DNA of 64,000 bases from Chthonomonadales bacterium (GTDB lineage Bacteria > Armatimonadota > Chthonomonadetes > Chthonomonadales > Chthonomonadaceae), in assembly GCA_038217285.1 (NCBI GenBank), contig JBBQPO010000002.1:11483-75482 (forward strand), in the 5' to 3' direction. A model generated the notes under the pieces. That model saw only the letters and a list, made by a program, of their open reading frames with translations, searched no databases and had not been told where the DNA came from. Positions 1-64,000 of this stretch are shown here, in pieces. How positions within the stretch are numbered: the stretch's first letter is position 1; each line of letters begins with the position of its first letter. The position numbers and the translations under genes are program-made.

Positions 1-967
1 GAAGCTGAACGGCGAAGGGGCCGAACTCATCAATCGAGAAGAATTTCTCCTTGGAGGTCAACTGCGAGAGAATAGCTTGGATTGCTTGCACTTTTTCCTT
101 GTACGCGGGATCGCGACTCGTCAGTACTTTCCTGGCTTTGCGCACACGGTATCCCGCATCGCGAATGATCTGGCGTATACCGTCGCGCGAGATAGGATGT
201 CCCTGCTCAGCCATAATGCGGTGCATATCCTCCATGCGCCAGGTCGTGCGATTAATATCGTGGTCTGCGGGGGGCGCATGCAGGATGGCGAAGAGTGCCT
301 CCTTATAGCGTACGTCCTGAGATTTTTTGATTCCTCGTGTCTTCGAGCCGAGCAGTGTCTCGATCCCCTCGTCAGTAAATTCACAGAGGTAGCTCTGAAC
401 AGTCTTCCGATGCAAATATAAACAGCGCGAGATCTCTCGTTGAGGAGTACCGTGCAGGGAGAGCAGGACGGTCATCGCCCGATTCCGATACGCCATCGGC
501 CTATCAAGAACGCACCGACGAAGCGTTTCGATACGTTCAGCATCGAGTTTTCCGAGGGTATATTCGGCAATCTCCGCATTGCTGACGTCGCCTTGCAACA
601 GCCTGAGTACCCATGAATTCACCGTGGTCTGATTAGCCAGGACATGCATCGGAGAGGATTGAGGCAGCAAACGCAGGTAATTCTTGAGAATGGAATATCC
701 GCCGCGATACCCTTGTTCCCGGAGTTCGTTGAACAAAATGACGGCGTTCCCCACGCCAGCCTTCAGGCGCTCCCCAATATAAGATTTGAACGGGTCGATT
801 TTTGTCGGCCGTATAGCCCTTGCTCGTGGCTTCCCTATGGCGGCTGGCTGCTCGATGTACTTCTTGACGGTCTTGCGGCTACATCCGATTTTGCTGGCAA
901 TCTGTCGTTGAGACCATCCTTGACGGTGGTAAAAGATGATGTCAAGTTGTTCATCCTGAGTTTTCAT
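1..967 (-). CDS. IS630-family transposase with an extra N-terminal IstA/ISL3-like HTH region; runs off the left edge
   Basis: Not in the ORF track; translated by hand from ATG 967 (GAGGTG RBS), open to position 1: MKTQDEQLDIIFYHRQGWSQRQIASKIGCSRKTVKKYI...IDPFKSYIGERL...ELREQGYRGGYSILKNYL, then second HTH region and SRDPAYKEKV...FFSIDEFGP (IS630 first catalytic Asp region). Confidence 0.8.
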   Translation of the reverse strand, partial: MKTQDEQLDIIFYHRQGWSQRQIASKIGCSRKTVKKYIEQPAAIGKPRARAIRPTKIDPFKSYIGERLKAGVGNAVILFNELREQGYRGGYSILKNYLRLLPQSSPMHVLANQTTVNSWVLRLLQGDVSNAEIAEYTLGKLDAERIETLRRCVLDRPMAYRNRAMTVLLSLHGTPQREISRCLYLHRKTVQSYLCEFTDEGIETLLGSKTRGIKKSQDVRYKEALFAILHAPPADHDINRTTWRMEDMHRIMAEQGHPISRDGIRQIIRDAGYRVRKARKVLTSRDPAYKEKVQAIQAILSQLTSKEKFFSIDEFGPFAVQL

Positions 968-990
968 GAGTATCACCTCTGCCATCAAAC

Positions 991-3900
991 CTATTGTGCA
1001 AGTACGGAGGAGCCTGCTTCCGCCAGAATATTCCGCGCGCTTTTCCGCATCTCGCCAAGGGTCGCGGGATAGAACTGAACCAACTTATCCTCTCCAGCAA
1101 CCACGAGATGCTGTCCATCAGGTGTAAACCGTGCAATGTTCATGCGCAAGCCATTGCCATGTACGACAAGTTCTGGTTTACGCTGGTGGAAAACCTCGCC
1201 GCTATGCACGGTGGGGATACACCACGTCCGTGTTACGCCATCAGCGCCGGTCGTGACGAGACGCCTTCCATCCGGTGAAAAGAGGGCGGAAAAGAGGGGG
1301 CTGTCGCTGGCATGGAACACCCCGAGCAAGTGGGCTGAAGTGGTGTTCCACAGATAGGCGTTCCCATCAGCATCTGCCGAGAGCACAGCGTGCTCGTCTG
1401 GTGAGAATGCAATACTCAATGGATAGCGTTGGGGCCCAGGGCCGCGGTCGCCTTTCACGGTGTACACCTCTTGCCAGCGCCGGGAAATGAGATCGTATCG
1501 ACGCGCAGTGCCATCGGTAGTGGCTATGAGGATGTGTTGGCCGTCACGCTGAAAGATAGCGCTCAGATATCCCCCTACCGCATCAGGCAACTGGGCTGTC
1601 TGGCGACCGGAGTGAGCATCCCAGACGCGAACCGTTTGATCGCGAGACGCCGTCACTACAGACCGTCCATCCGCTGAAAAGAAGATCGTATTTATCCGGT
1701 CTGTATGTCCAATTAAGGGTACATAGTCGTTGGCGGTTGATCCGGTTGCTGCCGGAGCAGTCCAGATACGGGCTGAACCATCCGTGCATGCCATGGCGAT
1801 CCGCTGTCCATCTGGAGAATAGACGGCATGGTCGATTTGTTTGCCATCCCACTGCAATCGGCGGATTGGATCAAAAAAGGCGTGCATAGTGTGCGTTGCA
1901 GTGTCCCAGAGTATTCTTCGTTGCTGCCAGACGAGGACACAGCCTTCGTCAGAGGCGGCAGCAAACGCCGTCCCATCCGGTGAACAGTCCACATAGGTGA
2001 GTGTACCTTCAGCACCCTGGTAGGTTGACTGTCCCAATGACCAGACATCGGCATACCCCGTCTTAGAAGCGGTGACGATCTTTCGGTCAGAGCGACTGAA
2101 CTGAACCGCAGTGGCCTCATGGGTGCGCGTAGCGAGGGAGTACATTGGTTGCAGATGCTGAGGCTTATACCAGATCTGCGTATTGCCCCGTGCGTTCGCA
2201 CTTGCCACCCATCCGCTGTCGGTCGATACGTGGATCGTATTTATTTTACCGATCGCCCCATGATATTGCAGGGACTCAGTACCCCGTTGCTGATTGGATG
2301 CTGCAGGTCCATGGTAGGCGATTAAATTTCCTTCGACAGATCCCAACAACACCAGATCGGCAAAGTGAGAAAAGGCTACGGCGGTCAGTTGTCGGTTGGC
2401 GGCCTGCACGTCTGGGCCAATGTTGTAGAGACACTTCCCGGTATGTGCATCCCAGATACGTGCTTCCTGATCATGGTCTTGGCGCAGGCTGTTGCCGATT
2501 GTGGCTACGAAGCGATCGTGTCCCGGTAGGTCGGATGAAAACGAGACGCCTGTCACGGGGCCTGCATGCCCTTTGAGTTCGCAGATTGAGCCATCAGCAA
2601 TAGTCCACACACGCCCTGTTTTATCCGGCCCATTGGTTACTATGAGGGTTCCATCTGCAGAAAGGTCTGCACGCGGAGGTCCTAAAGTTTTGCAGCGAAA
2701 GGTACGCATTGGAGCGATGGTATGGCCCAGTACGTTGGCTACATCCCATACCTGAAAGCAGGACTCTGCTGAGCCTGTACGATACGCCGTAACGAGACGT
2801 GTACCTCTTAACGCGAACCGAGCGACAGCAACCTCGGGATTCGGTATGTCTGCAGGTACTACGGGAAGCCTGACGGTAGGTTGCCAGTTGTGGGTAGAGA
2901 TGAGATCGGCATAGCGACCACGACCAGCAATGACGAGGTACTGGTCGTCGCTGGAAAAACTTGCAGCGGTAAGTCGTCCGTCATGGGGAATCCGGCGAAT
3001 ACGGTGCGCCCGTGCGGTCACCGCGCTAAAGAGTGCCTGTTGCGCTGCCAAGGACGGCTTCCGTCCTGCTTTCATGGTCGTTTCGACTGAGTGTAAGCTC
3101 GACTGTACGGCCTCCACCTCATCTCCGGATTGAACTGCTAATGCAGATGCATGTTCGCTTTCGCTCTGCTCCTGTGCTTGCAACGTATCACGCAGTGCCT
3201 GGTTACGTACTGTGACCGCTTGGTTCATCGAACCCTGCAAGAGAGCCAGACGTTGTTGGAGGACGGTAACGCTCGCCTGGAGTGTCTGCTTCTCCTGTGC
3301 GATGCGGTCGCGCTCCGTTTTCGTGTGGCCGATGGTCTGTTCCATGCGGAGAAGATCTGCTTGTCGGGCATGCAGTAACTTGGTATCGGTATCGATCTGC
3401 TTCTCATTTTTGGACAGCATCGCCCGCTGGTGGCTTAATTCCGTGGTCAATACTACCGCCTTTTGCGCGGTCCAGCGGTTTATCATGCGCTGACGCCATG
3501 CCATCCCGAGAGACGCAGCCGCAATTCCCCAGATAATGGTGGCCCGTGCAAACCCGAGCCACCAGGCGCGGCGCTGCCGCCGCAACTCCGTCCCAGGCAT
3601 CGCTTGCCGTATCCAGACGAGATCAAAGACCGTCCTGTAGATACGGTTACGGACCACTATCCGCAGTTGCTTACCACGTGTCGTAGCACAGACAAGACCA
3701 GAGAGTAGTAAATGCTGAACCAACGCTCCGGGAGCGTCCTCAGCATGAATGTACCGACCAGTTAGGATCATGTTATATAATGTTAAAATACCTGTGCGAT
3801 GTGCTTCTTCCGTGAGTATGTACCGGCTCACGAATTTTAGGTTATTCTCTTCTTCCTGCGCCTCCCGCCGCAAGAATATCTGTGCGCAGAGACTATCAAT

Positions 3901-4695
3901 CTCGCTGGATGATAATGGTTGCCCCGCGTTCGCGACAGCCTGACAGAACTTCTGAGTAAGATACGGATGACCGGCAGTCCAGCACCAGACCTGCTTTAGC
4001 TGCGCATATTGCTGTACGTTGTTACCGGGGAGGCCTGCGGCGAATACCAGCATTTCCGGCAGCGAAAAATCATGCAGTTCAATGCGCCGGCCAATGTTAA
4101 AGGGGGTGGTCCGCACATCTTGGATTAGATCAGAAGGTGTGGCAACCCCCATCAAGCAGAATGTCAGTTGGTGGCTTCCTGAATGAGAAGCACGGCGATT
4201 ATGGCACTCACGAATCGCCGCAAAGAACTCGTCAACTGAAAATGGCAGTTTGCGCACGGCGTCGATCTCATCTACGAAAATGACAAATGGTATATTGAGG
4301 CGAGGCAGGAATATGTCGCGAATGGCCATAAACAATCTCTGTACGCTACCCAATCGGGAGTGTTGGATCCAGAACTCCTCTGCTTCTGCTTCTAGGTCGC
4401 AGTCTACTGCAAGGCTCGTAAGTAAGCCAAAGTACCACTGCTCCTGAGTCAGGTTTTCCCCGATACTGCTGATGTCCAAAATAGCGGCATGATGGCCTAT
4501 AGCGCGCAGCTGTTGTGCCATCCGTACAATAAGCGAGGATTTGCCTACCTGTCGCGTATCCAGGACATAGCAGAACTCTCCAGCGAGAAGCGCCTTGAAC
4601 AGGACGGCATCCGCCTCACGCTCTACATACGAAGGAACGTTTCCCGGCAAGGTCCCGCCAGGGACAAAGTAGCCCTTAGATGTTCGTTCCTCCAA
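991..4695 (-). CDS. AAA_35-type STAND ATPase + TM helix + coiled coil + WD40 repeats
   Basis: SYVEREAD, DTRQVGKS (Walker A), IFVDEID (Walker B), TPFNIG, WTAGHPYLTQ; hydrophobic helix WWLGFARATIIWGIAAASLGMAW; many GH...WD/FSxDG repeats. Likely TTG start at 4695 after AAAGGTG (ORF track start 4815). Confidence 0.88.
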   Translation of the reverse strand: MEERTSKGYFVPGGTLPGNVPSYVEREADAVLFKALLAGEFCYVLDTRQVGKSSLIVRMAQQLRAIGHHAAILDISSIGENLTQEQWYFGLLTSLAVDCDLEAEAEEFWIQHSRLGSVQRLFMAIRDIFLPRLNIPFVIFVDEIDAVRKLPFSVDEFFAAIRECHNRRASHSGSHQLTFCLMGVATPSDLIQDVRTTPFNIGRRIELHDFSLPEMLVFAAGLPGNNVQQYAQLKQVWCWTAGHPYLTQKFCQAVANAGQPLSSSEIDSLCAQIFLRREAQEEENNLKFVSRYILTEEAHRTGILTLYNMILTGRYIHAEDAPGALVQHLLLSGLVCATTRGKQLRIVVRNRIYRTVFDLVWIRQAMPGTELRRQRRAWWLGFARATIIWGIAAASLGMAWRQRMINRWTAQKAVVLTTELSHQRAMLSKNEKQIDTDTKLLHARQADLLRMEQTIGHTKTERDRIAQEKQTLQASVTVLQQRLALLQGSMNQAVTVRNQALRDTLQAQEQSESEHASALAVQSGDEVEAVQSSLHSVETTMKAGRKPSLAAQQALFSAVTARAHRIRRIPHDGRLTAASFSSDDQYLVIAGRGRYADLISTHNWQPTVRLPVVPADIPNPEVAVARFALRGTRLVTAYRTGSAESCFQVWDVANVLGHTIAPMRTFRCKTLGPPRADLSADGTLIVTNGPDKTGRVWTIADGSICELKGHAGPVTGVSFSSDLPGHDRFVATIGNSLRQDHDQEARIWDAHTGKCLYNIGPDVQAANRQLTAVAFSHFADLVLLGSVEGNLIAYHGPAASNQQRGTESLQYHGAIGKINTIHVSTDSGWVASANARGNTQIWYKPQHLQPMYSLATRTHEATAVQFSRSDRKIVTASKTGYADVWSLGQSTYQGAEGTLTYVDCSPDGTAFAAASDEGCVLVWQQRRILWDTATHTMHAFFDPIRRLQWDGKQIDHAVYSPDGQRIAMACTDGSARIWTAPAATGSTANDYVPLIGHTDRINTIFFSADGRSVVTASRDQTVRVWDAHSGRQTAQLPDAVGGYLSAIFQRDGQHILIATTDGTARRYDLISRRWQEVYTVKGDRGPGPQRYPLSIAFSPDEHAVLSADADGNAYLWNTTSAHLLGVFHASDSPLFSALFSPDGRRLVTTGADGVTRTWCIPTVHSGEVFHQRKPELVVHGNGLRMNIARFTPDGQHLVVAGEDKLVQFYPATLGEMRKSARNILAEAGSSVLAQ

Positions 4696-4741
4696 AGAAA
4701 ACTCACCTTTCCAGTGCTTGCACCGTTTACGCCGTATAAGG

Positions 4742-6298
4742 CTACTTGAAATGCCGTGCGAAGTAGCGAGTATAGAGGCCGCAGCGAGGGCGGGCCGCTT
4801 CAGGAGAACTGCCAACGACTACCCCGGCGCTTCTTAAGCGAAAAAAACCGGCGTCGGAACAGGAACGGCCTTCCAGCACCGCGCGCATGTCCGCAAGCAG
4901 TTCTGAGTCGGTAGCCAGAAAGCGGCGCAGATACTCTAAGTGATCGTGGTAAGGGCCGTTCGGCTGCACGGCCATGACTTCAAATACCTTGACCGTTATC
5001 TTTTGGGTTGTCATCTCGTGCAGACCCCGCATCAGCAGGTAGGGATGCCCTCCTAAGAGTTCGTACAAATGCTCATGATCAGCCGCTTCCAGGGCAACGC
5101 CATACCGCACTGCTGCTTCTCGGCACTGAACTCTGCTAAAGTCAGCCACATCTATGCGGGTACCAACGTTGAAGGGCGACTGGTTGAGATCACGGATGTA
5201 GAGGTGCGCTTCGGTGGCTGTGGCCAACAAGAGCGTGAAACGCCCCCAAGGAACAGTCGGTTGGGTGGCGCGTTTGGAATGAATGCCACGGAGCAGGGCG
5301 AAGAATTCGTTGTAGTAGTCGGTCTTAAAAAGGCTATCTATCCCATCCAGCGTCCAGACGATAGGAGAATCGGTCGTTTTTAACACGCGCTCACGTAGGA
5401 ACCGCTCCAGGTTACCAACCGCACCGCTATGAGTTTTCCAGTCACGCTCCAGAGAGAACTCCTGTCCGGCTTGTTCAGCAAGTGAGGCGATAAGGCGTAG
5501 GTACAAGGTATCTCGGTCTGCCAAATCTGCGGGAGCGAGTTGCTCGAAGTCGGTATCGTATACGGCCCAGTGTCGGTCATGGGCAAACCGTAATCCTCGA
5601 GCTAGCAGTGATGATTTGCCGATCTGGCGCGATCCCTTAATGAGGACAATGCCCTCGCTATTCTGGAGAGCCGTCGTAAGCGCCTGGTCGCACGTCCGTC
5701 TGATATACAAAGGGGAGCCCGGAGGAATGATGCCGCCAGCGGGTCTTACCTGTCTTTCCGGCGCGAAACTTCCTGAAGCGACACGGTGCGCCCCCCAAAA
5801 GTTTTGCTCGCTTGCCCGCGCAAGTGCCTGTTGTAGCTTTTTCGCATAGCGCTCCCGAAATGGAGCAATCCACTCGTAATTCCAGCCAGCCAGCAGCGTC
5901 TCCTCAGCCATCTGCTGCGCAAGAGCGAGCGAGGTACTATCCCCGCGCGCGCACGCGGCCTCAAATTGTAAGGTATCCGCTTGCTCTAAGTTAAGTATCA
6001 GGCGAACGGCGCCGGTGCGCGTTTCGAGACAGACGGCGTCTACCTGAAGGATCTGACGCAGGAAACTTAGGCTCTGGCGCAGGTTCTGATCCACGTCTCC
6101 CACTGGCCTGTCGCTCCAAAAGCACTTAGCTAAATCAGCCTTCTCGACCCACCGTGGACTATGCAATATCAAGTAGGCCAAAAGCCGCTCGCCCTGGCGC
6201 AAATGAAGGCCGCCGATGGGCTGGCCATTGTGGCAAGCTTCGAAGCCGCCAAAGAGGCGAAAGACGAGCGAAGACTGGTGGCTAGGCTGTTCCTCCAT
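4742..6298 (-). CDS. SARP/AfsR-like wHTH-BTAD regulator fused to an AAA_35 domain
   Basis: FRLFGGFE...RLLAYLIL...NLRQSLSFLR (wHTH/BTAD), then LYIRR, GSRQIGKS, SPFNVG, GGHPYL. Likely ATG 6298. Confidence 0.85.
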   Translation of the reverse strand: MEEQPSHQSSLVFRLFGGFEACHNGQPIGGLHLRQGERLLAYLILHSPRWVEKADLAKCFWSDRPVGDVDQNLRQSLSFLRQILQVDAVCLETRTGAVRLILNLEQADTLQFEAACARGDSTSLALAQQMAEETLLAGWNYEWIAPFRERYAKKLQQALARASEQNFWGAHRVASGSFAPERQVRPAGGIIPPGSPLYIRRTCDQALTTALQNSEGIVLIKGSRQIGKSSLLARGLRFAHDRHWAVYDTDFEQLAPADLADRDTLYLRLIASLAEQAGQEFSLERDWKTHSGAVGNLERFLRERVLKTTDSPIVWTLDGIDSLFKTDYYNEFFALLRGIHSKRATQPTVPWGRFTLLLATATEAHLYIRDLNQSPFNVGTRIDVADFSRVQCREAAVRYGVALEAADHEHLYELLGGHPYLLMRGLHEMTTQKITVKVFEVMAVQPNGPYHDHLEYLRRFLATDSELLADMRAVLEGRSCSDAGFFRLRSAGVVVGSSPEAARPRCGLYTRYFARHFK

Positions 6299-6376
6299 AA
6301 ATATGCTTCCCCTTTCCGAGCAGTACATCCCTAGTTTACCCATTCCGAGACCCAAGAAAGTGATGCGATCAGACAC

Positions 6377-6416
6377 TCACAAAACATTCACAAAGGAGTG
6401 ACACTTTGGTCACGCT
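6377..6416. promoter_or_regulatory. 11-bp-periodic direct repeats, candidate SARP/OmpR-type binding sites
   Basis: TCAC at 6377, 6388, 6410 and TGAC at 6399 (exact 11-bp spacing) in the divergent intergenic region. Confidence 0.5.
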
Positions 6417-6668
6417 TTTGCCTAGTAAGCTAATAGACAGAAACGATAGCCGCATCGAAAACATACACGTGCGCTGCTGGAGAAGGTGCCTTTAGGGCTG
6501 TTATCCTCTGCGTTCCAGCGTGCATATCTTCGGAGTGCGATAGCGTTCGACATTTCTCAATACCAAAATATACTTGCCAGTAGTCACAGGGGCTCGCCTG
6601 ATTAGCATGAAAGCCAGTTAACATACTGTGTTCACTTTTTCGCCACCTACAAACGAGGAGACATACAA

Positions 6669-8897
6669 ATGAATCTGCGACTGAAGATACTTCTTGCCCT
6701 TCTGATGTTACTTCTTCAATGCACCAGCCTAAGTCTTGCCTCAGCCCAGGCCGTACTTCGTGTGCCTTCCCAGTACCCAACGATTCAAAGCGCCCTCAAT
6801 GCAGCTCCCGCAAACGCAACGGTTCTTGTTTCGCCCGGCATTTACAATGAGAGTCCAAGCGTGTCCAACCGGAGTAATTTGACAATTCAAGGAATTAATG
6901 GGCGTCCTGTTTTGAAAGGAGGGTTCATCCTTTCAAGTTGCCGAAACATTCTGGTGCAGGGCTTTGAATGTGACAGCGCTAGTTATGCCGGAGTGTATGC
7001 CGATGGCGGGGGTAATATATCTGCTATCGACATCCATGCGCTCGGTGGTCAAATATGTGTCTGGCTCCGTAATTTCACGGCAGGTACAAGCAGTACTGTC
7101 ACCGACTGTACTGCAGATAACTCCCAATGGGGCATTTATTTGGAAGCAGGAACCCATCCCACGGTGCGCAGATGTACCGTAACCAACGCACGTAACTGGG
7201 GGATATTTGTCGGAAATGGTTTTGGACAGGGTTTAATCGACAACTGCACCGTGTCTAATAGCGGGCTCTCGAACATTTTTGTTTTGGGAAACAAGGACAA
7301 TCGAACCGATGCTGTAGAGATTAGCTCATGTACTGTTACTGGCAGTTTTGGCTTTCACGGCATTGAGATTAACGGTATCCATTCCTCTTTTGTCCATGAT
7401 TGTACCGCTTTCAGCAATTACGCATATGGCTTTGTCAACTGGTATTGCGACACGGCGATTGACAAAAACTGTGCCTCTCACGACAACGTTGATGGCTTTG
7501 ATTTCTCCACCTGTCGGACTGGTACCGCAGACCACTGTCTGGCCTACCACAACGCGCAAAACGGCATTGCCGTGCTCACTGCCGAGGCTAGCTACGGCGC
7601 AGCCAGTGTCCAAGTCCAAAACTGCACGCTTACGAATAATCCATCAGGAATATACTGCCAGCCTGGATGGACCCTATTCATACAAAACACGATCTCTGCA
7701 CTTAATAACCGGGGCATTATTCTCGAAAATGGCAGCATTATTCTCGAAGACTATAATGACTTCAACAGCAATGCCAACGGCAATATAAATTGGTCGCCCC
7801 AAGGTGTCCACGATCTCTCAGAATACCCCGAACTGACGACTGACTTTCATCTATCTCAAAACTCGCCGTGTATCGATTCGGGGACGCCTACGCGATTAGA
7901 CCCTGACGGCTCGGTAAGCGATATCGGATGCTTTTACCTTTCTCATGCGTCTCCAACCGTGTCGGGATTGAAACTTGAAATGCCACAGTATGTGGTAAAT
8001 GCTGGCACGAAAACCTACCAAATCACTCTGCATATGAAGGGATCAGGGCATGGTCATATCACTGGCCACTGGGTTTTAGACGGTAAGCGATATTTCACCG
8101 AGATCCTTACTGACTGGGACTTGACGGCAGGAGGCTGGACCGCAGGGCCAACGATAGCGATACCGAAGGCACAGCTTGAAGGCAACCATACGCTGTACTT
8201 TACTGTCGATGCGCCCTCTGGGCTGCAGTCAGGGAATATAGCGATAGCCATTACAAAGTTCGACTCAGCCATAAACGGTTTCAAATTCGTCAACGCCTTT
8301 CCTCGCATACCAGGGAAGATCGATCAGATATTGGGAGATAATGATGGGTTTTGCGTCGGTATGAGTTGGAAGGCACGAAACTACTACATCCACAAGCAGC
8401 AGATCCCCCAGGACACCCTTCTTCCCTCGCGTACTCAGGACAGCGGACTGTATTGGGACACTCGTCTTGCTCAGATCCGCGGAATTAAGCGTTTTCAACT
8501 GATCGACAGCTTACGGATTATTGGCTATTTTGGAAATGGCAATCAGGCATTACAAGGAGAAACGGACGCTGTTCGCCAAGCACTGCAGGACAATCTGGTA
8601 GCCCCGAACGCACTTGGATCCCCGACAGTGATAGCGCTCACCGTCAACGCGGATGGTACGGGAGGTGGCCATGCTGTCCTTGCTACAGGGACCGTGTTCT
8701 GTAGCGACGCTTACATTGAGGGAAGCGCAGATCAAGCATACAATGTGCGGCGATTCTTTGTGTGCGATCCGAATGTAGTTGGAATCGTCCAGACAGTGGA
8801 TGTATATAACCAGGACCAAGCATTCGGCATGGCCTACGACGTTCCCGGTGCAGCACCTAAAGTCACCGCCCATTACCTCTTCACGATAACCCTATAG
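6669..8897 (+). CDS. Secreted right-handed beta-helix protein with C-terminal putative papain-like (Cys-His-Asp) domain
   Basis: Signal peptide; LRVPSQYPTIQSALNAA...VSPGIY, repeated N..GI PbH1-like units, DFHL..NSPCIDSG...DIG; C-terminal GFKFVN...GFCVGMS...GHAVLA...DPN. Confidence 0.8.
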   Translation: MNLRLKILLALLMLLLQCTSLSLASAQAVLRVPSQYPTIQSALNAAPANATVLVSPGIYNESPSVSNRSNLTIQGINGRPVLKGGFILSSCRNILVQGFECDSASYAGVYADGGGNISAIDIHALGGQICVWLRNFTAGTSSTVTDCTADNSQWGIYLEAGTHPTVRRCTVTNARNWGIFVGNGFGQGLIDNCTVSNSGLSNIFVLGNKDNRTDAVEISSCTVTGSFGFHGIEINGIHSSFVHDCTAFSNYAYGFVNWYCDTAIDKNCASHDNVDGFDFSTCRTGTADHCLAYHNAQNGIAVLTAEASYGAASVQVQNCTLTNNPSGIYCQPGWTLFIQNTISALNNRGIILENGSIILEDYNDFNSNANGNINWSPQGVHDLSEYPELTTDFHLSQNSPCIDSGTPTRLDPDGSVSDIGCFYLSHASPTVSGLKLEMPQYVVNAGTKTYQITLHMKGSGHGHITGHWVLDGKRYFTEILTDWDLTAGGWTAGPTIAIPKAQLEGNHTLYFTVDAPSGLQSGNIAIAITKFDSAINGFKFVNAFPRIPGKIDQILGDNDGFCVGMSWKARNYYIHKQQIPQDTLLPSRTQDSGLYWDTRLAQIRGIKRFQLIDSLRIIGYFGNGNQALQGETDAVRQALQDNLVAPNALGSPTVIALTVNADGTGGGHAVLATGTVFCSDAYIEGSADQAYNVRRFFVCDPNVVGIVQTVDVYNQDQAFGMAYDVPGAAPKVTAHYLFTITL

Positions 8898-8972
8898 GCG
8901 GGTACGGAGAACATTATGCGCTCCTTCATTCATTTGTACGTTACTCAAACAGCAAGTAAAGGACGGAAAAGT

Positions 8973-9599
8973 ATGCGGTCCTGGACGTTTATCGTGCTTG
9001 TGTGGTGTACTCTCGTCGGCACCCATGAAGTAAAAGCACAAGATTTGATGTCACATACCGACGTTGCTATAGGCTCACAAGTTTGGGCATACACTCTGTT
9101 CAACGACGAACCGACCGGTAGCCCAAACTTCATCAGCTCGTTCTATCTAGCAGTCGACGCCCCTATCTCCACAGTACTGAGTCCCACAGCATGGGATTAT
9201 CAGACAGACAATAGCACCTATGTCCTGTGGTTCAACCCGGATTCTACATTGCCCTATCCCAATGATATCGCTCCGGGAAACTCCCTCGGTGGATTTGTGA
9301 TTCAGAGTTCTTCCCTCACATCGCAAATGGAGGACACTGTCGTTGCATCGTGGGATCACGGAGCGGACGCCCCAGGCCCGTCGAAAACAGGAGCGGTGCT
9401 TGCCCCGGTAGCAACGCCTGAGCCTGGAGCGGGGATGCTTTTGGCTTCCGGCGGATTCATTCTAGGACTGTGCACTCGCCGTCGAAAAATTCGACAAACG
9501 CTTATAGAGAGATCCCACCGGGAGTTGCCAGCACGTTGCTTTGCTAAAGACGAATGCCTCAGGCAAAAAACGCCACAACAACTGTTGCTAGGCCCATAA
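8973..9599 (+). CDS. PEP-CTERM sorting-domain protein
   Basis: Signal peptide MRSWTFIVLVWC...VKAQ; TPEPGAGMLLASGGFILGLCTRRRK, followed by about 35 extra residues. Confidence 0.8.
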   Translation: MRSWTFIVLVWCTLVGTHEVKAQDLMSHTDVAIGSQVWAYTLFNDEPTGSPNFISSFYLAVDAPISTVLSPTAWDYQTDNSTYVLWFNPDSTLPYPNDIAPGNSLGGFVIQSSSLTSQMEDTVVASWDHGADAPGPSKTGAVLAPVATPEPGAGMLLASGGFILGLCTRRRKIRQTLIERSHRELPARCFAKDECLRQKTPQQLLLGP

Positions 9600-10047
9600 T
9601 GAGTAATAATGTCTTTCTCTTGAATGATGTGGCTCCAAACCCATACCAAATAGATGCAAGCGAGACGGTATAAAGGATAAGAGCAATGGACCACATATCC
9701 CCCTTTGCTCTAGATTGGAGTAAGCTGCATGCCGGTGCTCCCACCGCAGTTGAATCGCAGTTTGAGAAGACATAAACTGCCCACACGGCACTAATCATAA
9801 CATACCAAAGTGTAATACCTAACGCCGTTGTCAGGCCGTACCTCATTTCCCGTCGGTTAGCAATCGCAAAGCTGGCAGGAGCAACGAGTACGCATATATA
9901 GGAAGCGGCTAAGAAGAATGTGGGGTCAAACCATTCGGTATATTTTACTAGGGGGGTAGCGATCATTCCAAAGAAAAAAATAAACATAACGAGCCCGCCC
10001 ACGGGTGGACCATAGGCCAAGATGCGGTAGGAAAGTTTAGATTTCAT
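9559..10047 (-). CDS. Hypothetical membrane protein
   Basis: 162 aa, about five hydrophobic segments, AT-richer than the flanks. Confidence 0.55.
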   Translation of the reverse strand: MKSKLSYRILAYGPPVGGLVMFIFFFGMIATPLVKYTEWFDPTFFLAASYICVLVAPASFAIANRREMRYGLTTALGITLWYVMISAVWAVYVFSNCDSTAVGAPACSLLQSRAKGDMWSIALILYTVSLASIWYGFGATSFKRKTLLLIMGLATVVVAFFA

Positions 10048-10498
10048 AACGGACGTATTTACTAACTGCTTGGAGGCTACCTACATGTTCATTATGTCCT
10101 CCTGACGCTCTCTAAGCAAGAGCACTGGACGATCAACTTTTAGGTGCTGTCAGGTGTATAAAATGTTTTAGATTGCTCGCCATACGGATCAATTGTTCGA
10201 TTTGGAGGATGCCACAGGCTTTACAAAAACCATTGTGTACGGAGCCATGCGGGCTGCAATTCAGTGAGCCCTCAGCTTGGTTCGATAGTGCGGCTCTCGC
10301 CGCCTATGTCGCTCAGGCGTGCGGAGCCGAAGTGTCGGGATAAGCCATGTGATGATCTTTAGTGTTAGGCGAAGCAGGGTTAGATTGAGGTCTACAGCCT
10401 CGTCAAGAGCTACGCGGTTTCAGGGTACTACCTTTGTCTTTTGATTAATCGTCGGGATTGTGAGGGATGTTTTGTTACGAGGCGATCGGATAACTGCT

Positions 10499-11362
10499 CT
10501 AGCAAAACTGCCGCAATGGCTCATGCGTGAAGGCATTGATGATGAGCGCCACGAACGCGGCAGCGATGTGGCGCTCGGTTGGGTCGCCAAGCGGTAAGAG
10601 TTTCGTGAGGAACTCCACGGATGCTTGGTATAGTTCTAATGCAAAGGCTATGAGCAGGCCAAACACCAGCGTTGCGCGGATGACTACCTGTACGTTGAAG
10701 AGGTGCTTCGAGACGGCGGCGTAAGCGACGGTGCTGAGGAAAATGATCGTTGAGACGGTGCCGATATGGATATAGGCAAAATCTCCGAATAGGTACGGTA
10801 ATGCAGCGTTGGTGATAATGCCAATAGCGGTGGTTACGAGAATCCCCGCGCCGACCAGACGCAGTTGACTCTGCACGACGCGCGGCAGGGTTGTGGCTGG
10901 CCGAAGCGCACCCCAGATGCCGGCAACCAGGTAGATCACAATGTGCACGATGTAGAGCGGGAAGAGTACGCCATACGTCGTCACGTGCACCGCGCCCTGC
11001 ACCGCCTCGGCGCGGTCAACGAAGGGCGTTCCAAGTGCAAGGACCGCAAGTAGCAAGCTCTCGCCCCAGAGCCAGTATGTTTCTGGATGGAGGTGTTTCC
11101 GCAGGGCGGCCACAAACCCGTAGACGGCGGGCGCGACGAGGGCCACTGCTGCGAAATTGGCCCGGCCGAGCCAGAGCAGGGTTGCTCCCTGGTTCTGGGC
11201 CGCGAACACGAAGAGCGTTCCGACCCAAGCGAGCAGGGTAAGTGCCAGGAGCGCGTAGGCCCGGTTCAAGCGGTCGAAGGGATCGCGCGAAACCACGTAG
11301 AGGGCTGAGCCAAAGAGGAACGCCAGGCAGAGCAGGTAGAGCGAGGCAATGGTGAGCGACAT
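10499..11362 (-). CDS. Histidine-kinase-N-terminal 7TM-type membrane sensor with no kinase domain
   Basis: Multi-TM layout typical of HisKA_7TM (RLNRAY..LA...W, YG.LF.LY, QLRLV..G, YA...HLFNV..VIR); ends at HEPLRQ. Confidence 0.75.
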   Translation of the reverse strand: MSLTIASLYLLCLAFLFGSALYVVSRDPFDRLNRAYALLALTLLAWVGTLFVFAAQNQGATLLWLGRANFAAVALVAPAVYGFVAALRKHLHPETYWLWGESLLLAVLALGTPFVDRAEAVQGAVHVTTYGVLFPLYIVHIVIYLVAGIWGALRPATTLPRVVQSQLRLVGAGILVTTAIGIITNAALPYLFGDFAYIHIGTVSTIIFLSTVAYAAVSKHLFNVQVVIRATLVFGLLIAFALELYQASVEFLTKLLPLGDPTERHIAAAFVALIINAFTHEPLRQFC

Positions 11363-11428
11363 GGGTGAATGCTAGAATCTGCCGGTATGCCCCAGGCGTA
11401 CAGCGCGCAGGGGAGGGTACCTTCTCCA

Positions 11429-12064
11429 CTATGGCAGAGTCGCAATAGAGGCACAAGCAGGGCGAATGCCCGGCTGGAGTGCCTGTCCGATGAGGCTGCG
11501 GTAGCTGGGGAAACGCAGCGCCATCTCCATGAGCGCACCAGCGACTTCTCGCACGTCTAAGCGGCAGAGATAGGCTGGCTCACCCCAGTGTTCCCGTAGG
11601 TCGCCGATCACCTCCAACGGGAACCCGACCTTGCGGTAGCGGTTCAGCATCTTGGACGTGGACTGCAGCACGAGGCTCTCGATCTGCTCGGCGATGCAGA
11701 GCCTCCAGAGTGCGGTACAGAGCGGCCAGAACAGCCCCGGGCGCCCCCGCCACTCCGGACGGACCGCCAGGATCGTCACCTCGGCGACCTCACCTGCGGC
11801 ATGCACCTCGATCTCCGGCCAGACCGCCCGATACGGCATGGAATGTAATGCCGACCGGACGATCTGCATGCCGCCGACAATCACCCCCTCCACCTGTGCC
11901 GCCAGGTGATAGGCCGGCTCCGTGTAGGCACGCAGTTGCCCGCCCGGACACCAGCCCTCCTGTGCAGCGATCTCCTCGAACACGACAAGTAAACCCTCCA
12001 CGTCCGCAGGCCCGCTCAGGTGCGTCACCGTCACCGCTCCCCGCTTGTTGACTACCGTCTCCAT
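11429..12064 (-). CDS. GNAT-fold acyltransferase, N-acyl amino acid synthase (FeeM/ExoAT) or LuxI-like
   Basis: AQEGW, IVGGMQIV, MPY..VW, VAEVTILAVRPEWRG, RYRKVGFPLEVIG; 211 aa. Confidence 0.65.
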   Translation of the reverse strand: METVVNKRGAVTVTHLSGPADVEGLLVVFEEIAAQEGWCPGGQLRAYTEPAYHLAAQVEGVIVGGMQIVRSALHSMPYRAVWPEIEVHAAGEVAEVTILAVRPEWRGRPGLFWPLCTALWRLCIAEQIESLVLQSTSKMLNRYRKVGFPLEVIGDLREHWGEPAYLCRLDVREVAGALMEMALRFPSYRSLIGQALQPGIRPACASIATLP

Positions 12065-12094
12065 GCGTCACCTTCCTTTGCAACAGTGCCTCAA

Positions 12095-12134
12095 TATACT
12101 CGCTAGTATACCCTATATACTACCACTTGGTAGT
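12095..12134. promoter_or_regulatory. Two palindromes between the divergent GNAT and XRE genes (candidate operators)
   Basis: TATACT-cgct-AGTATA (12095-12110) and ACTACCA-ct-TGGTAGT (12119-12134). Confidence 0.5.
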
Positions 12135-12191
12135 CTTTGCTGTGCCTCCGTTCTGCCATAATCGGCCAACTTGCAGAACGGACACACTCTC

Positions 12192-12479
12192 ATGCCGCGT
12201 GGCGCCTACCAGCTTCGCACCCCTGACAATCGGATGAACCTCATTGGCACCCGGGTTCGGGAGCGTCGGAAGGCCCAGCAGTGGACACAGGACACCCTCT
12301 GCGCCCGCATTGCCGTAGTGACCGAGGGGGCATGGAATCCAGAATGGCGGGACATTGTTCGTATCGAGAGCGGAACCCGCAAGGTCTCGGATCTTGAACT
12401 CCTGGTACTAGCCGCTGCCCTGGAGTGTAGCGCGGCCTGGTTGCTTCAGGAAACAAACGCTACGCCCCCTGTTCTGTAG
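12192..12479 (+). CDS. XRE/Cro-C1 HTH transcriptional regulator
   Basis: NLIGTRVRERR...WTQDTL...IVRIESGTRKVSDLEL...LAAALECSAAWLL. Confidence 0.88.
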   Translation: MPRGAYQLRTPDNRMNLIGTRVRERRKAQQWTQDTLCARIAVVTEGAWNPEWRDIVRIESGTRKVSDLELLVLAAALECSAAWLLQETNATPPVL

Positions 12480-12624
12480 TGTGCCTACTTCCGGATACCC
12501 GGTACTCTCTATGGTTGTAGATTCTCTGCAATATCTCTGTTCTGACTCGTCTACTGACCAGAACTTACTACAAGCTTCTCCACCGCTAGAATCCCCTCCC
12601 ACGATAGAGATCGTCTCTGACGCC

Positions 12625-12673
12625 GTTGCGCCGGCGCACCCTGACGTGCTCTCTGTTCCACCCTCTCTATGCT
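12625..12673 (+). promoter_or_regulatory. Cassette promoter copy 1 (palindromic box + -10)
   Basis: GTTGC-N6-GCACC at 12625; TATGCT 43 nt after the box start. Confidence 0.6.
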
Positions 12674-12769
12674 CCTCCTAAAGAGCACGGCTTCCTATTC
12701 AGAGGGCGTCGTACATCCTGCTCTTTATGCACGACAGCGCGCGTCGCTGTCGGAGAGGAGAACACCATC

Positions 12770-13504
12770 ATGGTTCGCACCGTAAAGGGGATCACCCTGA
12801 CGCCTGATGAGCGCAAACAGGCGGGCTACGACAAGGAGAACACGAAGGCACATACCTGCTCCGTCATGCTGCCGAACGGGGTTTCCTGTGAAGTTTCCTA
12901 CACGCGCACCAGCGCACGGATGCATAGCTTCGCGTTTGGCCATCCGATCAAGCGAACAGACTACGTCTATGCAGCGATCCCCGGTGGCATCCCCGGCATC
13001 GAGGAAAAGGCGGCGGCGCGGGCGAACGCCATGTTCCAGCAGGCGCAGGCGCAGGAGCAACAGACGATGCGGCAGAAGGCTCCCTCACATCGCACCCTGG
13101 CCTTCAAAGACGACGGCTTGCAGATAAGCGCCCGTCTCGCCGAACAACTGGCCGGACTATACGCCCCATGCGTGAAATGTAGCAGTGGCACCCTGATTCG
13201 CATCGGCGGCACCTACCGCGCACCGGAAGGAGCGCTGAAGGAAATCCAGACTGGCCGTCACCGCGCCATTCGCCTGATCAACGGGCAACAGTTCGTAGTG
13301 GGTATCTGCAACCGAGCAGCGCAGCGCTGGGAGGAGCCGATGTTCCTGAGCGTTCCCAGTCCTAATGGGGACGCCGTTACTTCTGGCGCGAATACCCCGG
13401 CTGATGTGAAAGCGGATCTGGAAGACGATGACGCGGAATCCACTAGCGCGGTGAGAAACCAAGAAGGCGATCCGATCACTGAAGAGGAGGCGTACCATGC
13501 GTGA
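12770..13504 (+). CDS. Hypothetical protein
   Basis: GGAGAGGAG RBS before ATG 12770; one CxxC; stop overlaps the next start. Confidence 0.7.
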   Translation: MVRTVKGITLTPDERKQAGYDKENTKAHTCSVMLPNGVSCEVSYTRTSARMHSFAFGHPIKRTDYVYAAIPGGIPGIEEKAAARANAMFQQAQAQEQQTMRQKAPSHRTLAFKDDGLQISARLAEQLAGLYAPCVKCSSGTLIRIGGTYRAPEGALKEIQTGRHRAIRLINGQQFVVGICNRAAQRWEEPMFLSVPSPNGDAVTSGANTPADVKADLEDDDAESTSAVRNQEGDPITEEEAYHA

Positions 13505-14033
13505 GCTATCTCCTGTCCGCTACGATCTCCAGCTCTCTCTCCTCGGATTGCCAGCTGGCGGTACTACCCAGGTACAGGAGTGCCTGGAGGAAGCGTTAGG
13601 CGAAAGCATAGCCGAAGGAAGGGTTGTTGTATCGAGCGTCACGGAGCGTCAAACCAACGTGATACGATGTCCACCCGAGCAGTACATTACGCCCCTCAGT
13701 ACCCTCTACCTCGCCTTGCCCATAGAGTGCAAGCGGGCAGAAATCCTCGACGCCCTGGCAGAGCTATATCACCATGAACTGGCCTACCTCAAGCGCAGTG
13801 TACAGGATGATCGCTGCATCCAGGGCGTACTCGAACTGCGCGAGTGGCGGAAGGCCGGAACGCAGTTGATCTGCGAATTCCTGAGTTACGACCGGAGCGT
13901 ATCTGCGGGCAGGTCTTACAATTTTCATTTGCAAGACACCAGCCAATGGAACAACGAAGCAACCGGTTGGTATGGTCACCAGGGCGCGATTGTCGTAGAC
14001 ACCCTGAGCGGTGAGGTAAGCGCGCACCATTAA
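13497..14033 (+). CDS. Hypothetical protein, 'TSQW...GAI...HH' family paralogue 1
   Basis: YNFHLQDTSQW...GAIVV...VSAHH shared with the 22728 and 23367 ORFs. Confidence 0.75.
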   Translation: MRELSPVRYDLQLSLLGLPAGGTTQVQECLEEALGESIAEGRVVVSSVTERQTNVIRCPPEQYITPLSTLYLALPIECKRAEILDALAELYHHELAYLKRSVQDDRCIQGVLELREWRKAGTQLICEFLSYDRSVSAGRSYNFHLQDTSQWNNEATGWYGHQGAIVVDTLSGEVSAHH

Positions 14034-14046
14034 CCTGATACATTTC

Positions 14047-14076
14047 CGCCCGCAGCATCCGCTTCGGGCGTTTTCG
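14047..14076 (+). terminator. Intrinsic terminator
   Basis: CGCCCG...CGGGCG stem + TTTT after the 14033 stop. Confidence 0.65.
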
Positions 14077-14254
14077 TGTATCGATAGCCACATTCCGGAT
14101 CTGCCTGCCGTTGCCGTGCCAATGGCGCCGCTGCGTTTCCTGTTTGCCAAGCGACGGAGGAGTATAGCCCGTTAATACCGTATCTATCGCCGATAGATGC
14201 CCGCAATTGACCATTCCAAAGGAACCCGAAGGCATCAGAGCGGAGAGACGACTG

Positions 14255-14512
14255 ATGGCCGACGATACCAATGAGGAGCCGCCGGACAGCGATCTGGTCG
14301 AGTTTGCGGCAGAGGTGCGGCTGATTGGCGCGGAGATCATTGCGGCAGTTGATGGCGGCCATCTCGATCAGGTGAAGGCACTTGCGACCTATCTCTGCAT
14401 GGCGGCTGCCCTCATCGAACAAGCTGGATCGGAGACCGTTGAGATTGATCCCTATGACTTGGCAAGACTGAAATTCTTTCGGGACGGCGGCACTTCGGAA
14501 CTTGAGGATTAG
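14255..14512 (+). CDS. Small acidic hypothetical protein
   Basis: GGAG RBS, ATG near 14255; directly upstream of the RM gene. Confidence 0.55.
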   Translation: MADDTNEEPPDSDLVEFAAEVRLIGAEIIAAVDGGHLDQVKALATYLCMAAALIEQAGSETVEIDPYDLARLKFFRDGGTSELED

Positions 14513-14530
14513 GATGAGAGGATACAGTAT

Positions 14531-17386
14531 TTGAACGCTACAGAGTTCAAGATCCGATACCGCACCGCCAACTTGTCAGAGCGTTCCCTCGCTCAGCAGC
14601 ATTTTCTGGATCTGTGTGAGGTGCTGGGGCATCGCCGCCCCGCCGAGGCAGATCCGACCGGAGAGTCGTTTACGTTCGAGAAAGCGGTGCAGAAAACCGC
14701 TGGCGGCAAGGGCTTTGCCGATGTGTGGAAAAAGGGCTTCTTTGGGTGGGAGTACAAGGGGGCAGGGGGCGACCTGAAAAAAGCGTACCAGCAACTCCTT
14801 CAGTACCGCGAGGCTCTGGACAATCCGCCGCTCCTTGTCGTTTGCGACACCCAGCGCATCGTCATCCATACCAATTTCACCAACACCCCGCATACCGAGT
14901 ACGAGATGCTGCTGGAGGAGATCGATACTCCCCAGAACATGGAGCGACTGCGTGCCCTGTTCTCTGATCCCACCCGGTTGCGCCCAGGCGTAACGCGCAC
15001 CGCTATCACTGAGGCCGCCGCAGCGAAATTGGCGCAGATCGCTCAGTCGATGCGTTCACGAGGGTTGGAAGCGCATGCTGTTGCCCACTTCCTCGATAGA
15101 ATCATCTTTTGCCTGTTCGCCGAAGACATCGAACTGCTTCCGGCCAATCTCTTTTCGCGGATCGTGGCGAACACGCGCGGCGATACCGTCCGCTTCTCCC
15201 GACAGATCCAGACGCTGTTTGAAGCGATGGCCCATGGCGGCGACTTCGGCGCGGATGCGATTCGCTACTTCAACGGCAACCTGTTCAACGATAGTGCCGT
15301 GCTTGATCTAACTGTACCGGAGATTGAGGCAGTGAGGCAGGCCGCAGACCTTGATTGGGGCGCGGTGGATCCGTCCATATTGGGAACGCTTTTTGAGCGG
15401 GGTCTGGATCCTAAAAACCGGACGCAACTCGGCGCGCACTATACCAGCCGTGAAGACATCGAGACCATTATCGAGCCGGTGGTCCTTACGCCTCTACGGC
15501 GGGAGTGGGACGAGGTACGCCAGTCCGTTGAGACAATGTTGAAGCGTGACACAGTAGCGGCCAGACGACAGGCCGATCAGCGGCTGCAACAGTTTGTCGC
15601 TCGTCTCGGGCAGGTCACGGTTCTGGATCCGGCGTGCGGTTCCGCCAATTTCCTCTACGTAACCCTGCAAAAACTCAAGGATCTGGAGAAGCAAGTCATT
15701 GACTACGCCCTCTCCCAGAACTTCACTGCGTTTCTGCCGGAGGTCGGCCCCTGGCAACTCTACGGATTGGAACTAAATCCCTATGCAGCCGATCTCGCCC
15801 AGATGACCGTCTGGATCGGGTACCTGCAGTGGCTGCGTGACCATGGCTACTTGGTGGCCGACAATCCCGTGCTCCGCTCCACCGACAACATCCGCTGTCA
15901 AGATGCTGTGATCGATCTGTCTGATCCCGCGCACCCGCAGGAGCCGGAATGGCCGAAGGTAGATTTCATCGTTGGGAACCCGCCATTTCTGGGCGACAAG
16001 GTGATGCGCGGCTCTCTCGGTGATGACTATGTGGCGGCGTTGCGCAAATTGTATGGGGGTCGGTTGGCTGGACAATCGGATCTCTGCTGCTATTGGTTCG
16101 AGAAAGCCAGACAGCAGATACAGGATGGACGGTGTAAGCGGGCTGGGTTACTGGCGACGCAAGGCATCCGTGGTGGAGCGAACCGAAAGGTGCTGGAGCG
16201 CATCAAGGAGACGGGGGACATCTTTTTCGCGGTAAGTGACCGGGACTGGATTCTTGATGGTGCGAATGTCCATGTGTCGATGGTTGGCTTCGACGGTGGT
16301 ACCGAACAGGAACGTGTGCTGGACGGGCATCCGACACCTGAGATCCACATCAACCTGTCTGGTGCAGTAAATGTTACTCAGGCCGCCCGCTTATCCGCCA
16401 ATACTGGAATCTGTTATCTTGGAGTGATGAAGGCTGGGGATTTCGATATCACGGACGCGGCAGCTCAATCAATGCTGGCAGCACCCAATCCGCACCACCG
16501 GCCCAATAGCGACGTTCTTCGGCCGCGCCTGACGGCTCGGGACATCTTACAGCGCGGAGGTAAGGGTTGGATCATCGACTTCGGATGTGAAACTACCGAA
16601 GATGAGGGTGCCTATTACGAAGCACCCTGGCAGTACATTTCTGCAAACGTCAAACCTGTACGAGAACAAAATAGGCGTAGTCGCATGGCCGTTAAATGGT
16701 GGCTCCACGGTGAGGCGCGCCCTGGAATGCGCCGCTCGCTGACAGGTCTGAACCGTTTCATAGTTACGCCTGAAGTTTCAAAGCATCGTATCTTCATCTG
16801 GTTAGATGCAGTATATCTCGCGGATCATCAGACCCGAGCAATTGCACGTAGCGACGATTATTCATTCGGAGTATTGCAGTCACGCGTACATGAATTGTGG
16901 GCTCGCTCGCAGGGTACTCAACTACGGGAGAGTGAAAGTGGATTCCGCTACACGCCCTCGACATGCTTCGAGACATTTCCCTTTCCGGAGCCGACAGAGC
17001 AGCAACGTACAGCAATTGGTGTTGCCGCTGCGGCACTCAACGAACTGCGAGAAGGCTGGCTCAATCCGCCCGATTGGATGCGAGAGGAGATACTGAGTTT
17101 CCCCGGAGCCTTCGATGGTCCATGGTCTCGGTATGTGATCGGTCCAGGCCCTCAAGGCGTTGGAACCGTGCACTTCCCGCGCCTCATCGCCCGTGATCCT
17201 GATTGTGGCCAGAAACTGGCCACAAGAACACTGACAAACCTCTACAATCAGATGCCTGCATGGCTGGTCAATGCCCACAAACGGCTTGATTCCGCAGTCT
17301 GTTCCGCCTATGGTTGGCCCTCTGATATTGAAGATAGCGAGATCGTAGTACGGCTCTTAGCGCTCAACCTAGAAGGCTCGAAATGA
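14531..17386 (+). CDS. MmeI-like type IIL/IIG restriction-modification fusion (nuclease-N6A MTase-TRD)
   Basis: ERSLAQQHFLDLC...FEK...FADVW...WEYKG (PD-ExK nuclease), GAHYT, LDPACGSANFL (motif I), GNPPF (motif IV), FGVLQSRVHELW, RYTPSTCFETFPFP, LTNLYN. Confidence 0.92.
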   Translation: MNATEFKIRYRTANLSERSLAQQHFLDLCEVLGHRRPAEADPTGESFTFEKAVQKTAGGKGFADVWKKGFFGWEYKGAGGDLKKAYQQLLQYREALDNPPLLVVCDTQRIVIHTNFTNTPHTEYEMLLEEIDTPQNMERLRALFSDPTRLRPGVTRTAITEAAAAKLAQIAQSMRSRGLEAHAVAHFLDRIIFCLFAEDIELLPANLFSRIVANTRGDTVRFSRQIQTLFEAMAHGGDFGADAIRYFNGNLFNDSAVLDLTVPEIEAVRQAADLDWGAVDPSILGTLFERGLDPKNRTQLGAHYTSREDIETIIEPVVLTPLRREWDEVRQSVETMLKRDTVAARRQADQRLQQFVARLGQVTVLDPACGSANFLYVTLQKLKDLEKQVIDYALSQNFTAFLPEVGPWQLYGLELNPYAADLAQMTVWIGYLQWLRDHGYLVADNPVLRSTDNIRCQDAVIDLSDPAHPQEPEWPKVDFIVGNPPFLGDKVMRGSLGDDYVAALRKLYGGRLAGQSDLCCYWFEKARQQIQDGRCKRAGLLATQGIRGGANRKVLERIKETGDIFFAVSDRDWILDGANVHVSMVGFDGGTEQERVLDGHPTPEIHINLSGAVNVTQAARLSANTGICYLGVMKAGDFDITDAAAQSMLAAPNPHHRPNSDVLRPRLTARDILQRGGKGWIIDFGCETTEDEGAYYEAPWQYISANVKPVREQNRRSRMAVKWWLHGEARPGMRRSLTGLNRFIVTPEVSKHRIFIWLDAVYLADHQTRAIARSDDYSFGVLQSRVHELWARSQGTQLRESESGFRYTPSTCFETFPFPEPTEQQRTAIGVAAAALNELREGWLNPPDWMREEILSFPGAFDGPWSRYVIGPGPQGVGTVHFPRLIARDPDCGQKLATRTLTNLYNQMPAWLVNAHKRLDSAVCSAYGWPSDIEDSEIVVRLLALNLEGSK

Positions 17387-17694
17387 AAAACACGCCTGCC
17401 AGTATCATCAGAAGCCTGGCGCGTGCCGACCTTACAATCCGCATAGGCAAAGATGCAGGGACGGGGGAGATATGGATGTCGCAGCAGTTGGGCGCGAGAG
17501 CAGATCCGCGCACATACTTGTCTCTGAAGAATCTCGGGATGATGGCACTGGAGTTCGACGCATTGGGAGACGACAAAGCAGCGGAGTTCGTGCGGGGAAT
17601 AGTGGATCGTATCGAGCATTCTGCCATTTTGGAAACTGTGGAAGCATCATTCTGCTTCCCTAGCACCACACAGGGACAAAAGCGCGTCCCATGA
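17383..17694 (+). CDS. Hypothetical protein
   Basis: ATGA overlap with the RM gene stop. Confidence 0.55.
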   Translation: MKNTPASIIRSLARADLTIRIGKDAGTGEIWMSQQLGARADPRTYLSLKNLGMMALEFDALGDDKAAEFVRGIVDRIEHSAILETVEASFCFPSTTQGQKRVP

Positions 17695-17800
17695 AGGAAG
17701 GTAACGTCTATCAACTCCTTGACGACTAGGGGAAGCAGAAGTCGGAGATTTAGGGACGTTGATTGAAACACATGCGTGCCACGACGAACAAGGATAACGG

Positions 17801-18073
17801 ATGAGAATACCAATAAAGTCGCAATCCTACCAGTGTGCCTTTCCCGAGTTTGACGATCATGGGTTTACGGTGGAAGCCACCTATCCCCGCCAAGCCGCAG
17901 AGAAGGCGGCGAATATCTGGGAGCGTGGGATCAAGGACTACCGGATTTTGCGCGGCGAGGATACCCTCCGGATCGTAGTGACGGGCCAAACGGATGGGAC
18001 GGCTCACCGCATGGAGGTCCTGGGAGTGCGGGGGCGGTATGTCGCAAAAGTTATGCATGAAGGTGTAGAGTGA
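17801..18073 (+). CDS. Hypothetical protein
   Basis: AAGGA RBS; coupled to the next ORF (GTGA). Confidence 0.6.
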   Translation: MRIPIKSQSYQCAFPEFDDHGFTVEATYPRQAAEKAANIWERGIKDYRILRGEDTLRIVVTGQTDGTAHRMEVLGVRGRYVAKVMHEGVE

Positions 18074-18303
18074 AGTTTATCGTCGGTGACATTATCGAGC
18101 CAGAGTATCGCAGGACTTCTTTCCCTCCTGGGCATTATGAAATCATTCTGGTTGGACCTAGAGCAGTGAAACTGTGGCGTCTTTCTATAGGTGAACACGC
18201 AGCGTCCTCGTCAACGCTCAGTCGAATGATTGTCGTTCCAATCGCCATGCTGGCGATGTTTAGGTTTGTATCCGTGGCTGATCCCGACGGACAAGGAGAT
18301 TAA
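18070..18303 (+). CDS. Hypothetical protein
   Basis: GTG start overlapping the upstream stop; 77 aa. Confidence 0.5.
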   Translation: MKFIVGDIIEPEYRRTSFPPGHYEIILVGPRAVKLWRLSIGEHAASSSTLSRMIVVPIAMLAMFRFVSVADPDGQGD

Positions 18304-18334
18304 GGAACCAAAATGGCGTCGTATTCATAGTGTC

Positions 18335-18384
18335 TGTGCGTCCGTGCAACCCGCATTGTTGCTTCGCCATCCTCCCTATACCTT
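18335..18384 (+). promoter_or_regulatory. Cassette promoter copy 2
   Basis: TGTGC-N6-GCAAC at 18335; TTGTTG at +21; 17-nt spacer; TACCTT at +44. Confidence 0.6.
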
Positions 18385-18449
18385 GACTGTCGAAGGGATG
18401 TCGCTCTGCCGATCCTCCCTTAATTCCCGACACAAGGAGGGCAGGATGG

Positions 18450-18845
18450 ATGGTAACTGCTACTGACCCCGCTTGTGACCACTGCCATCGGCTGTTCGAC
18501 GGTCACCCCTGCATCATCTCGTTCGGATTCACCCAGTTCCGCTACTGCGGGCGCCTCTGCCTCATAGACGCCGAGGAGGAACGTGCACAAAGATCGCGAG
18601 CCGAGGAGTACTCGCTCCTGCGACACCGGACTCGCCATTGGAAAGTTGTGGATGGGAACGGCGACATCGTGTGCGTTACCCTCTACCGCAAAGGTGCTGA
18701 GGAAGTAATTCGGCGACTACGCCGCCGTAAGGCACCACCTTTCCGCTCCGCGACTGGTGTTTCTGCCTCAAAATCAGCTTCTGCACCGACCGAACGCTCC
18801 ATAGAACCGCTATACCGCCAAAAGGTGTGCGCCAACGCGGCGTAA
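18450..18845 (+). CDS. Hypothetical protein with N-terminal Zn-finger-like Cys cluster
   Basis: CDHC...CGRLC; RHWKVVDGNGDIVCVTLYRKGAEEVIRRL; AAGGAGG RBS. Confidence 0.7.
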   Translation: MVTATDPACDHCHRLFDGHPCIISFGFTQFRYCGRLCLIDAEEERAQRSRAEEYSLLRHRTRHWKVVDGNGDIVCVTLYRKGAEEVIRRLRRRKAPPFRSATGVSASKSASAPTERSIEPLYRQKVCANAA

Positions 18846-18877
18846 GGCCATTCTGCTGCTGATTACGCTCCCTTCTC

Positions 18878-18911
18878 GCCCGTATGCGTCATGCCACATA
18901 CGGGCTTTTCG
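18878..18911 (+). terminator. Intrinsic terminator
   Basis: GCCCGTATG...CATACGGGC + TTTT. Confidence 0.7.
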
Positions 18912-18954
18912 ATATCCAGTGCCTTCCTCCTCTAATCGCTGCTCTGCTCCTTCT

Positions 18955-19004
18955 GGTGCCTGTACGCAACATCTCCTGTCGCCTTGTCCCTGCGCTGTTA
19001 CGCT
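18955..19004 (+). promoter_or_regulatory. Cassette promoter copy 3
   Basis: GGTGC-N6-GCAAC at 18955; CTGTCG at +21; TACGCT at +44. Confidence 0.65.
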
Positions 19005-19065
19005 CATTATCGCTCTGCCACTCTCGGCAAGCACCCCCTGAGCATCGACACAAAGGAGAAGATGT

Positions 19066-20064
19066 ATGCACACTTGCAAAGAGTCCCCTGACGTTTCCCA
19101 TCCGCTTCCGGATACGACTCCCCGGACTGAGATTCCGGCAGCAGTGCGGGATCTGCGCGAGCGCATGAAAGATTTCACTATCAACTGCAAGCCAAATCCC
19201 GATCTTACACGAGATTTGCAGCCAGGCTTTCTGCTTCCCTATCTTTTGGACTTCGACAGCATCACCTACGGGCGCTGGGACTACTGGGCCGAAGCAATGT
19301 GTGAAGGCACACTACCTGATTACCCCATCCCACCGATCGACTGGCTGCATAGCTCTGACCCGCGCACCCGAAAGATGCTGGAGACTGCCCTAGATGCCAT
19401 CCCGCGTCACGGCTCATGGCAAAGTATGGGCGCCTGGGAGTACTTTTGCTATCTGCTTGCCTGGATGCTCTGGGGTTTCGGGCACCCAGGATGCGATGCG
19501 CCTCGTGAGCCCGCTGGTTGTGAGGGTGCGTCACTGCGCCTCTATCAAGTGCTCAACATCTGCGCCTGGATGCTCTGGCCCTATGATTATTTGGGAGATC
19601 TGTTGGCAGAAAATGCCTATGGCAAAGGACAAGGCTTCTTCCCCACGCCGATGCCTCTATGCTGCATGATGGCGTCTATGCTCATGGATCAAGGCGGCGA
19701 CATGCGCACCCAGACCGTATGCGATCCAGCAGTTGGGACCGGGCGCTTCCTCCTTGCGGCAAGCAACTATTCTCTCCGGCTCCATGGTCAAGACATTGAC
19801 CAGATGATGTGTCAGGCGACGCTTGTCAACGGCTACCTCTTTGCCCCCTGGATGGCAAAGCCGTTTCCCTTCCTGGAGGCCGCTGGCCTCGATCCTGGAC
19901 AGGCAGAGGCAGTTTCCGACCAAGTCGTCTCACAGGAACCGCCCAATGCCGCAGAGCTGGCCGGGGACACCGGGTACGATACGAAGGAAGCCTCCGTTGC
20001 CGCACCGATCAGAAAGCGCCGACGACGCGGGGAGAATGAGGGCGTCCAGGGAACCCTGTTCTGA
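19066..20064 (+). CDS. N-6 DNA methylase-like protein (SAM-binding half only)
   Basis: GQGFFPTP (motif X), VCDPAVGTGRFL (motif I), GQDID (motif II); no NPPY/F; C-terminus QGTLF. Confidence 0.8.
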   Translation: MHTCKESPDVSHPLPDTTPRTEIPAAVRDLRERMKDFTINCKPNPDLTRDLQPGFLLPYLLDFDSITYGRWDYWAEAMCEGTLPDYPIPPIDWLHSSDPRTRKMLETALDAIPRHGSWQSMGAWEYFCYLLAWMLWGFGHPGCDAPREPAGCEGASLRLYQVLNICAWMLWPYDYLGDLLAENAYGKGQGFFPTPMPLCCMMASMLMDQGGDMRTQTVCDPAVGTGRFLLAASNYSLRLHGQDIDQMMCQATLVNGYLFAPWMAKPFPFLEAAGLDPGQAEAVSDQVVSQEPPNAAELAGDTGYDTKEASVAAPIRKRRRRGENEGVQGTLF

Positions 20065-20142
20065 CCTGCCAGTGTCGGATGGCGACGCATTTATGAAGCC
20101 CGGCAGAACCTTGCCGGACCACGGAAAGGAGACAAACACCCC

Positions 20143-20406
20143 ATGCTGGCAAAATACCAGATGGTTGACAGAAACGACGGATGCCGCCTCAAGGGCTTCT
20201 GGATCCGCGACATGACGGGGAAGGCCGTAGCCATCGGCGCGGAGGGAGCATTCCTGCGCATCCTGGCGAAGCGATATACCAACGATACTGACTTCGTAAG
20301 CGCCGCCGAGCGCCTCGCCGGACTGACAGCCTCCCTGCCACCTGCGCAGGCAGTGCCCCTCACGAAATCCCTCACCTCTTGCGTGCCGAACGATTTCAGG
20401 CGATGA
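20143..20406 (+). CDS. Hypothetical protein
   Basis: AAAGGAG RBS; followed by a terminator. Confidence 0.6.
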   Translation: MLAKYQMVDRNDGCRLKGFWIRDMTGKAVAIGAEGAFLRILAKRYTNDTDFVSAAERLAGLTASLPPAQAVPLTKSLTSCVPNDFRR

Positions 20407-20432
20407 ATGTATGCCGTGGGGGAACCCGTACC

Positions 20433-20463
20433 GCCCGTGTCCAACTGCTGGCACGGGCTTTTT
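20433..20463 (+). terminator. Intrinsic terminator
   Basis: GCCCGTG...CACGGGC + TTTTT. Confidence 0.7.
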
Positions 20464-20681
20464 CTTGCCGACCGTATCACCTTAAAGCTGCGGCAGAAAT
20501 GGGCACCGCATCGTCCTCATTTTCCAGTCGTTGTGTCCATGCACTGCGGGTAGCCTCTGCTCCCCACGTTCCCCATGCTGGCAGGAACGGCGCGGCGGAG
20601 AAGGTCGCCCCATGACGCCGAAACATATCCATACCTGACCTGGAACCATTTCGGGACGCACACTGAAAGGACGTAACAACC

Positions 20682-21134
20682 ATGCTGACAGACATCGAAT
20701 TGACAGGCTACTTTCCGTTTGGAGGTGGAAAGGAACTGGCTCTGGCAGGAATCGGGCATTTTGGCGAGAAGGCATTCCGGACGGAGGTGCTGCCGATCTA
20801 CCGGGCCATCTGCCGGATTCAGGAGACGGAGTATGGCGAATCCCCCTCGGTTGCCTATCTGGCGGAAGCGCTCCAGTACGGGAGTCGGACGAACCTGGAG
20901 AACCTTGCGGCTTATGGCCTTCCGCTTGAGGAGATGCACCTGCTGGAGTACGGCAGAAGCTCCCATGACTCCGCTGTCCGCGCCGAGGCCGTTCGCCGCG
21001 TCCTGGACGGGCAGGTGCCCGGATACCGGGCGCTGGTCGCCCTGCACAATGTCTTCCAGGGAGGAGAGCCGCTCATCCCCTACGACAGGGATATCATGGA
21101 CTGCATCGCCCGTCGGACCCGCGCATCGGAATGA
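20682..21134 (+). CDS. Hypothetical protein
   Basis: GAAAGGA RBS; 150 aa. Confidence 0.7.
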   Translation: MLTDIELTGYFPFGGGKELALAGIGHFGEKAFRTEVLPIYRAICRIQETEYGESPSVAYLAEALQYGSRTNLENLAAYGLPLEEMHLLEYGRSSHDSAVRAEAVRRVLDGQVPGYRALVALHNVFQGGEPLIPYDRDIMDCIARRTRASE

Positions 21135-21332
21135 ACGTGTCAGGCGCCTTCATAGGCCAATATCGGGTAGTGGGAAATGCAAACGCTTGTGGCGCGTGCA
21201 TGCAACGGAACGGGCTGTAGCTGTTTCGTTTTCGCTACGCTACTCCGTGAAAGAGCGTTGCGCGTTCAAATTTCCGAAGCGCAGCACGAACCGCTCTTTG
21301 ACAATCCCACTACGGGAATAAGGAGTATCGAT

Positions 21333-22481
21333 GTGAAACAAGGTAGAACCCTAACCGACCTGAGAAGTGTCTTGGAGCGTCAGGCCAACGCAAAACGGGA
21401 CTTCCTGGCATCAGCCAGTAGAATCCGCCTCGACAGCAACGGCCACACCGATCTGATCCTGGATGAAACCTTCACCGTCAATGAGGTGGCGCACGGCCAA
21501 CTCGCCGAGTACCTGGGCATCCCCAAAGGCTTCTACGACCGCCTGCGCAATGCGACCGAAGACCTGCGCGTCCCGCGTCCAGGCAACCTGGATGGGGGAC
21601 AGCGTTCTGACGAGCCGCTCTTTGACGTGATGGCCAACCGTCTGCTCAAGAGCAAGGGAGCCGATACGCGGATGGTCCGCACTCTGGACGGTACGGCACG
21701 CGCCTTCCTGTCCGACTCCTACAGCACTGATTTGGACAATTTCGACGTCTTCCGGATGGCCGCTCGCTCGATGGAAGAGGCCGACCTGTGCCCTGAGAAC
21801 GTCGTCTCGTGCGAGGTGACCGACCGCAAGCTCTACCTGAAAGTGGTGAGTCCCCGATTGGAGGCGACGATCATCCCGTCCAATCTGACCCGACCGCACG
21901 GCGGACACCACATGCTCAAAGAGCCTCAAGTGGTCCAGGCAGGCTTCATCCTCTCCAACTCTGAGACGGGACTGGGGAGCCTCTCAGTCCAGCAGGTGGT
22001 GGTGAAACTCATGTGTACCAACCTTTGGATTAAAGAGGAAGCCGTCCGTCAACGCCACCTCGGCAAAACCCTGGAAGCAGGCGAAGGCGGTATGGTCTAC
22101 AAGAGCGACACCCGTCAGGCGGAAGCCAGGGTGCGCCTGCTCAAGATCCGCGACCACATCAGCGAAGCCCTGGACGCACCGCGCTTTCAGGCACTGATTG
22201 GCAAGATGCAGGAGACGGCCGAAGTCAAACTGGAGGGAAACATCGAGAAGGTTGTAGAGGTGACGGCACGCAAGTTCGGCCTCGATGAGGGTGAGAAGGA
22301 AGATGTGCTGAAGCACCTGATCGAAGGGGCGGACCTCAGTCTCTGGGGTCTCTCCAATGCGATTACCGCTACAGCCCAGACTGTTCCCAGCTACGACCGG
22401 GCGACGCAACTGGAAGCGATCGGTGGACGCTTCTTCGCTCTGCCAGCGGCCGACATCCGAGAACTGGTGCGAGCGGCATGA
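21333..22481 (+). CDS. DUF932-family protein (phage/plasmid/ICE-associated)
   Basis: GTG start after AAGGAG; KQGRTL..L...LERQ..AKRDF, MVRTLDG.ARAFLSD.Y...DN, GF.LSNSETG.G, C.N, LS.WGL.NAIT..AQ...YDRAT.LE.IGG. Confidence 0.85.
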   Translation: MKQGRTLTDLRSVLERQANAKRDFLASASRIRLDSNGHTDLILDETFTVNEVAHGQLAEYLGIPKGFYDRLRNATEDLRVPRPGNLDGGQRSDEPLFDVMANRLLKSKGADTRMVRTLDGTARAFLSDSYSTDLDNFDVFRMAARSMEEADLCPENVVSCEVTDRKLYLKVVSPRLEATIIPSNLTRPHGGHHMLKEPQVVQAGFILSNSETGLGSLSVQQVVVKLMCTNLWIKEEAVRQRHLGKTLEAGEGGMVYKSDTRQAEARVRLLKIRDHISEALDAPRFQALIGKMQETAEVKLEGNIEKVVEVTARKFGLDEGEKEDVLKHLIEGADLSLWGLSNAITATAQTVPSYDRATQLEAIGGRFFALPAADIRELVRAA

Positions 22482-22711
22482 GTACAGCCCCTCTGCCAAC
22501 CGTTACCCTCTTCGGGGCGACGGATCGCACCGGGCGACGGTACCTCACCGATAGTCGAGAATCCCTGCCTGCCGAAGCAGGTACCATCACCGAGTTCCGG
22601 GTAGTGCCGGAACAGGTAGAGTGGGCCATCCTGCAGGTGGAACTCGAAGAGATTCGGCGCATACCAGTCACGATCCACGTCGGCGACTACGCCTATGAGA
22701 CCCCACACTGA
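22478..22711 (+). CDS. Hypothetical protein
   Basis: ATGA overlap with the DUF932 stop. Confidence 0.6.
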   Translation: MSTAPLPTVTLFGATDRTGRRYLTDSRESLPAEAGTITEFRVVPEQVEWAILQVELEEIRRIPVTIHVGDYAYETPH

Positions 22712-22727
22712 ACGAAAGGAGCATCCC

Positions 22728-23075
22728 ATGCCAGACAGCCGACAGGTTTCCATGAGCTTGCCCCTCTTCAGCGATCTCTTCACGACGCTGCCAGCTGAGT
22801 GGCAGACGGAAGGACTCCGCGAAGCGCTGCTCACCGCCTACCGCTCTGAGCTGCACTGCCTCGTCAATGCTGCCCTGCATCCCGACTGCCGGGAGCCGCG
22901 TCTCGTCATGCGCCCCTGGCGCGAGACGGGCACGCAGTGGATCTGTGAGTTCTGGGTCGCCGATGCTGCTACTGCCTGGACGCCCGTGCATAATTTTCAC
23001 GGACAAAACACCAGTCAGTGGCGTTATGGCGGCGCTATCGTCTTCTGTAAGGGAGAGATAAGCACACACCACTGA
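22728..23075 (+). CDS. Hypothetical protein, 'TSQW...GAI...HH' family paralogue 2
   Basis: AAAGGAG RBS; AYRSELHCL...PDCRE...HNFHGQNTSQWRYGGAIV...ISTHH. Confidence 0.78.
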   Translation: MPDSRQVSMSLPLFSDLFTTLPAEWQTEGLREALLTAYRSELHCLVNAALHPDCREPRLVMRPWRETGTQWICEFWVADAATAWTPVHNFHGQNTSQWRYGGAIVFCKGEISTHH

Positions 23076-23114
23076 TCGCACGCCCACGTCCCGAACTCTA
23101 TTCGGTACTATCAC

Positions 23115-23147
23115 GGCCCACACTCACATCGAGCGTGGGCCTTTTCG
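23115..23147 (+). terminator. Intrinsic terminator
   Basis: GGCCCAC...GTGGGCC + TTTT. Confidence 0.7.
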
Positions 23148-23159
23148 ATGGCGGACAAA

Positions 23160-23260
23160 GGTGCATCAGCGCACCGTTCGTTGTCTAATGGGATGCACTT
23201 CCGTAGGCTCAGAGCGCAGAGCAGACCTGAGAAGCTTCAGTGCGACAATCCTGCTCTTTG
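23160..23260 (+). promoter_or_regulatory. Cassette promoter copy with 5' leader hairpin
   Basis: GGTGC-N6-GCACC, TTGTCT-N17-TAGGCT, then AGAGCA...AATCCTGCTCTTTG. Confidence 0.7.
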
Positions 23261-23366
23261 CATGCCAATTCATCACGCGAGCCGCCGGTTGCTCCATTTC
23301 GCACGAGCATATTCGCGCAGATGAAGCACGGCAGAACCCTGATCAACCTGCGAAGGGAGAACCAGC

Positions 23367-23729
23367 ATGGGCACAGCCAAAACCATTGCATTTTGCATGA
23401 CGCCTTATTCCGAACTCGTCCAGGCGTTACCACCCAAGTGGCAGAACATCACCAAGCGTGAGAAACTGCTCGCTGCTTATCGACATGAACTGCACTGCTT
23501 CCTGAATGTCGCCCTCCGCCCTGACTGCCAAGAACTCCGGTTTGTCATGCTCCCATGGCGACGGGAACAGGAACCAGAGCAATGGACCTGCGATTTTTGG
23601 GTCGCAGATACGGCCTTACCCTGCACGTCCGGTGCCATCTGGCACGGGCACGATACCAGCCAATGGCGCCACGGCGGTGCAATCTGGATTTTTCAGGACC
23701 AGATCGGCACGTCCTACTGGAGCCCTTAG
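23367..23729 (+). CDS. Hypothetical protein, 'TSQW...GAI' family paralogue 3
   Basis: AYRHELHCF...PDCQE...WHGHDTSQWRHGGAIW; lacks the terminal HH. Confidence 0.75.
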   Translation: MGTAKTIAFCMTPYSELVQALPPKWQNITKREKLLAAYRHELHCFLNVALRPDCQELRFVMLPWRREQEPEQWTCDFWVADTALPCTSGAIWHGHDTSQWRHGGAIWIFQDQIGTSYWSP

Positions 23730-23773
23730 TCCACATGGACCCTGGCATCGCTCCAGGCCACGTCGCTCATCTT

Positions 23774-23808
23774 GCCCGCGCTTGCGACATCAGCGCGGGT
23801 TTTTCTTT
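23774..23808 (+). terminator. Intrinsic terminator
   Basis: CCCGCGCT...AGCGCGGG + TTTTTCTTT. Confidence 0.75.
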
Positions 23809-23824
23809 GTAATGGGTACCGCGT

Positions 23825-23927
23825 GGTGCAGCGATGCACCCATGATTGTCTGAGATTGCGCGCTTCCGTAGGCTTGAAGCGAAGAGCGTCGCCGAAGCCA
23901 TTATGCGGCGACTAATCCTGCTCTTTG
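23825..23927 (+). promoter_or_regulatory. Cassette promoter copy with 5' leader hairpin
   Basis: GGTGC-N6-GCACC, TTGTCT-N17-TAGGCT, then AAGAGC-GTCGCCG...CGGCGAC-TAATCCT-GCTCTT. Confidence 0.7.
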
Positions 23928-23946
23928 ACCGCATAGGAGAACGATT

Positions 23947-24165
23947 ATGTATGCAACTCTGATCCGTCCGCAAGCATTACCTGCGCCACCCCGTATACCG
24001 CCTCCGCCTGCCCCAAGGCTGATCGCGGCGGGGGCCGCAGATCCCGACGAGGAGGCGCGCAACGCCTCCATCGAAGCTCTGCTGGCACTCCTCGACGATG
24101 GTGAAACCGAGAACGGCGTGGATTACTCGGAAGGCGCGTTATCACCAAACGGATGCCTGTGGTAG
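23947..24165 (+). CDS. Small Pro-rich/acidic hypothetical protein
   Basis: AGGAG RBS downstream of the cassette promoter. Confidence 0.55.
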   Translation: MYATLIRPQALPAPPRIPPPPAPRLIAAGAADPDEEARNASIEALLALLDDGETENGVDYSEGALSPNGCLW

Positions 24166-24329
24166 ACGCAAAAAAGGCTAGGAAAGCACCAACTTCCCTA
24201 ACCTCCTGTACCACTCCTGACGGGAATACCGCCGCTTGATAGCATAGTATACCCCGTCTTTCCTACTCCCGTGGTCGCCTGAACAGAACTATGTTTAGGC
24301 GACCACACCGCATCTTATGGAGAGAACCG

Positions 24330-24641
24330 ATGAAGCATACGACACTATCGCAGCCACAAAACGACGTGCTGCCTACCCAACCGCTTGCCATCACCATCCC
24401 GGAGCCGACACGCGACAACGTGGCGTTTCGAGCACTCATTCGGCAAGTCATCCCAATGCTCCAGTGTCCTGAAGCGCACAGTCCAGCGGCGCGGCACCAA
24501 CTTGCGTCAACGCTCATCCAGGCACTTGGTCTGCCTCAGTCTGACACGACCGAACCACAGCAGGAAGCAATGCCACCCCACACCGATGCGGAGGCACCGT
24601 GTGCGTATGAACCGGGGTGCGACAGTGCGGAGTGGCCCTAA
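24330..24641 (+). CDS. Hypothetical protein
   Basis: GGAG RBS; preceded by a 15-bp near-perfect inverted repeat (24271-24306). Confidence 0.55.
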   Translation: MKHTTLSQPQNDVLPTQPLAITIPEPTRDNVAFRALIRQVIPMLQCPEAHSPAARHQLASTLIQALGLPQSDTTEPQQEAMPPHTDAEAPCAYEPGCDSAEWP

Positions 24642-24659
24642 GACGCAAGGAGGTGAGAG

Positions 24660-24887
24660 GTGCGATGCACCCTGCACGAGATCATGGTTGCGGAGGGTGC
24701 GCGCATGCTCCGCACTGGCCTGTACGACTATGGATGCATGCCACACGCCTTTCTGCGCCGCGAGGCTGAGGTATGGAGCGTCTGTGAGGAGGTGCAGCAT
24801 GCGTGGCTTCGGGGCGAAATTATCTCTCCCTTAGCCGTGGACCTTCTCTGGGAGGTGGTCTGGCGGCTACGGGCGCGAATCCAGTAG
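24660..24887 (+). CDS. Hypothetical protein
   Basis: AAGGAGGTG RBS, GTG start. Confidence 0.55.
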   Translation: MRCTLHEIMVAEGARMLRTGLYDYGCMPHAFLRREAEVWSVCEEVQHAWLRGEIISPLAVDLLWEVVWRLRARIQ

Positions 24888-24913
24888 GACTGTTTCTCAC
24901 GAAGGGAGGAATC

Positions 24914-25345
24914 ATGAACGAATCGCACCTCATGCAGGCTTGGCAACTTGGATTTCCAGATCGACACACTGCGCTGGCAGCCGTCCTTGATGCTATGGAA
25001 TTGGACCCGATCCGGAGGGAGGAAGGGGCTGGCCGAAGCGAACGGCAGTGGTGTAGTACCCACGTCAACTGCCGCATCATCTCTGTCTACACCTTCTTTC
25101 CAAGTCCCTACGCGAAGTTGGCGGACTTGGACGACACGATCAAAGAACGCTACACGGTTGCGACCGGAAGCCAGTGCCGCAGTGAGGTTCCAGATGCTCG
25201 GACGCACACAGGCTACGAAGAGGACAATACCTTCTACCTGGAGTTTCGGACTCTAGAAGAGGCTGTCTGCTTCTGCCTGGATGACCCTTATGCCCCAATG
25301 GAGATCGCACTCCACCGCACCCAGCAGGCCGTTCCGCACCCATAG
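24914..25345 (+). CDS. Hypothetical protein
   Basis: GGGAGG RBS, ATG 24914. Confidence 0.65.
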   Translation: MNESHLMQAWQLGFPDRHTALAAVLDAMELDPIRREEGAGRSERQWCSTHVNCRIISVYTFFPSPYAKLADLDDTIKERYTVATGSQCRSEVPDARTHTGYEEDNTFYLEFRTLEEAVCFCLDDPYAPMEIALHRTQQAVPHP

Positions 25346-25409
25346 GAAACCAGCACACACGACGCCTGCGCTGGACTTCCGGCAGGTACCACCTCAAAAA
25401 GGAGACACT

Positions 25410-25880
25410 ATGCGAGAGATACTGCCGCTCTTTGTCGGCTACCGAACATTGGAGGATTGGTTACAGGCGATTCTCCCTGATTCGCTGATCCTGGCCATGC
25501 CACTCGTCGAGCCGGGATTGGAGCAGTCCGGCATGCGGACCGATACCCTTGTCGTACTGTGCCAACACATCGACGCAAGCGGACATGTCCACTACTGTCG
25601 TCTGCGAGCAGCCAGTCTGCCCCGTTGTTACGGCGAGCCATTCTCTGCGGACTGGCGGGAGCGCGAAGCGGCCTGGCACTCGCTGTGGGACGCCGTGCAG
25701 GAGATCCTCCGGGAGCGCGACCTGACGTACCGATGCGCGACCGTGGCTGTACCGACGCACCTACGGTTCCTGGAAGCGCGGGCCGAAGGCATCGCCTTCG
25801 ATCCCGACACGAAACGGTTCGGGCGTCTAGGCGCAGAGGTAGTGAGAGCCAACATCTTCGAAGGAGAACTGAAGCGATGA
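25410..25880 (+). CDS. Hypothetical protein
   Basis: AAGGAG RBS, ATG 25410; stop overlaps the MutS-I start. Confidence 0.65.
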   Translation: MREILPLFVGYRTLEDWLQAILPDSLILAMPLVEPGLEQSGMRTDTLVVLCQHIDASGHVHYCRLRAASLPRCYGEPFSADWREREAAWHSLWDAVQEILRERDLTYRCATVAVPTHLRFLEARAEGIAFDPDTKRFGRLGAEVVRANIFEGELKR

Positions 25881-26185
25881 ACATTCTTATAGAGCAGTAC
25901 CACCAGACATGCACCGAGTTCCCGCAGGCGGTCGTGCTCATGCGGGTTGGGGACTTCTTCGAAGCCTACGGCGAAACAGCAAAGCTACTTGCAGAAACGT
26001 GTGGGCTGACGCTCACTGAGCGTGACGGCATTCCGATGTCTGGCATCCCTCACCACATGGCGGAAAAGCGAGTGGCACAGCTTGTCGCCAGCGGCAGGCA
26101 AGTCATTCTCATGGAGCAATCTGAAGATCCGCGCGGGAAAGCTCCCGGCGAAATCGCACGACACCGTGTGCAATTCACCCCGTAA
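25877..26185 (+). CDS. Stand-alone MutS domain I (mismatch-recognition domain)
   Basis: EQY...FPQAVVLMRVGDFFEAYGETA...CGLTLT...IPMSGIPHH...LVASGRQV...EQ; about 102 aa, no ATPase. Confidence 0.85.
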   Translation: MNILIEQYHQTCTEFPQAVVLMRVGDFFEAYGETAKLLAETCGLTLTERDGIPMSGIPHHMAEKRVAQLVASGRQVILMEQSEDPRGKAPGEIARHRVQFTP

Positions 26186-26263
26186 CGGTCTGCGTTCTGA
26201 ACACAGGACAGGAGTGTATGGTGGGCCGCGCATACCTGGCCCACGCCGGGAGAGGAACATTAG

Positions 26264-26715
26264 ATGAGCGAGCACTGGCTCCCGTTTGCACCTACGGGGC
26301 AGGTCATTACCAGCTTGCCCAACACCCCAGACGGAACCGTCTGGGCGAACAATCGCTACATCGTAGTGGTGCGCTACTGCGGCGAACACGCGACGACCGG
26401 GCCGCTAATCTGGCTGTCGATCAAGAGCGTCGATAATGACACTGGCACGACTCGCGCGATATGCAGCGCATCAAGAATGAGTTGGTGGGTGAGGAAGCCG
26501 AAGGCGTGGAACTCTATCCAACAGAAAGCCGCCTCGTCGACACCGCGAACTAGTTTCATCTCTGGGTGTTTCCGCACTTTCGGTTTCCGTTCGGGTTTAG
26601 TGAGCGATTGGTGTCGGAAGGCACCGCGCATACCGTGCAACGCCCATTCGACCCTGAACACCACCCGGCCGACCTGACTGACGTGCAACTAATAGTTGAG
26701 CCCACTGCCTACTGA
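26264..26715 (+). pseudogene. Disrupted phage/ICE-type conserved protein (frameshift plus premature stop)
   Basis: WLSIKSVDND continues in another frame near 26440 as HDSRDMQRIKNELVGEEAEGVELYPTESRLVDTAN*FHLW, with TAG at 26551-26553. Confidence 0.7.
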
Positions 26716-26763
26716 GTTGCGAAGCAAAGCAGGGGTCCGGTTCAGGGACCTATTGACCGTTTT

Positions 26764-26795
26764 GCCCGTCCTCCGTGTGAAGGGCGGGTTTTTCG
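26764..26795 (+). terminator. Intrinsic terminator closing the cassette array
   Basis: GCCCGTCCT...AGGGCGGGT + TTTT. Confidence 0.65.
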
Positions 26796-26893
26796 TATGC
26801 AGAGGGAGTGTGGCCATGCGGTAGAGCGATATGGTCGTCATAGAGGCATGGGGCAGCCAAATTTGTTCAACGTGCTAGATCGTCAGAGCCCCA

Positions 26894-29800
26894 TTAAGGG
26901 CGGAGGTCGCCGTGTTCATCTGTCGCAAGTGCCAACGCAAACGATACCGCGTCATCCAGGGACATGTGAATGCCGCGGTGCCACGCACCTGCGAAATCTT
27001 CGGCAGTCAGCTGGCTGTGCGCTTGGTCACGAGCGGCTTTGTGCCCGGCGCGCTCGGTGAACGGCTGGTTCAGTTTGTACTGTCGATAGGTCTGTTCCGC
27101 ACTGGCGAGTAACACGGTTGCTTGGGGTACTCGGTTCAGCGCAAGTTCCAACTGGGCTCCGCGGGTGAATCCCCAGGCAAGGGCGAGCACCTGTCCTAAT
27201 TCCCAAAATATTCGCATACTTTCTCTGAAGTAGGTTCGCGCCTCGGCGAAATTCTGCTCGGCTATGGCGATGGGGATGAGATTATTCTTCGTCCAGGCGA
27301 TATCTGTCTGGTAACCTATCTTCTGTCGAATCGCGAGGCTATCGTTGTAGTAGCGGCGTGATGCACGCAGGTCGCTGCGGAGCATTTCGATATAGCCTAA
27401 GCTATTGTAGAGGCTTGCGATCTCATCTCTGTGGTCCGCTTCGCCCAGTTCCCTCCAGCGCTGGAGACTCTGTTCCGCGTACTGAAGGCCGAGTGCAATA
27501 TCACCACGATCACAGGCGACCCAGGCAAGGATATCTAACGTACGGGCTGTCTCGGGTCCATTACCGCTGCTATGATAAAAGCTCAGACAGGTTTCTAGGA
27601 GGCCTTGCGCTTTCTCGGTATTGCCTTGCACACGATGAACTTCGCCAAGGCGCTCCCACAGGCGTAGTGTTTGATCAACGTTGTCACTTTCAATGGCTGC
27701 CGCTTCTTCGTAGTAGGAAAGCGTTGCACTATAGTTCGAGTGCAAGCGCTCCAGAGCGCCAGCTCCACAGAGAAGGCTTCGCCGCGTCGCGTCTGAGAGT
27801 TCTCTACGATGTGGCAAGACGCGCTCTATCCAGCGACGCCATTCCTCCCAATGGTTGCAGTGATTCCAGTAGTCAAACAGGGTAATACCGAACTGCACCT
27901 CTGCTTCGCGATCTGCGGTGCTCTGCGCAAGGTGCAACATGACACACATGATGTTCTCATGTTCCGCGTCGATCTGCCGCCGCCCGGTCGGCGAAGGGCT
28001 TCCCGACGCCACTCGCGACCGCACGAAGTCCTGGTAGTACGCTGCATGACGTGTGGCGACGACGGCAGCTAAATCACCTGATTGGGGCGCCAGGCAGTCA
28101 TCGGCAAATAGGCGTAACGCTTCTTTCATTGCATAACGCGATTGGCCTTCTTGCATGATAAGTGAACACTGGATCAGATCACTAGTCTTCGCCAGTGCTT
28201 CTGTCGGAGAACTATCCCAAATAGCTGCGGCGGCTTCGAGCGTCCACCCGCCACAGAAGTACGCAAGGGCCAAGAAGCAGGGTTTGAGTTCATGCGATAG
28301 AAGATCGAAGTTCCATTGAAAAGCAGTACGCAGACTCAAGTGACGACGATCTCTCACATGATTCTGTATAGTCAGCGATTCCAGGGATTCAGTCTGTTTC
28401 AGCATGTCTTCTGGAGTTAACACACTGATTTTCATTGCGGCCATCTCAAGAGCAAGCGGTAAGCCACTTAAACTGCAGATCACCCGAGCGATAAGAACAA
28501 CGTTTTCAGGAGTTATTCTAAACGCAGCCTGTCGCGCTTGCGCACGAACCTCAAATAAGCTCACGCTCTCATACTGCATGATCTGCTCGTACGTATCTCC
28601 CGCTTTTGGGGTAGCCATCGGATTAATCGGGATCAATGTTTCCTGGGCGATTTGCATTGAGCGCTGTGAAGTAACAATGCAAAATAGTGCAGGGCAATGT
28701 TCGAGCAATTCTACGATTATCGTGTTGCAGGATGGAGTAAGGTGCTCAAGATTATCAAGGACGAGCAGCCACAATCCGGTGCGTAACTTATAGGCTACTT
28801 GGAGGAAGAGATCGCCACCCTGCTCGATGCCGAGAGCAGTAGCTATACGGAGAAGCAGTTGCTCTGGCTCGGTAACGTCTGCTAGTGAAATGAATCGGGT
28901 GATAATGCTGGCCTCAGCCTTCAGCCTCTGAATGAATTCCTTCGCAATTCGGGTTTTCCCAGAGCCTGCCATTCCGAACAGCGTAAGTAAGCGTGGACGG
29001 CGATTTGCCGGACCCATCCATTCCTTGCGCGAGTGAAAGTGTCGCTCAAAGGTAGTAGTAAGTGTTCCGAGTTCAGTAGCACGGCCGATAAAGGGGGTAA
29101 GGTCGTCTCCGAGAAGGTTCGTTTGTGGAATACGCGGTACGGTAAGTTCTGTGAGAGAGTGGGAAGCAAGGTGTGCATCTGCGCGGAGAAGGTCGTCGTG
29201 GGGGGTTTTATGCCTATGCGCTTGGGCTGGTGGCAAATATAGACTGTCTGTAGAAGTGAATGGTTGGCCGCCCGTTAAAATGAGACGGTTTAATTCCTCG
29301 TAGTGAACCTCAAAGGTATCGTCATAGAGAAGATCGTCTTCAAGCGTAACCTTAAATATTTTCAAGCGCTCAAAGTAATATTTCGCTTCATCGTAGTGCC
29401 GCAGGGCGATGTTTACCTTTACAAACTCATAGAGCGCGCCGTAATACAGGCTTCTATGCATATTCCGAAGGGCCAGAAAGTGGCGGCTCGTTGTGGTGTC
29501 ACTGTCGAACTCGTAGCCACTACCAAAATCACCGCCATACAGACTTATAGCTTCCTGCAACACATCGGCCGCTTGCAACTCATTAGCCGCATGAACCCGG
29601 TTTGTACACAGGTCCTTAAACTGCTGCGCATCCACGACGATGTGATCGAGCGCAAGGCCGACTGTTCCTGAAGTCGTAGTCTGAATTACGTCCTCTACCG
29701 TGCCAGCCTTAGCCTCAAAAATGCGTCGCACACGCCGTAATTGCTCTCTGAGGTTGTCTAGCTGTGTCTTCCCCTCTTGATTTGGCCACAGGAGCTCTCC

Positions 29801-29962
29801 CAAAACGCCCCTCGTCAGTGGTAGGCCGTCGTTGGCAGCGATACCCGCCAGGTAGATGAGTAGCTCGCCCGTCTTCGGTGCGATTTTAGTTGGCTCATCC
29901 CCGACACGTTGTACTACAAGGGAACCCAAGAGACGAATTGTCCAGCGTCGTCCTTCTTCCAT
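26894..29962 (-). CDS. SARP/AfsR-like regulator: wHTH-BTAD + NB-ARC-like ATPase + TPR repeats
   Basis: IRLLGSL...ELLIYLA; FIGRATEL, GMAGSGKT, LLVLDNLEHL, LSGLPLALEMAA, RHLSLR.AF.W; C-terminal TPRs. GGAGGAGGTG RBS before ATG 29962. Confidence 0.9.
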   Translation of the reverse strand: MEEGRRWTIRLLGSLVVQRVGDEPTKIAPKTGELLIYLAGIAANDGLPLTRGVLGELLWPNQEGKTQLDNLREQLRRVRRIFEAKAGTVEDVIQTTTSGTVGLALDHIVVDAQQFKDLCTNRVHAANELQAADVLQEAISLYGGDFGSGYEFDSDTTTSRHFLALRNMHRSLYYGALYEFVKVNIALRHYDEAKYYFERLKIFKVTLEDDLLYDDTFEVHYEELNRLILTGGQPFTSTDSLYLPPAQAHRHKTPHDDLLRADAHLASHSLTELTVPRIPQTNLLGDDLTPFIGRATELGTLTTTFERHFHSRKEWMGPANRRPRLLTLFGMAGSGKTRIAKEFIQRLKAEASIITRFISLADVTEPEQLLLRIATALGIEQGGDLFLQVAYKLRTGLWLLVLDNLEHLTPSCNTIIVELLEHCPALFCIVTSQRSMQIAQETLIPINPMATPKAGDTYEQIMQYESVSLFEVRAQARQAAFRITPENVVLIARVICSLSGLPLALEMAAMKISVLTPEDMLKQTESLESLTIQNHVRDRRHLSLRTAFQWNFDLLSHELKPCFLALAYFCGGWTLEAAAAIWDSSPTEALAKTSDLIQCSLIMQEGQSRYAMKEALRLFADDCLAPQSGDLAAVVATRHAAYYQDFVRSRVASGSPSPTGRRQIDAEHENIMCVMLHLAQSTADREAEVQFGITLFDYWNHCNHWEEWRRWIERVLPHRRELSDATRRSLLCGAGALERLHSNYSATLSYYEEAAAIESDNVDQTLRLWERLGEVHRVQGNTEKAQGLLETCLSFYHSSGNGPETARTLDILAWVACDRGDIALGLQYAEQSLQRWRELGEADHRDEIASLYNSLGYIEMLRSDLRASRRYYNDSLAIRQKIGYQTDIAWTKNNLIPIAIAEQNFAEARTYFRESMRIFWELGQVLALAWGFTRGAQLELALNRVPQATVLLASAEQTYRQYKLNQPFTERAGHKAARDQAHSQLTAEDFAGAWHRGIHMSLDDAVSFALALATDEHGDLRP

Positions 29963-30007
29963 CTCACCTCCTCCAGATATACGCCGCTTCAATATCTTAC
30001 GTGCCTC

Positions 30008-30040
30008 TACGACGTGTTTACGCCGTGTGGACGCCCTTAC
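30008..30040. promoter_or_regulatory. 11-bp direct repeats, candidate SARP boxes
   Basis: TACGACGTGTT / TACGCCGTGTG / GACGCCCTTAC starting 30008, 30019, 30030. Confidence 0.5.
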
Positions 30041-30310
30041 ATTACCCTATAGGCAACATACTCGGTTCCCCGCTGCATACCAGGAAGAACCGCAAAGACT
30101 GACATCTTTGCGGCCCGGAATAGTAGCGCACCAAGGAGAACGGCGCCACTATAGATGCACCTGACGAGAGTTCTGACCCTCTCGGCCATGTGCGCCCTGA
30201 CACTACGCCGTTCGTTCGCTCTCGTCAAGCACTTCCTTGGGGCTCTCCTACCTCTTCGTGGTCTCCATCACCCGTGATGGGTGCAGTGTCCGCCGACCAA
30301 GGAGACCCCG

Positions 30311-31192
30311 ATGCACTCACACCCGCTCGAGATGACGCTCACGGCGCTTGCCCAGCGCCTGACCGATGCTGCTGACCTCGTCATTGTGCAGAGCCACGTT
30401 GCCCAGGGCAACTACCAATGTGCCGTCGCTGGCTCGGGCCGCGTCGCCCAGATTGTAGATCAGACCCCCGAACAGCTGATCGCCGACCACGTTGCAGCAG
30501 CGGGGCAACGCTTCAACCAGATGTGCTTCCAGCCGCTCGCAGCTTCGGGGCAGGTTCTCGGAACGGTCGAACTGTGCAACTGGTCTACAGAACGGCTGGC
30601 GTACCTCGATCTTGCCGCCTTCGCCGCAGCCGCCGGGATTGCCCTCGCGGCTGCCGCACAGGCCACCCAATTCCAGCGTCTCGCCTGGATTGATCCGCAC
30701 ACCGGTGCCTATACCCTTACCTGGTTTACTGAGTTTCTCACGGACAACATCGCTGCCACTGCTAACATGCATCGGCCCATATCGCTCATAGCCTGGGATG
30801 TTGATAACCTCAAGATCCTCAATGAGTGGTTTGGCCATGCGCGTTGTGACCAGCTGCTCACTCTCCTAACCTGCACCCTGCAGCGCCATCTGCCGACGGG
30901 CAGTATCGCACGGTTTGCCGGAGACGAGTTTGTCGTCTGCTTGCCCGGTGTATCCGCCGTAGATGCCCAGGCGCTCGCCTGTCACTTGCAACTGCTCATC
31001 GATACTACCCCGTTTCGCATCGCCATTCCCGCCGCCTCTCCGAACGCTGAGCAGGACGTATGCCTGGGAATTTCCATCGGGAGTGCCAGTTATCCTCATG
31101 ACGCTCCTGACGGAGAGGGCCTCCTCGAGCACGCCATGCTCAGCATGCGAGCCGACAAAGAGCGGCGGCGCGCCGAGGCGGTCCAATCCTAA
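30311..31192 (+). CDS. GGDEF-domain (AGDEF) diguanylate cyclase with a GAF-like N-terminal region
   Basis: DPHTGA, WDVDNLKILNEWFGHARCDQLL, ARFAGDEFVV, ISIGSASYP; AAGGAG RBS. Confidence 0.85.
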   Translation: MHSHPLEMTLTALAQRLTDAADLVIVQSHVAQGNYQCAVAGSGRVAQIVDQTPEQLIADHVAAAGQRFNQMCFQPLAASGQVLGTVELCNWSTERLAYLDLAAFAAAAGIALAAAAQATQFQRLAWIDPHTGAYTLTWFTEFLTDNIAATANMHRPISLIAWDVDNLKILNEWFGHARCDQLLTLLTCTLQRHLPTGSIARFAGDEFVVCLPGVSAVDAQALACHLQLLIDTTPFRIAIPAASPNAEQDVCLGISIGSASYPHDAPDGEGLLEHAMLSMRADKERRRAEAVQS

Positions 31193-31335
31193 ACCGATTT
31201 TTCTGTCCATCCACTCTCCCGCAACGAGCTAAGCTCTCTGCACGACTGCCTGGGACACCGTCGGTTTCTCCTCGCTGGGAAATGAGGCGTCCCACGACCT
31301 TACATCCATCTGATAGGTTTTTAGAAAGAGGATCT

Positions 31336-31899
31336 ATGTCTACTATCACCCGGACGGCCACAGAAACCGTCAGCATCACGGCGCAAGACGTGCGCAAAGT
31401 CATGTCAAAGTGGTCGCGCGAATCGCGAAAGATCTGCCAAGCCGCAGCACACGCCTCTCCAGACTTCGACGCCGATACCGCAGAAATGGAGGTAGCAATG
31501 CTCGTGCTCCAGGAAGCCATCTGCGCGTTTAGCCTCGAATTTTATGTGGAACAGGAATTGGTTCGGGAATACGTATTCCGAATCTGCGACGATGGTACGC
31601 TCACTGAGACTGGTCCCTCGGCCGACAACCCGCCGACCGGCTATATCCCCGAGAAGGCGAGGGTGCGTTTGACCGTTACGCCCAATCCACAGGTCACCAA
31701 AGAGCATCGAGACCACTGGTTTGAGATGCTGGGCTGGGCAGATGCTCGCCTCCTTACAAAACCGGAAGGCCTGCGTACTCAGACCTATGGTTCGTTCGCA
31801 TCCGGTGGATTTGGCCTGCAACGCACCCTCCGTGTGAACCCGAAGTTCGACCAACCGGTCGCGCCGACGCAACTGATCCAGAAAGGAAGCCGCTGGTGA
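31336..31899 (+). CDS. Bacterial HORMA-domain protein (Cap7/HORMA1-like)
   Basis: S/T-rich N-terminus MSTITRTATETVSITAQDVRKV, DNP in the central loop, C-terminal GSFASGGFGLQRT resembling the Cap7 TYSAGG.SL.RT end (recalled); 187 aa; beside a Trip13-like ATPase. Confidence 0.72.
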   Translation: MSTITRTATETVSITAQDVRKVMSKWSRESRKICQAAAHASPDFDADTAEMEVAMLVLQEAICAFSLEFYVEQELVREYVFRICDDGTLTETGPSADNPPTGYIPEKARVRLTVTPNPQVTKEHRDHWFEMLGWADARLLTKPEGLRTQTYGSFASGGFGLQRTLRVNPKFDQPVAPTQLIQKGSRW

Positions 31900-32297
31900 A
31901 ACACATTTTTCTTATCCTCAGGAGCCCCGCAGGCGATGAACTAGGACGCCTGCCGCTAACCGCTGTGGTTGTCATGGCGGCTGGTGAACCCGCGCCAACA
32001 GGCACATGCCTGCCCCGGCGTGCCCAGTTCGAGACCCTCATGTGCGATCTCTACACGGTTCTCCAGGTCAACGGTCTCCGTTCTGCGCAGACGCCTGCGG
32101 CAGTCGAATTCGCCGCTAGCCTAGCTCTCCTGCACGAAGGAGACGATGAGGTGACCATTCCCCTCATCGTCGAGCCCTTGACACTACCTCATGCACAACT
32201 GGATGCTGGAGCAGCGGGCACGCCGGAACAAGGTGCCATGCTTCGCTGGGATGATCTGCTGCTCCTCACCGACACCCAGGAGGCCGACCATGCGTAA
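31896..32297 (+). CDS. Hypothetical protein, translationally coupled between HORMA and the AAA+ gene
   Basis: GTGA overlap upstream, 8-nt overlap downstream. Confidence 0.65.
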   Translation: MKHIFLILRSPAGDELGRLPLTAVVVMAAGEPAPTGTCLPRRAQFETLMCDLYTVLQVNGLRSAQTPAAVEFAASLALLHEGDDEVTIPLIVEPLTLPHAQLDAGAAGTPEQGAMLRWDDLLLLTDTQEADHA

Positions 32298-33402
32298 CAC
32301 TCCCTCTCATCCCGCTCCCGTAACCTGGGTGGTGACGCTGCGACAGGGCACGCCCGATAGCCAGGGGCGGCTCGCTGAACTACTCCGCCCGAATCTGGAA
32401 CGCACCCTGGCGGCGGCCCCGGAAACACGCGAGGCAACGTATGAAACTCCGTTTGGCACCCTCTCCCTGCATCGTCAGGGCAGTAGCTCACCCGGAGCAC
32501 CCATTCGCCTCACCTTCGCTGCAAACCATATGCCTCGTCCCGAAGCCGGCACAGCGGGACAGGCAGACGGCCTGCCACTCCTTACCCTCCCCGATGCAAC
32601 CATACAGAACCATGGGGCCTGCCTTATTGGCTTAGAGGAACTCCATCAAAGCGTCCTCTACCACTTCAACGTGCGCTGGGATGGGGCGCTGGAAGCGTGG
32701 AGCCAGCGCACCGGACAGGCGATCCCTCCTGGCCTCCATAGGTCGGTTACGGGAACACCCGCCCTCTTCATCTTCGCGGGCGACCCCGGAACCGGTAAGT
32801 CAGTGTCTGCTGCTACCCTCGCAGACCGGTACTGTCGGCAGCAGGATATCACGGGACATCTGGTTCGCCTGGGTACCGAACTGCGCGGCGATGGCACCGT
32901 TAATTCCGGCGGCAATCGGCTCCAAGCGAGCTTCGCGCAGTTGGGACGCCTACCCGATGCCGATCTCAAAATGCTGGTTCTTGAAGAAGCCGAAGCGATC
33001 GGCATGCGGCGCAGCGAGGGGCAGAGCCATTTTGAAGATCGGGCACAGACAAGTACCCTGCTGCAATGTCTCGACGCCTATGGCGGCCGGCGGCGCTTTG
33101 TGGTGGTGATGACCACAAATGTGGCGGATGCACTGGATGCAGCGATTATTCGCCGGGCAGTGCCTGTCACCTTCGCCCGCCCGAACCAGCACGCACGATG
33201 CATCCTGCTTGCGGACTGGTTGCCTGACGTTCCGGCAGAAGCGCTTGATTGGGCGGCTGAGGTAAGCGAGGGCATGACCGGCAGCGACATGGTGCGGACG
33301 CTTATGGGACTGTTCACCACAGCAGTTCAGACGGCTCAGGCGGTACCGCAGGAGCAGGTTCTGGAAGCACTGTTCAGCGCTCCGCGCACAGGGAGGGTCT
33401 GA
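32290..33402 (+). CDS. Trip13/Pch2-like AAA+ ATPase (CBASS Cap6-like)
   Basis: LIGL...LEAWS, PALFIFAGDPGTGKS, LRGDGTV, LVLEEAEAIGMRR...HFEDRA (cf. Cap6 DEADALAQSR...HHEDRAG, recalled), MTTN...LDAAIIRRA...FARPN. Confidence 0.85.
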   Translation: MRNTPSHPAPVTWVVTLRQGTPDSQGRLAELLRPNLERTLAAAPETREATYETPFGTLSLHRQGSSSPGAPIRLTFAANHMPRPEAGTAGQADGLPLLTLPDATIQNHGACLIGLEELHQSVLYHFNVRWDGALEAWSQRTGQAIPPGLHRSVTGTPALFIFAGDPGTGKSVSAATLADRYCRQQDITGHLVRLGTELRGDGTVNSGGNRLQASFAQLGRLPDADLKMLVLEEAEAIGMRRSEGQSHFEDRAQTSTLLQCLDAYGGRRRFVVVMTTNVADALDAAIIRRAVPVTFARPNQHARCILLADWLPDVPAEALDWAAEVSEGMTGSDMVRTLMGLFTTAVQTAQAVPQEQVLEALFSAPRTGRV

Positions 33403-33403
33403 C

Positions 33404-34021
33404 ATGCCCGGCCAACACCTGATCCCATACGATGTGCGTGACGAAGTACCTGAGCGGCCCAGTGGCTTCTTCGGGGCTGGCATGAGCCAGTTCCAGACAT
33501 GGTGTGAGGAACGCAAGAACGATGCCGAAGTACGGCGCCTCCAGAGCCAGATGCGCCTCATCCAAGCGCGACAGGCACTCCTCGATGCGCAGTACCAGGC
33601 TGTGCGCTCGCTCCACCAAGCTGCGGCTGCGGCAGAAGAGGCAGCAGCCGATCACAGTCTGCGCCGCACCCTGCGGGAGGTAGCGCCGGGGGAAGCCCAC
33701 CGCATCCTGCGTATCGCGCTGGAGGAAGAAGTCATCCTCCTCCAGAGGGAGCAACTCCGCCGTTATCGGCTGAGCGAAGGCGTGATCACCCTGCCGGAAG
33801 GGGGGATGGGAAGCGGTACGCCGGGGGGCTTGGAGGTTGACCTGAGCACCCAGGAGATTGAGCGCTTAGCCCTGCGGGCGGTCATGCAGATCCAGACGCT
33901 CCCGGCTATGGAACATGAAGCCGCCTTCTCCCGCTGGACCCAGGAGCTTGCGGGGCAGTTTCCAGCCTTTGCGATCGCTGAGATCACAAAGCGAGCGAGC
34001 GAGCTGCGCGCGCTACTGTAG
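33404..34021 (+). CDS. Hypothetical helical/coiled-coil protein
   Basis: Starts 1 nt after the AAA+ stop; Ala/Glu/Arg/Gln-rich. Confidence 0.7.
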   Translation: MPGQHLIPYDVRDEVPERPSGFFGAGMSQFQTWCEERKNDAEVRRLQSQMRLIQARQALLDAQYQAVRSLHQAAAAAEEAAADHSLRRTLREVAPGEAHRILRIALEEEVILLQREQLRRYRLSEGVITLPEGGMGSGTPGGLEVDLSTQEIERLALRAVMQIQTLPAMEHEAAFSRWTQELAGQFPAFAIAEITKRASELRALL

Positions 34022-34043
34022 GAGGCGGTAGGCCTGAATGAAG

Positions 34044-34089
34044 CACTGGCCCGGGTTTTTGGTTGGGTAGCCAAGAGCACGGGCCAGTG
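34044..34089. repeat. Long hairpin upstream of the coupling-protein gene
   Basis: CACTGGCCCG (34044-53) / CGGGCCAGTG (34080-89), extended inward largely by G-T pairs. Confidence 0.6.
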
Positions 34090-34231
34090 TCCTCTCAAAC
34101 GATCTCGCAACCCTCCTATTTTGCCCGCGGTTTTTCGTGTGACTATATCTGGTTTTTCGCCTGGACGTGAGGGCTGTATCCGGCGTTCAGGCGGTCCTTG
34201 GTGAACCCCAAGAAAGGTACGAAATACGACG

Positions 34232-36070
34232 ATGGATCCGATCCAACTTGGCGTGTACGTGCGCTTCCCGCACAGCGACCATACGCTCGATATTATCGCG
34301 GAACCGCCGCAGGTGGCAGCATACACCACAACGCCGTGGAGTCGCGCATTTTTCTCCCAGCGGTTGGGAATCCCGGCACAAACACCGGCCCGCCCCGATG
34401 CATTGATTGCGCAGGTATCTGACAGTCAGCTTGCGCGACACAGTCTGTTGGTGGGTGGCTCGGGGTACGGAAAAAGCCGCCTCATTCACCGCAATGTTCT
34501 CTGCCACTTACTGGATGGCTGTTCGGTGCTCCTGCTTGATCCGAAAGGGGAAACCAAGGATAACCTGCTCGCTTGTTTGGTAGAGCTTGGCATACCACCC
34601 GAGCGGCTCACCTTACTCAATCCGCAGCACGCCGACAGCGTTCCTGGATGGAACCCCTTCAAAACGGGCCTTCCGGTTTCCCAGGCCGCAAACGACTTCG
34701 TGAACGTGCTCCAGCAGACCTCCACGAGCTGGGGACCGCGGCTGCAGGATTTGATTTCGAACAGCGGTATTATCGTCGGGGAGTACGGCCTGTCGATCTT
34801 TGAGCTGGCGCGGTTCCTGGTGCGGGAGGAGTACCGCGAGAGCCTGTTGCAGGTCCCAATCCAGCCACAAAACCCCATTGCCTTCGCCGAGGCCGTGAGC
34901 TTCTTCCGGGAGGAAATGTCCGCGTGGGGCCGTGCGGAGCGGGCGAACGCTATCGGGCCCGTGCTCACCCGTATCCGCGAGTTTCTGCGCTCCGCTTACC
35001 TGCGCCCACTCCTCTGTGCCGAGGAGAACACTTTTGATTTGGCCGAACTCTGGCGAAAACAATGTATCGTTGTGGTACACGTTGATCGCGCCGAACTCGG
35101 TGAAGCAGGGGCCCACCTCTTGGCGGGAACGCTCGCCAACCAGGCGTTTCGAACTGCTTTGCGCATGCCGGGGCGCAACCGGGTGCTGCTCGTTGTCGAC
35201 GAGTTGGGCCAAATGGAAGCCATGATGGGCCGTGCCCTGACCGACATCGTGACCGTTGCTCGCTCGCTCAATCTGCGCCTCTTGGTCGCCTGTCAGCACT
35301 TAGCCCAACTGTCCCAAGAGCTTCGGGAGGCGCTGCTGGCGAACTGCACCGTGCAGGGTTTTTTCAAGTTGGGATATGACGATGCCAAACTGGTGGCGGC
35401 CTCGCTCTCGGCCGGGGCACCTGCAACGATCCAGCGCTTTGTCGCGTCCTTCGACCCGGAGACCCAGACTACGTGGAGTCATCGAATCTGTGGAGGCGAA
35501 GGCCTTCCCCTACGGCTTCCCGAACCGCGCTGGGCGCACTTCGCGCAGGGTGGGCTCACCGGACGATCCGCCGTGCAGCGCCTCTTGGCGCTCGGAAAAA
35601 CTTCGAAACAGCCACGCCTCTACGTGCGCGCGGCCGATACGCAACAGCCGGTGGAACTTACCACCTACGTCTCGGGATTGCCCGATTCCGACTATAGTCT
35701 CGCTGGCCCGGCCCTTGAACTGGTGGTGACGTTTCCTCGGCCCCGCATCGCGAATGTCGAGCGGGTGACCGCAAGCGACGTGGCGAGCACCTGGATCCGT
35801 GAACTGCAGAACCTACCGGTCCAGCATATCGCGCTCCGGCTCGCTGGCACGGAGCCAGGTATTGTCAAGGTTTCCGACGTCACGATTCCCGAGCGCACCC
35901 CGGCGCTTGATGCCTACCTGGCCCGATCCTATGCCGCAAACGGCCAATCGGCGGCAGAGATCGCCCGCGTCTTGGCGGCGCGCACCGCCGCAGTTGAGCG
36001 GCTGGCTGCCGGTATCGCTACCGGTACATCCCCGATACAGGAGGACCACCATGACGGCAGCATCTGGTAA
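34232..36070 (+). CDS. TraD/TrwB/VirD4-like coupling ATPase (no TM segment seen)
   Basis: RHSLLVGGSGYGKS, LLDPKGE, WNPF, SWGPR, LLVVDELG, ARSLNL...ACQHLAQL, LLANC. Confidence 0.85.
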   Translation: MDPIQLGVYVRFPHSDHTLDIIAEPPQVAAYTTTPWSRAFFSQRLGIPAQTPARPDALIAQVSDSQLARHSLLVGGSGYGKSRLIHRNVLCHLLDGCSVLLLDPKGETKDNLLACLVELGIPPERLTLLNPQHADSVPGWNPFKTGLPVSQAANDFVNVLQQTSTSWGPRLQDLISNSGIIVGEYGLSIFELARFLVREEYRESLLQVPIQPQNPIAFAEAVSFFREEMSAWGRAERANAIGPVLTRIREFLRSAYLRPLLCAEENTFDLAELWRKQCIVVVHVDRAELGEAGAHLLAGTLANQAFRTALRMPGRNRVLLVVDELGQMEAMMGRALTDIVTVARSLNLRLLVACQHLAQLSQELREALLANCTVQGFFKLGYDDAKLVAASLSAGAPATIQRFVASFDPETQTTWSHRICGGEGLPLRLPEPRWAHFAQGGLTGRSAVQRLLALGKTSKQPRLYVRAADTQQPVELTTYVSGLPDSDYSLAGPALELVVTFPRPRIANVERVTASDVASTWIRELQNLPVQHIALRLAGTEPGIVKVSDVTIPERTPALDAYLARSYAANGQSAAEIARVLAARTAAVERLAAGIATGTSPIQEDHHDGSIW

Positions 36071-36959
36071 TCCCGGCGGGAAAGAGCCGCGCCGCCAGCG
36101 GTTTGCCCGCCGCCCGGCACCGGTCACCCTGACGCCGCAGAAGGTGGCGCTCCTGCGCCAGATTGCCGACTACGGCCTAGCTACGGTCGTGCAGTTGGCG
36201 AAGCTCGTCGGCCCTTCGGAGAAGAGCGTGCGGCGGCATCTTCGGGAACTCTATGACTCGGGACTCACAGACCTGATCGCGATACCGAGAGCGGCCTTAG
36301 CGGCGCCGGGTGAGGTTAATGATGCGCGCCTGCTGTACGGTTCGGCACCGAATATTGCCTGCTTGAAGAGGGCCGGACAGAAGGCACTCATCGCCGCAGG
36401 GTACCCCGACACACCAGCACCGCTCCCGCCGTATGGACCGCGCAACTGGGCCTTTGTGGCGCACGCGCTCGCCATCAGGGACGTTCGCCTCTGGCTCGAA
36501 CTCTCTGCCCGTTACGTCTCTGGTCAGACCCTCGAAACCTGGAAGTGCGGGGGTGCTGCGGCGATCGATCTGGAGCGGGTACGGGCACCCCAGAAACTCT
36601 ACCCTGATGCCTGGTTTACCTACCGGGTCGGTGAGCAGATCCTCGTCGGCTTGCTGGAAGTTGATCGCGGCACTGAACGGGGTAACACCCGCTGGCAGGA
36701 AAAGCTCACTGGCTACCATGCGCTCTTCGAGAGCGGACGCCTGGCAGCGGTCACGGGCTACCGCAACGCGCGAATTATTGTGGTAACCTCGAGTGAGCGG
36801 CGGCGCGATAGCCTCGCGACGTTCATTCAGCAGCATGCTGATCCGACGCTTGCCAGTCGGTTTTGGTGTGCTGGGGAGACGCTGATTGCAACTCCTGGCC
36901 TCGACACCGTCGGATGGCGGCAACCAGGACAGCAAATGCTTCGCGCACTACTGAAGTAA
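36051..36959 (+). CDS. Replication-relaxation (Replic_Relax) family protein
   Basis: N-terminal wHTH, HALAIRDVR, PDAWF, LEVDRGTE, KLTGY; overlaps the coupling-protein stop. Confidence 0.85.
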   Translation: MTAASGNPGGKEPRRQRFARRPAPVTLTPQKVALLRQIADYGLATVVQLAKLVGPSEKSVRRHLRELYDSGLTDLIAIPRAALAAPGEVNDARLLYGSAPNIACLKRAGQKALIAAGYPDTPAPLPPYGPRNWAFVAHALAIRDVRLWLELSARYVSGQTLETWKCGGAAAIDLERVRAPQKLYPDAWFTYRVGEQILVGLLEVDRGTERGNTRWQEKLTGYHALFESGRLAAVTGYRNARIIVVTSSERRRDSLATFIQQHADPTLASRFWCAGETLIATPGLDTVGWRQPGQQMLRALLK

Positions 36960-37143
36960 GAGAGGGGTGAAGAGTAGAAAGGCCGCACTTCAAAAAGAGC
37001 GTCTACTATCCTGATCCGGAAGTGCCTGTCAGCGAGGGAAATCCTTACCAGCAGGCATTTCCCGATATGTTCTACTGCAGTGCTACGCTGCCAATACTCG
37101 TCTGCCTCGCCGCACTACGGGATGCTGGAAGTGAAGGAACTAA

Positions 37144-38244
37144 AGACTGATTGCGAAATAGCGGTCTCGGCTTCGCCTCAAGCTAACGTTTCCGTTTCTT
37201 GAAGGAAGAAAATTCGGGATCCTCAGACCGCTATGCCAATTCAAACCTACCGGTGGCGCGGAAATTGAGCAACCCGCTCACCACGCAAAAGATGTCTTCG
37301 TGCCCGCTCTGCGGTCCGCGCCACAGACCCGCGAGGCAGCCGAACTTCTGAAGACGAGCGAAGTGATGCTCGACCGGCATCCGCAACACCGAGAGGAGAT
37401 GGTTGTACGCTTTGCCCAAAATCGTCACCTTCTGACCGCGTTTCTTCTTGATCGGAGCCGCCACATCCGCGTCAGGATACGCTTTCTCGGTACCTTCGTA
37501 CCCCTTGTCCAGACGGACTTTCACCGCCAACGGGATCCGATGCATGACTCCCGAGGCGCGCAGAACGGTCATGTCATGCAGGCTGCCCGGTAAGCCACCG
37601 AACACATGAAGCACCAGGTTTTTGGTCGCCACGATCTGCGTTTTGATCGTGTGGTCGTGCTGCTTCCCACTGTAGGCGTGCTTGCGTTTGAGCTTGTCCG
37701 CAGGCTGTGGCACTTCCTGTTCGGTGGCGTCGATCAACACCTCGGCGAAGTCAGGATGGGCCTTGAGCAACTCTTGGAGCGTGTTGATGCGCTTGGGCTT
37801 TTTGACCGGCTTCTGGTTGTCGGGCTTGTCCTCGGCGCAATGGACGATCGTTCGCAAGGGAGCGTCGCGCAAAGGAATGGGCAGGACTTCCAGGAGAACG
37901 GGCATTAAGCGTAGCTTGAACTCTCGGCAGATGTTGCTCTCGTCCAGATCGAAGAGGTAGCTGAGCAGGCTCTGACTACAATAGAGGCGCAGGTAGATCA
38001 GTCCCATCAACAAGCGTTCGGGCAGAGACAAAGCAAATGGTCGTCCGGCTCCGATTTGTCGCTCACGTTGGTCGTGATTGCGTTGGTGATGTTGGGCTTG
38101 TTCATAGGCGAGAGTGACCTGTGCCAGCACCTGATCGAACTCAACAATCGTGAGGCCGGTGAACTTTTGGAAGTGACGCGGCTTACGCCGCAGTTTGGTT
38201 AAGGTAATCATGCCACTCAGGTTACCTTATTTCGCAATTGATCT
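37144..38244. mobile_element. IS5-family (ISL2-like) insertion sequence, 1101 bp
   Basis: TIRs AGACTGATTGCGAAATA / AGATCAATTGCGAAATA (14/17), flanked by TAA on both sides (37141-43, 38245-47). Confidence 0.88.
37231..38211 (-). CDS. IS5-family DDE transposase (HTH_Tnp_4 + DDE_Tnp_4)
   Basis: FQKFTGL, IDATE, YSGKQHDHTIKTQ, HD, DKGY, RMPVEH. Confidence 0.92.
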   Translation of the reverse strand: MITLTKLRRKPRHFQKFTGLTIVEFDQVLAQVTLAYEQAQHHQRNHDQRERQIGAGRPFALSLPERLLMGLIYLRLYCSQSLLSYLFDLDESNICREFKLRLMPVLLEVLPIPLRDAPLRTIVHCAEDKPDNQKPVKKPKRINTLQELLKAHPDFAEVLIDATEQEVPQPADKLKRKHAYSGKQHDHTIKTQIVATKNLVLHVFGGLPGSLHDMTVLRASGVMHRIPLAVKVRLDKGYEGTEKAYPDADVAAPIKKKRGQKVTILGKAYNHLLSVLRMPVEHHFARLQKFGCLAGLWRGPQSGHEDIFCVVSGLLNFRATGRFELA

Positions 38245-38434
38245 TAACAAAACTGGCGTTCACCCGAATCAGCAGACAGGCGACTAAGAAGGGTTTGTTG
38301 AAGCGCCAAAGAAACATATCAATGTCTCTTTTTTGCTTGCCTGAATTTTCCTGCAACTCAAATCCACACATCATGGGTCGCAATTGGGGTATAATAGGAT
38401 GTTCTTCAGATCAAGGAGAGCAGATCCTTCAGGT

Positions 38435-38481
38435 ATGGACTCTTAATCCATTTGCCCAGGGTTCGAGCCCCTGACGACCCA
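38435..38481 (+). tRNA. 3' fragment of tRNA-Lys(CTT); putative attR
   Basis: ATGGA-CTCTTAA-TCCAT anticodon arm, CAGGG-TTCGAGC-CCCTG T arm, ACGACCCA acceptor strand; no properly spaced 5' strand or D arm. Confidence 0.85.
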
Positions 38482-38551
38482 TCCCCTTTTGTTCCCTACT
38501 CCCTTTGCGCCGCCCCTCCGATTCTGACCGGTTTCTATCTCTGTCTATCCT

Positions 38552-39040
38552 ATGAAACACTGCCCACGCTGCAATCAGGATAAAGACGAGGAGGAGTTCG
38601 GCAAAAACCGGACGCGCCCGGACGGCCTCCAGGTACAGTGCCGCGCCTGCATTAAGCTCATTCACCACGACTGGTACACTCGCAACAAAGAGCGACACTA
38701 CGGCAACGTCCAGAAACGCCGCAAACTCTTCTCCGACGAACTCGCTCGCCAAATTCTCGCCTACCTGAAAGCGCATCCATGCGTAGACTGCGGCAACGCC
38801 AATCCGCTCGTATTGGAATTCGATGCGCTCGACGGGCGAAACGCTCTGCACATCACGCCGGAGACCACCTGGGACACGCTTTTACCGGAAATGACACAAT
38901 GCGAAGTGCGCTGTGCGAACTGCCGACGCCTCAAGATCGGAAAGCAGGTCGGAATGCGCCGTGCGCTCATGCTAAATCTCCAAATGAATGAATCGGAACG
39001 TACTCAAGAGATTGAGTTGAAGGATATGCCCCTGGAATGA
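38552..39040 (+). CDS. Zn-binding HNH-like protein, apparently degenerate
   Basis: CPRC...CRAC; PCVDCG...LEFDAL...CEVRCANCRR (His positions replaced). Confidence 0.75.
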   Translation: MKHCPRCNQDKDEEEFGKNRTRPDGLQVQCRACIKLIHHDWYTRNKERHYGNVQKRRKLFSDELARQILAYLKAHPCVDCGNANPLVLEFDALDGRNALHITPETTWDTLLPEMTQCEVRCANCRRLKIGKQVGMRRALMLNLQMNESERTQEIELKDMPLE

Positions 39041-39191
39041 ACTGCCGACGCGAAAAGCGTTGGGATGGTTCTCTTGCGCCGGAGTGAACTCCGGCGCAAA
39101 CCTACTGGCGATGACGCAAACCTGTCGGGCTATTCAACAGGCATCCCTGGGCTTTTTCGCGCCAACTACTCACCCAACTATAAGGAACACT

Positions 39192-42100
39192 ATGCGGACA
39201 ACTCTTCTTCCCGCTCTCGCTTTTCTGGCCTGTGCGTCTCTGGTCGGCGCACAGGAGACCGAGGGATTACGGCCGATTCACTTTGCCCGGCAGCCCGCGC
39301 TGGCCCCGGATGGCAATCGTCTTGCCTTCTCCTATCTCGGGGACATCTGGACGGTCTGGGCGGACGGCGGGACGGCGACGCGCCTGACCATCCACGAAGC
39401 GCACGACTATGCCCCGGCCTGGTCACCGGATGGGAAATGGATCGCCTTTTCCTCGAAGCGGGAAGGCAACTATGATGTCTGGGTCATGCCCGCGATGGGC
39501 GGCAGAGCCAGACAATTGACGTTTCACAGCGCCGATGATATCGTGACGGGCTGGACGCAGGACGGCAAGAACGTGCTATTTACCTCGGCCCGTGAGACGA
39601 CACGCTATCCTGCCATCTATACCGTTAGTGTCGCGACAGGCGCGACTCGATTGATTGCGAAAGACGATTCGCCCCTCGGCAATGCGGCGGCGACGCCCGA
39701 TGGAAAGTCTATCGTCTGCACACGGGGCGGGCAGTGGTACCGCAAAGGTTACCGGGGAAGCGCCACCTCCAATCTGATGCTCTTCCCGCTCGAGGGCGGG
39801 CCAGGGCAGTGGGTGACGCACGAGAAGGAGAATCAGCGCTGGACGCTCTTCGCGCCGGACAACAAGAACATCGTCTTTGTCTCGGATAAGGACGGCGTGG
39901 CGAACCTGTGGCGGCGCGGACTGACCAACAGCAAGCCGACCGAACTGACACACTTCAAAGACGGCAATCTGTTCTACCCGACGATGGCGGCGAAGACCGG
40001 ACGCCTCGTCTTTGAACACGACTTCACGCTCTGGGCGCTGGACAGGGCAGGCACTGCCCCGAAAGAGCTGAAGATTTACGCCCCGACCGATGACCGCACC
40101 AACCCGGTGCGGCACGAGACACTGACGAAAGGGGCGCAGGAGATCGCACTGTCGCCGGATGGCCGGTCACTGGCGTTCATCGTGCATGGTGAGGTGTTTG
40201 TGCAGCCGATGAGCGGAGGCGCAGCCCGAACGGCAGAGGCGAGTTCGGCGAAAGCCGACAAGGATCAGGCTCCCGACGAGCCGTTGCCTGTCCTGCCCTC
40301 CGAGGCACGGCGCTTGACGGAAACGCCGCAGCGCGAACAGGACATCGTCTGGTCACCGGACGGCAAGACGGTCGCCTTCACCTCCGACCGCGACGGCAAC
40401 AACAATATCTATCTCCTCAATGTCAAGACGAAGAAAACAACTGCCCTGACCAAAGCCCCCGGAGACGAGAATAGCCCTGTCTTCTCGCCGGACGGCAAGA
40501 GTATCGCCTTCCTGCGCGGCTACAATGGGGCCGAACTGTGCGTCGTGCCTGTCACAGGCGGGGCAGAGCACGTTCTGGCCCACGACCCGAATATTCGCGA
40601 GGTTGCCTGGTCGCCCGACTCGCAGTGGCTGGCCTATAGCCGCATGAAGTCGCACTCCGCCGGCACAATGGCCGACATCTTCATCGTCGGGGCGGCAGGC
40701 AGCAAGCCCGTCAACGTCACACGCTACCCGAAGGTCAACACTGGCCCGGTCTGGTCTGCAGACGGCAAAAAACTGTTCTTCCGCTCTAACCGCACCACGA
40801 ACGAAAATCTCTGGAGCGTCAGCCTGCTTGCCGACCCGCCGGTTCCTGCCACAAGCGAGGAAGGCGACGATCCCGCGCCTGCTCCCAAACCCGCCGAACC
40901 CGCAAAAGGCGAGAAGAAGCCCCTCGTCGTCAAGATTGATTTCGACGACATCCACAAACGCGCCCGACAGATCACCCGTGTCGAGAGCGGCGTCGGCAAT
41001 TTCGCGCTCTCGCCGGATGGCAAAACGGTCGTGTTCAGCATGAGCCAGCTTGGCCGCAACGACCTGTGGAGCCTCCCCGCCGTGGGCGGACAGCCGATGC
41101 GACTGACGCAGACGGGCGAAACGGGCGACGGCATCACCTTCACCCCGGACGGTCAGCGCGTCGTCTATATCTCGGCGGGAGCCATTCATTCGCTGGCCCT
41201 CAATGCGCCCTCCGCTGCCGCCGCGCCCGTCAACTTCATCGCGAAGATGGACATTGACACCCACGCGGAGCTGACGGAGATGTTCGACGAGGCGTGGCGC
41301 AAGATGCGGGACGCTTACTACGACGAGAAGATGCACGGCTCCGACTGGAACAAAATCCGCGACACCTACCGCCCCATTCTCGACGACATCACCTACAAGG
41401 AAGATTTCTACACGCTGTTTTCGCTCGTCCTGGGCGAGTTGAACTCCTCGCACGTCGGTATCTCAGGCGCTCCCGACCGCGACGGCCCGGTCACGCCCTC
41501 GCTCGGAATCACGCTGGACGACCGTTTCCCCGGCCCCGGCGTCAAAGTGGCGACGGTAATTCCGAAAGGCCCCGCCGACAAAGAGAGCAGCCGCCTGAAA
41601 CCGGGCGACATTCTCCTCAAGGTGGATGGCGAAGCGGTGACCACGACGGAACAGTTCGCGCATCTGCTGGCGGACAAGGCGGCGAAGCGGGTCGTCCTCA
41701 TGGTCAACACGGAGCCGAAAGAGGACAGAGCGCGGACGGTGCGGATTCGCCCCATCCCTGCCGCCGCGTACAAACTTCTCGAATACGACCGCTGGGTGAC
41801 AGAGCGAGAGAAGATGACCGATCAGTTCTCCGGGGGCAAACTCGGCTATATGCACCTGAGCGCGATGGACGACGCCAATCTGGAGAAGTTCAAGCGGATG
41901 GTCTACGGGGATATGCAGGCGAAGGACGGGCTGGTGCTGGATGTGCGCTTCAACGGCGGCGGCAGCACGGCGGACGAGATTCTGGAGGTGCTGGAGACCA
42001 AAGTCTTCGGCTACCGCACCCTCCGCAGCGATACCGACCGCACCACCTCGCCCCTGCTCGTCTGGAACAAACCGACGATTGTGCTTATCAACGAACTCTC

Positions 42101-42392
42101 GTTCAGCAACGCCGAAGTCTTCCCCTGGGGCTTCAAGGAGCTGCATCTGGGCAAAGTTGTCGGCGTTCCCACCAACGGCGGCGTCATCGGCACGGGCGCG
42201 ACCACCCTCATTGACGGCACGACGCTTCGCATTCCCGGCGTCGGCGCCTACACGCTCACCATGATTGACCAGGAACACAACGGCTGCCCGCCCGACATCT
42301 ACGTCGAAAACAGCCCCGAAGACATTGCCAAAAACCACGACCGCCAACTGGAGACCGCCGTCCGCGAACTCCTCCCGCAAACGAAACACTGA
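39192..42392 (+). CDS. Tricorn-like S41 protease (PD40 propellers, PDZ, S41)
   Basis: Signal peptide from ATG 39192; WSPDG repeats; GELNSSH, DVRFNGGG, SFSNAE, PDI.V. Confidence 0.95.
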   Translation: MRTTLLPALAFLACASLVGAQETEGLRPIHFARQPALAPDGNRLAFSYLGDIWTVWADGGTATRLTIHEAHDYAPAWSPDGKWIAFSSKREGNYDVWVMPAMGGRARQLTFHSADDIVTGWTQDGKNVLFTSARETTRYPAIYTVSVATGATRLIAKDDSPLGNAAATPDGKSIVCTRGGQWYRKGYRGSATSNLMLFPLEGGPGQWVTHEKENQRWTLFAPDNKNIVFVSDKDGVANLWRRGLTNSKPTELTHFKDGNLFYPTMAAKTGRLVFEHDFTLWALDRAGTAPKELKIYAPTDDRTNPVRHETLTKGAQEIALSPDGRSLAFIVHGEVFVQPMSGGAARTAEASSAKADKDQAPDEPLPVLPSEARRLTETPQREQDIVWSPDGKTVAFTSDRDGNNNIYLLNVKTKKTTALTKAPGDENSPVFSPDGKSIAFLRGYNGAELCVVPVTGGAEHVLAHDPNIREVAWSPDSQWLAYSRMKSHSAGTMADIFIVGAAGSKPVNVTRYPKVNTGPVWSADGKKLFFRSNRTTNENLWSVSLLADPPVPATSEEGDDPAPAPKPAEPAKGEKKPLVVKIDFDDIHKRARQITRVESGVGNFALSPDGKTVVFSMSQLGRNDLWSLPAVGGQPMRLTQTGETGDGITFTPDGQRVVYISAGAIHSLALNAPSAAAAPVNFIAKMDIDTHAELTEMFDEAWRKMRDAYYDEKMHGSDWNKIRDTYRPILDDITYKEDFYTLFSLVLGELNSSHVGISGAPDRDGPVTPSLGITLDDRFPGPGVKVATVIPKGPADKESSRLKPGDILLKVDGEAVTTTEQFAHLLADKAAKRVVLMVNTEPKEDRARTVRIRPIPAAAYKLLEYDRWVTEREKMTDQFSGGKLGYMHLSAMDDANLEKFKRMVYGDMQAKDGLVLDVRFNGGGSTADEILEVLETKVFGYRTLRSDTDRTTSPLLVWNKPTIVLINELSFSNAEVFPWGFKELHLGKVVGVPTNGGVIGTGATTLIDGTTLRIPGVGAYTLTMIDQEHNGCPPDIYVENSPEDIAKNHDRQLETAVRELLPQTKH

Positions 42393-42408
42393 GAGCGTTC
42401 TCTTCCCT

Positions 42409-42444
42409 CCGCCTGACTGTCCTCCGGGATAGTCAGGCGGTTTT
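42409..42444 (+). terminator. Intrinsic terminator
   Basis: CCGCCTGACT...AGTCAGGCGG + TTTT. Confidence 0.8.
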
Positions 42445-42451
42445 GTTGTGT

Positions 42452-43144
42452 TCAGAGAACGCCGCGCTCTTTGAGGGAGACCCATTTGTTGTCGCCGAGG
42501 ACGATGTGGTCGAGGAGTTCGATGCCGAGGATTTGGCCCGCTTCGGCTAGCCGCTGCGTGATGCGGCGGTCTTCGGCGCTGGGGGTCGGATCGCCGCTGG
42601 GGTGATTATGTGCGACGATGATCGCGGCAGCGCTGGCGATAATGGCGTCTTTGAAAACTTCGCGGGGATGTACGAGACTGCTGTCCAGAATGCCGACCGA
42701 TACGGACATAATCTTCAAGACCCGGTTTTTGGTGTCCAGCAGCAGCGACTTGAGATGCTCCTTCTTCAGGTCGCGCAGTTCCGGCATCAGCAGGTTCGCG
42801 ACATCCTGCGGGGAGCGGATGATCGGCTTCTCTTCGCCGCCCAGCACCGCGTTGCGCTTGCCCAGTTCGATAGCCGCCGCGATCTGAATCGCCTTGACCT
42901 CTCCCACCCCTTTGACCGCGCTCAACTGTTCGATGGTGGCAGTGGCGACGCCGCGCAGCCCCTGAAACTCGCTCAGAAGCAGTTCGCCGAGGCCGAGGGC
43001 GGAACGCTCGGTCGTGCCGGTGCGGAGCAGGATGGCGATCAGTTCTGCGGTGGAGCAGACGGAAGGCCCGTGCTTGGACAGGCGTTCGCGGGGTCTCTCT
43101 TCAGCGGGCATTTCGCGGATGGCGACGGTGTAGCGTTCAGCCAC
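42452..43144 (-). CDS. radC: RadC (JAB/MPN domain) protein
   Basis: ERPRERL, VHPREVF, HNHPSGDPTPS, LLDH. Confidence 0.95.
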   Translation of the reverse strand: MAERYTVAIREMPAEERPRERLSKHGPSVCSTAELIAILLRTGTTERSALGLGELLLSEFQGLRGVATATIEQLSAVKGVGEVKAIQIAAAIELGKRNAVLGGEEKPIIRSPQDVANLLMPELRDLKKEHLKSLLLDTKNRVLKIMSVSVGILDSSLVHPREVFKDAIIASAAAIIVAHNHPSGDPTPSAEDRRITQRLAEAGQILGIELLDHIVLGDNKWVSLKERGVL

Positions 43145-43235
43145 GAGGCAGATTCCTCCAGAATTGGTATGCTATCGGGAAAGACAACGCACGTCGGGAA
43201 TCGAGGACAGCGTTCAGAAGTGCGCGTCCACCTGA

Positions 43236-44947
43236 TCAGGAAGTAAGCGAGGTATAGACGGGAACCAGCGGCAGACTTACTTCAATCAACAGCCTCTCTC
43301 CTGCCTTCGAGTCCACACGGCATTCGCCGCCTATCAGCGTGGCACGCTGCTGAATTCCTACCAGTCCGCTATGATCACAGAAGCAGTTGGCATTGTCCGC
43401 CACGCCCGCGTTCTCGCCGTACCCCACCTGGATCAGAAGATATTCGTCTGCGATTTCAAGACGCACGTCCACTTCGCGGGCGTGGGTGAGCCGCACGGTA
43501 TTGGTAACGCCCTCCTGGACAATGCGGTACGCGGCGGTCTCCACCGTCCCATCCAGCCGATTGTCGAGACCTGTCTGGCTGAAATTCACCGCCACCTGAT
43601 TCTGTTCAGCATAGTGCTTGCAGTACCACTGCAGCGCGGGCAGCAGGCCAAGATCGTCCAGCAGACCGGGACGCAGATCTACCGAAAGCGCACGAACGTG
43701 CTGCATCAGGTCCGTCAGCAGTCCCTGGGCGCGGCGCAGCTGTTTTTCGCGCTCGTCCTCGTCCAGTCGCGGCAGGGTGGCGATGGCAAGTTTGATTCCA
43801 GCCAGCACCTGCCCGATCTCTTCGTGGAGTTCGTGCGCCAGATGCCCGCGCTCCGCTTCCTGAAGCTCGACCAGACGCTGCGCCAGGTGCTGGAGTTCCT
43901 GATTGCGCCGCTGGGCGGCGTCATTCAAAATCTCTTTGCGAAGCAGCAGAGTGTGTTCTTCTTCTGCCTTCTTGCGGTCGTTGATGTTGCAAAAAAGACC
44001 CACAGGCCATCTTCCGTCGGATAGGCATTGACCACATACCAACTGAGATAAGGAGGATAGTACGCCTCGAATCGCGCCGTTGTCTTTTCGGAAACAGCCT
44101 TTCGGAATTCGCGCCCGAACTCATCCTCGGCCATATCGGGATGCGTGGTCCATAAATTCTGCCCGATTACCTCCGCCCGGTTTTTGTTTAGCACCCTCTC
44201 CGCCTCGCCATTCATATAGGTGAAGTTCCAGTTGTGGTCGAGAGCGATAAAGGCGTCCGAAATTTTCTCAAGCGTGTCTACAACGCGCTGATCGGCATCG
44301 TGCTGCATTCGAACAGCCGCCATGCGCTGATGCAGGTTTCTTCGGACGGCGGTGAACAGATAGGCAAGCAACGTGGTAATGACGACAAGCAGGAAGGCAA
44401 GCGCGAGATTCGCTTCACGCAGATAGCGTCGGTTTTGTTGGATGTGTTCGGCCAGCGCTCGCCGCTCCTCCTGCTGGATTTTGTCTGCGAAGAGATGCAC
44501 CTGTGCCAGCCGGTAAAACTCTTGCCCGAGAGGCATACTGCCTTTCGGGCCGGCAGCCTCACGTCTGTTATTCTCTGCTTTCAGGAGTGCGTAGTAGGTT
44601 GCAATGTTGGCCCTGAGTGTCTTTATCTGCTCGGTTTGCAGCGGTTCCTCCGCCGTCAGCGCTGCGAGTCCGTCCAGGTCATGAAAAGTCTGGCGGTTCG
44701 ACGTGTTGAACGAGACAAGCGCGTCAAGATTGTCATTCAGAATGTAATCTTCATGGGCGTCCTGCGCCTGCTCCACATCCAGCAGGGCGGCCGACAGACG
44801 GGACTGCTCCTGATAGGTGTGCGACACAAGACGGTATGCCTCGCGACTGCGCCAGGAGAGCTGGAGGAATACCCCGGTCACACTCAAAAAAAGGATCGTT
44901 CCCAGCACAAACCCAGGGTATTTTTTGTAAAAATCAGAGGTAATCAT
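43236..44947 (-). pseudogene. CHASE3-PAS-HisKA_3 sensor kinase split by a frameshift
   Basis: 43925..44947 has TM-CHASE3-TM-PAS; 43236..44042 has ELHEEIGQ and YRIVQE; frames switch at the T6 run 43991-43996 (GLWVFF | NINDRK). Confidence 0.8.
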
Positions 44948-45194
44948 CGGTTCTTACTGCATTCCGGGTCTCCAACAGCACCCTCTGGCGGAAATCTTTC
45001 TCCGCCGGTTCGTGTGGGGAGGCACACAGAACGCGATGAAGAGAGCAATTACCTATTTGTTAAGACGTATCATCATAGCATATCGGCTGACAATTGGCAA
45101 GCGAAGAAATCAGGAAATTGAGAGGAGCGTGTCGAACTGTAGCAGGGACAGGTTTCCCTGTAAGAATGCCGCCTTGAGCGGCAGAAAGCGCACC

Positions 45195-46247
45195 ATGCAA
45201 GCCGGACGACGCCGAAAAACAGTTGGAATAGGATGCCTTTTTCTGGGTCTGGCAGTACTGCTGGTCTGGCTATGGGCTACCCGCACCCCGGCCCTGCTGG
45301 ATCACGCCCACCGCATCACCGAAGGACAGTACGAAAGTTACGCCTGGCAGTCCACGAACAAGCTCGTCCTGCTCTCCGCTCCCACAGACCAGGGAATGCC
45401 GTATGTCCTGCTCGATCTCACTACAGGTATACAGACATTGCATTCCCTTTCTTCATTCCAGACATCACTGACATATAACGGGCTAACTGCGAGAACGATG
45501 GCCTTACGCTGTTCTCCGAATGGAAGCTGGGCTGTTGGAGCAGACAGCGATACAAAGTTTCATCTGCTCTCCCTTGGCGAAGAAGCGGAACATGACTACC
45601 GGTTTGATGATTACTATGAACGGGAGGGCGGGACGACTGGAGAGGCCGGGATAGCCTGGCTGCCGGATGGTCGGCGCTGGCTGGCATGGTCTCCTACCTC
45701 GCGCAAAACTCCCCTGAGGCTGTTCAGCGTGGACGCGCCGCATTCGCCTTCGGTGCGGCTGTCTCCTCCGTCCGGGATGTCCCGACTGCTCGGAGTCACA
45801 CCGGACAATCTTGTCGTCATGACGAAAGTCCCTGCTCCGCCCGCCCTCAGCAACAGCGCGGAGATACACACTTTTGGCGTCTATCCCAACCGGGCCGCAG
45901 ATCGCTCCTGGAGTTTTGCTCTGCCTTCGACTGCTGAGGTCAGCACGATAGAACTTTCGCCGCAGGGTGAGCGTCTCGCCTGGCTTCTTGTCTACTCCCG
46001 CCGCCCGGCCCTCGTCACGCTGCTGTCGCGTCTCCTGCCGTTCCTGGCCGCGAAGTTCCCGCCAGTAGAGGGCGTCAGCGTCTGGGTCAGCGGACTGGAT
46101 GGCAAAGCGATGCGCGAGATCGGATTTCAAGAGATGCCCCGCAACGGGACCGCGCCAGACCGGGTCACGGAACTCCGCTGGATGCCGGACGGAAAGCATC
46201 TCAGTTTCCTGCATCGTCATGCGCTCTATTCCATTCCCGTGCCATAA
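45195..46247 (+). CDS. Membrane-anchored TolB-like beta-propeller hypothetical protein
   Basis: N-terminal TM; SPNG, WLPDG, LSPQG, WMPDG motifs. Confidence 0.7.
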   Translation: MQAGRRRKTVGIGCLFLGLAVLLVWLWATRTPALLDHAHRITEGQYESYAWQSTNKLVLLSAPTDQGMPYVLLDLTTGIQTLHSLSSFQTSLTYNGLTARTMALRCSPNGSWAVGADSDTKFHLLSLGEEAEHDYRFDDYYEREGGTTGEAGIAWLPDGRRWLAWSPTSRKTPLRLFSVDAPHSPSVRLSPPSGMSRLLGVTPDNLVVMTKVPAPPALSNSAEIHTFGVYPNRAADRSWSFALPSTAEVSTIELSPQGERLAWLLVYSRRPALVTLLSRLLPFLAAKFPPVEGVSVWVSGLDGKAMREIGFQEMPRNGTAPDRVTELRWMPDGKHLSFLHRHALYSIPVP

Positions 46248-46328
46248 GGTAATCAAGCAGTCCGGGTACGTTTTCTGGCTCAAAAGCGAGGCGCTTTTGC
46301 GTAACACCGGGTGAGGAAAAGTGTCTAA

Positions 46329-46516
46329 GAGCGTGTTTAGGGATGCTTGTGAACCGGGGTTGAAACCCCGTTCTACATTTACGAAGTCCACCTGCGTGGA
46401 CTCCCAACGCAGAAGCCAACCGCTCGTTGTGTGTGGGGGCAGCCCGCGAAGGCGGGCTTTGCAATCGTAGACCGGCACTTCAGTGCCGTATGCTGGCGTA
46501 TTTGCTAGACATGCTC
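46329..46516. mobile_element. MITE-like element carrying REP-like hairpins
   Basis: TIRs GAGCGTGTTTAG / GAGCATGTCTAG (10/12), TAA on both flanks, four internal hairpins, no transposase-sized ORF. Confidence 0.7.
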
Positions 46517-46595
46517 TAACGAAATAGCCCTGGAAGTTCAGGCACAGTGTCGGATACTGCGTACTATGTCTCCCAATGTAAGGAAAGACCGACTG

Positions 46596-48080
46596 ATGGC
46601 AAATGAGATCGAAAAAATCGTTCGTGGGGAAGGCCACTTTCGCCCGGCCCTCTCCCGGCGTGAGTTCCTGACCCGCGCCGGAACGGGCTTCGGCAGTCTG
46701 GCGCTGAGTTTTCTGCTCGCGCAGGACGCGATGGCGGATGCGAAAGCCGGTTCGAAAGCCCGCTACAATCCGCTGACGCCCAAAGCCCCGATGTTTCCGA
46801 CAAAAGCCAAATCGGTTATCTTTTTGTTCATGTACGGTGGCCCGAGTCAGGTAGATACGTTCGATCCCAAGCCTGATCTGGAAAAATATCATGGCAAGAG
46901 TATGAACACCGTCCTCCAGAACGTGGGAGAGGTGAAGACGTTCGGCGGCGGCGGCAACGCGCCCCTGATGCGAAGCCCCTACAAGTTCCAGAAGTACGGT
47001 AAGTCGGGTATCGAGGTCTCCGACCTCTACCCGAATGTGGCGCAGTGCGTGGACGATATGTGCTTTGTCCGCTCGATTTACGGCGACAGCAACAACCACG
47101 CCCCCGCTCTCTTTGAAATGAATACCGGCTCGATCTTGCAGGGACACCCTTCGGTCGGGTCGTGGGTGACGTATGGTCTCGGCTCCCAGAATCAGGACCT
47201 GCCCGGCTTCGTCGTCATGACGGATCATCGAGGTGGCCCGATTGGCGGAGCACCGAACTGGTCTTCCGGCTTCATGCCTGCCACCTACCAGGGAACCCTC
47301 TTCCGCGCTTCAGGAACCCCTATACTCGACCTCAGCCCCGGTGAAGGTGTCTCGGCGGCGGAACAGCGCAGCAGTCTCGACCTGCTGGCGAAGATGAACG
47401 AAGAGCATCTGCACAACAACCCCGGTGACAGCGAACTCGAAGCCCGCATCGGAGCCTACGAACTCGCCTACCGGATGCAGGCCCATGCTCCCGAAGTCGT
47501 AGACATCTCGAAGGAGACCGAAGAGACGAAAGCCCTCTATGGCCTTGACAATCAGCGCACGGAGAAGTTCGGACGGAAATGCCTTATGGCGCGGCGGCTG
47601 GTGGAGCGCGGCGTTCGATTTATTCAAATCTACAGCGGCGGCGGACACGGCGACGATACCTGGGACGCGCACGGCGACATCGTGGGCAATCACGGTAAAC
47701 ACGCCGGGGACACCGACAAACCGATAGCCGGGCTGCTGAAAGACCTGAAGCGGCGCGGACTGCTCGACAGTACGCTGGTCGTCTGGGGCGGTGAGTTCGG
47801 GCGGATGCCGATCTCGCAGGGCAGCACCGGGCGCGACCACAACCCCGGCGTCCAGACGGTTTGGATGGCGGGCGGCGGCGTCAAAGGCGGCACGGTAATT
47901 GGCTCTTCGGATGAGGTCGGGTATAAGGCCGGGACAGACCCCTACCATATCCGCGACCTTCATGCGACTATTCTGCACGGGATGGGCCTGAACGACATGG
48001 CCCTGACCTATCTCTACAATGGCCGTTTCCAGCGTCTGACCGAGAATGGCGGCAAAGTCATCAAAGGCGCTTTTGCATAA
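46596..48080 (+). CDS. DUF1501 family protein with Tat-like motif
   Basis: SRREFL, AKSVIFLFMYGGPSQVDTFDPKP, ARRLVERGVRF, GEFGRMP, GRDHNP. Confidence 0.92.
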   Translation: MANEIEKIVRGEGHFRPALSRREFLTRAGTGFGSLALSFLLAQDAMADAKAGSKARYNPLTPKAPMFPTKAKSVIFLFMYGGPSQVDTFDPKPDLEKYHGKSMNTVLQNVGEVKTFGGGGNAPLMRSPYKFQKYGKSGIEVSDLYPNVAQCVDDMCFVRSIYGDSNNHAPALFEMNTGSILQGHPSVGSWVTYGLGSQNQDLPGFVVMTDHRGGPIGGAPNWSSGFMPATYQGTLFRASGTPILDLSPGEGVSAAEQRSSLDLLAKMNEEHLHNNPGDSELEARIGAYELAYRMQAHAPEVVDISKETEETKALYGLDNQRTEKFGRKCLMARRLVERGVRFIQIYSGGGHGDDTWDAHGDIVGNHGKHAGDTDKPIAGLLKDLKRRGLLDSTLVVWGGEFGRMPISQGSTGRDHNPGVQTVWMAGGGVKGGTVIGSSDEVGYKAGTDPYHIRDLHATILHGMGLNDMALTYLYNGRFQRLTENGGKVIKGAFA

Positions 48081-48198
48081 CGGCCCTAACGTGGTGTATA
48101 ATAGAAGTAACAGGCAGCCGAATGCAGGCAGGTGAACGCGAAATCGTCTCACCTGCCTGCATTTGCTTCGGCCTGCATTTTTACGATGAGGTGAAACG

Positions 48199-48999
48199 GT
48201 GAGTCGTCTGGATGAGCGGTTCGGGGCGCTGCGGGAACGGGGCGAGAAGGCGTTGATCTGTTTTGTGACGGCGGGCGACCCGGATGCGGCGCGAACCGTC
48301 GCGGTCGTGAAGGCGCTGGCAGAAGCGGGCGTGGATGCCGTCGAGATCGGCCTGCCGTTCAGCGACCCCCTGGCGGACGGGCCGAGCATTCAAGCCTCTT
48401 CCCAACGCGCTCTGGACAATGGAATGACTATCGTCAAGGCGCTGGCAATGGTCGCGGAGATTCGCGCTGCCTGCCCCACCCTGCCGCTTATCCTGATGAC
48501 CTACTTCAACCCGATTCGTTACTACGGTCTGGGGCGGTACGCACAGGATGCGAAGGCGCAGGGCGCAGACGCCCACATCGTCACCGACCTGACCCCCGAA
48601 GAGGCCGGGGAGTGGAAGCGGGCGTCGGTGGCGCATGGACTGGACACTGTCTTTCTGCTCGCCCCTACCAGCACCGCAGACCGCATTGAGGTCGTCTCGA
48701 AACTCACTACGGGGTTTGTCTACTGCGTCTCTCGTACCGGTGTCACCGGCGCCAGACAGGACATTCCCGCCGAGCTTACGGATGTCGTGGGGCGCATCAA
48801 GGCCCACACCTCCGCGCCGGTCTGCGTCGGGTTTGGCGTCTCTACCCCCGATCACGTTCGCCATATCTGCGCCTTCGCGGACGGAGTTGTCGTCGGCAGC
48901 GCCCTCGTCAACCTCATCCACAAGCATCGCGACGACAGCGACCTGACGGGCCTTGTCTACGATTTCGCCTCCACGCTCAAAGCCGCAACCAGAGCCTGA
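48199..48999 (+). CDS. trpA: Tryptophan synthase alpha chain
   Basis: TAGDP, EIGLPFSDPLADGPSIQ, MTYFNP, SRTGVTG, VGFG, DGVVVGSA. Confidence 0.97.
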   Translation: MSRLDERFGALRERGEKALICFVTAGDPDAARTVAVVKALAEAGVDAVEIGLPFSDPLADGPSIQASSQRALDNGMTIVKALAMVAEIRAACPTLPLILMTYFNPIRYYGLGRYAQDAKAQGADAHIVTDLTPEEAGEWKRASVAHGLDTVFLLAPTSTADRIEVVSKLTTGFVYCVSRTGVTGARQDIPAELTDVVGRIKAHTSAPVCVGFGVSTPDHVRHICAFADGVVVGSALVNLIHKHRDDSDLTGLVYDFASTLKAATRA

Positions 49000-49009
49000 A
49001 CCCATCCGA

Positions 49010-49348
49010 CTATTTGCCCTGCCAGAACGTCAGCACCAGTCCGCCTGCGACAATCAGCCCGCCTCCGAGGAGCGTGGGCAGCCGCAGGCGTTCCTGAAAC
49101 GCGGCGACGGCAACAACTTGTGACACGACAAAGAAGACCGCAATATAGACGCCCATCAGCCGCCCGAAGTCCCACTTCGGCAGGTTGACAACGATTCCAT
49201 AGGTGAGCAGCAGCAGCCCGCCCACGACGAATCCCGCCCGCTTGCCCTGCAAGCCCGCCCGCATCCCCGCATCGCCACCGGCCTCCAGCAGCGCCGACAG
49301 CGTCAGCAGCGCCAGCAGTTGAACCGCTTTCCAGGCTTTTATCGGCAT
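49010..49348 (-). CDS. Small 4-TM SMR/YnfA-like membrane protein
   Basis: LEAGGD, FGRLMGVYIAVF, four hydrophobic helices. Confidence 0.75.
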   Translation of the reverse strand: MPIKAWKAVQLLALLTLSALLEAGGDAGMRAGLQGKRAGFVVGGLLLLTYGIVVNLPKWDFGRLMGVYIAVFFVVSQVVAVAAFQERLRLPTLLGGGLIVAGGLVLTFWQGK

Positions 49349-49408
49349 TCCCTTTTCTCCCCATCTCTCCCGATATAGGACCTCTCAGGAGCGGTCCTTC
49401 TCATTCGA

Positions 49409-50593
49409 TTAAAAGTCATCGTTGATCCAGGTGGGCGGACCGTCCAGAAGACTGCATAGCGCCTGATAGCCCGCTTCGGCATGAACAGTGATGATCTCGG
49501 CTGCCCGCAGTTCCTCCAGCAAGGGCGCACCGAAGAAGGCTTGCGTCAGTTGGCGGATGTCCATCTCGATCTCCGGGGCATCGGCGGTCGCTGCGATTTC
49601 TACCGTTCCCTCCGCAAACCCTATCCGCCAGGTGCGGGCATTCCAGGGCGCGTGGGTATCCCGAACGGCGACACGTACCGCTCCATTGAGGCTCTTCCCC
49701 GGTTGGAGGCAGGCCAGAGCGCCCGGCACGTCCACGATTCGCGCCATCTGCATCGGGGCCAGTTTGGTTTCCAGTTTCCAGTCCAGAAAATGATTCCAGA
49801 GGCCGTCGTCTGGCGGGGCGTTCCAGGCGAACTTCTTGACCTGCATCTCATGGCGGCGGAGCAGGCCGAGCAGACCACGCCGCGCACGGGGCGTGAGTGT
49901 CAAAAACTCCCGGATGCGTGTCTGTTCTTCCTTCCAGCCGTAAAAGACGAGATAGCCCTCCATCACGCCTTCCTTTTCGTAAACGAACGCATAGGCGTGT
50001 TTCTGCTTTCGATCTTCGAGCAGCCGCTTCCACATCGCCTCCGACCGAACCAGCATTCCCCGATAGCGGCCTGCAAACCGCGTGTAGAGCGCTTCGATGC
50101 CGGGCTTATCGTCGGGAGTGGAGGCGCGAACCGACTCCGTCTCTGGGTCAGGCCGCAAAACGCGGGAATGCACGGTGTACTGCCGCCGTACTCCCGTCCA
50201 GTCCCATCCGAGGTTCTGATAGAAGCTCCAACTGAACGGAGACAGCACGGAAGTGACCTGTCCGGCCTCGCGCATCCGTTCCAGCGCGTACCGGATCGCA
50301 TCGCCCGCGTAGCCTTTGCCCCGCGCCGCCGGAAGGCAGGCAACTCCGCCCACTGCCCCCATCGGCACTTGCACCTCTGGCCCGAACTGGAGTTTGCAGT
50401 CCGTAACCAGCACGGCCGCCTGCAAACCTGCGGCATCAAAAAGACCGAAGGTGATGTTGCGTCCTTTCAACATCTCTTCCATCTTGTGCCACTCTTCCAT
50501 CTCCAGATCGCCCTTTTCAAATGCTTGCGACCACAGAACCGCTGCCTGCTCCTGTTCGTCGTCCGCAAGCGGGCGTATCTCCACTGTCGCCAT
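49409..50593 (-). CDS. Eis-like GNAT acetyltransferase
   Basis: MGAVGGVACLPAARGKGYA, L.PFS..FY...GW, MARIVDV, C-terminal SCP2-like domain ending DDF. Confidence 0.88.
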   Translation of the reverse strand: MATVEIRPLADDEQEQAAVLWSQAFEKGDLEMEEWHKMEEMLKGRNITFGLFDAAGLQAAVLVTDCKLQFGPEVQVPMGAVGGVACLPAARGKGYAGDAIRYALERMREAGQVTSVLSPFSWSFYQNLGWDWTGVRRQYTVHSRVLRPDPETESVRASTPDDKPGIEALYTRFAGRYRGMLVRSEAMWKRLLEDRKQKHAYAFVYEKEGVMEGYLVFYGWKEEQTRIREFLTLTPRARRGLLGLLRRHEMQVKKFAWNAPPDDGLWNHFLDWKLETKLAPMQMARIVDVPGALACLQPGKSLNGAVRVAVRDTHAPWNARTWRIGFAEGTVEIAATADAPEIEMDIRQLTQAFFGAPLLEELRAAEIITVHAEAGYQALCSLLDGPPTWINDDF

Positions 50594-50801
50594 CGTCGCC
50601 ATCTCCTTTTGCCCATCGCATTTCCCCTGACGTCTTGCTGGCTCCTCCGTTTTCTGCTGCGGGGAGGAGGAGCCTGAAAGCCTTGTGGCCGGCGTTGTGT
50701 AAGACGCATCACACGCTTGTGTGCGCCATATCACAGACGCTGCCTCGCCGCCCCTTTATACTATGGGTATCACTGTGCTGTATCGAAAGGGAACCACCAA
50801 A

Positions 50802-51884
50802 ATGCAAACACGTCGCTCACTGATTCTCGTGCTGCTTCTCGCCGCCATGACGCTGCCCGCGCTGTGCCGCGCCGACTCGGAACCGATGGTTCTGAAGGCA
50901 AGTCTGCGGATTAACACCAGCAAATTTCTGCGCTACTTCACCACGCCTACCGCCAAAGAGCCGGTCTACAACACGACCGCCTGGGTGCCGCGTCTGTCGT
51001 TCACCATCGCCGGGCCGCTCGCCGGGGGCAGTCAACTCAGCATCACCTTTAACAAGCCGGACGGAACTCCCTGGCTGAATATGCCGCTCACGACGCCGGA
51101 AATCCCTGAAAACGAGTATGCGGGCATCAACAACCAGAGTATCTCGAACGAATATCTGGAGAAGCGGGCCACCATCGTCACCGGGCTTTTCTCCTACAGT
51201 ATCCACCTCAAAAACGCCCTCGCCGGTACCGAGAAAACCCTGATGTCGGGCAAGTTCAAGGTCGGCAAGTTCCACTACGGCAACGCGCTGCCCGAGTACA
51301 AAAATCAGAACGAGTACTTCATTGACCACGACTGGACACTGCCCATCGGCACGATGGGTTTCGATGATCGCCCGGATGTCGAAGCCCCGCAACTGCACGC
51401 CGCCATGTGGTTCCGAGGCGTTCTGGATACGACTACCCTGACAGGCTATGTCTTCTACAAGGGCAAACAGATTTGCAGCACGAAGACGCAGGGCAGCCTC
51501 GGTATCAAAGACGATATGTGTACACCCGGCGCACAGGCCGATCCCCGTTGGCAGCGCTGGCTGTTCAATTTCAGCAGCATCGCCTCCACGAACAAGATGA
51601 CGAGCGCCGGACAATACCCGGACACCCATTTCCTCGACAAGAATCCCGGCGTCTACGAGATCAAAATTCTGCGTGACGGCAAGCTCGCCCGCACCGCCAC
51701 CTTCACGGTCGGCGAGGACGGCAAAGTCGTGGACAACGGTCTGAACGCGAAAAACAAAATCGGCGGCACCTACTTCATGCTCCCGGTCAAAGTCATTCCC
51801 GGCACCGACGGCAAAGCCGTCCTGACCACCTATACCACGGACTCCTTCTATGGCAATCCCATCACCGGCTTCCCCGCGCCGTAG
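50802..51884 (+). CDS. Secreted hypothetical protein
   Basis: Signal peptide MQTRRSLILVLLLAAMTLPALCRA. Confidence 0.75.
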   Translation: MQTRRSLILVLLLAAMTLPALCRADSEPMVLKASLRINTSKFLRYFTTPTAKEPVYNTTAWVPRLSFTIAGPLAGGSQLSITFNKPDGTPWLNMPLTTPEIPENEYAGINNQSISNEYLEKRATIVTGLFSYSIHLKNALAGTEKTLMSGKFKVGKFHYGNALPEYKNQNEYFIDHDWTLPIGTMGFDDRPDVEAPQLHAAMWFRGVLDTTTLTGYVFYKGKQICSTKTQGSLGIKDDMCTPGAQADPRWQRWLFNFSSIASTNKMTSAGQYPDTHFLDKNPGVYEIKILRDGKLARTATFTVGEDGKVVDNGLNAKNKIGGTYFMLPVKVIPGTDGKAVLTTYTTDSFYGNPITGFPAP

Positions 51885-52021
51885 CCATAACCCGAAGGTT
51901 TGCCGGGGGTTAGAGGGCAGTTGGCCGGAGGTTGAAAACCCTATGCGCTAACTCACGGCTTCCGGCGCAGGTATCTGTTCCTGTTTGAGCATGAGCGCTC
52001 GCTCGCTCGCTACACTGGGGT

Positions 52022-52257
52022 GACCTCATCCCCCAGCCCCCTTCTCCCGGGCGGTCGCAGGCTCCCTGGGAGAAGGGGGCTTTTCAGGCTTGCGAATGTC
52101 CTGGCGTGTTCGTTGCTATCAGAGAGGGAGGAGGGGGAGAAGAGGGAGAGGGATTGTCCTTCTCTTTTGCTTCTGCGTCCTCAACATTACTCCTGCATTT
52201 GCCACTCTCCCAGGGAGCCTGCGATCGTCTGGGAGAAGGGGGTTGGGGGATGAGGTC
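52022..52257. repeat. 52-bp inverted repeat (REP-like) between convergent genes
   Basis: 52022-52073 versus 52206-52257, 48/52 identical. Confidence 0.8.
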
Positions 52258-52388
52258 CTCCAAGCCGGGCATAGCGTTCAAAGTGCCTAAGTTAGCGCCT
52301 ATGGGGTGCCCCCCCCGGCCAACAGCCAGCAACGCCCTCGAATCACTGCCAACCAACAGGGCATTTCCGTCTGGAAGACGTTTGCACT

Positions 52389-53450
52389 TTAATGACGGGG
52401 GTTTTCAACCCCCGGTACGGATAGAGGATTATTCTCCTTCTGCCAGCGCTCGTAGATGTCGGCGATGACGTTGTCAATCTGGCCGCGATGGGTTTCGACA
52501 TCGAGAAGGCGAGTCTGTTCCGCTGCCTGCTGAAGCAGTGCGGAGATGCTGACCTGCGTGGCGTCGAAGGCGTACTCGTGGCGGTTGGCCTCGCTGCTCA
52601 GGTGTTCCGCGCCGAGGAGGACGGGAGCCACCGGGGTTTCGGTTTCCAGGGTCAGGCTGCGGCGGTCGGCGAACTCGCGGCGCAATCGCACAAAGTCACC
52701 GTCGTAGGCGAGGCGGCCTTTGTCTACCAGAACGATGCGCCCCGCCAGTTGCTCCAGTTCCGCCATGTCGTGGCTCGTCACCATGACGGTCATACGCCGT
52801 TCCCGGTTGATCTCTTTGATGAACTGGAGGATATTTCGCTTCGCCAGCACATCCAGGCCAAGCGTCGGCTCGTCGAGGAAGAGAATGTCCGGCTCGTGCA
52901 GCAGTGCGAGGCCCAGGTCGGCCCGCATTCGCTGCCCCAGACTGAGTTCGCGGACAAGCGTCTGGAAAAACTCATCGAGACCCAGCACCTCCTTCACGAA
53001 ACCCAACATTCGGTCGTAGCGCTCACGGGGGATGTCCCAGACCACCCGCTTCCACTCGAAACTTGCCGCCACCGGATGCTCGGACCAGAGTTCGGTGCGC
53101 TGTCCGAATACTACACCGATACTGCCAACAAAACGCACTCGCTCCCGCATCGGATCGAAGCCCAGCACCCGCACCGTGCCGGTGTCCGGGGCCAGCATCC
53201 CGGAACAGAGCTTGACCGTCGTGCTTTTGCCTGCCCCGTTCGGCCCGGCGTAGGCGACGATTTCGCCCCGATGAATCTGCATCGAAATGTCGCGCAGGGC
53301 ATGAACCTCTTTGATGGTGGGGTGAAACAGGTTGCGGAACACGTCGCTCAATCGTTCGGAACGCTGCCGCTGCCGAAACATCTTGCCCACCCCGCACAAC
53401 TCAATTACGATGTCCGAATCCGCTGTAGCGCTGTGATCCTGTCTTCGCAT
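52389..53450 (-). CDS. ABC transporter ATP-binding protein
   Basis: GPNGAGKST, VVFGQR, LSLGQRMR, LDEPT. Confidence 0.95.
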   Translation of the reverse strand: MRRQDHSATADSDIVIELCGVGKMFRQRQRSERLSDVFRNLFHPTIKEVHALRDISMQIHRGEIVAYAGPNGAGKSTTVKLCSGMLAPDTGTVRVLGFDPMRERVRFVGSIGVVFGQRTELWSEHPVAASFEWKRVVWDIPRERYDRMLGFVKEVLGLDEFFQTLVRELSLGQRMRADLGLALLHEPDILFLDEPTLGLDVLAKRNILQFIKEINRERRMTVMVTSHDMAELEQLAGRIVLVDKGRLAYDGDFVRLRREFADRRSLTLETETPVAPVLLGAEHLSSEANRHEYAFDATQVSISALLQQAAEQTRLLDVETHRGQIDNVIADIYERWQKENNPLSVPGVENPRH

Positions 53451-54252
53451 ACGTCTGCATTCCCTTCCGAAAGGCGATGGTCGCCAGCAGGCTCAACACC
53501 AGCGCGGCACACGGCGTTTTCCACAGACTGAGCGCGGAGGTATCCATACCGAGCAGCGCCCTGCAGGGGATCCAGGCCAGAAACCCGACCGGCAGCGCCG
53601 TCACCAGCCCGAAACGAAGCAGTCCTCCGGCTCCGTTGAGGGGATACTGCTTGAGTTGGCTCATCAGTTCCAGGGTCGAGGTGTTGATCTCTTCCGCCGC
53701 ACGGGGAGCCGCAAACGCCAGACTGCCCCACAGAAACTGATAGGAGATCAGCACGATCATCGAGGCCGTTAGGCTGAGTGCGAACGCAGGCAGGGAGACG
53801 GGATGCGTCAGCCGCACGGACGCCCACCAGACCATGATAAACCCCGGCACAAGCATCGGCACTGCGTAAGCGGGCGCAAACCCTTCCGTCAGCAGCGACA
53901 TCCAGAGCGGCTGTGGCTGAATGAGGAGATGGTCCATCTGCCCGCGCCCGATCCGGCGGCTGATATACAGGACGTTATAGTTGAAAAACAGCGCACTCAC
54001 GCCATCCACCAGAGCGGCGTAGCCCAGCATGAAGACAGTCTGCGCCAGGCTCCAGACCCCGATGCCCTGAAACCGGGTGGCGAGAAATAGCATTCCCATC
54101 ACAGCGGTTACGTTCGTGATAATATCCGAGATGGTCCAGATCACAAACGAGTTAAGGTCGCGGGTAAGAGTAAGCAGGTTCAGACGTGTATAGACCCACC
54201 AGAGCCGCAAGATACGCACCGGAAACGCGGTCAGCCTCGTCTCAGCCGCCAT
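53401..54252 (-). CDS. ABC-2 type permease (DUF990-like)
   Basis: Six TM, IGRGQMDHLLIQP, YPL. Confidence 0.88.
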   Translation of the reverse strand: MAAETRLTAFPVRILRLWWVYTRLNLLTLTRDLNSFVIWTISDIITNVTAVMGMLFLATRFQGIGVWSLAQTVFMLGYAALVDGVSALFFNYNVLYISRRIGRGQMDHLLIQPQPLWMSLLTEGFAPAYAVPMLVPGFIMVWWASVRLTHPVSLPAFALSLTASMIVLISYQFLWGSLAFAAPRAAEEINTSTLELMSQLKQYPLNGAGGLLRFGLVTALPVGFLAWIPCRALLGMDTSALSLWKTPCAALVLSLLATIAFRKGMQTYAKTGSQRYSGFGHRN

Positions 54253-55063
54253 ACGACACCATCCTCTCCCGGTTGCGTTGCCATAACCAGATTGCCAGAG
54301 GCCAGAGCAGCGCTGCCCACAACGCCTGCATCGCGAGCATGAACAGCGTCGGGCCGCTGCCGATATAGATTTTCAATGGCGTCGAGGCGGTCGCAGCGAA
54401 CGGCAGCCACTCGAACACCCGGCCTACGGACGGCGGCAGCAGGGCCAGCGGCAAAAAAGCCCCCGACAGCGCCGCCCAGATCGCCGCCCGCAGGCTGTTG
54501 AGAGCATAGGGGTCTACCTTGAGGGCGATGGCAACGCCAGAAAAAATATACTCCATTGCCAGACTGACCGCCACTGCCATTCCGAGACTCACCGCAAACA
54601 GGAGTCCGGCCCCGATGCTGGCAGGCAGCGGATTGACGCCGAGCAACGGGGCCAACGCCAACAGCGGCAGAGAGAATAACAGCAGACCGAGCGCAATCGG
54701 CCCCAGCATCTCGGCGGTGAACTGCGCGAAGATGCCCATCGGCCGCAGGAAGCGCGTCGCGATGTCGCCGCTCCAGAACGCATCCTCCAGCCAGGTGCGG
54801 CAGGCCAGAAGCTGCTCTACCGCCTCCCCGACGACGGTATAGGTCAGCACCTGTGCCAGCGTCAGACCAGAGGTCGCCCCGTGAGTCGGCAGCAGAGTGC
54901 GCCACAGTGTCAGCAGGACGAGAACGCGCAGCAGACGCAGCAGGTAGTTGAACAGATAGAACGGGCTATCGCCTATCATGCCCGTCGCCTTCATCGCCGC
55001 CGATTTTCCGTACTGCCGCAAAGACTGCACGATCCCCACTGCTCCCCCTCCTCCAACGCACAA
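54242..55063 (-). CDS. ABC-2 type permease (DUF990-like); start uncertain
   Basis: SGDIA..FLRP, LSGAFLPL, WLPF, ends YGG. Confidence 0.88.
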   Translation of the reverse strand: MCVGGGGAVGIVQSLRQYGKSAAMKATGMIGDSPFYLFNYLLRLLRVLVLLTLWRTLLPTHGATSGLTLAQVLTYTVVGEAVEQLLACRTWLEDAFWSGDIATRFLRPMGIFAQFTAEMLGPIALGLLLFSLPLLALAPLLGVNPLPASIGAGLLFAVSLGMAVAVSLAMEYIFSGVAIALKVDPYALNSLRAAIWAALSGAFLPLALLPPSVGRVFEWLPFAATASTPLKIYIGSGPTLFMLAMQALWAALLWPLAIWLWQRNRERMVSYGG

Positions 55064-55070
55064 GAAGAGA

Positions 55071-56249
55071 TTAAAACGAATCGTTCATCCACATCGGTGG
55101 GCCGTCGAGGAACTGCCGCAGCGCTTCATAACCCGTTTCCGAGTGGACTTCAAGTCTCCCGCCCTGGCGCAGGCTGTCCAGATTCGGCGTTCCGTGATAC
55201 GCCTGCGAAAGCGCCTGAATATCGAGCGTGAGGTCGGGTTGGGTCTGAATCGGGGAGATGGCAGCCTCGCCCGCGCCAAACTCCAGCCGCCAGGTCGCGT
55301 TGTTCCAGGGAGCGGTCGTGTCCAGAACGCGCAGCACGACCGCACCGGAAATCACTGCGTCCGGCTTCCAGGCCATCAGCGCCGTAGGAACGTCCACAAT
55401 GCGTGCCATCGTCACCGGACGGGTCTGCGTTTTCATATCCCAGTGATAGACCTGATGCCAGAGCGCATCGTCTTCGGGCGCAGACCAGGCGAAATTCTCG
55501 ACCTGCATCTCATGCCGCCGCAGGAGACCGAGCAGACCACGCTGCGCCTGCGGGGTCAGCGCAACGAACTCGCGCAGGCGGGTCTCTTCGCGTTTCCAGC
55601 CCCGGAAGGTGAGGTAGCCTTCTACGTGACCGTCCTGTTCATAGAGGTAGGTATAGGTATACTCGCGGTCGCCATCGTCCAGAATGCGGTTCCAGAACCG
55701 CTCATCCCGGACGATGAGGCCCCGATACCGTCCGGCATAGGCTGTGTAACAGGCATTGATCGCGGCCCGGTCTGCCGGGCGAGCGGCGCGGACGTTCGCC
55801 GTCCCTTTGTCCGTCTGGAAGACCCGCGTCGTCACGACATAGTCGCTGCGCTTGCCGACCCAGGCCCAACCCAATCGCCCGTAGAACTCCCAACTGAACG
55901 GGAACAGGTCAGAGACAAACTCGCCCTTCTCCCGCATCTGCTCCAGCGTATGGCGCAGAATCTTGCCCGCGTAACCGCGTCCCCGGCTGGCAGGAAGCGA
56001 CACTACGCCCGCGATGCCGCCCATTGAGAAGACGCAGTTCGGGCCGAACTGCTGCTGATAGTGGATGACGGTCGCCTTCGCCTGCAAACCCTCAGCGTCC
56101 CAGATGCCATAGGAGGTGGAGGGCAGACGGTTGGGGTCTTTGCGCCGGTTCTCCGCAAAATTGTCGTCTCGTTCGCCATGTCCGAACGCCTGTGTGCCAA
56201 GATAGTAGGCTTCTTGCAGTTCGTCATCGGTGATTTCTCGAATTTCCAC
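55071..56249 (-). CDS. Eis-like GNAT acetyltransferase (paralogue of 49409..50593)
   Basis: MGGIAGVVSLPASRGRGYA, GLLRRHEMQV, MARIVDV, ends DSF. Confidence 0.88.
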   Translation of the reverse strand: MEIREITDDELQEAYYLGTQAFGHGERDDNFAENRRKDPNRLPSTSYGIWDAEGLQAKATVIHYQQQFGPNCVFSMGGIAGVVSLPASRGRGYAGKILRHTLEQMREKGEFVSDLFPFSWEFYGRLGWAWVGKRSDYVVTTRVFQTDKGTANVRAARPADRAAINACYTAYAGRYRGLIVRDERFWNRILDDGDREYTYTYLYEQDGHVEGYLTFRGWKREETRLREFVALTPQAQRGLLGLLRRHEMQVENFAWSAPEDDALWHQVYHWDMKTQTRPVTMARIVDVPTALMAWKPDAVISGAVVLRVLDTTAPWNNATWRLEFGAGEAAISPIQTQPDLTLDIQALSQAYHGTPNLDSLRQGGRLEVHSETGYEALRQFLDGPPMWMNDSF

Positions 56250-56321
56250 GCCTGTACTCCTTTTTGCTCTGCGCCTTACTGCTGCGAATGGCTGCCGTCA
56301 AAAAAATCTGTTCCAAACCGC

Positions 56322-56350
56322 TTGACTTTCGCGATTCTACCTGCGATAAT
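56322..56350 (+). promoter_or_regulatory. Sigma70-type promoter
   Basis: TTGACT-N17-GATAAT with extended -10 TG. Confidence 0.75.
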
Positions 56351-56356
56351 AGCCTT

Positions 56357-56510
56357 GACTTGAAAGGAGGTGGTGGCTAGCATGAATGATAGTCAACGAG
56401 GTGAGCAGGCGGTCTAGCCTGTTTTAGCCAAGGGGTTATGAACGGGCGACCGTCCTGACCCGCCTGCAAGTGGCCCGGAACGCGCAAGCGGCTCCGGGCC
56501 ACCTCCTTTT
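56357..56510 (+). ncRNA. Candidate structured small RNA or sORF transcript
   Basis: Own promoter, GNRA-capped hairpins, long-range pairings, terminal stem + U run; 11-codon ORF 56382-56417. Confidence 0.55.
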
Positions 56511-56588
56511 GTTCTGTCGCTTTCCACACAAAAACGCCACCGGCAGAGCAGCCTGTGCCGGTGGCGCGAACCCTCGGACGAACATCCG

Positions 56589-57740
56589 TCAGGGGTTCGG
56601 AACCTGCCACTGCGCGATACGCTCCGCGACGCTATTGAGAAACTTCGCCGCCTCCACCCCATAGATAAGCCGATGATCGAAGGTGAGGACAAGGTTTGCC
56701 CGTACCCGGCCCTCCTGCTCGAAGGCCGCGCCCAGAAACAGAATGGCGACAGCGGGAGCAACCAGCACGGGAATCGCGTCCTCGATTCCCGTCGCGCCCA
56801 GATAGGTCAGCAACAGTTGCGTATCGGCCTCCACCTGATCCTCTCCCGTTCGCGCCGACTGAATCTTGGCCTGTGCGGTCGTCACAAAGGCCGGAAAATC
56901 TAGCGTGTCCGCATTCGGGACGACGGCGGTGGTCAGCTCCTCGTTCGGACGGGCGACGGCGATGCCGAGATTGAGATGGGCGAACTCACGCACGACCTCT
57001 TCCCCGATGAGCGTGGAACGGAACTTCGGAAACTCCCGCACCGTCTGCGCCACACAAAAGGCGAAGGTCTGAAACTCCGTCGGACGCGGTTCGGCACCCT
57101 TCTCACGCGCCTCCGTGACAAACTCCCGCACTGCGTTCCACTCCACGGGACGCCGTATTGTTCCCGATATCACCACCTGGGCGCTGCGCCGCAGGCGATA
57201 GGCAAATGTGCGCTGCTGCGCGGAGAGGGAATACTCCGCATAGTCCGGCTGGGCTTCCACACTCGCTCGGCCCTTGTCTGCGAGATAGGCATCCACGTCG
57301 GCGGGCATCAACTTGCCCGTCACTGCCGGAATCAGCAGCATCTCCGCTTCGGTCAGACCCTTCTCTTTGCCGTAGGCGCGGGTGCGGGGTGGAATGATAA
57401 CCGGAGGTCGGGAGCCGTTCGCACTGCTGCCTTTGCCTGCTCCATTGAGGGTGCCAATACCGGGGCGGTCCTCGGCCACAAGAGAGGCTGCACTCTCCGC
57501 ACTGACTTCAATCCGAGCCACCGGAGCGCCTACCGACAGAATGGTTCCGGCCTGCGCCAGCCACTCCCGCAGCACTCCCTCAAACGGCGATTCGACATCC
57601 AGCGTCGCCTTGTCCGTCTCCATACTATAGAGCAGTTCATCCCGTTGCACCTGGTCTCCCGGCTGCTTCTGGAACTCCAGAATGCGGACTTCCGTCAGGC
57701 CTTCGCCCATCTGCGGGACCAGCACCTCTACCATTGCCAT
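56589..57740 (-). CDS. 2-oxoacid dehydrogenase E2-like acyltransferase
   Basis: Lipoyl domain ETDKA; NLGIAVA; LTFDHRLIYG. Confidence 0.85.
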   Translation of the reverse strand: MAMVEVLVPQMGEGLTEVRILEFQKQPGDQVQRDELLYSMETDKATLDVESPFEGVLREWLAQAGTILSVGAPVARIEVSAESAASLVAEDRPGIGTLNGAGKGSSANGSRPPVIIPPRTRAYGKEKGLTEAEMLLIPAVTGKLMPADVDAYLADKGRASVEAQPDYAEYSLSAQQRTFAYRLRRSAQVVISGTIRRPVEWNAVREFVTEAREKGAEPRPTEFQTFAFCVAQTVREFPKFRSTLIGEEVVREFAHLNLGIAVARPNEELTTAVVPNADTLDFPAFVTTAQAKIQSARTGEDQVEADTQLLLTYLGATGIEDAIPVLVAPAVAILFLGAAFEQEGRVRANLVLTFDHRLIYGVEAAKFLNSVAERIAQWQVPNP

Positions 57741-57808
57741 ACAATCACCCCGTCGCCTCTCCTCATTATTCTTTATCGGATTCAAGAGGTTCTCTCTGTT
57801 TACGCGCT

Positions 57809-60265
57809 CTATTCATTCTCGCCTGGTGGGGCTTTGTGCTGGCGGCAGCGATGCATCTTCGCCGCAAGCGCCGCCGCAATACGCACCGTCTTGGTTTCGT
57901 TGCACCACTTCCCGGCGAGGTCGCCGCTCTCCACGCAGATACGGACACTGACCATCTCCAGGGCCGCTGGCGGGGGAGTGCGCGTGGGTGGCGGTGCGGA
58001 AACGCGAGGCGTCGGGGTGACCTCAGCGGTTCCCTCCCCGGTAGCAGGCTTGCTGTTATCGGGCGGCAGTGGGTCTTCCGGCAGAGGAGGCGTCGTGTCG
58101 CCCGTATCCGCCGGGTTCTGTGTGGGGACGCCGCTGGAACCGGGAATATCCGCGTTTTCAGCCGGGACCGGCGCCGTCGGCTTGACCACAGGCTTTTTCA
58201 CACGCGGGCGCGGTTTGGGCTTATCGCCCTCTGCGCCCTGATTCGGGTCTACGGGCGGGAACGGTTCTGTAGAGGCGATCAGCCGGAACTTCCGCTCTTC
58301 CGGCACCGCTTTCAGCATGAAGTCGTGCCAGATCGGGGCGCAGACCGTGCCTCCGAACGCGCCCGGCATCTCTCTGTAGACGTAGTGCTTCGTCTTCTTG
58401 CCGACCATCGCGACATTGGTCACCCAGATCGCTGTCGTCAGTTCCGGCGTATACCCGACAAACCAGACATCACGACTGTCGTTCGTCGTTCCCGTCTTGC
58501 CACGAGCGTTCTCAATGATGCCCGTCTTTTCATTACCACGCGCCGCCACGCCCGTTCCGTACTGCACGACCGCATCGAACGCTTTGTTCATCTGATCCAC
58601 TGTACTCTGCTTGAGGATCTCCGTCTCGACATCCGGCGTGTTCTCTTCAATAAGGTTGCCGTTGGCATCACTGATCCGCACAACCGACATGGGATGCGCC
58701 CGGCTGCCGTTCATGGGGAAAATGGTGTAGGCGGAACAGATGTCGAGAGGCCGCACGGCGCTCGCACCGATGGCCGTCGGCAGGTAGGGGTCTAGATGCG
58801 TGGTGATTCCCATCTTATGCGCGTACTGGATAACTACCCGGATTCCGACCTTATAGGCGACCTGTACTGCGACCGAGTTCGACGACTTGGCAATGGCTGT
58901 CGTCAGGTCGAGCGTCTGATTGGTTTCGCCTTTGACGCCGCGATGCTTCGGATCACCGGGATAGGCAAAATAGGTGTCGGAGAGCGAGTCGTCGAGTTTA
59001 AACGTGTCTGTATCGAAGGCCGCGCAGTAGACAAAGGCTTTGAAGGCGGAACCGGGCTGCCGTCGGCCCTGCGTGATGGCGTTGTAGCGGCTGGTGCGGT
59101 AGTCGCGCCCGCCGACCATCGCCCGGATGTAACCCGTCTTATTGTCCAGCGAAACGACTGCACCCTGGTTTGCGCCGTTGTTGGCGTTCTTGATTCCCTG
59201 TTCCAGCGCCTGCTCGGCCATCCCCTGCATCTTGAAGTTGAGGGTCGTCTCGATCCGCAGGCCGCTGTAGAGGTAGTCCGCGCCGTACTTTTTGCGAACC
59301 GATTCCAGAACGTAGGTCGTGAAATAAGGAGCCTTGAATATCTGAAGTTTGTGGTCCGGCTGTGCGATGAGGTTGGGCGTCTCGGCCTTTGCCTCTTCGC
59401 ACTCCGCCGGGCGAATGTAGCCGTAGGTCTGCATGGCGTTCAGCACTTCGTCACGCCGTTTCAGGGCGGCTTTGAGATGATCGAAGGGGGTGAACTTGCT
59501 CGGACGCTGTGGCAGACCGGCGAGCAGCGCGGCCTCGGAGAGCGTGAGTTTGCTGGCGTGTTTGCCGAAATAGGTCTGCGAAGAGGCTTCGATGCCATAC
59601 GCCCCGGAGCCGTAGTAGACGTTGTTCAGATAGAGCTGGAGTATTTCGCGCTTGGAATAGATCTGCTCCATCCGCAGGGCGATCAGGGCCTCGCGAATTT
59701 TACGGGAGTATTTCTTATCGCCCGACAGGCCAAAGCGGTTGTCCTGCTTCGCTTCGGGATTGAGGGACTGCGAGACTTCCGGCTGGCGCACGAACTGCTG
59801 GGTAAGTGTACTGGCTCCCTGGTGCAGGCCGCTGCCCCGCAGGTTCGCCACAATCGCCCGCCCGATGCCCTGAACATCAATTCCCGGATGATCCCAGAAG
59901 CGGTGATCTTCGATGGCGACAGTGGCGTTGATAAGATTTTTCGGCACCTGATCAAGCGCGACCGGCTGCTGATTGACGACATCCAGCTTCGCGAGTTGAA
60001 CGCCGTCCTCTGTCCAGACCGTCGTCGGCACCGGCCCCTTGATTTCGGCGGTGACGGCCTCGATGCTGGGCAGTTCCGCCGAGAATCGCCAGAAGATGAC
60101 CAGGAATCCCACCAGACCGACCGCGATGAGCGTCAGCGTCGTCAGCAAGACCAGTGCGAGGAAGGTCTTGAAACGCTTGCGGGGACTGCTCAGAGTGACG
60201 GTGCGTCGGGTGCGTGTACGGGTACCGGACGGTCTGGCTGTGGATCGGGAAATACGGTTCGCCAT
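57809..60265 (-). CDS. Class A penicillin-binding protein (PBP1A family)
   Basis: EDHRFWDH.G, GASTLTQQ, RKIRE; SAFK, SSN, KTGT; Pro-rich tail. Confidence 0.95.
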   Translation of the reverse strand: MANRISRSTARPSGTRTRTRRTVTLSSPRKRFKTFLALVLLTTLTLIAVGLVGFLVIFWRFSAELPSIEAVTAEIKGPVPTTVWTEDGVQLAKLDVVNQQPVALDQVPKNLINATVAIEDHRFWDHPGIDVQGIGRAIVANLRGSGLHQGASTLTQQFVRQPEVSQSLNPEAKQDNRFGLSGDKKYSRKIREALIALRMEQIYSKREILQLYLNNVYYGSGAYGIEASSQTYFGKHASKLTLSEAALLAGLPQRPSKFTPFDHLKAALKRRDEVLNAMQTYGYIRPAECEEAKAETPNLIAQPDHKLQIFKAPYFTTYVLESVRKKYGADYLYSGLRIETTLNFKMQGMAEQALEQGIKNANNGANQGAVVSLDNKTGYIRAMVGGRDYRTSRYNAITQGRRQPGSAFKAFVYCAAFDTDTFKLDDSLSDTYFAYPGDPKHRGVKGETNQTLDLTTAIAKSSNSVAVQVAYKVGIRVVIQYAHKMGITTHLDPYLPTAIGASAVRPLDICSAYTIFPMNGSRAHPMSVVRISDANGNLIEENTPDVETEILKQSTVDQMNKAFDAVVQYGTGVAARGNEKTGIIENARGKTGTTNDSRDVWFVGYTPELTTAIWVTNVAMVGKKTKHYVYREMPGAFGGTVCAPIWHDFMLKAVPEERKFRLIASTEPFPPVDPNQGAEGDKPKPRPRVKKPVVKPTAPVPAENADIPGSSGVPTQNPADTGDTTPPLPEDPLPPDNSKPATGEGTAEVTPTPRVSAPPPTRTPPPAALEMVSVRICVESGDLAGKWCNETKTVRIAAALAAKMHRCRQHKAPPGENE

Positions 60266-60333
60266 ACTGCCATTATAGGCCAAAAAACGGGCTTCGTCAA
60301 GGGGAACGAGCCGGACACACGTTTACGCCCACA

Positions 60334-61329
60334 TCAACTTTGGGACAGACCGGTCATACGGCGGCCTGTCTGAAACGAATCGATGGCGGCATAAGCCAAC
60401 TGCAATGCCCGTCTGCCGCACTGCGCGGGAACAGGCGGGGCCTCTTTGCGCCGAAACGCAGCCAGCATGGCTTCCAGATAGGCGTCGAAAGTGCGGTGAA
60501 ATTCCCGGTCACGGTCGTTGAAATAACCTGCCTGCCAGACCTCAGCGGTCTCGCTGCCCGCTGCCTGGAAACCATAGCGCTGTACGGTGTCCTCGATGAG
60601 AATGCGGCCCTGTGTGCCGTTGATCTCGACACGATGCGTCTGTGGGTAGGCATACGAGGAGTCGTAGCTTCCGACCAGACTGCCGACCGCGCCGTTCGCA
60701 AAGCGCAGGGAGAGAACGAGGGTGCGATAGCCACCGCCCGTCTTATCCGTCATCTCTGCGGAGAGAGCCTCGATGGGGCCGCAGAGATATTCGAGCATAT
60801 CAAACCCATGACACTGAGTCTCTATCAAATTGGCATGGGGATGGTCGCTGGAGCCTGCGCCGCCGAACCGCCATGTCGCAAAGGTTATCTCGCCGAGCCT
60901 TCCGATCTGAATCGCTTCCCGTGCCATCTGCACGGGCCGGGCGTAGCGATGATTGAAGTTGATCGCGAAGAACAGACTGCGCTGGTCCGCTTCCCGCAGC
61001 AGGATGTCCGCCTCCTCCAGATTGAAGACCAGAGGCTTTTCGGCCAGCAGGGGAACTCCGGCGCGGATCACCTCCAGCGTCGGCTCGAAATGCTGCTGGT
61101 TCGGCAGGGAGAGGGTGACGAAGTCGGGCTGCTCGGCATTCAGCATCTCCGCGATAGAGAGGTAGGGTGTCGTGCCGAACTCGGCGGCGCGGCGACGAGT
61201 CTTCTCCTCCGTCCGCCCCACAATAGCGCAGAGGCGGACATCGGGCCGCTGCGACAGTGCTCGGGCGTGCTGCCGCCCCCACCCGCCTGCGCCGACTACC
61301 GCGATTTTCAGAGGGGTTGACTCGCTCAT
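60334..61329 (-). CDS. Gfo/Idh/MocA oxidoreductase
   Basis: GAGGWG, EKP, FNHRY. Confidence 0.92.
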   Translation of the reverse strand: MSESTPLKIAVVGAGGWGRQHARALSQRPDVRLCAIVGRTEEKTRRRAAEFGTTPYLSIAEMLNAEQPDFVTLSLPNQQHFEPTLEVIRAGVPLLAEKPLVFNLEEADILLREADQRSLFFAINFNHRYARPVQMAREAIQIGRLGEITFATWRFGGAGSSDHPHANLIETQCHGFDMLEYLCGPIEALSAEMTDKTGGGYRTLVLSLRFANGAVGSLVGSYDSSYAYPQTHRVEINGTQGRILIEDTVQRYGFQAAGSETAEVWQAGYFNDRDREFHRTFDAYLEAMLAAFRRKEAPPVPAQCGRRALQLAYAAIDSFQTGRRMTGLSQS

Positions 61330-62348
61330 GGCTCGATAACCACCTTCCCGGTCTGGCCTCCGAAGAACAGTTCAAACGCCTCCTGAAGGCGTTCGAGGGG
61401 GAAGCGGTGCGTGATGATCTGGTTCAGATAGGCGCGATGCGTTCGCAGGCGTTCCAGATTGGCGGGCAGGGCGTCGAAACGGAAATACTCGCTGCCCAGA
61501 ACGGCCCGCTCCGGCGCGATAAGCTGCCGCGAGACCTCCACACTCAATCCCTCGCCATGCCCCACGCAGACCAAGATGCCGCTCCGCCCGAGACTCTCCA
61601 GACAGGACTGCCGCGCCACGCCCTTGCCACTCGTATCTATCGCCATGTCCGCGCCCGCCCAGCCCTGTCGTTTCACCGCCTCTTCCAGCGTGGTTTCCGC
61701 CAGCAGAACAGGCAGCCCGCCAAGCCGTTCCGCCAGATCCAGACGGAACGGCACCACATCGGCAATCAGAACGGGAAAGTTCTCGCCGAACAGAATCTTC
61801 GCCATCGCCAGCACACCAAGACCTATCGGCCCTGCGCCCGTAATCGCCAACGTAGCGGCATCAGGAAAGACCCGCAGACCGCGTTCAATGGCATGGCTGC
61901 CCGTTCCCATGATATCGAGCAGAAGCGTGGCCTCCGTCGCGGAGATGTCCGGGCCGGTTGGAAAGAAGTTCGTCTCATGGACAAGTTCGTAGGGCGCATA
62001 GCCCCCATCCCTATTGAACCCCATATCCCCGCGCCTGGCGAGGCACAGGTTCGTTGCCCCTCGCCGACAGGAGCGGCATTCTCCACAAAAATCCATGAGA
62101 AACACCGCGCCCGGCGTCCCGACTGCCGTCTGGGTGTCCGGCCCCGTCGCCACGACTACGCCCGCCGCCTCATGCCCCGGCGTCACCGGCGCTCCGCGCA
62201 GAAACTGTCCGCGCTCTGAACCACACAGCGCGTTCGCCCCCACCCGTATTAAAAGCTGCCCCGTCTGTGGCACAGGGACAGGCTTCTCGCCAACCTCGAT
62301 TCTTCCCTCTCCCACAAACACCGGCACACGCATACGCTCCGCTATCAT
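61326..62348 (-). CDS. Zn-dependent alcohol dehydrogenase-family protein
   Basis: CGSE, GHEAAG, CGECRSC...C, GAGPIG. Confidence 0.92.
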   Translation of the reverse strand: MIAERMRVPVFVGEGRIEVGEKPVPVPQTGQLLIRVGANALCGSERGQFLRGAPVTPGHEAAGVVVATGPDTQTAVGTPGAVFLMDFCGECRSCRRGATNLCLARRGDMGFNRDGGYAPYELVHETNFFPTGPDISATEATLLLDIMGTGSHAIERGLRVFPDAATLAITGAGPIGLGVLAMAKILFGENFPVLIADVVPFRLDLAERLGGLPVLLAETTLEEAVKRQGWAGADMAIDTSGKGVARQSCLESLGRSGILVCVGHGEGLSVEVSRQLIAPERAVLGSEYFRFDALPANLERLRTHRAYLNQIITHRFPLERLQEAFELFFGGQTGKVVIEP

Positions 62349-62393
62349 TGCTCTCTCCAGGTCTCGTATGGCAAACAGGTAGTTCGCAGCAGG

Positions 62394-63200
62394 TTACTCA
62401 CTCTGCTTATCAGCGGCACGGAGCAACTGATCCTCGTCTCCGGCCTTTGGGCGAGAGGGCGACGTAGGGAGTAACAGCCCGAAGGAGGCGCTGCTGGGCC
62501 GCAGCAGGGTGCGGGACGGACGCATCGCGTGGTGTCTGGTAAGGATTGTTGCCTTGCAATCCGCAACCATCCTCCGCAATTGCTGCTGGGCGAGGGCGTC
62601 TTTTCGGAGTTCCCAGACGCAGATTTTCCAGAGCGTCTGGTCCAGTTCCGCGAAACAGGCAGGCGTTCCCAACTCCGCAACTACTTTCAACAGCAATCGG
62701 CGATCCTCGGTATCCAGATCATACGCGGTCATTCGGATCAGGCTGGGAAGTCGCGGCCCGGTAATTGCAAGAGGTGATAGGTCTTTCTGTGCCCGAAGTA
62801 TCTGGAGGGCGCGTTCACGAAAAAGCGTCTCTTTCTCTTTGAGTTCACGGTGGGAGCTGTTGGCGAAACTGTCGCTATAGGCGACCAGTATCGGCACTGC
62901 CGCGACGGAATTCGTCGCCAGAAGCGTGTCCAGATCGCGAGTATCCAGCTTCATGCCCCGGGAGATGACGATAGTCAGCACGAATGCACAGCCGCCAAAA
63001 ATGCCCGCCGCAACCGGGAGGAAGTTCGGAAAGAACAGCGACATGTTCATCACCGCAGGCAGCACACAGCCAGTCACCGCTGCCAAGGACGACAGCAGAG
63101 CCATCAGCAGTTTCCCGAGGTTGCGATCTCGCCAGAGCAGGCGTGATTCCATCCTTCGGATGATAGCTTCTTCATACCGAACTGCTTTTGTTGTCATCAT
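62394..63200 (-). CDS. Hypothetical membrane protein
   Basis: Two N-terminal TM helices; AAAGGAGG RBS. Confidence 0.7.
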   Translation of the reverse strand: MMTTKAVRYEEAIIRRMESRLLWRDRNLGKLLMALLSSLAAVTGCVLPAVMNMSLFFPNFLPVAAGIFGGCAFVLTIVISRGMKLDTRDLDTLLATNSVAAVPILVAYSDSFANSSHRELKEKETLFRERALQILRAQKDLSPLAITGPRLPSLIRMTAYDLDTEDRRLLLKVVAELGTPACFAELDQTLWKICVWELRKDALAQQQLRRMVADCKATILTRHHAMRPSRTLLRPSSASFGLLLPTSPSRPKAGDEDQLLRAADKQSE

Positions 63201-63365
63201 TCCTCCTTTCGTCAGTTTACCCCGTGTTGCTTCGGTATCGTGCGCTCGTCTGGAAGCCTGTCCGGAGAATTCCCTCCCTTTCCTCTCTTGTTGCGATTAC
63301 GCAGGTCGAAGCAATACGGCACCAACGATAGGACCTATTCACAAGCAATAAAATAAAAACCAACG

Positions 63366-63395
63366 GGCGCACTTTCTCATAGAAGAGAGTGCGCC
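63366..63395 (-). terminator. Probable terminator for minus-strand transcription
   Basis: GGCGCACTTTCT...AGAGAGTGCGCC with an A-rich tract to its left. Confidence 0.55.
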
Positions 63396-63441
63396 AGAAC
63401 TGTTCATTTACGAATCAGCGAGAGACTAAACACGAACATAA

Positions 63442-63798
63442 TTACCGCTTGAGTTTGTAGTTCGTGAATTCGAAGGCATCATTGTCTGTGCCATCGCCAA
63501 CTCCATCACTCACACGTCGTCTGACAAGTGCGCCATCCGAAAACCAGAGAACGGCCTGATAGCCAACGCCTCCATCCCCTCCTTCAATAATAATCTTACA
63601 TCCCGCTTTCTGACGGACGACATTTACCTCAAGGATATTACCGAGATCAGACCATGCAGACACCGGACACAGCAGTTCCTTTCCCTTTTTGTCGAATACA
63701 CGCATTATGGTAATGTGACTGACTGTGTTCATCGTCACTTTTTCATGGGAGCAAGCATTGCCGAACCATTGTTCGGAAAGTACGTTGGGAACAGTCAT
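63442..63798 (-). CDS. Hypothetical protein (AT-richer DNA; start uncertain)
   Basis: 118-aa ORF followed by a terminator. Confidence 0.45.
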   Translation of the reverse strand: MTVPNVLSEQWFGNACSHEKVTMNTVSHITIMRVFDKKGKELLCPVSAWSDLGNILEVNVVRQKAGCKIIIEGGDGGVGYQAVLWFSDGALVRRRVSDGVGDGTDNDAFEFTNYKLKR

Positions 63799-64000
63799 AT
63801 TGTCTGTTTGTATGATGACATGGTAGGACTGTTTGACCGTATCGAACTTTTTAAGGCCACTTGAGCCTTTTGCAAATGTCCTAGAACAATGAGAGTTAGC
63901 ACTCCTTGTCGAATTTGGTTTTGCCGATCAAATCGATAAAGGAGCGCTAACACGATGATTTTAGCAGATATTTGGGAGACTATCTGCTCTACCCTAGTGC

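Follow-up and report, generated by a model that had tools for sequence, protein, structure and literature searches.

Among the described systems closest to the locus reported here are type III CBASS and the MOB_C mobilisation modules. To our knowledge, the only bacterial role established for HORMA/Trip13 is to regulate a cGAS-like enzyme in an anti-phage system; examples of MOB_C modules are CloDF13 MobB/MobC and pAD1 TraX. Type III CBASS combines a CD-NTase, a Cap7/Cap8 HORMA protein, the Cap6 Trip13 ATPase and an effector, as in CdnC-HORMA-Trip13-NucC of E. coli MS115-1. In the published account, Trip13 is described as a negative regulator, the pore-loop-2 His ladder of Ec Pch2 as engaging the HORMA N-tail, and the CD-NTase as doubling as the adapter that docks HORMA on Trip13 (10.1101/694695). 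Streptococcal integrative mobilisable elements (IMEs) of class 8 are described with the compact order coupling protein/MOB_C relaxase/integrase (PMC5357655). The Replic_Relax family has been assigned to the PD-(D/E)XK fold and to MOB_C, and CONJscan names it MOB_C relaxase (PMC3424549, PMC5357655).

In the window (the whole 64,000-nt stretch of DNA that was analysed), ORF coordinates confirmed the seven co-oriented genes and the junctions of the original prediction. The features are as follows.

26894..29992, minus strand: STAND NTPase (NB-ARC + TPR, 1032 aa), divergent from the block (Pfam)
30311..31192, plus strand: GGDEF-domain protein, AGDEF variant (Pfam, TIGR00254); longest ORF start at 30281
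31336..31899, plus strand: HORMA-domain protein, 187 aa, divergent bacHORMA_1 subfamily (profile, AF2, Foldseek)
31896..32297, plus strand: p133, a 133-aa ORF (positional homologues in other loci)
32290..33402, plus strand: Trip13/Pch2-like AAA+ ATPase, 370 aa (PADLOC TRIP13, Pfam AAA)
33404..34021, plus strand: p205, a 205-aa ORF, head gene of the triad (alignment)
34044..34089, no strand: inverted repeat with 19-nt arms and an 8-nt loop, inside the gap between the p205 and ATPase genes
34232..36070, plus strand: soluble VirD4/TraG-like P-loop ATPase, 612 aa (Pfam TraG-D_C, TrwB_AAD_bind)
36051..36959, plus strand: Replic_Relax protein, wHTH + PD-(D/E)XK domain (Pfam PF13814, HTH_5)
37231..38211, minus strand: IS5-type DDE transposase (Pfam DDE_Tnp_4, 1.7e-19)

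The HORMA and p133 ORFs overlap by 4 nt, p133 and the AAA+ ORF by 8 nt, and the ATPase and Replic_Relax ORFs by 20 nt; p205 starts 1 nt past the AAA+ stop, and 210 nt separate it from the ATPase gene. The surroundings are defence-island-like (an MmeI-like enzyme, STAND NTPases, Ssp, type I HsdR, orphan methylases and Fic). The region also holds gene fragments, for example an ORF with MutS_I only. None of 4 same-genus genomes has the block, and DNA common to these kin restarts at the IS5-type transposase and at a tricorn protease gene from ~39760. This transposase, which is multi-copy in the same-genus genomes, bounds the strain-specific region on the right and fills the place of the recombinase in related loci.

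The HORMA ORF scored 2.4e-7 against bacHORMA_1 (31.2 bits, under the 35.6 cut-off). Its AF2 model, built from a 31-row alignment, had a pLDDT of 92.8, and the best PDB match by Foldseek was the E. coli MS115-1 HORMA (6p8v_H, E 2e-8, TM 0.63/0.68), with HORMA proteins throughout the top matches listed; a profile search of the PDB also gave 6p8v_H (E 0.007). The HORMA fold proposed for the 187-aa protein is thus borne out, and the Trip13/Cap6-like identity proposed for the AAA+ protein holds as well (PADLOC TRIP13, 2.7e-39; Pfam AAA, 6e-12). The latter has an additional ~100-aa N-terminal region. Its Walker A, Walker B, TTN and RR motifs are kept in 11/11 sequences, Walker B being EE in the window copy and DE in most homologues, and a His in the loop after Walker B is likewise invariant (11/11). 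The N-tail of HORMA is disordered and carries Ser/Thr at alternate residues: 7/8 positions in one phase versus 1/8 in the other for the window protein, and phase means of 5.58 versus 1.74 over 31 family members, a contrast reached by 0/2000 shuffles. This tail and the post-Walker-B His appear to match the grip described for CBASS Pch2/Trip13, and because of the two features the HORMA-Trip13 pair looks to be a working one. Three residues beside putative pore loop 1 set the window Trip13 apart from all 10 homologues (NSGG, versus G[DAE]F[GSA] in 10/10); this divergence counts against the explanation that we prefer below.

The original prediction had also held that a CD-NTase and other CBASS effectors were missing. 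PADLOC models for CD-NTase, NucC, SAVED and other CBASS effectors had no match among the 10 ORFs scanned, and neither SMODS (PF18144) nor the PADLOC cyclase model PDLC00808 matched anything in the entire 6.2-Mb genome of the window, which is 95% complete. Whole-genome searches of G000, G064 (which holds the block twice) and G120 found no CD-NTase, and the sole CD-NTase of G383 sits on a different contig from the block. The searches are able to detect the enzyme, because in G265, our positive control, they recovered a cyclase that belongs to a classical type III CBASS. Homologous loci carry no CD-NTase either. These results support a HORMA+Trip13 module that operates without a CD-NTase.

The full order HORMA-p133-Trip13-p205-ATPase-Replic_Relax was found in 5 loci (the window, L004, L094, L095 and L097), with identities of 29–46% for HORMA, 36–44% for Trip13, 32–45% for the ATPase and 36–49% for Replic_Relax. 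Junctions in these loci are short or overlapping, and Trip13 is 1–37 nt from p205. Since the same order from HORMA to Replic_Relax recurs in other genomes, the arrangement is not due to chance, and the conserved unit is these six genes, not seven. Should the pair instead be a hitch-hiking or decaying type III CBASS remnant, stripped of CD-NTase and effector and functionally unconnected to the genes around it, one could account for the odd NSGG segment, for a HORMA score below the Pfam cut-off, and for the gene fragments (the MutS_I-only ORF) and IS element of the region. We regard this as improbable: all ORFs are intact in the 5 loci despite their divergence, the Ser/Thr ladder, Walker motifs and His are retained, and it is always the same partners, never a CD-NTase, that accompany the pair.

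The gene left outside the unit encodes a GGDEF protein (Pfam GGDEF, 5e-19; TIGR00254, 6e-22) with a ~120-aa N-terminal domain unassigned to a family. Aligned to PleD, the protein has the metal, Lys, Asn, Asp and Arg positions and the motif AGDEF, and no RxxD I-site. It has no orthologue in the 4 same-genus genomes, so the gene appears to have arrived with the island. This acquisition, the largely intact catalytic positions and a co-oriented location 143 nt upstream of HORMA could be taken to mean that a GGDEF cyclase, switched by HORMA/Trip13, has replaced the CD-NTase. We give this reading hardly any credence: tblastn found relatives at 0/19 other loci, none was present among the upstream ORFs of L004, L094, L095 and L096 scanned with Pfam, the window has no c-di-GMP-type effector, and the 143-nt gap stands against overlaps at other junctions. 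The GGDEF gene is, on this comparison, a locus-specific neighbour outside the conserved unit. The earlier proposal of a re-wired switch is thus supported in part: the evidence backs a HORMA+Trip13 module without a CD-NTase and does not support the branch in which the switch controls the GGDEF protein.

On the other side, the STAND NTPase (Pfam NB-ARC 7e-6, AAA_22 4e-9, TPR_12 2e-15) belongs to a class with 22 NB-ARC matches in the genome. STAND or TPR genes adjoin HORMA in 4/4 loci with upstream sequence (the window, L004, L094 and L095), and in L094 a divergent STAND NTPase gene lies 48 bp upstream of HORMA; the proteins of different loci had no mutual similarity by tblastn. The STAND NTPase is a recurrent, non-orthologous neighbour of the HORMA cassette and might be a regulator or sensor.

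Downstream, a link to the coupling-protein and relaxase genes is favoured: ATPase and Replic_Relax genes are conserved co-operonic neighbours in 6/6 HORMA loci. The ATPase matched Pfam TraG-D_C (2.8e-6) and TrwB_AAD_bind (4e-4), and the NCBIfam VirD4-like CD1115 family at 3.7e-14, under that family's cut-off. Its extreme C-terminal tail is conserved as [DE]-D-G-S-[LIV]-x. Canonical coupling proteins have an N-terminal membrane anchor, whereas 19/20 members of this ATPase family have no hydrophobic segment before Walker A. Replic_Relax (Pfam PF13814, 7.6e-18, 65.7 bits versus a cut-off of 25.3; HTH_5 besides) lies immediately 3′ of the ATPase gene in 20/20 loci, and its motifs H..RD, PDA.F and E.DRGTER reach 90% conservation or more across them. 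The inverted repeat begins 23 nt past the p205 stop, and L004 has one at the same position (7133–7168) with the same loop length; when the 400 nt preceding the ATPase gene were searched, the top inverted repeat beat all 60 mononucleotide shuffles in 7/20 loci. The window repeat is a candidate terminator/attenuator or oriT-like site.

The p205-ATPase-Replic_Relax triad occurs in ~20 copies in 17/401 genomes of the phylum, far more commonly than the HORMA cassette. It is distributed patchily and in multiple copies: G064, G383 and G348 hold two each, and copies that share a genome are diverged. A recombinase lies at most 3 kb downstream in 6/20 loci (tyrosine type in L004, L096, L140, L141 and L143, serine type in L097), and in L004 its gene overlaps the Replic_Relax stop. 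Many contigs of related genomes carry repeats of the DNA that adjoins L094, and in a T4SS cluster on an Embleya plasmid a replication-relaxation gene comes after that of a coupling protein. On the opposing side, the window lacks an integrase (the L004 integrase found nothing as a tblastn query), neither att sites nor an excised form nor T4SS genes were found, and the ATPase is without the membrane anchor. Because of the MOB_C family membership, the recombinases, the patchy multi-copy spread, the absence in kin and the repeated L094 flanks, we read the triad as a mobility module, which would behave like the DNA-mobilisation modules of IMEs in this phylum.

Anti-phage defence is the sole bacterial role that we know for HORMA/Trip13, and the locus might itself work without a second messenger as a defence (or anti-plasmid) system. 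HORMA, sensing a foreign peptide, possibly with the STAND/TPR protein, would directly license an effector composed of a VirD4/HerA-like translocase, the PD-(D/E)XK nuclease Replic_Relax and the adaptor p205, and Trip13 would keep the system off in uninfected cells. PADLOC mad8 fits the ATPase no worse than conjugation models do (6e-13 in the window; 5e-12 to 1e-14 in L004, L094 and L095), with weak HerA matches in L004, and MAD7-MAD8 is described as the ATPase-nuclease module of MADS defence (PMC13662399). A soluble ATPase, an intact nuclease motif, the adjoining STAND or TPR genes and the defence-island-like neighbours point the same way. We nevertheless judge this unlikely, although it is the leading rival of the reading we prefer: Replic_Relax is a firm member of a family typed as plasmid/IME relaxase, a recombinase follows it in several loci, no PADLOC system model fits the whole triad, and diverged triad copies share single genomes. 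Moreover, the triad must function on its own because it is HORMA-less in 14/20 loci.

The HORMA cassette marks a single clade of the triad. The ATPase tree places all 6 HORMA loci within one supported clade (99/98) of 8 rows, and the HORMA label changes 2 times versus a shuffled mean of 5.3 (0/500 shuffles as low). Being in one clade, they are not six independent events, and the link may go back to one ancient insertion. The sixth locus, L096, lacks p133 and Trip13 and has one 391-aa ORF (P0064) in which residues 16–171 are HORMA (99.2%) and residues 231–388 are p205 (96.4%); the Ser/Thr ladder is gone from its N-tail. This fusion is a singleton on a single 6-kb MAG contig. In p205 itself, a variable, Pro-rich linker joins a coiled-coil-like region at the N-terminus to a conserved helical domain of ~70 aa at the C-terminus; the protein has no Pfam or PDB match, and its relatives lie directly 5′ of the ATPase gene in at least 15/20 loci. 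p133 (AF2 pLDDT 72), with homologues at the same position in L004, L094, L095 and L097, has a small alpha/beta domain (residues ~1–95) and a disordered Pro-rich tail that terminates in a short hydrophobic motif. It had no match in the PDB by Foldseek at E<=1e-3, nor in Pfam, NCBIfam or PADLOC. We ruled it out as a HORMA protein (hhalign probability 2.6%). It may be an adaptor or closure-motif donor.

We therefore favour a functional link of the cassette to the coupling-protein/relaxase genes, as gene order and the fusion suggest. It could alternatively be counter-defence carried by a mobile element, in which Trip13 and a decoy HORMA dismantle or titrate the HORMA:CD-NTase complexes of a recipient's type III CBASS; the cassette heads an apparent transfer operon, type III CBASS is present in the phylum (G265), and Trip13 is the negative regulator in the CBASS account (10.1101/694695). 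This seems very improbable to us, given that inhibition would have no CD-NTase to act on in the current hosts G000, G064 and G120, that an internal target is suggested by the HORMA-p205 fusion and by the strict inheritance of the cassette together with one triad clade, and that lexical literature searches found no precedent.

Our best explanation, held tentatively and at somewhat less than even confidence, is a messenger-free HORMA/Trip13 switch acting on the mobilisation module of an IME, the HORMA-p133-Trip13 cassette having been inserted directly 5′ of the triad, in the same operon, in one triad clade. HORMA would be a peptide-binding conformational switch working directly on the triad, with p205, the head protein, as its most likely target; the candidate closure motif is the hydrophobic motif at the C-terminal end of p133, or else some other disordered stretch. 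Binding of this motif would keep the ATPase-relaxase machine on or off; we infer both the binding of HORMA to p205 or p133 and the direction of control. As in type III CBASS, resetting would fall to Trip13, which would draw the Ser/Thr-ladder N-tail of HORMA through its pore. Input to the switch, or transcriptional control, may come from the STAND/TPR protein encoded upstream, and the GGDEF gene would be incidental.

Compared with type III CBASS, the HORMA fold is closest to Ec HORMA, the AAA+ protein matches the CBASS TRIP13 model, the alternating Ser/Thr N-tail and the His after Walker B are as described for Pch2 engagement, and there is a single HORMA, as in 1-HORMA operons. It differs in having no CD-NTase or nucleotide-activated effector in any of 6 loci, an extra gene between HORMA and Trip13, the added N-terminal region on Trip13, and a VirD4-like ATPase and Replic_Relax as downstream partners. 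Because the CBASS CD-NTase is described as docking HORMA on Trip13, another adapter would be needed here. With MOB_C modules such as streptococcal IME class 8 (PMC5357655) the locus and its relatives share the order ATPase, Replic_Relax and then, in 6/20 loci, a recombinase, a relaxase of wHTH + PD-(D/E)XK type, and a patchy, multi-copy distribution; they differ in an ATPase without a membrane anchor and a conserved p205 gene at the module head, and we found no report of a HORMA/Trip13 cassette in such modules in the searchable literature. With MAD7-MAD8 it shares the mad8-like ATPase paired with a nuclease-fold protein, but Replic_Relax matches no mad model, and methyltransferase, kinase and MAD3/4 are not part of the unit. 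In the eukaryotic HORMA-TRIP13 circuits (Mad2/p31comet, Rev7-shieldin and the meiotic HORMADs), a HORMA switch builds or blocks a protein machine, often a DNA-acting one, without a small-molecule messenger, and is reset by TRIP13 aided by an adapter protein. The likeness is one of logic: the fold apart, the sequences are unrelated, the partners in the present system are proteins of prokaryotic mobile elements, and p31comet is a HORMA-fold adapter whereas p133 is not. Here a single operon encodes HORMA/Trip13, a relaxase-type nuclease and a DNA-pumping ATPase but no signal-making enzyme, which suggests that bacteria, too, use a eukaryote-like HORMA/Trip13 switch directly on DNA-handling machinery.

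The HORMA-like gene lies in a run of seven co-oriented open reading frames (ORFs), and an ORF check bore out both their number and the junctions drawn in the original prediction. The first of the seven encodes a GGDEF protein (Pfam GGDEF, 5e-19). The other six, all in the same orientation, form the following block:

31336-31899, HORMA protein, 187 aa
31896-32297, p133, 133-aa protein
32290-33402, Trip13-like AAA+ protein
33404-34021, p205, protein of about 205 aa
34232-36070, VirD4-like ATPase, 612 aa
36051-36959, Replic_Relax protein

Neighboring genes overlap at three junctions (HORMA/p133 by 4 nt, p133/Trip13 by 8 nt, ATPase/Replic_Relax by 20 nt), and Trip13 is separated from p205 by a 1-nt spacer. 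The two true gaps are 143 nt 3′ of the GGDEF gene and 210 nt 3′ of p205. The anatomy of the block from HORMA to Replic_Relax is solid; a promoter and terminator scan of 29800-37400 gave predictions no better than those in shuffled sequences. We refer to HORMA-p133-Trip13 as the cassette and to p205-ATPase-Replic_Relax as the triad.

The HORMA fold of the 187-aa protein was confirmed with an AlphaFold2 model (pLDDT 92.8) built on an alignment of 31 rows: the window protein, three close homologues found by word search (P0002-P0004) and 27 of 44 family representatives drawn from 1.84 billion proteins. In a Foldseek comparison with the PDB, the listed top matches were all HORMA proteins, the best being 6p8v_H (E 2e-8, TM 0.63/0.68), the E. 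coli MS115-1 HORMA within the CdnC:Trip13 complex. On the strength of this model the identification is firm. The protein matched bacHORMA_1 (PF18138) over its full length at 2.4e-7, with a score (31.2-31.6 bits) below the Pfam gathering cut-off of 35.6, and 16 of the 31 family members matched at E ≤ 1e-3 (best 2.4e-9). The family is a divergent sister group of bacHORMA_1, outside its curated membership. It is also rare: a word-indexed search returned four clusters, and the window protein had a match in its own genome but in none of 40 others of the same genus, family or order. Profile searches found the family in 5 of 401 genomes sampled across the phylum; within the order of G064, a genome with two copies of the block, 2 of 71 genomes had it. 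tblastn against plasmid and phage sequences gave no match.

The AAA+ protein is Trip13/Cap6-like as first proposed, with a PADLOC TRIP13 match of 2.7e-39 in the window and 3.3e-47 in L094, one of the two G064 loci. Ec Pch2/Trip13 holds the HORMA N-terminus through main-chain contacts from pore loop 1 (G-R-V) and through a pore-loop-2 His ladder that contacts Ser/Thr at alternate positions, an alternation kept in the HORMAs of 1-HORMA operons (10.1101/694695). The disordered N-tail of the present HORMA shares this feature of a HORMA engaged by Trip13/Pch2. Over residues 2-17 of the window protein, Ser/Thr occupies 7 of 8 positions in one phase vs 1 of 8 in the other; the phase means over all 31 family members were 5.58 vs 1.74, a difference equalled by none of 2000 shuffles. 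On the Trip13 side, Walker A, Walker B and a G-x-V segment were conserved in all 11 sequences compared, as was an invariant His in an RRSE..H.ED loop 12-13 residues past Walker B, which, judged by position alone, would be equivalent to Ec His173. From the Ser/Thr ladder and the conserved Trip13 motifs and His, we infer that this HORMA would be reset by the mechanism that operates in CBASS. Directly after G-x-V (here G-T-V), the window protein has NSGG where 10 of 10 homologues have G[DAE]F[GSA]. We considered the missing Phe as a lost pore-loop aromatic and dropped the idea; loop 1 of Ec Pch2, G-R-V, has no aromatic (10.1101/694695). Walker B reads E-E in the window protein, its two closest relatives and L094, and D-E in most others. 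As a single query against genome contigs, the window Trip13 gave no related loci, and the lone match of alignment A2 there (L003) was spurious, lying inside a 702-aa ORF on the opposite strand. A metagenome scan with alignment A3 kept 80 loci. L004, on a metagenome contig, was the sole true relative, and the other 79, distant AAA+ proteins at 23-36% identity, were excluded.

No CD-NTase or CBASS effector was recognized at the locus, in agreement with the original prediction: no model matched among the ORFs scanned, and the cyclase searches were extended to the genome. With Pfam and PADLOC, no CD-NTase (SMODS) gene was found among 10 ORFs scanned. SMODS (PF18144) and the PADLOC cyclase model PDLC00808 had no match in the whole genome of the window (G000, 95% complete), nor in the whole genomes G064 (98% complete, two block copies) and G120, which carries the related locus L096. 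In G383 there was one cyclase match, on a contig unrelated to the block. As a positive control, the same searches detected the cyclase of G265, one of the five genomes of the phylum found with the HORMA profile, which carries a classical type III CBASS:

L098 (G265:C98) 9282-13439, classical type III CBASS with cyclase, HORMA, TRIP13, TIR effector and DEDDh exonuclease

PADLOC recognized the TIR and exonuclease effectors of this control and matched no model of a cyclic-oligonucleotide-activated effector (NucC, SAVED, TIR etc.) in the block ORFs. Because the cyclase is absent from G000, G064 and G120 and lies on an unrelated contig in G383, we can rule out that a CD-NTase is a normal part of homologous loci and was lost from this one by deletion. 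The block is not CBASS: neither of the defining components, CD-NTase and effector, was found when looked for.

The ATPase profile matched 78 of 401 genomes at E ≤ 1e-10; in 17 genomes of this phylum sample the copies are near full length, at about 20 sites altogether. The 20 loci analyzed include 14 added from this profile (L137-L150); a second copy in G348 was left out. Replic_Relax lies directly 3′ of the ATPase in all 20, and a p205-like gene lies 5′ of it in at least 15, the remaining five having an ORF of 197-336 aa without detectable similarity in the p205 position. The triad, common in the phylum (17/401 genomes), is itself uncharacterized. HORMA accompanies it in 6 of the 20 loci, p133 in 5 and Trip13 in 5. 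The order HORMA-p133-Trip13-p205-ATPase-Replic_Relax is common to the window, L004, L094, L095 (the second G064 locus) and L097, and L096 has HORMA, a p205-like protein, ATPase, Replic_Relax and a tyrosine integrase and lacks p133 and Trip13. A maximum-likelihood ATPase tree groups the six HORMA loci in a single supported clade (99/98); its eight rows also include L141 and L148, both without the cassette, and the HORMA label changes twice vs 5.3 times in shuffles. The cassette would therefore have entered the operon a single time, or two times at the most, and was retained while the proteins diverged to 30-45% identity. The linkage of HORMA to the triad reflects long co-inheritance, not six independent associations. 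Among sequencing runs, X1 may derive from the source sample, and short contigs (85-99%) over HORMA, Trip13, ATPase and Replic_Relax were present in X2 and X3; the STAND/GGDEF part was uncovered in X2, a gap to which we give no weight, and no excision joint was seen in the sequencing runs.

The GGDEF protein had been put forward as a nucleotide-messenger synthase under HORMA control, and we reject this: by tblastn, the linkage was conserved in none of the 19 other loci. No GGDEF relative was found among the scanned ORFs upstream of HORMA in related loci, and no orthologue in four same-genus genomes. Given its absence from all other loci and from these upstream ORFs, the GGDEF gene is a locus-specific neighbor. 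The other proposed link, to the coupling-protein and relaxase genes, holds as far as conserved operon structure and one HORMA-p205 fusion go; what it does is a matter of inference.

The window Replic_Relax protein scored 65.7 bits against PF13814 (7.6e-18; cut-off 25.3), has an N-terminal winged helix seen as an HTH_5 match, and carries the motifs H..RD, PDA.F and E.DRGTER, each at least 90% conserved over the 20 loci. By these measures it is a true member of the MOB_C relaxase family PF13814. Replic_Relax has been placed in the PD-(D/E)XK family (PMC3424549) and is typed as a MOB_C relaxase by CONJscan (PMC5357655). The 612-aa ATPase passed the Pfam cut-off for TraG-D_C (27.7 bits vs 22), fell slightly under that for TrwB_AAD_bind (19.8 vs 20.5), and reached 52 bits on the NCBIfam VirD4-like model, with a cut-off of 250. 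Canonical type IV coupling proteins carry an N-terminal transmembrane anchor. None was found in the ATPase, whose highest Kyte-Doolittle 19-residue mean before Walker A was 0.66 in the window; the value was below 1.6 in 19 of 20 homologues. The ATPase is VirD4-like but without a membrane anchor. Its C-terminal tail, [DE]-D-G-S-[LIV]-x, is conserved in nearly all 20 loci whether HORMA is present or absent, and therefore belongs to the triad's own workings. The tail of TraD docks TraM, and by a proposed likeness the ATPase tail may dock p205 rather than HORMA. In tblastn searches of plasmid and phage sequences, Replic_Relax had no match and the ATPase had distant matches only (22-28% identity); scans of viral contigs with the ATPase alignment A6 and with A2 found none. 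An inverted repeat with 19-nt arms lies at 34044-34089, 23 nt 3′ of the p205 stop codon, and L004 has one at the matching position; a repeat in the region before the ATPase beat all 60 shuffles in 7 of the 20 loci. It could be a terminator or attenuator or an oriT-like site, and is the sole lead to a candidate cognate oriT for Replic_Relax.

In CBASS, the CD-NTase not only serves as the HORMA client but also brings HORMA to Trip13 as the docking adapter, and the natural closure-motif partner of CBASS HORMAs is described as still unknown (10.1101/694695). Since the CD-NTase is absent here, another protein must fill both roles. The L096 fusion points to p205 as the client: a single 391-aa ORF combines HORMA (residues 16-171, hhalign 99.2%) with the p205 family (residues 231-388, 96.4%). 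In the fused protein the Ser/Thr ladder is gone from the HORMA N-tail, whose first 16 residues include one Ser, and the fusion is a singleton, a search for further ones having returned the query alone. Profile searches of the PDB and the Atlas yielded nothing usable for p205. By AlphaFold2, hhalign and Foldseek, p133 is a small α/β, non-HORMA domain with a disordered, Pro-rich C-tail that ends in a short hydrophobic motif conserved in character. The tail is reminiscent of the hydrophobic 7-mers that were selected as closure motifs for the Ec and Pa HORMAs (10.1101/694695), and we speculate that p133 would be a closure-motif donor or adapter for HORMA. Profile comparison with the PDB, hhalign against HORMA, ESM Atlas and Foldseek assigned p133 to no family; a β-grasp-like assignment was rejected, as its matches (E 0.2-1) were insignificant.

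Four HORMA loci have usable sequence 5′ of HORMA, and each encodes a STAND or TPR protein there:

window, NB-ARC + TPR
L004, Lon-like domain + NB-ARC + TPR
L094, NB-ARC + TPR, a divergent STAND NTPase 48 bp from HORMA
L095, TPR protein + separate STAND-type ATPase

Since the genomes of these loci hold 22-30 NB-ARC genes each, immediate adjacency in every case by chance is unlikely. The upstream proteins had no mutual similarity by tblastn, and STAND genes also flank HORMA-less triad copies (L141, L142, L145). The STAND/TPR proteins may be regulators or sensors of the whole element. Orphan N6/N4 methylases, Fic proteins and restriction enzymes recur as triad neighbors, and a DUF932-like gene lies near the triad in five loci, including the window. 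We also noted the following genes in the window and at related loci:

window 991-6376 (−), paired AAA_35 STAND genes, with WD40 repeats in one of the two
L141:1676-7125, similar AAA_35 STAND pair with a SARP-type Trans_reg_C/BTAD head, directly 5′ of the HORMA-less triad
window 10499-12064 (−), FeeM-like N-acyl amino acid synthase and 7TM protein pair, which also adjoins the triad in L146 and L148 (in L148 directly 5′ of p205)
window 12626-13504, weak VopS/Fic-like match (NCBIfam, 1.5e-4), with a 55%-identical relative beside a triad copy in G002
L097 3078-4184, clear Fic gene (3e-16) after Replic_Relax
window 14531-17386, type IIL restriction-modification enzyme, MmeI-like and complete in its five MmeI domains
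window 19066-20064, separate N6_Mtase ORF, in the same strain-variable region as the MmeI-like enzyme
window 21177-22481, the DUF932-like gene, a 434-aa ORF with no family match that clusters with the L094 DUF932-type protein and with triad-near ORFs of L139, L143 and L144 (69% identity to G002)
window 25559-26185, 208-aa ORF with MutS domain I only (1e-19), which looks like a gene fragment within decayed DNA; long ORFs are sparse at 22.5-26.8 kb
L094 17165-19901, SspB (DUF4007, 5e-93) and AAA_16 ATPase after the STAND gene, a phosphorothioation-type Ssp defense locus adjoining the HORMA block

Several features of the triad fit a mobilizable integrative element. Streptococcal IMEs of class 8 are compactly arranged as VirD4 coupling protein, MOB_C relaxase and integrase (PMC5357655), and in an Embleya plasmid T4SS cluster a coupling protein is followed by a replication-relaxation gene. 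A recombinase lies beside the mobilization genes in 6 of 20 related loci, within 3 kb 3′ of Replic_Relax: a tyrosine recombinase in L004 (where it overlaps the Replic_Relax stop), L096, L140, L141 and L143, and a large serine recombinase in L097. The triad is patchy in distribution, with diverged copies within one genome. The interval 24000-37139 of the window has no counterpart in four same-genus genomes; upstream matches are patchy and leave the left edge undefined. Beside Replic_Relax in L094 (G064:C2, 3197-7057), a stretch of about 3.8 kb that includes the DUF932 gene is a multi-copy element at which assemblies break, found again (65-83% identity) on numerous short contigs from G345, G407 and G383. 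From this we tentatively favor HORMA/Trip13 as a messenger-free switch on a mobilization module, at a confidence just under the balance point. The main rival takes the same block for a messenger-free defense effector. We keep it because the ATPase has no N-terminal membrane segment in 19 of 20 copies and scores equally well on conjugation models and on PADLOC mad8, which models the ATPase of a defense module of ATPase and nuclease (PMC13662399); because the ORFs scanned in the window include no integrase or recombinase and no T4SS gene; and because the neighborhood could also be described as a defense island. We consider the defense reading unlikely. Counter-defense, remnant and GGDEF readings share the remaining probability.

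Under either use, the cassette might work as a HORMA-Trip13 pair of the eukaryotic kind, binding and gating the p205-translocase-relaxase/nuclease machine directly, with no nucleotide messenger and with p133 as closure-motif donor or as an adapter of a new, non-HORMA type; we regard this proposal as evenly poised. Full-text lexical searching placed bacterial HORMA/Trip13 in a CBASS context only, where it turns CD-NTases on and off, and paired it with no relaxase or coupling protein in the literature searched; a prior depiction is possible, and a Fig. 5 legend on HORMA-Trip13 operons includes 'transposase-related' and 'unknown' genes (PMC6601020). If true, this would take bacterial HORMA circuits outside CBASS for the first time, and would be either a checkpoint on horizontal DNA transfer, adding a control layer to conjugative mobilization, or a new direct-acting immune effector and immune architecture. 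A cyclase-free cassette wired, and once fused, to a translocase/relaxase module would show messenger-free use of the switch in prokaryotes, and the six-gene block would be tractable for finding a natural HORMA closure-motif partner.

The block resembles type III CBASS in its HORMA-fold protein and Trip13/Cap6 AAA+ protein and would work like it at the reset step, whereas CBASS has a CD-NTase and a cyclic-oligonucleotide-activated effector and the block is without both. Eukaryotic HORMA relatives control protein assemblies at kinetochores and on chromosomes, and the action proposed here, on a protein machine and without a messenger, would be like that of those circuits.
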